32,000 nucleotides of DNA from Kineococcus radiotolerans SRS30216 = ATCC BAA-149 (GTDB lineage: Bacteria; Actinomycetota; Actinomycetes; Actinomycetales; Kineococcaceae). Location: positions 270,001-302,000 of the forward strand of contig NC_009664.2 of assembly GCF_000017305.1 (NCBI RefSeq). The letters run 5' to 3'. The notes under the pieces are model-generated. The model did not search any database, had not been told where the DNA came from, and saw only the letters and a list, made by a program, of their open reading frames with translations. Positions within the stretch are counted from its first letter, which is position 1, and every line of letters starts with the position of its first letter. This document shows positions 1-32,000 of this stretch, piece after piece. The translations under genes and the position numbers were made by a program.

Positions 1-863
1 CGGTGGTGCTCGGCCAGGAGGGTGTCGAGGACCTCCTGGGATCCGGTACCCGGAACCGGGGAGAACAACGTGACGATCAACCCCTCGTCGCCCGGGGGCT
101 GCAACGTCTCGTAGTCGTAGGTGTACTGGCCCGCGCGGGGGTGCAGCAGCCGGTGGCGGCCGTGCGTGGAACCGTCGACGTCGGGCATCGACCACAGCCG
201 CCGGAACTCCTCGCTGCGGTCCAGCAGTTCCTGCACGAGCTGCTGGACCCGTTCGTCGTGGGGGTGCAGAGCGGCCTGCACGCGCAGACCCGCGACCCCG
301 GCCCGGGCTCCCAGCGACCAGTCGGCCACCAGGACGCGCGCGTAGGGCTCCAGGAAGTGGTCCCGGACCAGGTTCTTGTCCCGGGTCAGGGACTGGCCCG
401 GAGGGGTGATCAGCAGTCGCCACACCAGGTTCGCGGCGACGACGTCCAGGCTGGGCGTGAGGACGGCGGCGGGCACGGCGAAGGAATCGGCCAGGGCCAG
501 CAGGGACGGCCGCGCGGGAGCCTGCGCCCGCGAGGACCTGCGGCGCGCCGGTGACGCGGCCAGGCGGTGCAGGTGCGCGCTCTCCTCCGGCGTGGCCCGC
601 AGGGCGCGGCCCAGCGCGGTCAGCACCGCGGGGGAGACTTCGCCGACGCGCCCCTGCTCGATGCGGGTGTAGTAGTCCAGGCTCACACCGGCCAGGTCGG
701 CCACCTCCTGGCGGCGCAGCCCCGGGACCCGGCGGGAGGCACCCGAGCCGCCCGGTCCCGCCGGCCCGGCGTGCACGGGCCACCCGACGTCCTCCGGTCG
801 GCGGCGGTTGCGCAGGGCGCGCAGGAACGCCCCGAGACCGGCGCCGCCCGAGGCCCCCTCCAC
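1..863 (-). CDS. MmyB-like (XRE-family HTH) transcriptional regulator; 3' end runs off the window start
   Basis: I translated the minus strand by hand (this ORF is not in the track because it is open to the window edge). From the GTG at 863 it reads VEGASGGAGLGAFLRALRNRRRPEDVG...RRVPGLRRQEVADLAGVSLDYYTRIEQGRVGEVSPAVLTALGRAL... and continues to ...DKNLVRD...HPRAGQYTYDYETLQPPGDEGLIVTLFSPVPGTGSQEVLDTLLAEHH. It is colinear with the full-length paralogue at 4223-5146. About 287 codons are present, so only a few C-terminal residues are missing. Confidence 0.8.
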   Translation of the reverse strand, partial: MEGASGGAGLGAFLRALRNRRRPEDVGWPVHAGPAGPGGSGASRRVPGLRRQEVADLAGVSLDYYTRIEQGRVGEVSPAVLTALGRALRATPEESAHLHRLAASPARRRSSRAQAPARPSLLALADSFAVPAAVLTPSLDVVAANLVWRLLITPPGQSLTRDKNLVRDHFLEPYARVLVADWSLGARAGVAGLRVQAALHPHDERVQQLVQELLDRSEEFRRLWSMPDVDGSTHGRHRLLHPRAGQYTYDYETLQPPGDEGLIVTLFSPVPGTGSQEVLDTLLAEHH

Positions 864-1079
864 CGGTTCCCCCGCGCGCTCGGGAGCACCACCGGGTGCC
901 GCGGCTCCGCCGCGGTCATCGTCGCGGGGTGAGGGTCCCGGGGAGGAGGTGCCCCCCGAGGCGGGCGTCACCGTCGGGGTTCCCGCACCGTCACGGCACG
1001 GGAGGGGGGTGGCAGGGGGCACGGGTTCCTCCGGGGTCGCCGACGCGGGGGTGGGCAGGTCACCCGGCAACCCTACGAT

Positions 1080-1096
1080 CCGCGGGGTCCCCGCGG
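1080..1096. terminator. GC-rich perfect palindrome CCGCGGGG-T-CCCCGCGG downstream of the GNAT operon; possible terminator or operator
   Basis: An 8-nt inverted repeat is read directly from the sequence, 93 nt downstream of the GNAT stop on the minus strand. It has no U tract. A near-identical palindrome lies at 30783-30801. Confidence 0.3.
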
Positions 1097-1188
1097 CCGC
1101 GGTGAACCGGGGGAACCCCCGTCGGCAGGACGGCCGAGGGAGGTGCGGGCGCGTCCGGCGCAGCGGTGCCGGGGAGCCGGGTACGGCC

Positions 1189-1539
1189 TCAGTCGGCGGT
1201 GGTCAGCGATCCGGGCGTGGTGGAGGTGAAGACCAGGTCGCCGTACTCCTGCGGGTGGCGGCGGACGAAGGCGGCGACGAAGGGGCACAGGGGCATCACC
1301 CGCAGCTGCCGGCGGCGGACGTCGTCCAGGGCACGGGCTACCAGCGTGGTAGCGATGCCCCGCCCTTCGAAGCCGGGCAGCACCTCGGTGTGGGAGAAGA
1401 CGAGGAACTCCCGGGTGGGCAGGTACTCCGCGATCGCGGCCAGCTGCCCCTCGACGCGGGCTTCGTAGCGGTGCCGGTCCGCGACGTCGGTGACGGCGAC
1501 CGCGTCCGGCGCGGGGGCGGACGACGACGGGGCGCTCAC
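1189..1539 (-). CDS. Small GNAT-family N-acetyltransferase (YjdJ-like single-domain GNAT)
   Basis: This is the C-terminal 116 aa of track ORF 1189..1740. It contains ...YLPTREFLVFSHTEVLPGFEGRGIATTLVARALDDVRRRQLRVMPLCPFVAAFVRRHPQEYGDLV, the typical HTEV...GQGIA...CPFV pattern. I chose the GTG at 1539 because it forms a GTGA overlap with the stop of the upstream gene. The longer N-terminus in the track is Arg/Pro junk. Confidence 0.8.
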   Translation of the reverse strand: MSAPSSSAPAPDAVAVTDVADRHRYEARVEGQLAAIAEYLPTREFLVFSHTEVLPGFEGRGIATTLVARALDDVRRRQLRVMPLCPFVAAFVRRHPQEYGDLVFTSTTPGSLTTAD

Positions 1540-1835
1540 GGGTGCGAGGGCGCCGCGGGGGCACCGGGTCGGTGGAAGCCGACGCCGTCGGGGTAGCACC
1601 AGTACCACTCCTCGCCGGGCTCGTAGGAGCGCACGAGGGGGTGGCCGCTGCTGCGGTGGTGGGCGGTGGCGTGGGTGTTCGGGGAGGAGTCGCAGCACCC
1701 GACGTGCCCGCAGCTGCTGCACATGCGCAGGTGCACCCACTGCCCCCCGGCGCGCAGGCAGTCCTCGCAGCCGGTGGCGCTGGGCAGGGCGGCGTCGTCC
1801 ACGGACCCCAGGTGGGTGCAGGCGGTGGTGCTCAC
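1536..1835 (-). CDS. UBP-type zinc-finger domain protein
   Basis: The 99-aa ORF reads CEDCL...WVHLRMCSSCGHVGCCDSSPNTHATAHHRSSGHPL...WYWCY. This is the Cys/His pattern of zf-UBP. Start and stop both lie in GTGA overlaps. Confidence 0.85.
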   Translation of the reverse strand: MSTTACTHLGSVDDAALPSATGCEDCLRAGGQWVHLRMCSSCGHVGCCDSSPNTHATAHHRSSGHPLVRSYEPGEEWYWCYPDGVGFHRPGAPAAPSHP

Positions 1836-2143
1836 GGGGTGCTCCTCTCCTCGTCGGTGCCAGCCTCCACCGTCAACGCCGGCGCGTCCAGGGTGGCCGG
1901 CGACTCCCCCGGGCTCACGGTCCTGGGCGCCGGCAGGTGCTCGTGGGCGCGTTCGATCTCGGTCTGCAACTCCTCCGGCCCGCGGTCGGCGCGCGACACC
2001 ACGTCGGCCCAGCGGGCGGCGACGACCTCACGACGCTGCTGCACCGCGCGTTCGTGGCGGGCCCGCACGGCGGCGGTGGCCAGGTGCAGTTCCGCCGCCA
2101 CGCGACGAGCCTCCCCGGACAGGCCGTCCGCGACCCCGCTCAC
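1832..2143 (-). CDS. Hypothetical protein (103 aa, predicted helical, Arg/Glu/Ala-rich)
   Basis: The ORF is in the track and sits in the same operon frame pattern. It has GTGA overlaps with both neighbours and high GC3. I recognise no family. Confidence 0.5.
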   Translation of the reverse strand: MSGVADGLSGEARRVAAELHLATAAVRARHERAVQQRREVVAARWADVVSRADRGPEELQTEIERAHEHLPAPRTVSPGESPATLDAPALTVEAGTDEERSTP

Positions 2144-2271
2144 GCGGGAACCCGGGAACCGGCGAGGACGAGGAACCCGCCCTCCTCCACGTGCAGGTCC
2201 AGGGCCTCCACCGCGGGCCGGTCACCGCCGGGGTGGGTGCGCGTGGCCTCGTCGAACGTGACCGTGGTCAT
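2140..2271 (-). pseudogene. 43-codon remnant of an ABC-transporter ATPase N-terminus (MalK/UgpC-like), truncated before the Walker A motif
   Basis: From the ATG at 2271 it reads MTTVTFDEATRTHPGGDRPAVEALDLHVEEGGFLVLAGSRVPA*. This matches the conserved start of sugar-type ABC ATPases (..V.K.Y.g....a...l.l.i..GEFlVlvGPSGCGKST) up to LVL, then diverges and stops. A strong RBS, GGAAGGAAGGA, lies 5 nt upstream. The stop overlaps the next start (GTGA). Confidence 0.5.
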
Positions 2272-2410
2272 CGTCGTCCTTCCTTCCACCGGCAGGCAGG
2301 TGCCGGACGTCGTCTGGTGGTTCCGCGGGCGAGACGGCCCGGGGTCGGTCGTGGGAGCGGGCCGGGTGCCCGCGCGGGCAGGCACGGGCGGCCGCCCGTG
2401 CGCGACGGGG

Positions 2411-3409
2411 TCAGCGGGTGAGTTCCGCGCGGCCTGCCGCGGAGGCGATGTGGAGGACGCGCTTGCCGCGCACGTGCCGCGCGCCGAGGTCGCGGTACGC
2501 CTGCGCCACCTCGGTCATCGGGTAGGTCGCAGCGATCGGGATGTGCAGGCGCCCCTGGGCGACCAGCTGGGCGAGCTCGGACCACACCTGCGGGGTGTCG
2601 GCCTGCTCCTGCGCCTCGTGCCGCACGCCGTAGCGCTGCACGGCCCGCCCGTCGGCGAGGGTGTTGACGCGGTGGGCGGGAACCCCCAGAGCCAGGGCGA
2701 CCTCGGCGTTGGGGGGGCCGAAGGTGTCCACGCAGGCGTCCAGCCCCTGCGGGGCCGCAGCCCGCACCCGCTCCAGCAACCCCGGCCCGTAGCGCACGGG
2801 GACCGCGCCCAGCGAGGTCAGGAACTCCTCGTTGGCCTCCCCGACGGTCCCCACGACACGGGCACCGCGCAGCAGGGCCAGCTGGGTCGCCACGACCCCC
2901 ACCCCGCCGGCCGCGGCGGATACCAGCACCGTCTCCCCCGCCCGGGGGTCCACCGCGCGCACCGCCGCCCACGCCGTCGCACCGGCCCCGGCGATCGACG
3001 CGGCCTCGTCCCACCCCAGGCCCGGCGGGAGCGGAGCGAGCCGGTCGGGGCTGGTCAGGACGAACTGCGCCTGCGCGGCACGGGGGGTGAAACCCAGCAC
3101 CGCGTCGCCGACCTGCACGCCGTGCACCCCGGGGCCGACCTCGGCCACGACACCGGAGAAGTCGTTGCCCTGGCCCTCGGGGAAGGTCGCCGGCCACATC
3201 AGGGCGAAGGCGCCTTCGCGGATGCCGATCTCACCGGGGTTGAGGGCGGCGGAGACGACCTCCACCACCACCGTGCCGGGGGTGGCGACCGGGCGCGGCA
3301 CGGCGAGGACCTCGAGCACCTCCGGCCCGCCGTAGCGGCGGAAGCGCACCGCCCGGTTCGCCGCTCCCCGTCCTCCCTCCAGGACCGCGCTGTCGGTGGG
3401 GGCGTTCAC
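2411..3409 (-). CDS. NADPH:quinone oxidoreductase / zinc-type alcohol dehydrogenase-like (MDR superfamily)
   Basis: This is the C-terminal 332 aa of track ORF 2411..3790. It contains ...RAVRFRRYGGPEVLEVLAVPRPVATPGTVVVEVVSAALNPGE..., VLVSAAAGGVGVVATQLA (nucleotide-binding motif) and ...GRLHIPIAATYPMTEVAQAYRDL. The GTG at 3409 forms a GTGA overlap with the upstream stop. Confidence 0.85.
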   Translation of the reverse strand: MNAPTDSAVLEGGRGAANRAVRFRRYGGPEVLEVLAVPRPVATPGTVVVEVVSAALNPGEIGIREGAFALMWPATFPEGQGNDFSGVVAEVGPGVHGVQVGDAVLGFTPRAAQAQFVLTSPDRLAPLPPGLGWDEAASIAGAGATAWAAVRAVDPRAGETVLVSAAAGGVGVVATQLALLRGARVVGTVGEANEEFLTSLGAVPVRYGPGLLERVRAAAPQGLDACVDTFGPPNAEVALALGVPAHRVNTLADGRAVQRYGVRHEAQEQADTPQVWSELAQLVAQGRLHIPIAATYPMTEVAQAYRDLGARHVRGKRVLHIASAAGRAELTR

Positions 3410-4017
3410 CGCACGACCTGGACGTTGTAGGTCGTGGAACCGGTGACGCCCATCAGGGCCATCGACAGGAACAGGTAGTGCTCGCTGGCGCGAGCGGTCT
3501 GGATGTCGCCGAGGTCGACCTGCGTCTCCTCCTGCCACCCCAGGTCCCCCAGCAGGATCGAGGCGACCTGCTTGGCTTCGCCGTCGTCGCCGGAGAGGAA
3601 CACCGAGCTGGGACCGGCCAGGGACTTCGGCTCGGCCATCACCGCCGCCGGCACCGTGTTGAGGGTCTTGACCACGCGGGTGGCGGGGAAGGTCCGCTGC
3701 AGCAGCGCCCCCAGGCTGGCGTTGGGGTAGGCGAGGGTGAACTGGGCGGTCAAGGCGTTGGCGACGTCGATGAGCACCTTGCCCTCCCACGCCGCCGCTC
3801 CCACCTGCTGCAGGATGTCCACGCTCTGGACGCCGGGCAGGGCGTTGACCACGACCTGGGCCGCGCCGGCCGCGTCCGCCAGGGTCGCCACCGGCAGGCC
3901 GTGACCGCTGCGGGCGGCGACGTCACGGGCCCCGACCACCACGTCGTGCCCGCTGCGGGCCCACCCCTGGGCCAGGACCGAGCCGACGTTGCCTGCACCG
4001 AGCACTGCGATCCGCAT
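3406..4017 (-). CDS. NADP oxidoreductase, coenzyme F420-dependent type (ProC/NpdG-like Rossmann protein)
   Basis: From the ATG at 4017 it reads MRIAVLGAGNVGSVLAQGWARSGHDVVVGARD..., a GxGxxG Rossmann N-terminus. The RBS AAGGGGAA lies upstream. The 18 extra codons in the track ORF are unlikely to be translated. Confidence 0.8.
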   Translation of the reverse strand: MRIAVLGAGNVGSVLAQGWARSGHDVVVGARDVAARSGHGLPVATLADAAGAAQVVVNALPGVQSVDILQQVGAAAWEGKVLIDVANALTAQFTLAYPNASLGALLQRTFPATRVVKTLNTVPAAVMAEPKSLAGPSSVFLSGDDGEAKQVASILLGDLGWQEETQVDLGDIQTARASEHYLFLSMALMGVTGSTTYNVQVVR

Positions 4018-4222
4018 CGCGTTCCCCTTCCGAGCGTTGATCCGGACTGCAGTCTCACCGGGACCCGGCACGGGTGGGAGGCCCCACCACTCCTACCCAC
4101 CGCGGCGAGGAGGTGGGTTCGGTCTCCTCGGCACTGCCGCAACGGGTCCGGCGGGTGCGGGCAGGGAACGGGGGCTGAGCAGACGTTGCCCTCGCGGTGA
4201 GCCGGACCTACCCTGACCTGCC

Positions 4223-5146
4223 ATGGCGAAGCAGAGCGAACTCGGCAGCTTCCTGCGTGCCAGGCGTGCCGCCACCTCTCCCGACGACGTCGGCCTGCGC
4301 TCGCTGGGCCCGCGCCGCGTCCCCGGACTGCGCCGCGACGAGGTCGCTCAGCTGGCCGGGGTCAGCGTGGACTACTACACCCGCCTGGAGCAGGGGCGCG
4401 AGACGCACCCCTCCGCCCAGGTGCTCGACGCCCTCGCCCACGTCCTGGGCATGAGCCCGGAGGAGCGACGGCACACGTACTCCCTGGCGCAGCTGGCGTG
4501 GACACCGCCCCTGCCCTCCGCCCGCGCGCCGATGGATGCCTCGCTGGTGGGGCTGATGAACACCTGGCCGGACGCCGCCTGCTTCGTGCTCGACCCGGTC
4601 CTGGACATCCTCGAGATGAACCCCCTGGCGCGCAGGCTGTTCACCCCCTTCCGGTCGACGGAGAACCTCGTCGCCATGGTCTTCCTGGACCCGGCCGGGC
4701 CGCGGTTCTACACCGACTGGCAGCGCGCCGCGAGCAGCTGCGTGGCCAACCTGCACGCGACGGCGGACGTCCACGTCGGCGCCTCCCGCCGCGAGGAGCT
4801 CATCAGGACCCTGCGCGCCGGCAGCGACGCCTTCGCGCAGTTGTGGTCCGCGCACGACGTCAAACCGAAGACCCACGACAGCAAGGAATTGTTCCACCCC
4901 GCCGTGGGGGCGATCACCGTGCAGTTCGACGCCCTGGAGGTCTCGGCGATGCCGGGCCACCAGCTCGTCGTCTACCGCGCGGAGCCGGCCAGCGTCAGCG
5001 GCCGGCGCCTGCGCGCCCTGGCCGAGGCCGACCCGGCCTCGCTGTCCGCCGCCTCCTCCTCCTGGACCTCCGACCGGGCGGTCAGCACGCCCAGCACGGA
5101 CCCGGCCTCGTCGAGGGTGGTCCTGGGCGCTGCTGGGGAGCAGTAG
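4223..5146 (+). CDS. MmyB-like (XRE-family HTH) transcriptional regulator, full length
   Basis: The sequence reads MAKQSELGSFLRARRAATSPDDVGL...RRVPGLRRDEVAQLAGVSVDYYTRLEQGRETHPSAQVLDALAHVLGMSPEERRH, followed by an MmyB C-terminal ligand-type domain (..NPLARRLF..DW..LW..HDV..HP.VG..). It is divergent from the oxidoreductase operon. Confidence 0.9.
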   Translation: MAKQSELGSFLRARRAATSPDDVGLRSLGPRRVPGLRRDEVAQLAGVSVDYYTRLEQGRETHPSAQVLDALAHVLGMSPEERRHTYSLAQLAWTPPLPSARAPMDASLVGLMNTWPDAACFVLDPVLDILEMNPLARRLFTPFRSTENLVAMVFLDPAGPRFYTDWQRAASSCVANLHATADVHVGASRREELIRTLRAGSDAFAQLWSAHDVKPKTHDSKELFHPAVGAITVQFDALEVSAMPGHQLVVYRAEPASVSGRRLRALAEADPASLSAASSSWTSDRAVSTPSTDPASSRVVLGAAGEQ

Positions 5147-5187
5147 GACACCCAGGTTCGGCCGCGGGCACGGACCTACGGTGGCGG

Positions 5188-5835
5188 GTGTGCCCTGAAC
5201 CGCCCCGCCCGCTCGCCGCTTCGGCGTCGCTGAGCAGCGCGCTCGACGTCCTCTGGACCGATCGCCGGTGGCGGCTCCTGCACGCACCGCTGGGGGAGGT
5301 CACCAACCTCGCCCGGGCCGTTTTCCTGCACCCCGACGCCAGCTGGTTCTTCCTGGACCACCAGCAGGTGCAGCTCGCCGTGGTGGCTCAGCTGCGGGCG
5401 GCAGCACCGGGCAGCGCACCGGGCCCCAGGGCGGGCCCCGGGGCGGGCGCCGGCGACGCCGTCACGTGCGCGGGTCGCGCGTGCCCCGAGGCCGAGCCCG
5501 CCGGCGGAGCCGCCGCAGGGCCGCGGGGGGTCTCCACCGCGACCCGCCGCACCGACCGCGCCCGCCCCGGCGGCGCGCCGGGAGGTGGCGGCGAGCGCGG
5601 GCGCCTCGTGGTGGAGGAACTGCGGGCGCTGAGCCCGCCCTTCCGGCGCCTGTGGTCCGGGCTGCGCACCCGGTACCGCCCCCGCACCTCCTACGCCGTG
5701 CACCACCCCGACCTGGGACCGGTCGCGCTGGAACGGTTCGTCAGCTGGACCGCCGGCACCCACTGGCACGAACGGGTCCAGCCCGCGGGAGGGGACCGGG
5801 CCGCTGAGGTGCTGAGCCTGCTCGACCTGCTCTGA
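5188..5835 (+). CDS. MmyB-like C-terminal domain protein lacking the HTH (truncated paralogue, possibly a pseudogene)
   Basis: This is the frame of track ORF 4498..5835 downstream of the 5146 stop. It contains ..NLARAVFLHPDASWFFLDHQQVQLAVVAQLRAAA.., a roughly 65-aa Gly/Ala/Pro/Arg low-complexity stretch, then ..LVVEELRALSPPFRRLWSGLRTRYRPRTSYAVHHPDLGPVALERF..EVLSLLDLL. It is colinear with the C-terminal domain of 4223-5146. GC3 is high in this frame. The GTG start at 5188 is a guess. Confidence 0.5.
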   Translation: MCPEPPRPLAASASLSSALDVLWTDRRWRLLHAPLGEVTNLARAVFLHPDASWFFLDHQQVQLAVVAQLRAAAPGSAPGPRAGPGAGAGDAVTCAGRACPEAEPAGGAAAGPRGVSTATRRTDRARPGGAPGGGGERGRLVVEELRALSPPFRRLWSGLRTRYRPRTSYAVHHPDLGPVALERFVSWTAGTHWHERVQPAGGDRAAEVLSLLDLL

Positions 5836-5982
5836 GCACGGACTCCCCGCCCGGGGACGGGGCCGCGGTGCTGCCTGGCCCCATCACACCCTGGTTGCGC
5901 ACCGCGTCCCCTCGCACTCTCGTCCCGGAACCGCACCCCGCCCCGCGGTTCCTCCACCGCTCTCGCAGGAAGGACCACGACG

Positions 5983-7383
5983 ATGACCGCTCTGCCGATC
6001 GACTCCCCCCAGGCCCGTGAGGCGCTGCTGACGCGCCCCGGCACCCGTCCCCTGCTGCTGACCGGCGCCGTGATCGTCACCCAGGACCCCCGGGTGGGGG
6101 TCCTCTCCCCCGGCGACCTGCTCGTGCACGGCACCCGCATCGAAGCCGTCGGCCCGGTCGGCACCCTGGAGCACAGCGCGGACACCCTCGTCCTCGACGC
6201 CACCGGCTACCTCCTCGCCCCGGGTTTCGTCGACACCCACCGCCACGCCTGGGAGGCGCAGCTGCGCCAGCTGATGCCGGACGTCGACGACCTCGGCGAG
6301 TACGTCACCTCCACCCTGGTCGGCCTCGCCCCGGCCTACCGGCCCGAGGACGTCTACCTCGGGACCCGGCTCGCGGCACTGACCGCCATCGACAGCGGCA
6401 TCACCTGCATGCTCGACTTCGCCCACAACGCCCGCAGCGCCGCCCACTCCGACGCCGGGGTGCAGGCGTTGCTGGACACCGGGATCCGCGGCGTGCACGC
6501 CTCCATGCGCCCGCACTTCGGCGCCTGGGACGGGCAGTGGCCCAAGGACCTCACCCGGCTGCGGGAGCAGTACTTCGCCACCGACGACCAGTTGCTCACC
6601 CTGCGCGTCGCCGCCCTGGCCACCGACGAGATCGCCGGCCCGGAACTCGCCTACGGGCCCGAACTGGCGCAGGTGGCCGCCGACCTGGGCGTGGGGGTCA
6701 GCGTCGACGCGGTGTTCGACGCCTGCGGATCGCGCGCCATCCGCGCCTGGGAGCAGGCCGGCCTCCTCTCCCCCGACGTCACCCTCATCCACTGCAACGG
6801 CCTGGACGCCGACGCCTGGCGGGCCGTGGCCGCCACCGGGACCACGATCTCCACCGCCCCCACCTCCGAGGCGCAGATCGGCCTGGAGAACGCCGTCCCC
6901 GCCGTCGACGAAGCCCTGGCCGTGGGCATCCGCCCCGGCCTCAGCATCGACGTCGAGGTCGCCCTGGCCAGCGACATGAGCACCCAGATGCGGGCGCTGC
7001 TGGCCATCCAGCGGATGCGGGCCGTCGAGCGCGCCCACGGCAGCGGTGAGCAGGCACCCCCGCGCATCGGCGTGCAGGACGTCCTCGACTTCGCCACCAC
7101 CGACGGTGCCCGCACCAACGGCCTGGGCGACGTCACCGGCTCGCTGAGCGCGGGCAAGCAGGCCGACGTCCTCGTCGTCGACGCGCGAGCGGTCAACACC
7201 ATGCCCGCCAACGACCCCGTCGGCACGGTCGTGCTGTCCGCCGACGCCCGCAACATCCAGGGCGTCCTCGTCGCCGGCACCCCGCGCAAGTGGGCGGGAG
7301 AACTGCTCGGCGTGGACGTCCGCGCCCTGCACGACGAGGTGGTCGCCTCCCGCGACGCCGTCCTGGCCCGCGCCGGACGCTGA
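5983..7383 (+). CDS. Amidohydrolase-family metallohydrolase (cytosine/guanine-deaminase-like superfamily)
   Basis: The 466-aa ORF contains GFVDTHRHAWE (the HxH metal motif), a ..IHCN.. His and a late DAR..N region. The RBS AGGAAGGA lies upstream of the ATG. Confidence 0.9.
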   Translation: MTALPIDSPQAREALLTRPGTRPLLLTGAVIVTQDPRVGVLSPGDLLVHGTRIEAVGPVGTLEHSADTLVLDATGYLLAPGFVDTHRHAWEAQLRQLMPDVDDLGEYVTSTLVGLAPAYRPEDVYLGTRLAALTAIDSGITCMLDFAHNARSAAHSDAGVQALLDTGIRGVHASMRPHFGAWDGQWPKDLTRLREQYFATDDQLLTLRVAALATDEIAGPELAYGPELAQVAADLGVGVSVDAVFDACGSRAIRAWEQAGLLSPDVTLIHCNGLDADAWRAVAATGTTISTAPTSEAQIGLENAVPAVDEALAVGIRPGLSIDVEVALASDMSTQMRALLAIQRMRAVERAHGSGEQAPPRIGVQDVLDFATTDGARTNGLGDVTGSLSAGKQADVLVVDARAVNTMPANDPVGTVVLSADARNIQGVLVAGTPRKWAGELLGVDVRALHDEVVASRDAVLARAGR

Positions 7384-7766
7384 ACGACCCGGGCGCGGAG
7401 TTCCCGGACCCCTCGTGGCTCGTCCCCGCAGCGACCGTCACCACGGACCGACGCCGTCGTGACGGTTCCGTCGCCCCCTGGTGCGAGCGACGACCCGAAG
7501 GGGCGCAACCCGACCGGGTGGCTGCACCACTGCCTGGTTCACCCCCCCGGGAACCGGGCAACCTGGGATCGGGTCGCCGGCGACGGCACCTCGGGGCGAT
7601 CGCACCACCCCAGCAGGAACCCGGGCCGGCAGCGAGCCGACCTCGCCGGCGCACCGCGCGGCGGAACAGATCGAACGACCCGCGAGCGGGGACCCGGGAC
7701 GCCCGGCCCCCGCGACGCAGCACCAGACCCCACCGACCACGACGATGACGAAGGGATGCACCCCCG

Positions 7767-8666
7767 ATGACCACCTGGCTGATCAGCGGCGCCGCCCGCG
7801 GCCTGGGCGCCGAGATCGCCCGCGCCGCCCTGCGCGCCGGCGACGACGTCGTCCTCACCGCCCGCCGCACCGACCGCCTGCCCACCGACCTCCAGGCGTC
7901 CGAGCACCTGCTGCCCCTGGCCCTCGACGTCACCGACCACGCCGCGATCCCGGCCGTCGTGCAGGCCGCCGTCGACCGCTTCGGCGGCATCGACGTCCTG
8001 GTCAACAACGCCGGCCGCGGCCTGCTCGGCGCGGTCGAGGAGGTCAGCGACGCCGAAGCGCGTTCGGTCTTCGACCTCAACGTCTTCGGCCTGCTCGCCC
8101 TGACCCGGGCCGTCCTGCCGGTGATGCGCCGCCAGCGCTCGGGCAAGCTCGTCCACATCGGCTCCCGCTCCGGTTTCGAGGGCGAACCCGGTGTCGGTCT
8201 CTACAGCGCCACCAAGTTCGCCGTCGCCGGGATCAGCGAGGCGCTCGCCGCGGAACTGGCCCCGTTCGGCATCCAGTCCACGGTCGTCGAGCCCGGCGTC
8301 TTCCGCACCGACTTCCTCGACGCCAGTTCCCTCTCGCTGCCCGCGCAGCGGATCGCGGACTACGACGGCACCCCCGCCCACGTCACCCTCGACTGGAGCT
8401 CGCAGGCCAACCACAGCCAGCTGGGCGACCCCGTCAAGGGCGCCGCGCTCATCCGCGAGGTCGTCGCCGGCGACGTGCTGCCCTCCCACCTCTACCTGGG
8501 TCGCGACGCCGTCGAACGCCGCGAAACCCTGATCGAGCGGATCCACGACGACCTCGCCGCCTGGCGGGAGGCCTCCATCGCCACCGCCCACGACGACACC
8601 GCCGAGGGGGCGGCCGACGTCGTCCCGCAGCGGCGCAGCCCCAGCGCGTCCCTGACCGACGCCTGA
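7767..8666 (+). CDS. SDR-family oxidoreductase
   Basis: The sequence reads MTTWLISGAARGLGAEIARAAL... (a TGxxxGxG-type motif), NNAG, and YSATKFAVAG (YxxxK). Confidence 0.9.
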   Translation: MTTWLISGAARGLGAEIARAALRAGDDVVLTARRTDRLPTDLQASEHLLPLALDVTDHAAIPAVVQAAVDRFGGIDVLVNNAGRGLLGAVEEVSDAEARSVFDLNVFGLLALTRAVLPVMRRQRSGKLVHIGSRSGFEGEPGVGLYSATKFAVAGISEALAAELAPFGIQSTVVEPGVFRTDFLDASSLSLPAQRIADYDGTPAHVTLDWSSQANHSQLGDPVKGAALIREVVAGDVLPSHLYLGRDAVERRETLIERIHDDLAAWREASIATAHDDTAEGAADVVPQRRSPSASLTDA

Positions 8667-8725
8667 GCACCGACGCCGGTCGCACCCGAACGAACCCCGA
8701 ACCCCGAACCGTGAAGGAGAAACCC

Positions 8726-9502
8726 GTGTCCGCCGTCCTGACCACCACCACCCTGCAGGGCCGCGTCGCCGTCGTCACCGGCGCCTCCAGCGGCATCGGC
8801 GAAGCCACCGCCGAACGCCTGGCCGCCCTCGGCGCGAAGGTCGCCGTCCTCGCCCGACGCAAGGACGAGCTGGAGGCTCTCGCCGAACGCATCACCGCTG
8901 CCGGCGGCACCGTCCTGACCCTGCCCACCGACGTCACCTCCCGGGAGGAGATGGCCGCCGCCGCCGAGGCGGTCCAGCGGCAGTTCGGCACCGTCGACCT
9001 CGTCTTCGCCAACGCCGGGGTGCAGCTCATCTCCGAGATCGACGCCCTGCGGGTGGACGACTGGCAGACCCAGATCGACCTGAACATCAAGGGCGTCATG
9101 AACACCATCGAAGTGTTCGTCCACTCCCTGGAGGCCGCGGCCGCGGCGGGAGGCCCGGCGGACCTCATCACCACCTCCTCCATCGCCGCGACCCGGGTCC
9201 TGCCGAAGTTCTCCGTGTACTCCGCCACCAAGGCCTACGTCAGCCACCTCACCCGCCTGCTGCGCACCGAACTGGGCGCCAAGGGCGTGCGGGTGGCCAC
9301 CGTGGAGCCGGGCATGGTCGACACCGAACTGCCCGACCACGTCACCGACCCCGACGCCAGCCGGCTCATGGCCGACCTGCTGCGCGACGTCGACTGCCTG
9401 CAGCCGGCGGACGTGGCCGAGACGGTGGCGTTCGTGGCCTCGGTGCCCACGCACGTCAACCTCACCGAGATCACCGTCCTGCCCACCGCCCAGGCCGTCT
9501 GA
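8726..9502 (+). CDS. SDR-family oxidoreductase
   Basis: The GTG at 8726 follows the RBS GAAGGAGA. The sequence contains VVTGASSGIGEATA, ANAG and YSATKAYVSH. It is the in-frame tail of track ORF 7481..9502. Confidence 0.9.
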   Translation: MSAVLTTTTLQGRVAVVTGASSGIGEATAERLAALGAKVAVLARRKDELEALAERITAAGGTVLTLPTDVTSREEMAAAAEAVQRQFGTVDLVFANAGVQLISEIDALRVDDWQTQIDLNIKGVMNTIEVFVHSLEAAAAAGGPADLITTSSIAATRVLPKFSVYSATKAYVSHLTRLLRTELGAKGVRVATVEPGMVDTELPDHVTDPDASRLMADLLRDVDCLQPADVAETVAFVASVPTHVNLTEITVLPTAQAV

Positions 9503-9525
9503 CCCGGCACGGTCCCGGAGGTCCG

Positions 9526-9560
9526 CCCGCCCCCGGGTCGCCGCCGCGACCGGGGGCGGG
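9526..9560 (+). terminator. GC-rich hairpin after the second SDR gene
   Basis: CCCGCCCCCGGGTCG pairs with CGACCGGGGGCGGG, giving a stem of about 14 bp with one bulge. It lies 24 nt after the stop. There is no U tract. Confidence 0.4.
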
Positions 9561-9690
9561 TGGATCGGCCCGGAACCCCGGCCGAGCCGGGGCGCGAACA
9601 CGCTCGGCCGCACCCGTCCCGGCGGACGGCGAGTGCGGCGAGGCTGCGCCGGCCGCTCCGCCCCTGCCCGTCCCGCTCCAAGGAGTGATC

Positions 9691-11310
9691 GTGTCCACCC
9701 ACGTGCTGCTCGTCGTGACCACCGTCGTGGTGGCGCTGGCCCCGGCCCTGGCCCGGCGCGCTCACCTGCCGGCTCCCTCGGTGCTGTTCCTGCTCGGTTG
9801 CGCGCTGGCCGTGCTGCCCTCCGGCGGGCAGGTGCACCTGGAACCGGAGTTCGTGCTGCTGGTGCTGCTGCCGGTCATCCTGTACTGGGAGGGGTACACC
9901 ACCTCCGTCCAGCACGCCTGGCGCTACCGGCGCGCGATCCTGCTGACCGCGGTGCCCCTGGTCATCGCCACCGCCGCCGTCGTCGCCGTGACCGCCCACG
10001 CCCTGGGCCTGAGCTGGACCGCCGCCTGGATCCTGGGGGCGGTCGTGGCCCCCACCGACGCCAGCGCGGTCGCCGCCTACTCCCGGGCTCTGCCGCTGCG
10101 GTTGACGACCATCCTGCGCGGGGAGTCCCTCATCAACGACGGCACCGCGCTGGTCCTCCTCGGCATCGCCGTCTCCGCCGCCGGAGGAGCCGACGTCAGC
10201 CTGGCCTCGGCCTCGGGGGAACTGGCCTGGTCCTACGCCGGCGGCACCGCGGTGGGCGCGCTCGTCGCCGCGGCCGGCCTGCTCGCGGTGCGGCGCGTGC
10301 GCGACCCGCTGGTCCTGGCGGCGGTCTCGGTGGCCGAACCGTTCGCGGCCTCGGTGCTGGCCGAGACCGTGCACGCCTCCGGTGTCGTGGCCGTCGTCGT
10401 CTGCGCGCTGGGCATCAGCCGCGCCGCCCGGCGGGCCGTCCCCGCCGCCGGGCGCCTGCAGGTGCACGCCTTCTGGGAGACCACCAGCTGGCTGGTCAAC
10501 GGCGCCCTCTTCGTCCTCGTCGGTCTGGAGGCGCGCGCCGTCTTCGACTCCCCCGGCGTCGACGGCGGACGGGCGCTGCAGCTGGTCGGGCAGGGGCTGC
10601 TGCTGGCCGCGGTGATCGTCGCCGTGCGGGTGGCGTGGTTGTTCCTCACCGCCTGGCTGGTGCGGTTGCTGGACCGCCGCCCCGCCCAGCGCGAACTGCG
10701 GGTGCCGTGGCGGCTGCGAGTGGTCGCCGCCTGGTCCGGCATGCGCGGCGGCGTCTCCCTGGCGGCGGCGTTGTCGGTGCCCGTCAGCGTCGGGGAAACC
10801 CCCTTCCCCGGGCGCGAGGCCGTCCTGGTGCTCACCTTCGTCGTCGTCGGCGCCACCCTGCTGGTCCAGGGCGCGACCCTGCCCGCCGTGATCCGCTGGG
10901 CCCACGCCCATGACAGCCGGGACGAGGAGACCGCCGCACTCACCGCGGCGGTGAGTACCTTGGGCCGGGCTGCCGAGGAGCACCTGCGGCTCCACGCCGA
11001 GCACCACCCCGGCGACCGCGCCGTCGTCGAGCACCTGCGCCGGCACCTGCACCCGTCCCGAACCGGGGCGGGGGAGCAGATCCACCCGGAGCGGCTGAGG
11101 CAGCTGCGTCGCTCGACGCTGGCCCGCCAGCGCGAGGTCCTGGCCGCGATGGTGCGTGGAGGTGGGCTGGAGGACACCCAGCTGTGGCGCCTGCAGGAGC
11201 GGCTCGACCTCGACGAGGCCCTCCTCCTCGCCGAGGACGACCTGCCCTCCCCCGCGGCCGGCCCGCCCGCGCAGCGCACGACCCTCGGGGCGAGCGGGGT
11301 GCCGCGGTGA
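9691..11310 (+). CDS. Na+/H+ antiporter (CPA1/NhaP-type) with a C-terminal cytoplasmic domain
   Basis: The roughly 540-aa ORF has about 12 hydrophobic segments, e.g. ..APTDASAVAA.. and ..GESLINDGTALV... I prefer the GTG at 9691 (AAGGAG 5 nt upstream) over the track start at 9685, which overlaps the RBS. Confidence 0.85.
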   Translation: MSTHVLLVVTTVVVALAPALARRAHLPAPSVLFLLGCALAVLPSGGQVHLEPEFVLLVLLPVILYWEGYTTSVQHAWRYRRAILLTAVPLVIATAAVVAVTAHALGLSWTAAWILGAVVAPTDASAVAAYSRALPLRLTTILRGESLINDGTALVLLGIAVSAAGGADVSLASASGELAWSYAGGTAVGALVAAAGLLAVRRVRDPLVLAAVSVAEPFAASVLAETVHASGVVAVVVCALGISRAARRAVPAAGRLQVHAFWETTSWLVNGALFVLVGLEARAVFDSPGVDGGRALQLVGQGLLLAAVIVAVRVAWLFLTAWLVRLLDRRPAQRELRVPWRLRVVAAWSGMRGGVSLAAALSVPVSVGETPFPGREAVLVLTFVVVGATLLVQGATLPAVIRWAHAHDSRDEETAALTAAVSTLGRAAEEHLRLHAEHHPGDRAVVEHLRRHLHPSRTGAGEQIHPERLRQLRRSTLARQREVLAAMVRGGGLEDTQLWRLQERLDLDEALLLAEDDLPSPAAGPPAQRTTLGASGVPR

Positions 11311-11371
11311 CGGCGACCGGTCTCGCGATCCCGCCGGGGACCGCGGGAACCGGCGGTCGGCGCACCGGCGG

Positions 11372-11396
11372 CCGTCCACCCGGCCGGGGTGGACGG
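11372..11396. terminator. Hairpin between convergent genes (candidate bidirectional terminator)
   Basis: CCGTCCACC-cggccgg-GGTGGACGG forms a 9-bp perfect stem. Confidence 0.4.
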
Positions 11397-11418
11397 TGCG
11401 CGGCGGGGGGTTCCCCGC

Positions 11419-11892
11419 TCAGGAGGCGAGCGTGCGGCGGAGGGCCGGCCGGGACGCGGGACCCGGGGTGCGGGCCCGGCGCGCGGCCCAGGCGATGAGC
11501 GGTGAGCCGATGAGCGTGGGCAGCACCCAGGCCAGCGGGCTGGACCAGTTCACCATCGACGCCGCGGTGACGAAGGAGACGTAGGACCCGGCCGTGAGGG
11601 AGATGTGCAGGGGCAGCCACCCGGGGCGGCGGCGACGGGCGACGACCCACCCCGCGAGAGCCGCGGCCTCGGTGGCCACCGCGATGGCCACCAGACCCCA
11701 CGGGGTCGTGACGGCGGTGCCCGCCAGCACCAGCGCGGTCGACGTCATCAGCGCGACCGCCCCCTGGTAGGCGCGCCCGAGGCGCACGTGCCAGCCCCGG
11801 CGTCGGCGGGCCAGGAGCGCGGCGGCCCCGATGAGCAGGCCGGCGCACCCGGCCCCGACGTGGGCCGCCAGCAGCAGGGCGTGGACATCCAT
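11419..11892 (-). CDS. Small integral membrane protein (4 predicted TM segments), function unknown
   Basis: From the ATG at 11892 it reads MDVHALLLAAHVGAGCAGLLIGAAALLA... The RBS AAGGGAAGG lies upstream. It is divergent from the PadR gene. Confidence 0.7.
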   Translation of the reverse strand: MDVHALLLAAHVGAGCAGLLIGAAALLARRRRGWHVRLGRAYQGAVALMTSTALVLAGTAVTTPWGLVAIAVATEAAALAGWVVARRRRPGWLPLHISLTAGSYVSFVTAASMVNWSSPLAWVLPTLIGSPLIAWAARRARTPGPASRPALRRTLAS

Positions 11893-11996
11893 GACGTACC
11901 TTCCCTTGTGGACGGTGTCCTCGCAGCATCGTCCGTCCACAGTGGACTGTCAAGGGAACGGCGCCGCCGGGACGACGACGCGCACGGGGAGACGGG

Positions 11997-12575
11997 GTGG
12001 TCATGGGCGGCATCAACGCCACGGTGGGCTCGCTGCTGGGGTTCCTGCACGAGGGCCCGCAGTCGGGGTGGGACCTCATGGTGACCGCCCAGGAACGCAT
12101 CGGGGACTTCTGGTCCCTGACCCGCAGCCAGGTGTACCGGGAGCTGGCGAGCATGGCCACCGCCGGTCTCATCACCACCGACTCGACGGGACCCCGGGAC
12201 CGACGCGCCTACCGCCTCACCGACGCGGGGCGCTCGGCGTTCGCGCAGTGGCTGTCGCAACCCCCGGGCGAGGAGCAGATCCGCTACCCGCTGCTGCTGA
12301 CCCTGGCCTTCGCCCGGCACCTGCCCCCCGAGCAGCTCACCGCCTTCCTCGCCTCCCACCGCGCGCTGCACCAGTCGCGCTGGGAGGCCTACCGGGCCCA
12401 GGAACAGCGGGCACGTGCCGCCGGTGCCGGCGACGTCGACCTGGTCACCCTCGACTTCGGGTTGCGCTACGAGCGGGCCGTCCTCGACTGGTTCGACGGC
12501 CTGACCGGCACCTTCGCCACCGGTTCCCACCCCACCACGACCGGTCCGGACGATCGGGGCGGGAACCGGCCCTGA
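11997..12575 (+). CDS. PadR-family transcriptional regulator
   Basis: ..LLGFLHEGPQSGWDLMVTAQERIGDFWSLTRSQVYRELASMATAGLIT...RRAYRLTDAGRSAF..W is a PadR winged helix. A C-terminal PadR_C-like domain follows. The start could instead be the ATG at 12003. Confidence 0.9.
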   Translation: MVMGGINATVGSLLGFLHEGPQSGWDLMVTAQERIGDFWSLTRSQVYRELASMATAGLITTDSTGPRDRRAYRLTDAGRSAFAQWLSQPPGEEQIRYPLLLTLAFARHLPPEQLTAFLASHRALHQSRWEAYRAQEQRARAAGAGDVDLVTLDFGLRYERAVLDWFDGLTGTFATGSHPTTTGPDDRGGNRP

Positions 12576-12596
12576 CGGGGCGCGCGGCGCGGCGAG

Positions 12597-12629
12597 CCGG
12601 GAGCCGGCGTTCGAGACGCCGGCTCCCGG
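12597..12629. terminator. Strong bidirectional terminator hairpin between convergent genes
   Basis: CCGGGAGCCGGCG-ttcgaga-CGCCGGCTCCCGG forms a 13-bp perfect stem with a 7-nt loop. Confidence 0.6.
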
Positions 12630-12651
12630 GGGCCCGTTCAGCGGGGGAACC

Positions 12652-13521
12652 TCATCGCCGGGGGATGCTCAGCGTGAGCTGCTGGGCGCCGGTGTGCACC
12701 GCGTCCTGCACGTCGATCCGGTACAACCCCGAGGTCGGCAGCGTCACCGTCACGTCGCTCTGGTTCCGGCTCTTCGTGGTGTGCAACGGGGTCCCGTCCG
12801 GGGCGATCAGCGCGAACGTCCCCGTGGAGGAGCCGTCGAGCTGGATCCGGGCGCGCTGCCCGGCCTTCGCCTCGAAGGTGTACGCCGCGCGGTCCTGCGG
12901 GCCGACCTTCGCCGTCACCGACGCGCTGGTGCGACCGGCCGGGAAGTCGATCTTCGTGGCCTCGGCCACCACCGGCAGGTCCCCGTGCACCCCACCCCCG
13001 TTACCCGGCTCGGTCCCCGTGCTGGGCTTCGCGGGCTTGGTCGGTTTGACGGGCTTGGTGCTGGCCGGGATGGACAGGTCCAGGCGGTAGCTGGAGGGGC
13101 GGGTGGAGACGATGTCCACGTAGTAGCGCCCCGTCTCGGGCAGGCGGTAGGTGAAGTCCGACTGCCGGGAACTGTGCGCGTCGTGCACGGCCGGGCCCGA
13201 GGGCCCGACGAGGGTCCAGGTCTGGGCGGAGGTCGAGCGGGCCAGGTGGAAGCTGGCGGTCTGCCCGGCCTTGGCGTCGAAGACGTAGCGGTCGTCCTCC
13301 CCGGGACCGACCGTCCCCTTCACGCTGGCGGCGGTGGCGCCGTGGGCGAAGTGGATGACCGTGGCGGCGGGGACGCCGTGGGCGCCGGAGCCGGTACCGG
13401 TGCCGGTGACCGGGCCGGCGGCGCTGGCCACGCCGGCGCCGGCGAGCAGTGCGGCGGCGGTGAGGACACCGGCGGTGACGACCTTGCGGTGGCGGGAGAT
13501 CTGGGACAGCTGGGTGTTCAT
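12652..13521 (-). CDS. Secreted protein with two tandem homologous beta-sandwich-like (pre-peptidase C-terminal-like) domains
   Basis: It has a Sec signal peptide (MNTQLSQISRHRKVVTAGVLTAAALLAGAGVASA/AG). Two roughly 100-aa repeats share F..G.T.ASV...VGP.D...Y.F.AKAGQ......L......T..L..P.G......S.....D.T..LP..G.Y..D......SIP. A KPVKPTKPAKP linker joins them. Confidence 0.8.
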   Translation of the reverse strand: MNTQLSQISRHRKVVTAGVLTAAALLAGAGVASAAGPVTGTGTGSGAHGVPAATVIHFAHGATAASVKGTVGPGEDDRYVFDAKAGQTASFHLARSTSAQTWTLVGPSGPAVHDAHSSRQSDFTYRLPETGRYYVDIVSTRPSSYRLDLSIPASTKPVKPTKPAKPSTGTEPGNGGGVHGDLPVVAEATKIDFPAGRTSASVTAKVGPQDRAAYTFEAKAGQRARIQLDGSSTGTFALIAPDGTPLHTTKSRNQSDVTVTLPTSGLYRIDVQDAVHTGAQQLTLSIPRR

Positions 13522-14018
13522 GGTGCTCGTGCCCTTTCGAACGAGGGCGGAGGTTCGGTCGCGCTGTCTGCGTGCCCGGCTCCGTCACAGGTCAGGACGC
13601 AGCGGGTCCCGCAGCTGTTACACCGACCTCGGAACAGCACCTCGCGAGCCGCCGCCCGCGGCGGCCGACCGACGACACGCCGCATCGCAACCCGCTCACG
13701 AGCGCCGTGGTCGCGGGGCGGTCGGGCGCGGACGCCGCGGCGAACCCGTACCGGCCGGGAACCGCACGCGAAGGGGGGACCACGCGCGGCAGCACCCCCG
13801 TCGCCACGGCGAGGGGCGAGGCCGGGTGGTCCGCAGCGGCGGCAACCAGACCCCACCAGGGTCAGGCTGGAGGGCTCACCCAGCCCCCGGCCTCCGGCAG
13901 GATGCTGTTCCTGAGCAGCGGCCGCACGGAACTCGAGGATTTCTTCCGGCCCTCGAGGGGCGCCCCTCAGGACCGGCCTGCGCCGACCTGCTCCTACGTC
14001 ACCGACAGGAGTCCTCCC

Positions 14019-14996
14019 GTGTCCGGAAACCCCAGGAACATCTCCCTCGAACCCGCCGCCCAGGCGTTCGTCGACGCCACCAGCGAACCCCCCTTCCTCT
14101 ACCAGCTCGCTCCCGAGGGCGGGCGCAAGGCCGTCGACTCCGTCCAGGACGAGCCGATCGACAAGCCCGAGGTCGACGAGCAGTGGATCACCGTCGATGG
14201 CGGGCCCACCGGCAGCGTCCCGGTGCGGATCGTCAAACCCCTCGGCACCACCGGAACTGGAACCGGTGCTGCGCTGCCGGTGATCGTCTACACCCACGGC
14301 GCCGGCTGGGTCTTCGGCAACGCCCACACCCACGACCGCCTCGTGCGCGACCTCGCCGTCGGCACCGGTGCCGCCGTGGTGTTCCCCGAGTACGACCGCT
14401 CCCCCGAAGCCCGCTACCCGGTCGCCAACGAGCAGTCGTGGACGGCGCTGCAGTGGGTCGTGCGCGAGGGCGCCGCCCACGGCCTGGACGCCTCCCGCAT
14501 CGCGGTGGCCGGGGACTCCGTCGGCGGCAACATGGCCATCGCGTTGACGCTGATGGCCAAGGAACGCGGCGGGGTCGACCTGCGCGCGCAGGTGCTGTTC
14601 TACCCCGTCACCGACGCCGCCTTCGACACCCCCTCCTACCACGAGTTCGCCAACGGCTACTTCCTCACCCGCGAAGGCATGCAGTGGTTCTGGGACCAGT
14701 ACACGACCAGCGACGCCGACCGCGCGCAGATCACCGCCTCCCCCCTGCGCGCCAGCACCGGACAGCTCACCGGCCTGCCCCCCGCGCTGGTCATCACCGC
14801 CCAGGCCGACGTCCTGCGCGACGAGGGCGAGGCGTACGCGGTCAAGCTGCGCGAGGCCGGGGTCCCGGTCACCCAGGTGCGTTACCAGGGCATCGTCCAC
14901 GACTTCGTCATGGTCAACGCACTGCACCAGACCGAGGCGGCGAAGGCCGCGGTCGCGCAGGCGGTCGCCACCCTGCGCACCGCGCTGCACGGCTGA
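14019..14996 (+). CDS. Alpha/beta hydrolase, hormone-sensitive-lipase-type esterase
   Basis: The GTG at 14019 follows GACAGGAG. The sequence contains VYTHGAGWVFG (HGGG-type oxyanion motif), GDSVGGNM (nucleophile elbow), then DVLRDEG and HDF. The long N-terminal extension in the track has poor codon bias. Confidence 0.9.
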   Translation: MSGNPRNISLEPAAQAFVDATSEPPFLYQLAPEGGRKAVDSVQDEPIDKPEVDEQWITVDGGPTGSVPVRIVKPLGTTGTGTGAALPVIVYTHGAGWVFGNAHTHDRLVRDLAVGTGAAVVFPEYDRSPEARYPVANEQSWTALQWVVREGAAHGLDASRIAVAGDSVGGNMAIALTLMAKERGGVDLRAQVLFYPVTDAAFDTPSYHEFANGYFLTREGMQWFWDQYTTSDADRAQITASPLRASTGQLTGLPPALVITAQADVLRDEGEAYAVKLREAGVPVTQVRYQGIVHDFVMVNALHQTEAAKAAVAQAVATLRTALHG

Positions 14997-15054
14997 CCTG
15001 CCGGACCGGTGGCCCTGCGCCGCGACTCCCCGCCGAGAGGAACCTGACGTCCCC

Positions 15055-16239
15055 GTGCCCACGAGCACCCGAAACCCCCTCCTGCTCCGAGGGGCCGCCG
15101 TGACCGCCGTCGCGGTCCTGTCCCTGAGCGCGTGCGGCTCGTCGCCGCGGGCCGCCGCCGCGGAGGCGTCCGCGGGGCTGGACCCGGCCGCCGCGGCAGC
15201 GGGCGCCGAGGCGCGTTCCGAGGACGGTCCGGCGGCCGCCGCCGGGGCCGCGGGGCCGATCACGGTCGCCGTCGCCGGCGACGTCCACTTCGAGGGTTCC
15301 AGCGCCGCGGCGCTGGAACCCGGCGCCCTGGCGGCCGTCGCCGGGGTCCTCTCGGCCGCGGACGTCAGCGTCGTCAACCTCGAGACCGCCGTCACCGGAC
15401 GCGGCACCGCCGCCCCCAAGCGGTACACCTTCCGCGCTCCGCCGAGCGCGCTGGCGGCGCTGGAGCAGGCGGGCGTGGACGTGGCGGCCATGGCCAACAA
15501 CCACAGCCTCGACTACGGCCCGGTGGGCCTGCGCGACACCCTGGCCGCCAGCCGGACCGAGGGGCTGCCGGTCATCGGCGTCGGGGAGGACGCCGACGCC
15601 GCGTACGCCCCGTGGACGACGACGGTGCGCGGGCACGACCTCGCCGTCTTCAACGCCACCCAGGTCCTCGACGCCTCCCTGGCCACGGCGTGGACGGCCA
15701 CCACCGCGCAGGGGGGCGTGGCGTCGGTGAAGACCGACGCGGGCCGCCGGCGGTTGCTGACCGGGGTGCACGAGGCCCACGAGCGCGGCGCCTCGGTGGT
15801 GGTGGTCCTGCACTGGGGGGCCGAGCGCACCTCCTGCCCCTCCCCGGCGCAGGAGTCGCTGGCCGACGACCTCGTCGCCGCCGGCGCGGACGCCGTCGTG
15901 GGCTCGCACGCCCACCAGCTGCTGGGGGCGGGCTGGAAGCGGGCCGGTGGGCGCAGCGGGTACGTGGACTACGGGCTGGGCAACTTCGTCTTCTACGCCC
16001 GCGGCGGGGTCGCGGCCCGCACCGGGGTGCTGACCCTGACCCTTCCCGGCCGGACGACGCCGGCGCCGGCGGGGACGGGGGCCGCGGCCGGTGGCCGGGC
16101 CGCGCCCGGGGCCCGGTGGCAGCCGGCGGCCATCCGCTCCGGGGTACCGGTGCCGCTGACCGGCGCCGCCGCCGAGGGAGCGGTCGCGGAGAAGGACGCC
16201 CTGCGTTCGTGCACCGACCTCGGCGCCCGCCCCTCGTGA
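15055..16239 (+). CDS. CapA-family (poly-gamma-glutamate capsule synthesis-like metallophosphatase) lipoprotein
   Basis: The lipobox is LSLSAC. Other motifs are ..VAVAGDVHFE.., VVNLETA, ANNHSLDYG, LHWGAE and GSHAHQ. Confidence 0.9.
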   Translation: MPTSTRNPLLLRGAAVTAVAVLSLSACGSSPRAAAAEASAGLDPAAAAAGAEARSEDGPAAAAGAAGPITVAVAGDVHFEGSSAAALEPGALAAVAGVLSAADVSVVNLETAVTGRGTAAPKRYTFRAPPSALAALEQAGVDVAAMANNHSLDYGPVGLRDTLAASRTEGLPVIGVGEDADAAYAPWTTTVRGHDLAVFNATQVLDASLATAWTATTAQGGVASVKTDAGRRRLLTGVHEAHERGASVVVVLHWGAERTSCPSPAQESLADDLVAAGADAVVGSHAHQLLGAGWKRAGGRSGYVDYGLGNFVFYARGGVAARTGVLTLTLPGRTTPAPAGTGAAAGGRAAPGARWQPAAIRSGVPVPLTGAAAEGAVAEKDALRSCTDLGARPS

Positions 16240-16303
16240 CCGCGCCCGGGGCTGGGCGGGGAACAAGCCCCCGGGGTCGCGCGTTGCGATCGACGTCAGG
16301 TAG

Positions 16304-16315
16304 TTGAGACTTCAA
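16304..16315. promoter_or_regulatory. AT-richest spot of the window, with imperfect palindrome TTGAGACTTCAA, 23 nt upstream of the LLM start
   Basis: GTAGTTGAGACTTCAAATACACGAG is a local GC trough in a roughly 74% GC background. It is a candidate promoter or operator. No clear TANNNT box is visible. Confidence 0.25.
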
Positions 16316-16337
16316 ATACACGAGTCAGGAGCACACC

Positions 16338-17480
16338 ATGCAGTTCGGGGTCTTCAGCGTCGGGGACGTCACCCTCGACCCCACCACCGGGCGGGTGCCC
16401 ACCGAGAACGAGCGCATCAAGGCGCAGGTCGCCATCGCCCGCAAGGTCGAGGAGGTCGGCCTGGACGTCTACGCCACCGGCGAGCACCACAACCCGCCCT
16501 TCGTCCCCTCCTCGCCCACGACCCTGCTCGGCTTCATCGCCGCCGCCACGCAGCGCATCGTCCTCTCCACCGCCACCACGCTGATCACGACCAACGACCC
16601 GGTCAAGATCGCCGAGGACTACGCGATGCTGCAGCACCTGGCCGACGGGCGCGTCGACCTGACCCTGGGCCGCGGCAACACCGGCCCGGTCTACCCCTGG
16701 TTCGGCAAGGACATCCGCGAGGGCCTCGCCCTGGCGGTGGAGAACTACGACCTGCTGCGCCGGCTGTGGCGCGAGGACGTCGTCGACTGGCAGGGGAGGT
16801 TCCGCACCCCCCTGCAGTCCTTCACCGCCACCCCTCGTCCCCTCGACGGCGTGGCCCCCTTCGTGTGGCACGGTTCCATCCGAACCCCCGAGATCGCCGA
16901 GCAGGCCGCGTACTACGGCGACGGCTTCTTCCACAACAACATCTTCTGGCCCACCACCCACACGCAGCAGATGGTGCAGCGCTACCGCCAGCGCTTCGAG
17001 CACTACGGCCACGGCCCCGCCGACACCGCCATCGTCGGCCTGGGGGGTCAGTTCTTCGCCCGCAAGAACTCCCAGGACGCTGTGAAGGAGTTCCGCCCCT
17101 ACTTCGACGTCGCCCCCGTCTACGGCCACGGCCCCTCCCTGGAGGAGTTCACCGCCCAGACCCCGCTGACCGTGGGCAGCCCGCAGCAGGTCGTCGAGCG
17201 CTACGCGTCCATGCGCGAGCACGTCGGGGACTACCAGCGCCAGCTGTTCCTCATCGACCACGCCGGTCTGCCGCTCTCCACGGTCCTGGAGCAGATCGAG
17301 ATCCTCGGCGGGGACATCGTGCCGGCCCTGCGGAAGGAGATGGCGATCGGGCGCCCGGCGCACGTGCCGGACGCCCCCACCCACGCCTCCCTGGTCGCCG
17401 CCGCCGGCGGCGCCCACGACGGCACCGTCCACGCCGTGGACGACGTCACCGGGCGGCGCGCCGAAGAGGCCCACGCGTGA
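16338..17480 (+). CDS. LLM-class (luciferase-like) FMN-dependent monooxygenase
   Basis: MQFGVFSVGDVT.DPTTG...ERI......A...EEVGLDV...[13 protein letters not shown] is a typical luciferase-like N-terminus. As I recall, this is the CE1758-type family that partners with an FMN reductase. Confidence 0.9.
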   Translation: MQFGVFSVGDVTLDPTTGRVPTENERIKAQVAIARKVEEVGLDVYATGEHHNPPFVPSSPTTLLGFIAAATQRIVLSTATTLITTNDPVKIAEDYAMLQHLADGRVDLTLGRGNTGPVYPWFGKDIREGLALAVENYDLLRRLWREDVVDWQGRFRTPLQSFTATPRPLDGVAPFVWHGSIRTPEIAEQAAYYGDGFFHNNIFWPTTHTQQMVQRYRQRFEHYGHGPADTAIVGLGGQFFARKNSQDAVKEFRPYFDVAPVYGHGPSLEEFTAQTPLTVGSPQQVVERYASMREHVGDYQRQLFLIDHAGLPLSTVLEQIEILGGDIVPALRKEMAIGRPAHVPDAPTHASLVAAAGGAHDGTVHAVDDVTGRRAEEAHA

Positions 17481-18163
17481 GCGCCCCGGTACTGGTGGAC
17501 ACCCCGATCGGGGGGAACGGGCACGAGCACCGCCGTCTGGCGGTCGTCTCCGCCGGTCTGCGCGAACCCTCCAGCACCCGTCTGCTCGCCGACCGCCTCA
17601 CCGAGGCGGCGGTGGCGGCGCTGGCCGCGGGCGGGGCGGACGTGGACGTCACGGTCGTGGAGGTGCGTGAGCACGCCCACGACCTGGTCAACGCGCTGAG
17701 CACCGGTTTCGCCTCCGCGACCCTGCAGGAGGCCCTGGCCACGGTCACCGGCGCGGACGGCCTCATCGCCGTGACCCCCGTCTTCTCCGGCTCGTACAGC
17801 GGTCTGTTCAAGACGTTCTTCGACGTCGTCGAGGACGGGGCGCTGGCGGGTCTTCCGGTCCTGCTGGGGGCCACCGCGGGAACCGTCCGGCACTCCCTGG
17901 CCCTCGAGCACGCGGTGCGACCGCTGTTCGCCCACCTGCGCACCCTCACCGTCCCCACCGGCGTCTTCGGCGCCACCGAGGACTTCGGCGCCACCGGTTC
18001 CGGCACCGCGAGTTCCGGCACCGCGCCGGTCCCACCGCTGACCGCCCGCGTCCAGCGAGCCGGGCGGGAGCTGGCGCCGCTGGTCCTGGCCCGTCCCCCC
18101 CGCCGCACCCGGCCGGTGCTGGCGGCCCCCACCCCCTTCGAGCAACTGCTGACCGGTCGCTGA
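17477..18163 (+). CDS. NADPH-dependent FMN reductase (LLM-partnered, CE1759-like)
   Basis: There is a GTGA overlap with the LLM stop. The sequence contains ..RRLAVVSAGLREPSSTRLLADRL.., ...LIAVTPVFSGSYSGLFKTFFD... and ATAGT.RHSLALEH. Confidence 0.85.
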   Translation: MSAPVLVDTPIGGNGHEHRRLAVVSAGLREPSSTRLLADRLTEAAVAALAAGGADVDVTVVEVREHAHDLVNALSTGFASATLQEALATVTGADGLIAVTPVFSGSYSGLFKTFFDVVEDGALAGLPVLLGATAGTVRHSLALEHAVRPLFAHLRTLTVPTGVFGATEDFGATGSGTASSGTAPVPPLTARVQRAGRELAPLVLARPPRRTRPVLAAPTPFEQLLTGR

Positions 18164-18214
18164 CCCGGTGCCGATGGCCAGGACGACGGACAGCAGGCAG
18201 GACGGAGCACACCC

Positions 18215-19429
18215 ATGACCGCCCAGGACCGCGCGGTGACCGTGGTGCCGCCGAGCAGGCGCAGGCACCCGGGCCTGCGGCCGATGACCCCGCGGGACCG
18301 GAGCGAGAGCCACCGGGTCGCGAGCCCGCTGGAACTCTTCTTCGACCTCGTCTTCGTCGTCGCCGTCTCGCTGGCCGCCGTGGAGCTGCACCACGCGCTG
18401 GTCGGGGGCCACGCCCTCGACGGGCTGGTCCACTACGCGGTGGTGTTCTTCGCGGTGTGGTGGGCCTGGGTGAACTTCACCTGGTTCGCCTCGGCCTTCG
18501 ACACCGACGACTGGCTCCACCGCGTCCTCACCTTCGCCCAGATGGCCGGGGTGCTGGTCCTGGCGGCGGGGGTGCACGACGTCTTCGCCGACGGCGACCT
18601 GACGGTCGTCACCGCCGGGTACGTCGTGATGCGGGTCGCCGCGGTCGTGCAGTGGTCGCGCGCCGCGCGCGGCGACGTCGGCCTGCGCCGCACCGCCACC
18701 CGCTACGCCGTCGGCATCGCGGTCGTGCAACTGGCCTGGGTGGCCCGCCTGCTGGTGCCCGACCAGGGCGGGCTGCGCACCTTCGTGCTGCTGGCCCTCG
18801 CCGAACTCGCCGTGCCGGTCTGGGCGGAACGGCGCGGGCCCACGCCCTGGCACCCCCACCACGTCGCCGAACGGTACGGGCTCTTCACCCTCATCGTGCT
18901 GGGGGAGTCGATCCTGGCCTCGGCCAACGCCGTCATCGACGCGCTGCAGGACACCGAGCACCTGCCCGCGCTGCTGCTGCTGGCCGGGAGTTCCCTCACC
19001 CTGGCCGCGGGCGCGTGGTGGGTCTACTTCTCCGCCGAGCACCACCGCCGTCTGACCGGGGTGCGCCAGGCGTTGGTGTACGGCTACGGGCACTACCTCG
19101 TCTTCGCCGCCGCGGGCGCGTTCTCCGCCGGCGTCGAGGTGCTCATCGACCACGAGAGCGGGCACGGGGACCTCTCCCCCGTCGCGGCCGCGGCCACGGT
19201 GACCGTGCCGGTCGCGGTGTTCCTCCTCGTCGTCTGGTGGCTGGTGCTGCGCCACGAACTGACCCCCGCGCGCAGCACCACCGTCCTCGTCCTGTCCCTC
19301 GCCGCCGGGGCCGGTGCGCTGCTGCCGCAGGCCCCGCTCTGGGCGGCCCTGGCGGTCGTGGCCGCCGTGGTCGTCGTCCAGGGCGCGGCGGCGAGCCCAC
19401 CGCGGGTTCAGGACCCCGCGGGGGTTTGA
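18215..19429 (+). CDS. Low-temperature-requirement protein A (LtrA) family membrane protein
   Basis: ..RVASPLELFFDLVFVVAVS.. is the LtrA signature. The protein is polytopic and 404 aa long. The RBS is GGACGGAG. Confidence 0.9.
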   Translation: MTAQDRAVTVVPPSRRRHPGLRPMTPRDRSESHRVASPLELFFDLVFVVAVSLAAVELHHALVGGHALDGLVHYAVVFFAVWWAWVNFTWFASAFDTDDWLHRVLTFAQMAGVLVLAAGVHDVFADGDLTVVTAGYVVMRVAAVVQWSRAARGDVGLRRTATRYAVGIAVVQLAWVARLLVPDQGGLRTFVLLALAELAVPVWAERRGPTPWHPHHVAERYGLFTLIVLGESILASANAVIDALQDTEHLPALLLLAGSSLTLAAGAWWVYFSAEHHRRLTGVRQALVYGYGHYLVFAAAGAFSAGVEVLIDHESGHGDLSPVAAAATVTVPVAVFLLVVWWLVLRHELTPARSTTVLVLSLAAGAGALLPQAPLWAALAVVAAVVVVQGAAASPPRVQDPAGV

Positions 19430-19433
19430 ACCC
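19404..19433 (+). terminator. Hairpin spanning the LtrA stop codon
   Basis: GGGTTCAGGACCCCG pairs with CGGGGGTTTGAACCC. The outer arms are GGGTTCA/TGAACCC and the inner palindrome is CCCCGCGGGG. Confidence 0.4.
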
Positions 19434-19520
19434 CTGCGCACGACGGGAACCCGCGGGTCGGGCGTCCCCCGTGCCGCCCGTGGTCGAACCGGCCCCGGAC
19501 CCGGTCGGGTGAGGACCGGA

Positions 19521-21113
19521 TCAGAACCGGAAGGCGCCCACCGCGGTCCGGAGGTCCTGCGCCGCGCTGGAGACCTCGTCGGCCGCGGTCTGGGTGGCGC
19601 CGGCGTCGGTGGTGGTGCGCGCCGCGGCGGAGGCGATGCCGGAGATGTTGCTCGTGATCTCCTGGGAGCCGTTGGAGACCTCGGTGACGTTGCGGACCAT
19701 CTCGGAGGTGGTCGCCGACTGCTCCTCCACCGCCGCGGCGATGGTGGACTGCAACCCGTCGATGCGGGCGATGACCTCGGTGATCTCCCCGATCGCCGCC
19801 GCCGCCGACGCCGCGTCGGCCTGGGTGGCGTTGACCCGCCCCACGATCTCCTCCGTGGCCCGCGCGGTCTGCTGGGCGAGTTCCTTCACCTCACCGGCCA
19901 CCACCGCGAAGCCCTTGCCCATCTCCCCCGCCCGCGCGGCTTCGATGGTGGCGTTCAGCGCCAGGAGGTTGGTCTGCTCGGCGATGGAGGTGATGAGCTT
20001 GACGACGTCGCCGATCTCGCGCGAGGACACCGAGAGGCGTTCGATGGTGGTGCGGGCGTCCTCGGCGGAGGCGACGGCGGCGGAGGCGACCTGGGAGGCG
20101 TCGGCGGTGGAGGCGGCGATCTCGCGGATCGCGGCGGACATCTCGTCCCCGGCAGCGGCGACGGTGCTGACGTTGACGGCGATGTCGCCCGACGCCAGCA
20201 GGACGACGTCGGCCTGCGCGGAGGACTCCTGCGCACCCGAGGACAGTCGCTGCGCGACCTCGCCCAGGCTGCCGGAGGCGCCCTGCAACCTCTGCACGCT
20301 GCGGCCGATGGTGGCGATGGTGGCCGAGACCTGGTCCAGGGCGGTGTTCAGCGCCAGCGCGGTCTGACCGACCTCGTCGTGACCGACGACCTCCACCCGC
20401 TCGTCGAGGCGGCCCGCGGCGAGCGCCTCGGCCACCCGGCGGGTCCGGGCCAGCGGTCCGGCGATGGAGCGGGAGATGAGCACCGACAGCGCGACCGACA
20501 GCACGACGGCGAGCACCGCGACACCGATCAGCAGCAGCCGGGCGCGGCCGTGGGCCGCGGCGCCGTCGGCGGCGGCCTGCGCGGCGACGGCGGTGGCGGT
20601 GTCCTGCACGACGCCCAGGGTGTCGCCGACGGCGCCGTGGGCGATGCCGCCCTGCGCGACGGGGATCGACGCGTCGTTGCGGGTGTCCATGAACTCGACC
20701 TGGTCACCGGTCATCGCGATCCCGACCAGCACCTGCGTCCCGGCGGCGTACTCCTCCAGCGCCGCGTCGACGGCGTCGAGCTGGTCGGCCGGCACCTGCG
20801 GGCCGCTGCTGCGGTAGGCGTCCCAGTCGTCCAGCAGTTCCTGCAGGTCCTCGCCGAAGGTGGTCCTGGCCTCCTCGGAGGGCACCAGGGCCAGGGCGAA
20901 GAGGTCCTTGGTGGCGCGCTGGGAGGAGGTCGCCACCTTCCCCAGGGCCTGCTGGCCCGCCACGCTCTCCTCGCTCACGGTCTGCAGGCGGTGCTGGGCC
21001 TGCGACAGCTGCAGCAGACCGACCCCGGCCACGGTGAGCAGCAGCAGGCAGACGGCGCTGAAGCTGCTGAGGATCTTGGTGCTGACCTTGAGGTCGAGCA
21101 GGAACCGCGGCAC
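19521..21113 (-). CDS. Transmembrane methyl-accepting chemotaxis protein (TM, roughly 150-aa periplasmic sensor, TM, HAMP, MA domain)
   Basis: The GTG at 21113 (GGAG 5 nt upstream) gives [34 protein letters not shown]... TM2 is [21 protein letters not shown]. The HAMP region is ..[25 protein letters not shown].. and the hairpin tip is [37 protein letters not shown]. Only the last 530 codons of track ORF 19521..23993 are the gene. Confidence 0.9.
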
Positions 21114-21440
21114 GTCGTCTCCAGGGGCTGAGGTCAGCGAGCGCGCACGACGGGTGGACGGCGCACGGACTGCATCGGCAACGGGGTTCCCGAGCTGAAC
21201 GGCGGCCACCGGCCGGCACCGGGAGGTGGGTGCGGGAGCGACGTCGTCGTGGGCGCCCGGCCGGCTCGCGGACCGCGGGTGACCGCCCCGGCTTCGGTAG
21301 GCTGGGGACTTCCCGGGGCCGGAGCGGAGCCGCTCCACCGCGGGTGCGGACGCGGTCCGCCGTCCGGCCCTCCCCGTGCCGATCACGAGGAGGGGGCCGC
21401 TCGTGCCCCGACGGGCACGGTGAGCGGAAGGAAGCAGGGA

Positions 21441-23327
21441 GTGGGCCTGACGCAGATGTGGCGCACCCTCGCGCCGGTGGCGGCCGCCGAGGTCGCCGAC
21501 GACGTCTTCGCCCGCCGCACCCTGGCCCGCGTGCTCGGCCTGCAGTACGTCCTCGGGGGCGCGCTGGCTGCGCTGTTCGCCCTCGTGGTCCTGCCCGCGG
21601 CCACCCGTTCCCCGGTGCTGACCTGCGCGGTCACCGCGTTCGCCGCGGGTGCGGTGATGGAGGTCGTCAGCCTCCTGCGGCTGTCCTCGCGGGCGTTCAC
21701 CGTCCTCTCCCACGCCTGCATCCTCTCCGCGCAGGTCGTCGTCGCCGCCGCCCACGTCGCGGCCGGGGAGGCGGGAGGGCCCCTGATGCTCTTCCTGCTG
21801 TGGACCTCCCCCTACGCCGGGATCTTCTCCGCCCGCGCCCGCTGGCTGCACGTCGCCGCCGCGTGCGTCGCCCTGGTCACCGCGTCCGCCGCCCTGCCCG
21901 GGGCGTTCGGCACGAAGGTGGTGAGCATCGCGATCTTCGCCGCCACGCTGGTCATCACCAGCATGCTGACCGCCCAGATGACCACCCGGCTGCGGCGCAG
22001 CGCCACCCAGGACCCGCTGACGGGGCTGCCCAACCGCCGGCTGCTGCACGCCACCGTGGCCGCCGCCCTCGCCCGGCGCGCCGCCCGGGGCGGGGCGGTG
22101 GCCGTCCTGCTCATCGACCTCGACCGCTTCAAGCACGTCAACGACACCTTCGGCCACGAGATCGGCGACGCCCTGCTGCAGCAGGTGGTGCCGCGGTTGA
22201 TGGCGCAGCTGGGGCCCGCGGACGTCCTGGCCCGCCTGGGCGGGGACGAGTTCGCCGTCGTGTGCGAGGACTCCAGCGGCGCGGTGGGCCCCGTGCAGAC
22301 GGCGGCCCGGCTCACCCGGGTGTGGGCGGAACCCGTCCTCGTCGACGGGCGCACCCTGCACGTCAGCGGCAGCATCGGCGTCGCCCTCGCCGGCGACGGC
22401 GCCACCCCCCGCACCCTGCTGCGCGACGCCGACGCCGCCATGTACGAGTCCAAGCGGCGGGGCCCGGGGGCCTTCCAGGTGTTCTCCACCGACATCGCCG
22501 CCCGCACCCACCGCCTGCTCCTGCTCGAGCAGGGCCTGCAGCGGGCCGTGGAACGGCGGGAACTGGCGGTGCACTACCAACCGGTCCTGGCCCTGACCGG
22601 CCCCCGGGCGGGTCACGCCGTCGGAGCGGAGGCCCTGCTGCGCTGGCGGAGCGCCGAGCTCGGGCCGGTGGGGCCCGACGAGTTCATCCCCGTCGCCGAG
22701 AGCGCCGGGCTGGTCAACGCCCTCGGCGACTGGGTCCTGGACCGGGTGATGACCGACCTGGCCGGCTGGCGCGCGCGCGGGCAGGTCGACGACGACTTCC
22801 AGGTCGCCGTCAACGTCAGCGCCCACCAGCTCACCCCCGTCCTGCCCGGTCAGGTCGCCGGGCTGCTGGCCCGTCACGGCCTGGGCGCGCGCAGCGTCGG
22901 CCTGGAGGTCACCGAGACCGCCGTCGTGGAGGGCGGCACCGCTCCGCAGGTCCTGGCGGAGCTGCGGGACCTGGGCGTGTCGCTGCTGCTGGACGACTTC
23001 GGCACCGGCTACTCCTCCCTCTCGCAGCTGCAGGAGCTGCCCTTCGACGTCGTGAAGGTGGACCGGTCCTTCGTCGCCGGCATGACCCGCTCCGCCCGGG
23101 ACCGGGCGCTGGTGCTGGCCGTGCTGAACCTGGCCGAGGCCCTGGGGATGGCGGTCGTGGCCGAGGGGGTGGAGGAGCGCGAGCAGGCCGAGCAGCTGCG
23201 GGTCGCCGGCTGCTCGGCCGCGCAGGGCTGGTACTTCGCCCGGGCCGTGCCGGCGGCCGAGCTGCCCGCCGCCCTCCAGCAGGCGGTCGGGGAGCTCGCG
23301 CTCACCCGGCCCTCGACCCCGACGTAG
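21441..23327 (+). CDS. Membrane-anchored GGDEF-EAL protein (putative diguanylate cyclase/phosphodiesterase)
   Basis: About 5-6 N-terminal TM segments are followed by [10 protein letters not shown]...[18 protein letters not shown]...[11 protein letters not shown]. The EAL domain contains HYQPV..., [29 protein letters not shown] and EGVE. I chose the GTG at 21441 (GGAAGGA 7 nt upstream). The ATG at 21456 is an alternative. Confidence 0.9.
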
Positions 23328-23380
23328 GGCCACCCGGGGGGCACCGGGCGGCTCGCGGTCCGCGCTCCACGGGGAGGGCG

Positions 23381-23935
23381 TCAGCCGCCGGGCCCGCGGG
23401 CCGCCCGCTCGGTCAGCTGCCGGGTGAGGTCGCGCAGCTGCCGCAGCTGCTCCCCCGTGAGCGCCGCGGTCATGGCCGCGCTCACCGCGCGGGCGTGGCG
23501 GCGTCCCACGGCGCGCTGCACGGCCCGTCCCGCCGGGGTGAGGACGACCCGGGTCGCGCGCCGGTCGCAGGGGTCCCCCCGCCGCTGGAGCAGGCCCCCG
23601 GCGACGAGGCGGGCGACCAGCCGGGAGATGCCGCCCTGGGTGAGCAGGACCTCCCGGTTGATCTCCACCATGCTCAGCCCCTCGGGCCCACCCGGGTCCC
23701 GGTGGCGCTCCTCGTGGGCGACGAGGGTGTGGAGCACGTCGTACTCGGTGGGTGAGACCTCCTGCCAGACGTCGTCGGCGCTGAAGCGGCGGGCCAGGAC
23801 GGACTGGGCGCGGAAGAGGGACTCCCACGCCTCGTTGGCCAGCCGCACGTCCTCCCGGGCCGCCGGGTCGGGCACCGCGCCCGGCCCGCCCGCGCGGTCC
23901 CGTCCCCCCGCCCGGTCCTGCGCCTCGCCCGTCAC
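23381..23935 (-). CDS. MarR-family transcriptional regulator
   Basis: ..[13 protein letters not shown]......[54 protein letters not shown] is a MarR winged helix. The GTG at 23935 forms a GTGA overlap with the stop of the upstream LLM gene. Confidence 0.85.
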
Positions 23936-25122
23936 GCGAGGACGGGCAGGTCCGCCGGGCGGGCGGTGTCGCTGTCCTGGTAGGGCAGCGCACCGGCGAG
24001 GTTGTCCCCCCGGTTGGGGTTGGGCCGGGCCTGGCGGGTGGGCCCGTCCCCGAACCGGTCGCGGACCCGCGCCCGGTGGGTCGGGGCGGGCGCCGCGCCC
24101 GGGGAGCGCCGCGCCGCCATCTCCCGGCGCAGCACCGGCACCACCTCGGCGCCGAGCAGTTCCAGTTGCTCCAGCACCGCGGGCAGCGGGAGGCCGGAGG
24201 AGTCCATCACCCACAGCTGACGCTGGTAGTCCCCGAACGTCTCGCGGAAGGTCATGGTCTGGTCGATGACCTGCTGCGGGCTGCCGACGCTCAGCGGGGT
24301 CCGCTCGGCGTACCACTCCAGGGGACGGGAGTGGTCGTAGACCGGGGCCTTCTCGAAGTAGGGCCGGAACGCGGCGAAGGCGTCCTGGGAGCGGCGGGCG
24401 ATGAACGCCTGACCGCCCAGGCCGACGATGGCCTGCTCGGGGGTGCCGTGGCCGTAGTGGGCGAAGCGCTGGCGGTAGTGGTTCACCAGCGGCAGGAAGT
24501 GCCCGTCGGGCGCGAGGATGTTGTTGGCGAAGAACCCGTTGCCGTAGAACGCGGCCTGCTCGGCGATCTGCGGGCTGCGGATGGACCCGTGCCACACGAA
24601 GGGCGGCACCCCGTCCAGCGGCCGGGGGGTGGAGGTGAAACCCCGCAGCCGCGGGCGGGAACTCCCCTCCCAGTCCACGACGTCCTCGCGCCACAACCGG
24701 TGCAGCAGGTCGTAGTTCTCGATGGCCAGCGCCACGCCCTGGCGGATGTCCTGCCCGAACCACTCGTAGACCGGGACGGTGTTGCCCCGCCCCAGGGTCA
24801 GGTCCAGGCGGCCCCCGGCCAGGTGCTGGGCCAGCGCGTACTCCTCGGCGATGCGCACCGGGTCGGTGGTGGTGGCCAGGGTGACGGCGGTGGAGAGGGT
24901 GATGCGCCGGGTCAGGGCCGCGACGTGGGCGAGGAAGGTGGTGGGCGAGGAGGAGAAGAACGGCGGGTTGTGGTGCTCACCGATCCCGAAGACGTCCAGG
25001 CCGACCTCCTCGGCCTTCACCGCGATCCGGACCATCGCCTGGATGCGCTCGGCCTCGCTGGGGGTGTGCCCGGTGGTGGGGTCGGCCGTGATGTCGCTGA
25101 CCGAGAAGATCCCGAACTGCAT
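23932..25122 (-). CDS. LLM-class FMN-dependent monooxygenase, paralogue of 16338-17480
   Basis: From the ATG at 25122 (RBS AGAGGTGAGGA) it reads [28 protein letters not shown]...[15 protein letters not shown]... It is colinear with the other LLM at roughly two-thirds amino-acid identity by eye. It has an extra roughly 40-aa C-terminal tail. Confidence 0.9.
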
Positions 25123-25161
25123 CGTCCTCACCTCTCTGCGCGGACCCCGGTCTGCCTGATG

Positions 25162-25175
25162 CATGACTGGTCATG
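25162..25175. promoter_or_regulatory. Palindrome CATGAC-TG-GTCATG upstream of the LLM-MarR operon (candidate MarR operator)
   Basis: Perfect 6-bp arms with a 2-bp spacer lie 40-53 nt upstream of the 25122 start. MarR regulators typically autoregulate through such palindromes. Confidence 0.35.
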
Positions 25176-25277
25176 TGTCCGCACCGGGTGGAACCGCGTC
25201 CCGCCGCCCGCCATTCCCGCCCGGACCGGACGGGACCCCGGTGGCCCCGCGAGGGGGTTTCCCGGGGGCGTGGGGGT

Positions 25278-26285
25278 TCACGGGGCGGGAACGACCGGCG
25301 GTGACAGGACCGCCGCCCCCGGGCGCACCGCGGCCACGGCCACCGCGGTCGCGGCGGCGACGAGGGCGTCGTCGTGGTCGGCGTCCTCGGCGTCGCGGTC
25401 GGACATGACGACCAGGACGAGCGGAGCGCCGGCGGGGGGCCACACCACGGCGACGGCGTTGCGGGTGCCGTACCCCCCGGCGCCCGTCCGGTCCCCCACG
25501 ACCCACCCCTCGGGCACACCGGCGCGGATCAGCGCGTCCCCGGTGGTGTTGGCGCGCATCCAGCCGACCAGCACCGCGCGGTCCTCCTCCCCCAGCGCGT
25601 CCCCGAGGGCGTAGGCGTGCAGGTCGGTGGCCATCGCCCGGGGGGTGCTGGTGTCGCGGACGTCACCGGGAGCGGCCTCGTTGAGCGCGGTCTCCGTGCG
25701 CTCGGGATCGGTGACCGTGTCGCCGAGCTCCCGCAGCGCGGACTCGAAGCCGCCGGGACCACCGAGGTGCTCGAGGAGGAGGTTGGCCGCGGTGTTGTCG
25801 CTGACCGTCGTGGCGGCGGCGGCGAGGTCGCGCAGGCTCATCCCGGCGCCGACGTGCAGCTCGGTGACGGGCGAGTGGTCCACGAGGTCCTCGGCGGTGA
25901 AGGGGACGACCTCGTCGAGCTCCTCGGCGCTCGTGCGGTCCAGGACCGCGGCGGCGGCGAGGACCTTGAAGGTGGAGGCGTACGCGAACCGCTCGTCGGC
26001 GCGGTGGACGACGCTCGCCCCGGTGCCCGTGTCGAGCGCGAACACGCCGAGGCGGGCGTCGAACTCCCGCTCCAGCCGGGCGAGCTGCGCGGCCACGTCC
26101 GGTGCCGCCGCCGGGGGCGGGGCGCCGGGCGTCACCGCCGGACCCGTCACCGCCGGACCCGTCACCGCGGGACCCGTCACCGCGGGAGCGGGCGCGGTGC
26201 CCCCACCGCCGCAGGCCACCAGGACGGGCAGGACGAGCGCGCCGACGATCGCGGCGGGAACGCTCCGGCGCCGGTGCTGCCTCAT
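25278..26285 (-). CDS. Class A beta-lactamase, predicted lipoprotein
   Basis: From the ATG at 26285 it reads [25 protein letters not shown] (lipobox LVAC). The class A motifs are ASTFK (S70xxK), SDN, ETALNEA (E166..N170) and RTG in place of KTG. Confidence 0.9.
26131..26190. repeat. 4 x 15-bp tandem repeat inside the beta-lactamase gene, encoding the (PAVTG)n linker after the lipobox
   Basis: The units are GTCACCGCCGGACCC x2, GTCACCGCGGGACCC and GTCACCGCGGGAGCG, read directly from the sequence. Confidence 0.9.
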
Positions 26286-26535
26286 GCCCGTGGTCCCCCC
26301 CTCGACGTGTCCCCGCCGCGGGAGCCGGCGGTGGGGCCATTCGAGCAGGTGTCCCGCCCGGGGTGCTCCAGGGCGCGCCGCCGGGAGGCCGCGACGGCTC
26401 AAGGCCCCCTGCGCCGCGACCGACAACACGGGTGGATCGAACCACCGGTCCAGTCTCAGCGGAGGCCACGGTCGCCCGGTGAGGACGCCGCGCGGAGGCC
26501 CGCCCGGTGCTGGCGACGTCCAGGGGAGCACCACG

Positions 26536-28089
26536 ATGCCGTTCCGCGCCGTCCGCCGCGCGCAGGAGGAGGCTGCCGCGACCACCGCGGAGTCCCGCGC
26601 CAACATCGCCGCCATCGGCGCGGTCATCACCGCCCTCGGCGCCGCCACGACCTCCACCCAGGCCGTCGAGATCGCCCTGGACGAGGTGCGCGCGCGCTTC
26701 GGCTGGGCCTACGCCTCGTACTGGAAGCTGGACCCCGCCGCCGGGGTCCTGCGTTTCCAGCAGGAGTCCGGCGACGCGGGCGAGGAGTTCCGCCGCGTCA
26801 CCCTGGCCGCCTCCTTCGCCGAGGGCGTCGGCCTCTCGGGGCGGGCCTGGCGCACCCGCGACCTGGTCTTCGTCCCCGACCTGGCCGAGGTGGCCGACTG
26901 CGTGCGCGCCCCCGCCGCCCAGCGCGTCGGGGTCAAGTCCGGCATCTGCTTCCCGCTCCTCGCGGACGGGCGCGTGGTCGGCACGATGGACTTCTTCACC
27001 ACCGAGACCCTCGACCCCTCGCCGGAACGCCTGGACACCCTGCGCGCCATCGGCGCGCTGGTCTCCCAGGCCCGCGAGCGGATCGCCGCGACCGAACGCA
27101 CCACCGCCTCCGTCCAGGACGCCGAGGCCCTGGCCGTCGTCCTGCAGGAGGTCTCCACCGCCGCCACCCGCACCGAGGCGCTGGGGCGCGCCCTGGACGC
27201 CATCCGCACCGGCTTCGGCTGGGCGTACGCCTCGTACTGGAAGCTGGACCCCGCCGCCGGGGTCCTGCGCTTCCAGCAGGAGTCCGGCGACGCGGGCGAG
27301 GAGTTCCGCCGCGTCACCCTGGCCGCCTCCTTCGCCGAGGGCGTCGGCCTCTCGGGGCGGGCCTGGCGCACCCGCGACCTGGTCTTCGTCCCCGACCTGG
27401 CCGAGGTGGCCGACTGCGTGCGCGCCCCCGCCGCCCAGCGCGTCGGGGTGAAGTCCGGCATCTGCTTCCCCGTCCTGGTCTCCGGCCAGGTCGTGGGGAC
27501 CATGGACTTCTTCGCCACCACCACCCTGGTCCTGTCCGACTCGCGGGAGCACGCGCTGCGCAACACCGCCCTGCTCCTGGGCCAGGCCCTGGAACGCTTC
27601 GGCTCGGCCGACAAGCTGGCCAGCGCCGGGCAGGAACTGGTCGCCTCCATCGGCGAGGTCGAGCGCAACGTCGTCTCCGCCACCTCGGTGGTGGCCCGCG
27701 GTCAGGAACTGACCCAGGAGGCCAACCGGCGCGTGAGCGAGCTCGGGGAGTCCTCCAGCCGGATCAGCGCGGTGGTCAAGACGATCCAGGCCATCGCCGC
27801 GCAGACCAACCTGCTCGCGCTGAACGCCACCATCGAGGCCGCCCGGGCCGGCGAGACCGGCCGCGGCTTCGCGGTGGTGGCCGACGAGGTCAAGGAACTG
27901 GCGATGGAGACGGCCACCGCGACCAAGGACGTCGACGAGCGGGTCCGGGCCATCCAGGAGCAGGTGGAGCACGTCGTCGGCGCGCTGGGGCAGATCAGCG
28001 AGGTCGTGGAGGAGATCGACCGCACCCAGGCCGTGATCAGCGGCGTGCTGACCGAGCAGACGGCCGTCACCCGCGCCATCCTGGGCTGA
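26536..28089 (+). CDS. Soluble GAF-GAF-MCP-signalling-domain protein (cytoplasmic chemoreceptor-like)
   Basis: The ATG at 26536 has GGGGAG 7 nt upstream. There are no TM segments and no HAMP domain. Two GAF domains are followed by a short MA domain containing [37 protein letters not shown]. It is the in-frame tail of track ORF 25627..28089. Confidence 0.9.
26698..26954 (+). repeat. Copy A of the 257-bp near-identical intragenic direct repeat (core of GAF domain 1)
   Basis: 254 of 257 nt are identical to 27214-27470 at an offset of 516 bp (172 codons). The 3 differences are all synonymous third-position changes. Confidence 0.95.
27214..27470 (+). repeat. Copy B of the 257-bp near-identical intragenic direct repeat (core of GAF domain 2)
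   Basis: See copy A. The flanking parts of the two GAF domains are clearly diverged. Confidence 0.95.
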
Positions 28090-28394
28090 CCCCGGACCAC
28101 CGCCGCGACGGCGCGGCGAGGGGCCCGCGGCACCTCCGCGACACCGCCGCGACAGGCTCGCGACGTGCCCGGGACGCGGGCACCCCGTCGGCTACGGTGG
28201 CCCCCTCTCCGAAGGGATCCCCGGCATGTCCTCCAGCGCCACCGCCCCCACCGCCGCGCGCGTCGCTCCCCCGCCGCGGCGTCGCGGCGGTCCGCCGGGA
28301 CCCCCCGCCGAGCCGGCCACCGCCGCGCACCCCTGACCCGCCCCCGCACGGTCCTCCCCACGGCCTCCTCCCCCGCAGCCCAGGAGCTCGCACG

Positions 28395-30044
28395 ATGCGC
28401 CCCACCCCCTGGACCGTCCGCCCCGTCCCCACCGTCTGGCTGGACGCCACCACCGGTCAGGGCGTCACCGACTCCGGCGCTCGCGTCACCCCCCGGCTCA
28501 CCGGCCGCCGGAAGCGGCCCACGCTGGTGGACCTGCTGGACACCGCCCACAACCTCTCCGCCGAGCGCATCATGCTCACCGGCAAGCTCCCCACCGCCGA
28601 ACCCGGCCGCCCGCACTGGCTCATCGCCGAGACCCCCTCGTGGACCTCCCCGGGGCACTGGCTCGGCTCCCCGCCCACCGGGCGCTTCACCCACGACGTC
28701 ACCGGCCGCCACCTGGAGGTCCGCACCGCCGCGGAGTGGTTCCCCGTCGAGGGCCTCACCCCCGACCAGGCCCGGCAGGCGTGGGTGACGACCACCGAGG
28801 CGGTCAAGGGGGTGGAAGACATGGAGCTGCTGAAGTCCCCCGCCGCGACCGGCGCGCAACTGTGGGCCCGTTCCCTGCCCCGCACCCTCGACCCCGAACC
28901 GCTGCCCGACGACGTCGCCGAACTGCTGCACCGCACCTCGGGGCAGCACCGCATCGAGCACCTCACCACCGGACCCGCCGCCTGCGGGTGCGGGGCGTGC
29001 CGGCCGCTGGTGGACCTGGGGGCGACCCCCCGCGGGGGGTTCGCCTACGTCGACGGGCGGTTCATGTACGCCTCGCTGTGCCGCGAGCTGGGCAGCGGGC
29101 CGGTCACCCGCCTCACCGCCGCCCAGGGCCAGGAGCTGCTGGAGACCGACCCCTACGCCCGGGCCCGGTACCGGGTCCGCTTCACCGTCCCGGAGTGGTG
29201 GGACCACGTCGGGGTCCTGCCCGTCGCGCACGAGACCGTCGACGCCGGCTGGCACTACCCCAACGTGCCCGGCGCGAGCGCGGAGACGTGGGCCGACGGG
29301 GTCGAGGCGAAGATCGCCCACGACAACGGCTGGGACGTGCAGGTCCTGGAGGGCCTGCGGTTCACCAGGGGCCGACTGCTGGACACCTGGGCGGACCGCC
29401 TCAAGCGGGCCCGCGAGCGCCTGGCCGGCCACGCCGAGCTGGACCCGGTGGTGCGCTCGGCGGCCGTGGCCGCGGTCCGCGGCATCCTCATCCAGGGCAT
29501 CGGCGCGTTCGCCTCCCGGGGCCGGGAGACGACGCGGGTGGTGTGGTCGGCGCGCGAGGTCCCCCCGGAGGCGGCGTCGACGGTGGTGCGGCACGGGGAG
29601 GCGTTCGTGTACCGCCTCCCCAGCCGGCAGCCCGGCGGGCAGGCCGCGGCCCTGTACCGCCCGGAACTGGCCGCGCAGGTGTGGGCGCGCGGCCGGGCCC
29701 GGGTGCTGGAGTGCCCCGCGGCCCTCCCCCACCGCCCGGGGGCGCCGCGCCCGGTGGTGGGGGCGCTGCAGGTGGACCCCGCGCAGCTGCTGGCCGTCAA
29801 CGGCGACGCGATCTACACCACCGCCGTGCCCGCGTGGTCGCTGCCCACCGCCCACGGCGGCGGCGACGACGGCGCCGTGGGGCGGATGCGCCTGCAGGGG
29901 TGGCTGGGCTCGGTGAAGCTGCCCGCCACCGCCGCCGAGCGCAACGCGCTGCGGGGGAAGGCGGAGGCCGCGGGGATCGCGGAGGCCCTGGCGGCCGCGG
30001 GCGCGCCGCAGGCCGGCCCGGAGCAGGAGCGGGCGCGTGCCTGA
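28395..30044 (+). CDS. Hypothetical 549-aa protein; by-eye homologue of phi29-type (protein-primed) family B DNA polymerases with substituted catalytic motifs
   Basis: The ATG at 28395 has AGGAG 8 nt upstream. GC3 is about the host level. Motif-like strings occur in PolB order: VWLDATT, AHNLSAERIML, FAYVDGRFMYASL, EGLRFTRGRLLDTWADRL, AVRGILIQGIGAFAS, QVWARGR and LAVNGDAIYT. The confidence value refers to this being a real CDS; I would put the functional call at about 0.45. Confidence 0.8.
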   Translation: MRPTPWTVRPVPTVWLDATTGQGVTDSGARVTPRLTGRRKRPTLVDLLDTAHNLSAERIMLTGKLPTAEPGRPHWLIAETPSWTSPGHWLGSPPTGRFTHDVTGRHLEVRTAAEWFPVEGLTPDQARQAWVTTTEAVKGVEDMELLKSPAATGAQLWARSLPRTLDPEPLPDDVAELLHRTSGQHRIEHLTTGPAACGCGACRPLVDLGATPRGGFAYVDGRFMYASLCRELGSGPVTRLTAAQGQELLETDPYARARYRVRFTVPEWWDHVGVLPVAHETVDAGWHYPNVPGASAETWADGVEAKIAHDNGWDVQVLEGLRFTRGRLLDTWADRLKRARERLAGHAELDPVVRSAAVAAVRGILIQGIGAFASRGRETTRVVWSAREVPPEAASTVVRHGEAFVYRLPSRQPGGQAAALYRPELAAQVWARGRARVLECPAALPHRPGAPRPVVGALQVDPAQLLAVNGDAIYTTAVPAWSLPTAHGGGDDGAVGRMRLQGWLGSVKLPATAAERNALRGKAEAAGIAEALAAAGAPQAGPEQERARA

Positions 30045-30774
30045 GGATCCCCCCGCCCCCCGCAGCGCGGCGGACCTCGTCGCCGAGCTGCGCGCCTACG
30101 GCATGAGCGTGGCCGAGATCGCCCACGAGCTGCAGCGTTCCCCGCGGATGGTGCACAAGATCGTCCGGGGGGAGAGCAGCGGCCGGCTGTACGTGCCGAC
30201 GCTGACCGAGCTGGTGGAGACCGGGCAGGCCCGCAGCCGCCCCCCGCGCCGCCGCGGCCGCGACGGCGAACCGGTCCGCGTGCGGGCGCCCCGCGGCGCG
30301 GCAGCGCCGACGCGGGTGCCCGACGTCGACGACGAGCAGCCCGCCCCCGCCGGGGCCGGTCCCGCGGCGAGCCCCGGGGCGGGCCGCTCCGCGGGGGGAC
30401 GCAGCCGGTTCAGCGACAGCACCGCCTACCTGCCCGGCGGGGTCCGTCAGCACACCGTCACCGGGCCCCGTTCGGAGGGGCCGGGGCGCGAGCGGACCCG
30501 CCAGCGCCTCATGGACGTGCTGCGCGGCGCCGCGCGCGGTCAGCGCCACGGCCGCAAGAACGTCCGGTTCCGGGTCACCCTGCGCGACGGGACGTCGGTG
30601 GAGGTCGGGTCCAAGGGCGGGTACTCGGTGTCGGCCGCCCTGGCCCGTTCGCGCGGTGAGGGCGACGACCCGCTGCGCTGGCTGCGCGAGGAGATCGCCG
30701 AGCGCAGCTACGTGCAGGCGCAGCTGCGGGCGAAGCAGCTGGACATCGTGGGCGTGGAGGCGACGATCTTCTGA
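30037..30774 (+). CDS. Hypothetical 245-aa protein with an N-terminal HTH, an Arg/Pro/Gly-rich linker and a C-terminal domain
   Basis: The GTG at 30037 overlaps the upstream stop by 8 nt (GTGCCTGA). GC3 is above 90%. The HTH-like segment is DLVAELRAYGMSVAEIAHELQRSPRMVHKIV. The C-terminus is KNVRFRVTLRDGTSVEVGSKGGYSVSAALARS...DIVGVEATIF. Confidence 0.7.
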   Translation: MPEDPPAPRSAADLVAELRAYGMSVAEIAHELQRSPRMVHKIVRGESSGRLYVPTLTELVETGQARSRPPRRRGRDGEPVRVRAPRGAAAPTRVPDVDDEQPAPAGAGPAASPGAGRSAGGRSRFSDSTAYLPGGVRQHTVTGPRSEGPGRERTRQRLMDVLRGAARGQRHGRKNVRFRVTLRDGTSVEVGSKGGYSVSAALARSRGEGDDPLRWLREEIAERSYVQAQLRAKQLDIVGVEATIF

Positions 30775-30782
30775 GCGCCCGG

Positions 30783-30801
30783 CCGCGGGGCGTCCCCGCG
30801 G
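30783..30801 (+). terminator. Hairpin CCGCGGGG-cgt-CCCCGCGG, 9 nt after the 30774 stop
   Basis: It has a perfect 8-bp stem and the same arms as the palindrome at 1080-1096. Confidence 0.4.
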
Positions 30802-30884
30802 GTGGTCCTCGTGCTCGTGGTCACCTCGCGCCCACCCGGTGTGCGACGATCGTCACCAGAACTCCTCGAGCGAACAGGACTGGC

Positions 30885-31355
30885 ATGGCCACCACGAGGC
30901 GCACCCAGTGCGCCAACAAGATGCCCTGGCCCGCCGGCAACCACCGGAGCCTCGACCGCTTCCTCGACGACGCCGAGCGCGCGGGCGTCCTCGACACGAT
31001 CGCGAACCACCCCGGGGCCGCGACCACCCTGGCCCTTCCCCCGCACGGCCTCGACGCCGCCACCGTGGGCACCGTCCTGCGCCACGCGGACTCCCGCGAG
31101 CAGGGCCTGGCCTTCCCCCTGGGCTGGCAGCTGTGGCAGCAGGAGGTGGGCGACCAGTACCCCGACCGCGCCGCCGCCGCCGAGGGCTTCGCCGAGTTCA
31201 CCCAGGAGCTCACCGGCGACCACTGGGAGAGCGGCGAGGGGACTCCCGCCGAGGAGCTGCTCGCCGGCTTCATCAACGCCGCCGTGGCCGCGCGGGCCGA
31301 GGGCACCAGCACCCGCGACGCCCTGGACGCGCTCACCGGCACCACCTCGGAGTAG
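30885..31355 (+). CDS. Hypothetical acidic 156-aa protein
   Basis: The ORF is in the track and GC3 is about 98% in this frame. I recognise no family. Confidence 0.7.
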   Translation: MATTRRTQCANKMPWPAGNHRSLDRFLDDAERAGVLDTIANHPGAATTLALPPHGLDAATVGTVLRHADSREQGLAFPLGWQLWQQEVGDQYPDRAAAAEGFAEFTQELTGDHWESGEGTPAEELLAGFINAAVAARAEGTSTRDALDALTGTTSE

Positions 31356-31365
31356 CACCTCCCCC

Positions 31366-31400
31366 GCCGACGGGCCGGGCCCCGCGCTCAGCCCGTCGGC
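31366..31400. terminator. Hairpin between convergent genes, overlapping the doc-like stop codon
   Basis: GCCGACGGGC pairs with GCCCGTCGGC across 15 nt, giving a 10-bp perfect stem. Confidence 0.4.
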
Positions 31401-31813
31401 GGCAGCGGGCCCCGCCAGGGCTCGCCCAGGGTGATCTGGCGCAGGTGCAGGGCGATGACGTCGACGTCGTCGAGGCCGTTCTCGACCAGCCCCACCAGCC
31501 GCTGCCCGTACTCCGCGTCCGGCTGCACCGTCCTGACCCCGTTGCGGTCCAGCGCGGCCAGGGCCACGAACAACCCGATGCCGGGGTTGAGGGCACCCGC
31601 GAAGGGTCGCGTCGTCACGATGGCGTGCATGAGGGCCGCCGCCTGCTCGTGCTCCCCGCGGTAGATCCGCTCGCCGTCGACGTCCAGGGAGGGCCGCAGC
31701 GCCGCGGCGGCCAGGGCTCCCACGTCGCGGATCACGACGGGTCCCTCCGCCAGCCAGTCCGCCAGCTCGCTGATCTGCGCGACGCTCAGGAAACGGGGGT
31801 GCTCCGGGATCAC
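31388..31813 (-). CDS. Doc/Fic-family (death-on-curing-like) toxin homologue with a degenerate Fic motif
   Basis: ..FLSVAQISELA......AAALMHAIVTTRPFAGALNPGIGLFVALAALDRNGV.. is colinear with P1 Doc (..HIFNDANKRTALNSALLFLRRNGV..). I prefer the GTG at 31813 (GTGA overlap with the antitoxin stop) over the track start at 31834. Confidence 0.75.
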   Translation of the reverse strand: MIPEHPRFLSVAQISELADWLAEGPVVIRDVGALAAAALRPSLDVDGERIYRGEHEQAAALMHAIVTTRPFAGALNPGIGLFVALAALDRNGVRTVQPDAEYGQRLVGLVENGLDDVDVIALHLRQITLGEPWRGPLPPTG

Positions 31814-32000
31814 CGGGAGCGCAGCGCTTCCCACAGGGTGGGGTTGCTGGCCGCGATGCGCTCGGCGATCGTCGCGATCGCCTCCTCCTGCGCGCGGGCG
31901 GACTGCTCCAGCAGCGCCTCGAAGAGCTTCTGCCGCGAGACCCCGGGGTTGCGGCGCCGCAGGTCCTCCAGCATGCGCTCGTGGTCCCCGGAGAGGCGGA
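31810..32000 (-). CDS. Ribbon-helix-helix-type antitoxin (5' end outside the window)
   Basis: I translated the minus strand by hand: ..LSGDHERMLEDLRRRNPGVSRQKLFEALLEQSARAQEEAIATIAERIAASNPTLWEALRSR*. This is an RHH-like strand-helix-helix followed by a tail. The stop overlaps the doc-like start. Confidence 0.6.
   Translation of the reverse strand, partial: RLSGDHERMLEDLRRRNPGVSRQKLFEALLEQSARAQEEAIATIAERIAASNPTLWEALRSR

What the first reader, a model, noticed from the sequence alone, without database searches (positions are those of the whole stretch)
28395..30044. Orphan phi29-like (protein-primed-type) family B DNA polymerase homologue with substituted exonuclease and polymerase catalytic residues
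The ORF is 549 aa with host-like codon bias. Read by eye against my recollection of phi29 DNAP (575 aa), it is colinear across the whole enzyme:
- VWLDATT (res 14-20) vs CDFETT (ExoI, DxE)
- AHNLSAERIML (51-61) vs FHNLKFDGAFI (ExoII)
- SPAATGAQLWARSL vs TAGSDSLKGFKDII
- FAYVDGRFMYASL (215-227) vs MVFDVNSLYPAQM (motif A, DxxSLYPS)
- YRVRFTVPEWWDHVGVLPV vs IRCEFELKEGYIPTIQI
- EGLRFTRGRLLDTWADRL vs SGLKFKATTGLFKDFIDKW
- AVRGILIQGIGAFAS (360-374) vs AKLMLNSLYGKFAS (motif B, KxxxNSxYG)
- AAQVWARGR vs FITAWARYT
- LAVNGDAIYT (466-475) vs IIYCDTDSIHL (motif C)

The motif A Asp and one motif C Asp are kept. The ExoI Glu, the ExoII Asp, the motif B Lys/Asn/Tyr and the second motif C Asp are replaced. 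The thumb/KxY region is shortened to an Ala-rich tail.

So this is either an extremely divergent polymerase or a catalytically remodelled or inactivated PolB that has been exapted. It sits in a normal-composition chromosomal context, with no phage, plasmid, integrase or Cas1 genes in view. It is therefore not an obvious pipolin, casposon or prophage. I am not aware of a described bacterial system built on such a protein.
Basis: partly seen in the sequence, partly recalled or inferred. Interest (0 to 1): 0.85.

Follow-up and report, generated by a model that had tools for sequence, protein, structure and literature searches.

The report
Telomere end-patching polymerase, phi29-like fold
The ORF is a real, very divergent phi29-type DNA polymerase that is paired with a terminal-protein gene, and it is most likely the Tac-Tpc-type machinery that completes the ends of the linear Kineococcus chromosome, a known kind of system that had not been recognised in this organism.

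Summary
The 549-aa ORF (28395-30044, +) is real and 99% identical to a Kineococcus radiotolerans hypothetical protein.

Its AlphaFold model (pLDDT 95.5) matches phi29 DNA polymerase over its full length (Foldseek E=4.6e-13). After that it matches only other family B, mostly protein-primed, polymerases.

The protein is not an orphan and probably not inactive:
- The motif A Asp and Tyr, the catalytic motif C Asp, a motif B Arg and Gly, and the WAR motif are invariant or nearly so in 126 homologues. Only the exonuclease carboxylates are lost.
- An overlapping downstream gene (30037-30774) encodes an HTH protein with a basic cluster. It sits immediately downstream in almost all related loci with enough DNA.
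- Homologous pairs lie on linear plasmids, including pSCO2 and pFRL3. The literature assigns these SCP1-type telomeres, and says that pSCO2 carries tac-tpc.
- Micrococcus plasmids that carry the pair begin G7-8CAG, like pSCO2 (G6CAG).

K. radiotolerans has a linear chromosome whose telomere proteins were reported as unknown.

Best reading: this is a Tac-Tpc-type protein-primed end-patching module, a new member of a known kind. I could not compare it with the SCP1 Tac sequence itself.

The parts
28382..28386 (+). Shine-Dalgarno-like AGGAG, 8 nt upstream of the ATG of the polymerase gene
   Evidence: Read directly from the sequence. The N-terminus MRPxPW matches the family consensus.
28395..30044 (+). 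tac-like gene: a 549-aa divergent protein-primed-type family B DNA polymerase. It has an exonuclease-like N-terminal domain that lacks the catalytic carboxylates. Palm motif A is D220/Y225, the motif B helix carries R362 and G370, 'WAR' is at 430-432, motif C is D471, and a conserved DDGxxGRxRL lies at 491-500.
   Evidence: GC3 0.98. AF2 pLDDT 95.5. Foldseek top hits are phi29 DNAP and viral protein-primed polymerases. Residue conservation in 126 homologues. hhalign register. Homologues on linear plasmids, including pSCO2 and pFRL3.
30037..30774 (+). tpc-like gene: a 245-aa candidate terminal protein. Its GTG start overlaps the polymerase stop by 8 nt. It has an N-terminal HTH (residues about 11-43), a central basic cluster PPRRRGRDGEPVRVR (residues 68-83), and a C-terminal alpha/beta domain.
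   Evidence: GC3 0.95. Weak HTH_38 hit, E=0.0038. Co-conserved immediately downstream on the same strand in nearly all related loci. Aligns with the downstream proteins of pSCO2, pFRL3 and pKVP2, with R71/R72/G77/V82/R83 conserved. The motif resembles the ARVRRR and RRRKKWT clusters reported for SCP1 Tpc (PMC2425503).

Best explanation
The two overlapping genes at 28395-30774 are most likely the telomere end-patching module of the linear K. radiotolerans chromosome. They would be a distant (about 30% identity) member of the Tac-Tpc system first described on Streptomyces plasmid SCP1.

Inferred mechanism, by homology:
1. Bidirectional replication from the central origin leaves 3' single-stranded overhangs at both chromosome ends.
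2. The 245-aa HTH protein (Tpc-like terminal protein) binds the 549-aa polymerase (Tac-like).
3. The polymerase uses its two-metal site (D220 and D471) and the 3' end of the overhang as template to attach the first nucleotide to a hydroxyl side chain of the terminal protein. That nucleotide is probably dGMP, because related replicons begin with G6-8CAG.
4. The polymerase extends a short oligonucleotide.
5. [quoted passage not shown]

The exonuclease-like domain has lost its catalytic residues and probably survives as a structural or terminal-protein-binding module.

Shown here: the fold, the conservation of catalytic residues, the gene pairing, the association with linear replicons, and the G-run termini in relatives. 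Inferred: the activity, the nucleotide used, and the role at the Kineococcus chromosome ends.
For: - Fold. AF2 pLDDT 95.5. phi29 DNAP is the top seven PDB hits, best E=4.6e-13, full length. There are 41 viral hits at E<=1e-3, nearly all DNA polymerases, led by ones from protein-primed groups.
- Active site. D220, R362, G370, D471, W430 and R434 are 126/126. Y225 is 125/126. hhalign aligns D220/Y225 with phi29 D249/Y254 and N469/D471 with D456/D458.
- Pairing. A Tpc-like ORF lies immediately downstream on the same strand in nearly all of about 60 loci with enough DNA. tblastn finds the same pairing on plasmids.
- Linear replicons. Homologues sit on pLMV7, pLMA7, pJD12, pCSL1, Cutibacterium plasmids, pKVP2, pRVR1, pFRL3, pFRL6 and pSCO2.
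- Link to Tac-Tpc. PMC8743542 lists SCP1, pSCO2 and pFRL3 as the SCP1-type telomeres and says pSCO2 carries tac and tpc. PMC7188733 reports tac-tpc in K. viridifaciens DSM 40239, whose pKVP2 carries the pair.
- Termini. pSCO2 begins GGGGGGCAG, pLMV7 (CTA)GGGGGGGGCAG, and pJD12 (C)GGGGGGGCAG, followed by palindromes with 4-nt loops. This matches the SCP1-class description (bioRxiv 10.1101/2025.10.14.682034).
- Biochemistry of the family. Tac alone deoxynucleotidylates Tpc with dGTP and extends a short oligomer (PMC4513846).
- Host. The K. radiotolerans chromosome is linear by Southern blot, and no telomere proteins were known for it (PMC2587704).
- Position. In another K. radiotolerans assembly the gene lies about 267 kb from one end of a 2.36-Mb contig.
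Against: - I could not obtain the SCP1 Tac and Tpc sequences. SCP1 is not in the plasmid collection, and no SCP1 protein was recognisable among the listed hits of the protein searches. Membership therefore rests on pSCO2, pFRL3 and pKVP2 plus published statements and two short published Tpc peptides.
- The K. radiotolerans telomere sequences and any bound protein were not available.
- The Kineococcus protein lacks the roughly 170-aa N-terminal extension of the Streptomyces proteins.
- Two Kineococcus species show no tpc-like ORF within 4 kb of tac.
- Sequence-profile evidence for PolB is sub-threshold.
- No activity was measured.
Confidence: 0.78

Rival explanations
1. A catalytically dead PolB that has been exapted, for example as a telomere-binding or scaffolding protein, with another polymerase doing the chemistry.
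For: The exonuclease carboxylates are lost. The motif B Asn and Tyr and the first motif C Asp are not conserved. The Pfam score is below threshold. Earlier models for Streptomyces assigned catalysis to DinB1 or DinB2 (PMC4513846, introduction).
Against: Both metal-binding Asp positions, the motif A Tyr, the motif B Arg and Gly, and the WAR motif are invariant or nearly so across 126 sequences at about 30% identity. Tac alone sufficed for Tpc-primed synthesis in vitro (PMC4513846).
Confidence: 0.06
2. A remnant of an integrated linear plasmid or similar mobile element. It would be intact but not responsible for the chromosome ends, which some other unknown system would maintain.
For: Most relatives are plasmid-borne. 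A Doc-like toxin lies just downstream. The ORFs flanking the pair downstream are specific to K. radiotolerans.
Against: Composition and codon bias are host-like. No conjugation, partition or integrase genes flank it. The pair is conserved in several Kineococcus species. The genome paper found no other telomere system (PMC2587704). K. viridifaciens is reported to rely on a single tac-tpc copy for more than one replicon (PMC7188733).
Confidence: 0.1
3. A full replicative protein-primed polymerase that copies a replicon from its ends by strand displacement, as in phi29, adenovirus and tectiviruses, rather than a short-patch enzyme.
For: The full-length phi29-like architecture. Some family members are fused to primase-helicase modules: D5_N, Toprim and DnaB-N. 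dnaB lies next to tac on some Streptomyces plasmids.
Against: The loss of proofreading residues argues against copying megabases. Bagwell et al. place dnaA (Krad0001) near the centre of the chromosome, as in Streptomyces and Borrelia, which replicate bidirectionally from a central origin (PMC2587704). Tac extended only a short oligomer in vitro (PMC4513846).
Confidence: 0.04
4. A primer-independent PolB (piPolB, pipolin) or a casposon PolB.
For: These are also divergent relatives of protein-primed PolBs found in bacterial genomes (own knowledge).
Against: There is no integrase, Cas1 or flanking repeat context. The exonuclease motifs, which those families retain (own knowledge), are degenerate here. 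The protein is strictly paired with an HTH terminal-protein-like gene on linear replicons.
Confidence: 0.02

Closest known systems
Tac-Tpc telomere system of Streptomyces coelicolor plasmid SCP1 (Huang et al. 2007; Yang et al. 2015, PMC4513846)
   Same: - A two-gene operon with the polymerase-like gene upstream and a roughly 200-260-aa terminal protein downstream.
- The terminal protein has an N-terminal HTH and a central basic cluster.
- Hosts are linear actinobacterial replicons.
- Relatives carry telomeres that start with a G-run followed by palindromes with 4-nt loops.
- Homologous (29-34% identity, E down to 1e-37) to the pairs on pSCO2, pFRL3 and pKVP2.
   Different: - Chromosomal, and in Kineococcus (Kineosporiales) rather than on a Streptomyces plasmid.
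- 549 aa, without the roughly 170-aa N-terminal extension of the Streptomyces proteins.
- No upstream small DNA-binding gene or dnaB.
- No direct comparison with SCP1 Tac was possible.
- The 2015 paper reported no polymerase motif in Tac, whereas this family folds as a phi29-like PolB.
phi29 DNA polymerase and other protein-primed family B polymerases (Pfam PF03175: phi29, GA-1, PRD1, adenovirus, His1)
   Same: - Full-length structural match: exonuclease-like domain, palm, TPR1-like region, fingers and thumb.
- Motif A Asp and Tyr, the motif C catalytic Asp and the Tx2GR-like WAR motif are conserved.
- The gene is adjacent to a terminal-protein gene.
   Different: - About 10% identity, and below the Pfam threshold.
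- The exonuclease catalytic residues are lost.
- Motif B is RxxxxxxxG instead of KxxxNSxYG, and the first motif C Asp is absent.
- It is cellular (chromosome or plasmid), not viral.
- It is expected to make only a short patch.
- Gene order is polymerase then terminal protein. The phage loci read here have the terminal protein upstream.
pAL1.101 and pAL1.102 of the Arthrobacter linear plasmid pAL1 (Kolkenbrock et al. 2010, J Bacteriol 192:4935; abstract recalled from own knowledge, paper not held)
   Same: - A telomere-associated protein followed by an HTH terminal-protein gene at a plasmid end.
- Its C-terminal segment was reported to carry partial family B motifs.
- A local match to the Tac-family HMM at residues 1523-1577 (22.5 bits).
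- Comparable long fusions exist within the family.
   Different: - pAL1.101 is 1707 aa and multidomain, with Toprim and helicase parts.
- It matches only over about 55 residues.
- pAL1.102 does not match the Tpc-like HMM.
- The pAL1 terminal protein is labelled with dCMP (PMC3572947), and the right end of the pAL1 record starts with C on its 5' strand.
Tap-Tpg (archetypal Streptomyces telomere system) and GtpB-GtpA of S. griseus
   Same: The same logic: a telomere-associated protein and a terminal protein in one operon, performing protein-primed end patching.
   Different: The literature reports no sequence similarity between the classes (PMC4513846; bioRxiv 10.1101/2024.11.13.623437). Tap has been described as a primase (title of PMC5449611). 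K. radiotolerans has no orthologues of the Streptomyces terminal proteins (PMC2587704).

Membership tests
Family B DNA polymerase, protein-primed type (PF03175 DNA_pol_B_2) | Overall PolB fold with the phi29-like domain order | tested here: met
   Foldseek: the top 7 PDB hits are phi29 DNAP, E=4.6e-13, about 590 columns. There are 41 BFVD hits at E<=1e-3, nearly all DNA polymerases, led by ones from protein-primed groups. Model pLDDT is 95.5.
Family B DNA polymerase, protein-primed type (PF03175 DNA_pol_B_2) | Score above the Pfam gathering threshold | tested here: not met
   13.6 bits against a cut-off of 25.8, E=0.031, residues 259-342 only. Weak hits recur in 9/20 and 5/14 homologues, best E=4e-4.
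Family B DNA polymerase, protein-primed type (PF03175 DNA_pol_B_2) | Motif A (DxxSLYPS): metal-binding Asp and steric-gate Tyr | tested here: met
   D220 is 126/126 and Y225 is 125/126. hhalign aligns them with phi29 D249 and Y254.
Family B DNA polymerase, protein-primed type (PF03175 DNA_pol_B_2) | Motif B (KxxxNSxYG) | tested here: inconclusive
   R362 and G370 are invariant with the same 8-residue spacing as phi29 K383 and G391. The Asn and Tyr positions are hydrophobic. The hhalign register is off by one from this spacing.
Family B DNA polymerase, protein-primed type (PF03175 DNA_pol_B_2) | Motif C (YxDTDS): two Asp | tested here: inconclusive
   D471 (126/126) aligns with phi29 D458. Position 469, which aligns with D456, is variable: N55, R36, A16.
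Family B DNA polymerase, protein-primed type (PF03175 DNA_pol_B_2) | 3'-5' exonuclease motifs ExoI, ExoII and ExoIII carboxylates | tested here: not met
   Only D17 is partly kept (103/126). The ExoI Glu position is variable. The ExoII-like 'HNL' occurs in Kineococcus only. There is no YxxxD.
Family B DNA polymerase, protein-primed type (PF03175 DNA_pol_B_2) | TPR1 and TPR2 insertions specific to protein-primed PolBs | tested here: inconclusive
   The only Pfam-detectable stretch (residues 259-342) lies between motifs A and B, where phi29 TPR1 lies (own knowledge). The full-length match to phi29 is consistent with this. I could not inspect a residue-level superposition.
Tac-Tpc (SCP1-type) telomere system | Sequence homology to SCP1 Tac (CAC36646.1) | not testable with these tools
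   SCP1 is absent from the plasmid collection and was not recognisable among the listed hits of the protein searches. Indirect evidence: tblastn E=3e-28 to pSCO2 and E=3e-30 to pFRL3, which PMC8743542 lists as the other two SCP1-type telomeres.
Tac-Tpc (SCP1-type) telomere system | The terminal-protein gene lies directly downstream in the same operon | tested here: met
   8-nt overlap in the window. The Tpc-like ORF is immediately downstream in nearly all related loci.
Tac-Tpc (SCP1-type) telomere system | The terminal protein has an N-terminal HTH and a central basic bipartite cluster (ARVRRR ... RRRKKWT in Tpc) | tested here: met
   HTH at residues about 11-43. RRRGRDGEPVRVR at residues 70-83. 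The family consensus is RRRTxxGxxARVRxK, followed in Streptomyces members by a (K/E)xW(T/S/N) motif. The Tpc peptides are from PMC2425503 and the architecture from PMC3572947.
Tac-Tpc (SCP1-type) telomere system | The host replicon is linear, with a protein-capped telomere that starts with a G-run | tested here: inconclusive
   The K. radiotolerans chromosome is linear (PMC2587704), but its termini were not available. Relatives: pSCO2 G6CAG, pLMV7 G8CAG, pJD12 G7CAG. Micrococcus plasmids carry 5'-bound proteins (PMC11707576).
Tac-Tpc (SCP1-type) telomere system | Deoxynucleotidylation of the terminal protein by the Tac-like protein | not testable with these tools
   Biochemistry is needed. It has been shown for SCP1 Tac and Tpc (PMC4513846).
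piPolB / pipolin or casposon PolB | Integrase or Cas1 context with intact exonuclease motifs | tested here: not met
   No such genes in the 32 kb. The exonuclease motifs are degenerate.

The most novel reading that the evidence does not exclude
The Tac family, described in 2015 as a new class of DNA polymerase without any polymerase motif, is in fact an old, exonuclease-dead clade of phi29-like protein-primed family B polymerases. This clade would be spread across Actinomycetota, in Kineococcus chromosomes and in Micrococcales, Propionibacteriales and Streptomyces linear plasmids, sometimes fused to primase-helicase modules. On this reading, end patching of SCP1-type bacterial telomeres and viral protein-primed replication share one enzymatic origin, and the long-missing telomere proteins of K. 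radiotolerans, Micrococcus pLM plasmids, pCSL1 and Cutibacterium acnes linear plasmids are this pair. The held literature does not state this explicitly. One 2024 preprint only remarks in passing that 'a specialized B-family polymerase' does the job.
Probability: 0.45. Interest if true: 0.65.

Novelty: new member of a known kind. Interest (0 to 1): 0.5.

Why it matters
- It gives K. radiotolerans a concrete, testable telomere machinery. [quoted passage not shown]
- It supplies candidate terminal proteins and priming polymerases for Micrococcus, Clavibacter, Curtobacterium and Cutibacterium linear plasmids. A 2025 study still reported no terminal-protein gene on the Micrococcus plasmids it analysed (PMC11707576).
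- It assigns the Tac family to the family B fold with identifiable catalytic residues (D220 and D471 here). Mutational tests become straightforward, and bacterial chromosome-end patching is linked to phage and adenovirus-type protein priming.
- It does not reveal a new kind of system.

Tried and rejected
- NCBIfam, PHROGs and PADLOC gave nothing for the polymerase.
- phmmer and hmmsearch of the protein and of the 126-sequence profile against PDB sequences found no polymerase.
- hhalign of the 20-sequence profile against a phi29-like profile was not significant, and its one local alignment was in the wrong register. The 126-sequence profile gave only E=0.096, although in the correct register.
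- SCP1 (NC_003903) and pKRAD01 (NC_009806, CP000751) are not in the plasmid collection.
- Two further protein searches seeded from Streptomyces members listed no recognisable SCP1 protein. All hits are named 'hypothetical' or 'Mucin-19'.
- Supplement look-ups for tac locus tags or Tpc primers were empty.
- The Kolkenbrock 2010 paper is not held.
- The genome scan with the full alignment failed because it had no conserved stretch. The successful scan did not return K. radiotolerans itself, so I could not fix the distance to the chromosome end in the type strain.
- Promoter and terminator scans found nothing.
- The ends of pFRL3, pKVP2, pCSL1, the left end of pJD12 and the C. acnes plasmid, as deposited, do not start with a G-run. 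These records may lack the true termini.
- Considered and rejected: pipolin, casposon, prophage and defence-system readings. There is no supporting context.
Full report
**1. Observation**

The ORF at 28395-30044 (+) encodes 549 aa. An AGGAG lies 8 nt upstream of the ATG. GC by codon position is 0.77/0.58/0.98, a clear coding signature in this 75% GC window. The protein is 99% identical to a Kineococcus radiotolerans hypothetical protein. More than 250 homologues were found, all unnamed and without Pfam domains.

Sequence methods barely see a polymerase:
- Pfam gives only DNA_pol_B_2 at E=0.031 (13.6 bits, cut-off 25.8) over residues 259-342.
- NCBIfam gives nothing.
- PDB sequence searches give nothing relevant.

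The same weak PF03175 hit recurs in 9 of 20 Micrococcales-type and 5 of 14 Streptomyces-type homologues, and no other family recurs.

**2. Fold**

An AlphaFold2 model built on a 126-sequence alignment is very confident (pLDDT 95.5, pTM 0.92).
- Foldseek against the PDB returns phi29 DNA polymerase as the seven best hits (best E=4.6e-13, TM 0.52, about 590 aligned columns, 10% identity). Archaeal, pol epsilon, poxvirus, RB69 and herpesvirus family B polymerases follow.
- Against predicted viral structures, 41 hits reach E<=1e-3. Nearly all are DNA polymerases, led by ones from groups known for protein-primed replication: tectiviruses, GA-1, His1, adintoviruses, bidnaviruses and adenoviruses.

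**3. Catalytic residues**

I verified my recalled phi29 sequence as 100% identical to V01155.1. I built a small profile of phage protein-primed polymerases and compared profiles.

The 126-sequence family profile aligns 261 columns at E=0.096 in a register that makes sense:
- D220 and Y225 align with D249 and Y254 (motif A).
- The motif B helices overlap.
- N469-G-D471 aligns with D456-T-D458 (motif C).

Conservation across the 126 homologues:

| Position | Conservation |
|---|---|
| D220, R362, G370, W430, R434, D471 | 126/126 |
| Y225, D491, R499 | 125/126 |
| R432 | 124/126 |
| D492 | 122/126 |
| 469 | variable |

R362 and G370 have the same spacing as phi29 K383 and G391.

In the N-terminal domain only D17 is fairly conserved (103/126). 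The ExoI Glu position is variable. The 'AHNL' that looked like ExoII is confined to Kineococcus.

The polymerase site therefore looks intact, and the exonuclease site looks dead.
- The retained motif C Asp is the metal-binding one.
- The motif B Lys appears to be conservatively replaced by Arg.
- The ExoII match was chance.

**4. Not an orphan**

A 245-aa ORF (30037-30774) starts 8 nt before the polymerase stop. It has GC3 0.95, a weak N-terminal HTH signal, and a central basic cluster.

tblastn against plasmids finds both genes side by side on Micrococcus, Clavibacter, Curtobacterium, Microbacterium and Glutamicibacter plasmids. HMMs of both proteins run over 73 loci show the second gene immediately downstream on the same strand in nearly all loci with enough DNA. 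The exceptions are Kineococcus gypseus and Kineococcus sp. DK005 (none found within 4 kb) and DK025 (found upstream).

The ORFs further downstream in the window are specific to K. radiotolerans. The conserved unit is therefore the pair.

**5. Where the pair lives**

Plasmid hits include:
- replicons deposited as linear: pLMV7, pJD12, pKVP2, pRVR1, pFRL3, pFRL6 and others;
- replicons known from the literature or my own knowledge to be linear: pCSL1 and the C. acnes HL096PA1 plasmid (own knowledge).

A scan of one genome per species finds the gene in Kineococcus, Oerskovia, Promicromonospora, Isoptericola, Microbacterium, Curtobacterium, Plantibacter, Arthrobacter, Kocuria, Rothia, Micrococcus, Brachybacterium, Nesterenkonia, Microlunatus, Nakamurella, Aeromicrobium and Cutibacterium. 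Most hits are on contigs of 5-250 kb.

An exhaustive profile search counts 751 clusters (at 50% identity) with E<=1e-3 and 565 with E<=1e-30.

**6. Link to the known Tac-Tpc system**

- PMC8743542 lists exactly three SCP1-type telomeres (SCP1, pSCO2, pFRL3) and states that SCP1 and pSCO2 carry tac and tpc.
- pSCO2 (19 kb) and pFRL3 both carry a homologue of the window protein (E=3e-28 and 3e-30), followed by a 199-243-aa protein.
- PMC7188733 reports tac-tpc in K. viridifaciens DSM 40239. That strain's linear pKVP2 carries the pair.
- The downstream proteins of all these replicons align with the window's 245-aa protein.
- They share an N-terminal HTH and a conserved RRR..G..(A)RVR cluster. In Streptomyces members a (K/E)xW(T/S) motif follows.
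- SCP1 Tpc is described as having an N-terminal HTH and a central bipartite signal made of ARVRRR and RRRKKWT (PMC2425503, PMC3572947).
- The deposited left end of pSCO2 reads GGGGGGCAG. pLMV7 reads (CTA)GGGGGGGGCAG. The right end of pJD12 reads (C)GGGGGGGCAG and is followed by palindromes with 4-nt loops. This is the published signature of SCP1-class telomeres (bioRxiv 10.1101/2025.10.14.682034).

I could not obtain SCP1 Tac itself. That is the main remaining gap.

**7. Host and context**

K. radiotolerans has a 4.76-Mb linear chromosome, confirmed by Southern blot, and a linear plasmid. Its genome paper found no ResT and no orthologues of the Streptomyces terminal proteins, and concluded that unique mechanisms must protect the ends (PMC2587704).

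The window otherwise holds ordinary accessory genes:
- MmyB-like and PadR regulators, oxidoreductases and hydrolases;
- LtrA, a GGDEF-EAL protein and a MarR regulator;
- a luciferase-like monooxygenase, a class A beta-lactamase and a GAF-GAF-MCP protein.

No mobile-element genes are present. In another K. radiotolerans assembly the gene lies about 267 kb into a 2.36-Mb contig. That would fit the sub-terminal position typical of telomere genes if the contig starts at a chromosome end, which I could not check.

**8. Mechanism**

This is inferred from Tac-Tpc biochemistry (PMC4513846) and from the phi29 paradigm.
1. The polymerase and the terminal protein form a complex on the 3' overhang left by bidirectional replication.
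2. The D220/D471 metal site links the first nucleotide, probably dGMP, to a hydroxyl residue of the terminal protein.
3. A short oligomer is made.
4. A host polymerase completes the fill-in.

The dead exonuclease domain fits an enzyme that makes only a few nucleotides. Fusions of the domain to D5-type primase-helicase, Toprim or DnaB-N modules in other members support a replication role. So does dnaB lying next to tac on Streptomyces plasmids.

pAL1.101, the 1707-aa 'telomere-associated protein' of Arthrobacter plasmid pAL1, matches the family HMM only locally, at residues 1523-1577 with 22.5 bits.

**9. Novelty**

The kind of system is known. Three points appear not to be stated in the held literature:
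- This family has a phi29-like family B fold with identifiable catalytic residues. The 2015 paper said no polymerase motif exists. A 2024 preprint mentions 'a specialized B-family polymerase' only in passing.
- K. radiotolerans encodes the pair.
- Micrococcus, Clavibacter, Curtobacterium and Cutibacterium linear plasmids encode it. PMC11707576 found no terminal-protein gene on the Micrococcus plasmids it analysed.

I rate the finding as a new member of a known kind, of moderate interest.

Noticed in passing
window 31388-31834 (-) and about 31810-32000 (-): A Doc-like toxin (phrog_577, E=6e-7) with a small upstream ORF that may be its antitoxin lies just downstream of the tac-tpc pair. The small ORF runs to the edge of the window.
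   Followed up: partly
L016 (Kineococcus gypseus) 5654-6480; L017; L018: In K. gypseus the tac-like gene is followed by what looks, by eye, like a VapB/VapC pair, not by a tpc-like gene. No tpc-like ORF was found within 4 kb in K. gypseus or Kineococcus sp. DK005. In DK025 it lies upstream. Where these species keep their terminal-protein gene is unexplained.
   Followed up: partly
P0375, P0376, P0402, P0428, P0429: Some family members are 940-1543-aa fusions with the Tac-like polymerase domain at the C-terminus. Their N-terminal parts carry D5_N/DUF5906/Pox_D5 primase-helicase, DUF3854, DnaB-N or Toprim domains. This resembles the architecture reported for pAL1.101.
   Followed up: partly
L087 (pAL1) 10982-16741: pAL1.101 (1707 aa) matches the Tac-family HMM only at residues 1523-1577 (22.5 bits). 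The pAL1.102 terminal protein does not match the Tpc-like HMM. The right end of the pAL1 record starts with C on its 5' strand, not a G-run.
   Followed up: partly
window 30037-30774, residues about 123-245 of the product: A single-sequence AF2 model (pLDDT 60 overall, about 75-84 in the C-terminal half) gives weak Foldseek hits to a roughly 110-residue part of Y-family polymerases (Dpo4, Dbh, pol kappa). E is 0.014-0.05, with none at or below 1e-3. This may be just a common alpha/beta fold. It is curious because DinB polymerases take part in Streptomyces end patching.
   Followed up: no
L005-L010 (Streptomyces and Kitasatospora plasmids): The Streptomyces-type proteins are about 700-750 aa, with an extra N-terminal region of about 170 aa. 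A 180-210-aa gene, annotated 'DNA-binding protein' in pKVP2 and the K. aureofaciens plasmid, abuts or nearly abuts them upstream in five of the six loci. In pRVR1 a dnaB lies further upstream, and in the S. virginiae plasmid dnaB takes its place directly upstream of tac. One or two small ORFs separate tac from tpc in pRVR1 and the S. virginiae plasmid.
   Followed up: no
L076 1-120 (pLMV7) and L074 480-600 (pJD12, reverse strand): The deposited ends of two Micrococcus linear plasmids read G7-8CAGC, followed by GC-rich palindromes with 4-nt loops. They closely resemble the pSCO2 end (G6CAG). The 1-3 bases before the G-run may be cloning remnants.
   Followed up: partly
window about 26536-28089 (+): The GAF-GAF-MCP signalling protein contains two GAF domains that share a stretch of about 88 aa, identical in sequence, which points to a recent internal duplication.
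   Followed up: no
window about 25278-26320 (-): The class A beta-lactamase homologue carries an N-terminal run of VTGPA repeats ([25 protein letters not shown]) in its presumed signal or linker region.
   Followed up: no

Follow-up and report, generated by a model that had tools for sequence, protein, structure and literature searches.

A predicted protein-primed-type DNA polymerase and a candidate terminal protein encoded in the subterminal region of the linear chromosome of Kineococcus radiotolerans

The chromosome of Kineococcus radiotolerans is linear, as established by Southern blot, and orthologues of the Streptomyces terminal proteins were reported missing; its genome paper of 2008 concluded that "unique mechanisms must protect" the telomeres (PMC2587704). 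Here we examine a stretch of 32,000 nucleotides of this chromosome (strain SRS30216), hereafter the window, which lies about 270 kb from one chromosome end. The initial annotation had drawn attention to three adjoining genes (A, B and C) in it, arranged like a polymerase and its terminal protein or like the Streptomyces tap-tpg operon. It had read them as a possibly degenerate or domesticated protein-priming module, and had seen nothing that would allow a choice between end maintenance, a relic of an integrated element, and defence or repair. Related loci do allow that choice. We consider it likely that A and B form a protein-primed telomere end-patching module of the Tac/Tpc type for the linear replicons of K. 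radiotolerans, which leaves the earlier interpretation largely right except for the word degenerate.

The genes correspond to ABS03415, ABS03414 and ABS03413 on the chromosome record of 4,761,183 bp. The overlap of A and B, the hairpin, the acidic gene and the Doc-like neighbour all lie where they had first been placed. In window coordinates the features are the following.

28382-28386, plus strand: Shine-Dalgarno-like AGGAG, 8 nt 5' of the gene A start codon, read from the sequence
28395-30044, plus strand: gene A, 549 aa, predicted highly diverged protein-primed-type family B DNA polymerase (Tac-like)
29040-29072, plus strand: motif A-like segment F216-AYVDGRFMYA-226 of gene A, with the invariant Asp220 (putative metal ligand) and Tyr225 (putative steric gate)
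29472-29525, plus strand: motif B-like fingers helix of gene A, residues 360-377 (ALRAILIQxIGAFASRGR), with Arg362 and Gly370
29796-29822, plus strand: motif C-like beta-hairpin of gene A, residues 468-476 (INGDAIYTT), with the invariant Asp471
30037-30044, plus strand: overlap of A and B, GTGCCTGA, 8 nt, the start of gene B lying inside the stop region of gene A (translational coupling)
30037-30774, plus strand: gene B, 245 aa, basic (pI 11), candidate terminal protein (Tpc-like)
30783-30801, plus strand: GC hairpin CCGCGGGG-CGT-CCCCGCGG, 8-bp stem and 3-nt loop, 9 nt past the gene B stop
30885-31355, plus strand: gene C, 156 aa, acidic (pI 4.7), no family assignment
31388-31834, minus strand: Doc-like toxin gene (PHROG 577 Doc-like toxin, E 6e-7), gene calls from the sister strain
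about 31810-32000: small partner gene upstream of the Doc-like toxin gene, running past the window end

The ATG at 28395 was preferred as the start of gene A (stop TGA 30042-30044) over the 615-aa GenBank call, because the N-terminus MRPxPW is conserved in its homologues. Gene B extends from GTG 30037 to TGA 30772-30774. The hairpin behind it may mark the end of the operon; it carries no U-tract, and its local fold of -32.9 kcal/mol (z = -1.7) is not significant in DNA of 77% GC. The GC content of the locus is 0.77-0.785 against about 0.75 window-wide, without compositional anomaly and, as had been noted before, without a compositional sign of recent transfer.

The PolB-like assignment of gene A was confirmed by structure only, from an AlphaFold2 model (pLDDT 91, pTM 0.88). 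A Foldseek search of the PDB with this model gave phi29 DNA polymerase as the best match (E 5e-12 to 1e-10, probability 1.0; TM 0.5 over approximately 590 alignment columns), and the polymerase-terminal protein complex 2ex3 was among the best hits. The same model had 40 matches in BFVD at E<=1e-3, every one a protein-primed PolB, originating from tectiviruses, phi29-like phages, adenoviruses, adintoviruses and His1. The predicted fold is thus specifically that of the protein-primed PolBs, with an exonuclease-like N-terminal domain followed by palm, fingers and thumb. At the sequence level the identity to known protein-primed PolBs is approximately 10%. The Pfam family DNA_pol_B_2 scored 13.6 bits on gene A, below its gathering cut-off of 25.8 bits, yet this sub-threshold hit recurs in 6 of 15 family members (best E 4.4e-4); neither hhalign against the phi29 sequence (probability 0.2) nor a profile search of the PDB returned a match. 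A profile search for the family of gene A retrieved 732 cluster representatives, all annotated as 'hypothetical' or 'Mucin-19'.

Within this fold we assigned motif A from its pattern (compared with DxxSLYP) and from its position in the predicted model. Asp220 and Tyr225 are invariant in the alignments A1, A2 and A5, Streptomyces homologues included. The segment corresponding to motif B lies within a helix of the model (residues 351-371), and its Arg362 and Gly370 are invariant or nearly so; compared with the canonical KxxxNSxYG, hydrophobic residues occupy the places of the Asn and the Tyr. Motif C departs from YxDTDS in having one invariant Asp only, Asp471 in xNGDA, flanked by the model strands 465-469 and 472-475; it is invariant in the same three alignments, and the position of the first Asp is occupied by N, Q, F, R or T. 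All five residues (D220, Y225, R362, G370 and D471) are kept from Kineococcus to Streptomyces, and across three orders the family shows no variation in its polymerase catalytic residues. In alignments A2 and A5, residues 1-215 contain no invariant Asp or Glu that could provide the ExoI, ExoII and ExoIII carboxylates; Asp17 comes close to invariance without reaching it, and Thr takes the place of the ExoI Glu. Judged from these alignments, gene A appears to have lost its exonuclease site and kept its polymerase site. With this site alone lost, and with the A-B pair present on both linear replicons of the strain (see below), the idea of a degenerate or domesticated relic finds no support.

The product of gene B has the features of a DNA-binding protein. 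An HTH is found at its N-terminus (residues 11-62; Pfam HTH_38, E 0.004), followed by a basic motif starting at Pro69, P69-RRR-x3-G-x4-VR83 (RRR-x3-G-x4-VR at residues 71-83), in which Arg71 and Arg83 are invariant in 50 sequences. A disordered linker (residues 85-123) connects these elements to a C-terminal alpha/beta domain bearing a GxKGGY196 loop. A structural search with its AF2 model (pLDDT 75) gave no significant match to any known terminal protein, that of phi29 included. No universally conserved Ser, Thr or Tyr was present in the C-terminal domain in the family alignment, and Tyr196 is substituted in Streptomyces homologues. In pSCO2 and other Streptomyces linear plasmids a homologue of gene B is the gene after the Tac-like gene. 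The protein probably serves as the protein primer of the gene A polymerase.

The two genes are inherited together. Families A and B are adjacent in 35 of the 38 species-level loci that could be evaluated, most of them on actinobacterial linear plasmids, and in most of these 35 loci the genes overlap by 1, 4 or 8 nt; this arrangement is well beyond chance. In three Kineococcus species gene A occurs without an adjoining gene B. K. radiotolerans SRS30216 carries a second pair on its linear plasmid pKRAD01 (Krad_4613; 72% identity for A and 65% for B), and hence one on each of its linear replicons. The chromosomal locus is orthologous and syntenic in K. radiotolerans and K. aurantiacus, with housekeeping flanks. 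It is subterminal, on a replicon known to be linear (PMC2587704), and its counterparts are subterminal too, 267 kb from the contig start in the sister strain of K. radiotolerans, approximately 310 kb before the end of a 4.85-Mb contig in K. aurantiacus and approximately 175 kb before the end of a 5.18-Mb contig in Kineococcus sp. R86509.

In PLSDB the gene A family was found on 55 plasmids. Its carriers include the Micrococcus linear plasmids pLMV7, pLMA7 and pJD12, which are capped by terminal proteins and on which tpg was not found (PMC11707576), as well as pCSL1, with a perfect TIR of at least 1.5 kb, a Cutibacterium acnes linear plasmid (PMC3666418), and many linear plasmids of Streptomyces and Kitasatospora. 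Several plasmid records with the pair are flagged as circular, or their ends are uninformative. A fusion to primase-helicase domains in some family members suggests that these use nucleic-acid priming.

Gene C does not belong to this conserved core. The proposal of a three-gene module therefore stands for A and B and fails for C, whose sole orthologue (69%) occupies the same position in K. aurantiacus. No homologue was found at the pKRAD01 copy, at about 60 other loci or in any other genus, and searches of Pfam, NCBIfam, PHROG and PADLOC with gene C gave no match; it is a Kineococcus-specific neighbour. The Doc-like gene, for which Pfam gave no match, and its partner form a neighbouring addiction-type pair, which is missing at the orthologous K. 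aurantiacus locus and is not conserved with A and B.

The analogy with polymerase/terminal-protein pairs and with tap-tpg proved apt. Among characterised systems, the one on SCP1 from S. coelicolor, Tac-Tpc (Huang et al. 2007; Yang et al. 2015, PMC4513846), appears to be the nearest. It corresponds functionally to tap-tpg, and its Tac deoxynucleotidylates Tpc in vitro (PMC4513846). It is likewise a two-gene operon on a linear actinobacterial replicon, in which a large 'telomere-associated' protein is followed by a terminal protein of approximately 200-260 aa whose HTH is N-terminal and whose basic cluster is central, and neither system has tap or tpg. In Tpc (PMC2425503) the HTH and a separate basic NLS-like cluster are arranged as in gene B, and its 'ARVRRR' resembles the A[RK]VR of the family. 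A preprint gives a median distance of 1 base between tac and tpc, and the 8-nt overlap of A and B falls within such a spacing of about 1 base or less. The preference of Tac-Tpc for linear replicons and for the terminal 10% of chromosomes is matched by the pair, which lies approximately 175-310 kb from the contig ends in three Kineococcus species. An indirect tie to SCP1 Tac (CAC36646.1) and Tpc (CAC36648.1) runs through homologues in pSCO2 and DSM 40239. The S. collinus plasmid pSCO2 is reported to have SCP1-type telomeres with tac and tpc (PMC8743542); its sole large gene is a homologue of A (E 3e-28), situated 1.9-3.8 kb from the end, with a homologue of B overlapping it, and both its ends carry GGGGGGCAGAGG, with GGGGGG, in line with the 4-6 G with which SCP1-class telomeres start. 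DSM 40239, a Tac-Tpc-positive strain, carries the A-B pair. A and B are putative orthologues of SCP1 Tac and Tpc. The pair differs from SCP1 Tac-Tpc in its host (Kineosporiales versus Streptomycetaceae) and in its chromosomal location, gene A lacks the N-terminal extension (approximately 100-200 aa) of its Streptomyces homologues, and Tac has been described as having no polymerase motif whereas the gene A family is predicted to have the protein-primed PolB fold.

With the viral and plasmid systems (phi29 gp2/gp3, PRD1, tectiviruses, adenovirus and fungal linear plasmids) gene A has in common the predicted fold, the motif A Asp with the steric-gate Tyr, and one motif C Asp. Viral protein-primed PolBs likewise adjoin a translationally coupled gene for a protein of approximately 250 aa. 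They differ in having DTD rather than xGDA in motif C and in conserved exonuclease carboxylates, and their terminal protein is encoded upstream, whereas the candidate terminal protein lies downstream of gene A, has an HTH and bears no structural likeness to that of phi29. Their processive strand-displacement replication also contrasts with the short end-patching of an internally replicated replicon that is the likely role of A-B. Tap-Tpg, at the archetypal Streptomyces telomeres, follows the same logic, a large priming enzyme and then a small HTH terminal protein, subterminal on linear replicons; A and B showed no sequence homology to Tap or Tpg in NCBIfam and Pfam, and Tpg has approximately 185 aa against 245 aa for gene B. 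The piPolBs of pipolins and the casposon PolBs are also divergent PolBs on bacterial mobile elements, Actinobacteria included, but they have active exonuclease motifs, are accompanied by integrases or Cas1, and have neither an HTH terminal-protein-like partner nor a tie to linear replicons.

Under the end-patching reading, each end of the chromosome would retain a 3' single-stranded overhang after bidirectional replication from the central oriC. The HTH and the basic motif of the gene B protein would anchor it on the telomeric DNA, and it would pair with the gene A protein and present a hydroxyl side chain as primer, a candidate being Tyr196 of the GxKGGY loop. The polymerase, phi29-like without proofreading, would attach the first dNMP to B and extend a short stretch of DNA, and host polymerases would fill the remaining gap.

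A different origin of the locus is conceivable, in which A-B serves an integrated or ancestral actinobacterial plasmid as its replication-initiation module, working either at an internal origin in the manner of a Rep protein or in phi29-style replication of the whole replicon from its ends, and the chromosomal copy is a relic that does not serve the chromosome ends. Most homologues are indeed on conjugative plasmids, adjoining ParA and FtsK/TraB genes, some relatives have the primase-helicase fusions typical of mobile-element replicases, transposases flank the R86509 copy, and the Doc-like addiction pair lies beside the window locus. We regard this as unlikely, however, given the synteny with K. 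aurantiacus, the housekeeping flanks, the host-like GC content and the intact proteins with conserved catalytic residues. The Rothia and C. acnes plasmids that carry A-B encode a separate RepA of their own (PMC3666418 for C. acnes) and A-B is therefore not their internal-origin initiator; dnaA/oriC lies at the centre of the K. radiotolerans chromosome (PMC2587704), and loss of the exonuclease is easier to reconcile with the synthesis of short patches than with copying a 4.8-Mb genome.

The non-canonical motifs B and C and the lost exonuclease site could instead mean that A is a catalytically dead PolB-fold protein, a structural or DNA-binding telomere factor, with priming left to another polymerase such as the Y-family DinB. 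A Paenarthrobacter plasmid has a Y-family polymerase and UmuD beside A-B, and end patching in Streptomyces requires DinB1 or DinB2 (PMC4513846). We find this improbable: two putative metal-binding Asp and the steric-gate Tyr are invariant in the alignments examined, which is not expected of a dead enzyme, and purified Tac alone deoxynucleotidylates Tpc (PMC4513846), which is relevant if A is homologous to Tac. We think it very unlikely that the module is a polymerase-based system for anti-phage defence or for repair, a role also proposed initially. The small operon does adjoin a toxin-antitoxin pair, and AbiE genes follow A-B on Curtobacterium plasmids, but PADLOC gave no match for A, B or C, adjacent defence genes are not conserved, and the distribution tracks linear replicons rather than defence islands.

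The end-patching reading bears on several published statements. The biochemical study of 2015 stated that Tap and Tac contain no polymerase motif and Streptomyces no B-family polymerase, and hence proposed a new polymerase class (PMC4513846); a 2026 census described B-family polymerases as typically absent from Actinobacteria, and a 2025 study of terminal-protein-capped Micrococcus linear plasmids, in which no gene for a terminal protein turned up, described their replication mechanism as unknown (PMC11707576). We lean towards the view that the Tac proteins of SCP1-class telomeres are very diverged, exonuclease-less protein-primed family B polymerases rather than a new class, with the Tpc-like HTH proteins as their terminal proteins. 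If family A is as it appears, these three points and that of 2008 would be revised at once. The Kineococcus linear chromosome would then be capped by the same single PolB/terminal-protein family as linear plasmids from Micrococcales, Propionibacteriales and Streptomycetaceae, end-patching of bacterial chromosomes would descend from protein-primed replication of the phage or plasmid type, and A-B would link viral protein-primed replication evolutionarily to the maintenance of bacterial linear chromosomes. Asp220 and Asp471 offer concrete putative catalytic residues for mutation, and gene B a candidate primer protein. The right end of pJD12, one of the Micrococcus plasmids carrying gene A, reads C-GGGGGGG-CAG.

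The initial annotation described a gene for a PolB-like protein (gene A), an overlapping gene for a helix-turn-helix (HTH) protein (gene B), a hairpin, a gene for an acidic protein (gene C) and a Doc-like ORF. All of these were found where it had placed them, as follows (window positions).

8 nt 5' of the gene A start, + strand: AGGAG
28395-30044, + strand: gene A, from an ATG to a TGA at 30042-30044, 549 aa
30037-30774, + strand: gene B, starting with a GTG inside GTGCCTGA, 245 aa
30783-30801: GC hairpin with an 8-bp stem
30885-31355: gene C, 156 aa, pI 4.7
31388 onward, - strand: Doc-like ORF, opposite in direction (PHROG 577, E 6e-7; detected with PHROG only)

The overlap between genes A and B is 8 nt long and lies within GTGCCTGA. 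The hairpin folds well, though only to the extent expected at 77% GC, and was ruled out as a strong terminator (z = -1.7, no U-tract). The GC content of about 77% also accounts for very long spurious ORFs lying across or opposite the real genes, namely one of 1556 aa at 25374-30044 (+) and one of 717 aa at 27702-29855 (-). Around genes A, B and C the GC content is ordinary, in agreement with the earlier statement that composition gives no sign of recent transfer. The three genes correspond to ABS03415, ABS03414 and ABS03413 on the 4,761,183-bp chromosome of Kineococcus radiotolerans SRS30216, and the 615-aa GenBank call of gene A (ABS03415) probably begins too far upstream. The small partner of the Doc-like ORF (68 aa) runs off the window end. 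As this pair is missing from the orthologous K. aurantiacus locus, it is a recent insertion beside the three genes. A gene for a 117-aa HTH_23-like protein was noted beyond the pair (window 31388-32000, minus strand).

At the sequence level, the polymerase signal of gene A is weak. Its product matched Pfam DNA_pol_B_2 below threshold (13.6 bits, E 0.031; cut-off 25.8). Matches to this family recurred in 6 of 15 diverse family members (best E 4.4e-4), among which no other family was recurrent. No match was obtained in NCBIfam, PHROGs or PADLOC. A profile of the A family yielded noise only against PDB sequences and no signal when compared by hhalign with the phi29 polymerase sequence, which had been checked against 1XHX beforehand. 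The AlphaFold2 model of A, built with 33 homologues, had a mean pLDDT of 91 and a pTM of 0.88. Structures of phi29 DNA polymerase took the top four places among its PDB matches, with the polymerase-terminal protein complex 2ex3 among them (E 5e-12 to 1e-10, probability 1.0, TM ~0.5, ~590 aligned columns), and other family B polymerases ranked below. Comparison with predicted viral structures gave 40 matches at E <= 1e-3, led by the protein-primed PolBs of phi29-like podoviruses, GA-1, tectiviruses (including the actinobacterial Rhodococcus phage Toil), His1, adintoviruses, adenoviruses and bidnaviruses. The relationship with phi29 polymerase is visible through structure and the weak Pfam match only; the modelled structure is decisive for the predicted assignment of A to the PolBs, which bears out the initial PolB-like call.

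Judged by residue pattern and the secondary structure of the model, YVD220GRFMY225A resembles motif A, with its metal-binding Asp and steric-gate Tyr, R362...IG370AF in the fingers helix resembles motif B, and NGD471A in a beta-hairpin resembles motif C. Residues D220, Y225, G370 and D471 are invariant, including in the Cutibacterium and Streptomyces homologues (29-38% identity), and the conserved residues fit a live polymerase. No invariant acidic residue was found in the N-terminal exonuclease-like 215 residues of the alignments. Since the catalytic residues are invariant and this region lacks such a residue, A is predicted to polymerise without proofreading.

The product of gene B is a basic protein (pI 11) made of four parts.

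Residues 11-62: N-terminal HTH (HTH_38, E 0.004)
From P69 to R83: motif P69-RRR-x3-G-x4-VR83, with R71 and R83 invariant in 50 non-redundant sequences
Residues 85-123: disordered linker, rich in Pro and Ala
C-terminal part: alpha/beta domain with the Gly-rich loop GxKGGY196

Y196 is 88% conserved and is replaced in the Streptomyces homologues, so that conservation by itself does not single out the priming residue. A fold search with the model of B (pLDDT 75) returned no significant structural neighbour, and the phi29 terminal protein was not matched. Residues 125-245 (window 30409-30771) faintly resemble the little-finger (PAD) domain of Y-family polymerases, the matches to Dpo4, Pol iota and Pol kappa being not significant (probability up to 0.82, E >= 0.06).

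A profile of B was built from confident neighbours and used to search all ORFs of the related loci. A B homologue lies directly 3' of A in 35 of the 38 evaluable species-representative loci, mostly with an overlap of 1, 4 or 8 nt. The three exceptions are all Kineococcus: within 4 kb of A no B homologue was found in K. gypseus and SYSU DK005, and B is upstream of A in SYSU DK025. In these three genomes (L020-L022) the A orthologue is 87-91% identical to that of the window, nucleotide homology with the window ends where A ends, and B-like genes occur elsewhere in at least two of them. An orthologue of gene C (69%) occupies the same position in K. aurantiacus; none was found beside the second A-B copy, on plasmid pKRAD01, or in other genera. 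The synteny proposed for three genes is therefore kept for A and B and not for C, which, being confined to Kineococcus chromosomes, does not qualify as a third member, and the conserved unit consists of two genes. At many Micrococcales loci another small-protein family (~100-200 aa), unrelated to gene C, accompanies A and B (L066 5362-5748, L067 12594-12893, L007 12414-13037 and Microbacterium loci). Its gene overlaps the end of B or lies divergently upstream, and it may represent a third component in those lineages, with the reservation that the iterative search may have drifted.

All A homologues with a named source come from actinobacteria. Those with source annotation are labelled 'hypothetical', or 'Mucin-19' in Streptomyces, and none of the annotated homologues carries a precomputed Pfam domain. 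By tblastn, A was found on 55 PLSDB plasmids, including Micrococcus pLMV7, pLMA7 and pJD12, Clavibacter sepedonicus pCSL1, plasmids of Curtobacterium, Microbacterium, Glutamicibacter, Paenarthrobacter, Rothia, Cutibacterium acnes and C. modestum, and 27 from Streptomyces and Kitasatospora. Linearity is documented for many of them. The Micrococcus plasmids have 5'-bound terminal proteins, with no tpg homologue found and a mechanism called unknown (PMC11707576); pCSL1 ends in a perfect inverted repeat of at least 1.5 kb; the C. acnes plasmid has been described as linear (PMC3666418); and the Streptomyces and Kitasatospora records examined are mostly annotated as linear. For pFRL3, pFRL6, pRVR1, pKVP2 and the plasmids of Paenarthrobacter and Rothia, the ends of the records contained neither a G-run nor a terminal inverted repeat; these are probably truncated assemblies, uninformative on telomeres. 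On the Paenarthrobacter plasmid NZ_CP101183.1 (L066 3089-8105), genes for a Y-family DNA polymerase and UmuD adjoin the operon formed by A, B and the small gene; in Streptomyces, end patching is not completed without DinB-type polymerases (PMC4513846).

In the telomere system of plasmid SCP1, Tac is necessary and sufficient to deoxynucleotidylate Tpc in vitro; the same authors reported no polymerase motif in Tap (of the archetypal Streptomyces Tap/Tpg system) or Tac, and no B-family polymerase in Streptomyces genomes (PMC4513846). The published description of Tpc matches the architecture of B and the B-family motif A[RK]VR. The main link between the two pairs is the 19-kb S. collinus plasmid pSCO2, which is reported to have SCP1-type telomeres, to lack Tap and Tpg and to carry tac and tpc (PMC8743542). 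Its record is flagged circular, and both ends read GGGGGGCAGAGG, with the same G-run. The one large gene on this plasmid, coding for 647 aa, is homologous to A (tblastn E 3e-28) and lies 1.9-3.8 kb from the left end; a gene for a 205-aa B homologue overlaps it by 4 nt. An adjacent Tac-Tpc pair has also been reported in K. viridifaciens DSM 40239 (PMC7188733), in which we located an A-B pair on pKVP2, with locus tags differing from those in that report, and the right end of pJD12 reads C-G7-CAG. A homologue search started from the pSCO2 protein gave no S. coelicolor entry, and the clusters of 20 Streptomyces-type representatives included no SCP1 accession. Taken together, the indirect links through pSCO2, DSM 40239 and pJD12 strongly suggest that A belongs to the Tac family and B to the Tpc family. 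pSCO2 (L011) also carries a GH25 lysozyme gene, Lsr2 and many tiny ORFs, and many close homologues of its polymerase come from contigs 14-19 kb long; apparently these form a family of small linear elements, phage-like or plasmid, whose ends have a G-run.

The K. radiotolerans chromosome has been shown to be linear by Southern hybridisation, which settles the linearity considered in the initial annotation. In a sister strain the locus is the 255th gene of a 2.36-Mb contig, 267 kb in from its start, and from accession arithmetic we infer a similar distance from the chromosome end in SRS30216. In K. aurantiacus, a 4.85-Mb contig carries orthologous, syntenic A, B and C genes, next to the same acetyltransferase and M28 peptidase genes, ~310 kb from its end, and in Kineococcus sp. 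R86509 a 5.18-Mb contig has an A-B pair ~175 kb from its end, so that three Kineococcus species have the locus in a subterminal position. A second pair, in which B is Krad_4613, is present on the 182-kb linear plasmid pKRAD01 (72% identity for A and 65% for B with the chromosomal copies); each linear replicon of K. radiotolerans thus has its own copy. In R86509 a 240-aa gene overlaps the start of A (L074 598-1320), and on Streptomyces and Kitasatospora plasmids a DNA-binding protein gene lies directly 5' of A; these genes may be lineage-specific upstream partners.

The analysis itself shows the fold of A, its conserved catalytic residues, the coupling of the two genes, their association with linear replicons and their subterminal location. 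From this we infer an interaction between the two proteins, a priming chemistry and a role in end patching, as follows. The K. radiotolerans chromosome has dnaA/oriC at its centre (PMC2587704) and A-B plasmids also carry ordinary RepA genes (also PMC3666418). These replicons are most likely replicated from an internal start, with 3' overhangs left at their ends. B would use its HTH and basic region to bind the telomere, then dock on A and offer a hydroxyl to which A would add the first nucleotide. A would then extend a short primer, host polymerases would finish the gap, and B would go on capping the 5' end. Two observations agree with this scheme. The exonuclease site is lost, which suits short, non-processive synthesis. 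Initiation by 'sliding-back', of the phi29 and PRD1 type, requires a reiterated terminal base, and the G-run would fit such initiation.

The plasmid context of the homologues, together with the flanking Doc pair and transposases, could also indicate a plasmid replication module or its relic; we consider this unlikely, as the chromosomal loci are orthologous and syntenic, the catalytic site is intact and RepA is encoded separately. That A is a catalytically dead scaffold needing a Y-family polymerase is highly improbable, given its invariant catalytic residues and the published activity of Tac. A function in defence, also put forward initially, found no support and was rejected, as PADLOC gave no match. 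From these analyses the A-B locus is best filed as a putative Tac/Tpc-type, protein-primed end-replication system. New for systems of this type would be the chromosomal location in a non-streptomycete, the extension to plasmids of Micrococcales and Propionibacteriales, and an enzyme recognisable as an exonuclease-less protein-primed PolB. Within the searchable literature we found no paper assigning a PolB fold to Tac or to the A family, and a 2026 census of bacterial polymerases describes Actinobacteria as typically without B-family enzymes (PMC12926913).

To estimate the breadth of the family, a profile of Streptomyces-type A homologues was run against 1.84 billion cluster representatives; it retrieved 732 of them at E <= 1e-3 and 537 at E <= 1e-30. 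Some members are fusions of 1000-1500 aa, with other replication domains placed N-terminal to the PolB-like one; those seen in the metagenomic proteins P0252, P0253, P0301 and P0317 include RepB-primase with D5_N and DUF5906/SF3 helicase, Toprim, and DUF3854. The fusions reinforce the view that the PolB-like domain is a functional polymerase module used in the replication of mobile elements, and point to a wider, undescribed set of mobile-element replicases.

Elsewhere in the window, a GAF-GAF-MCP chemoreceptor gene (26536-28089) contains two direct repeats of 300 nt (26642-26941 and 27158-27457), 93% identical and spaced by 516 nt, which represent a recent internal duplication of a whole GAF domain.
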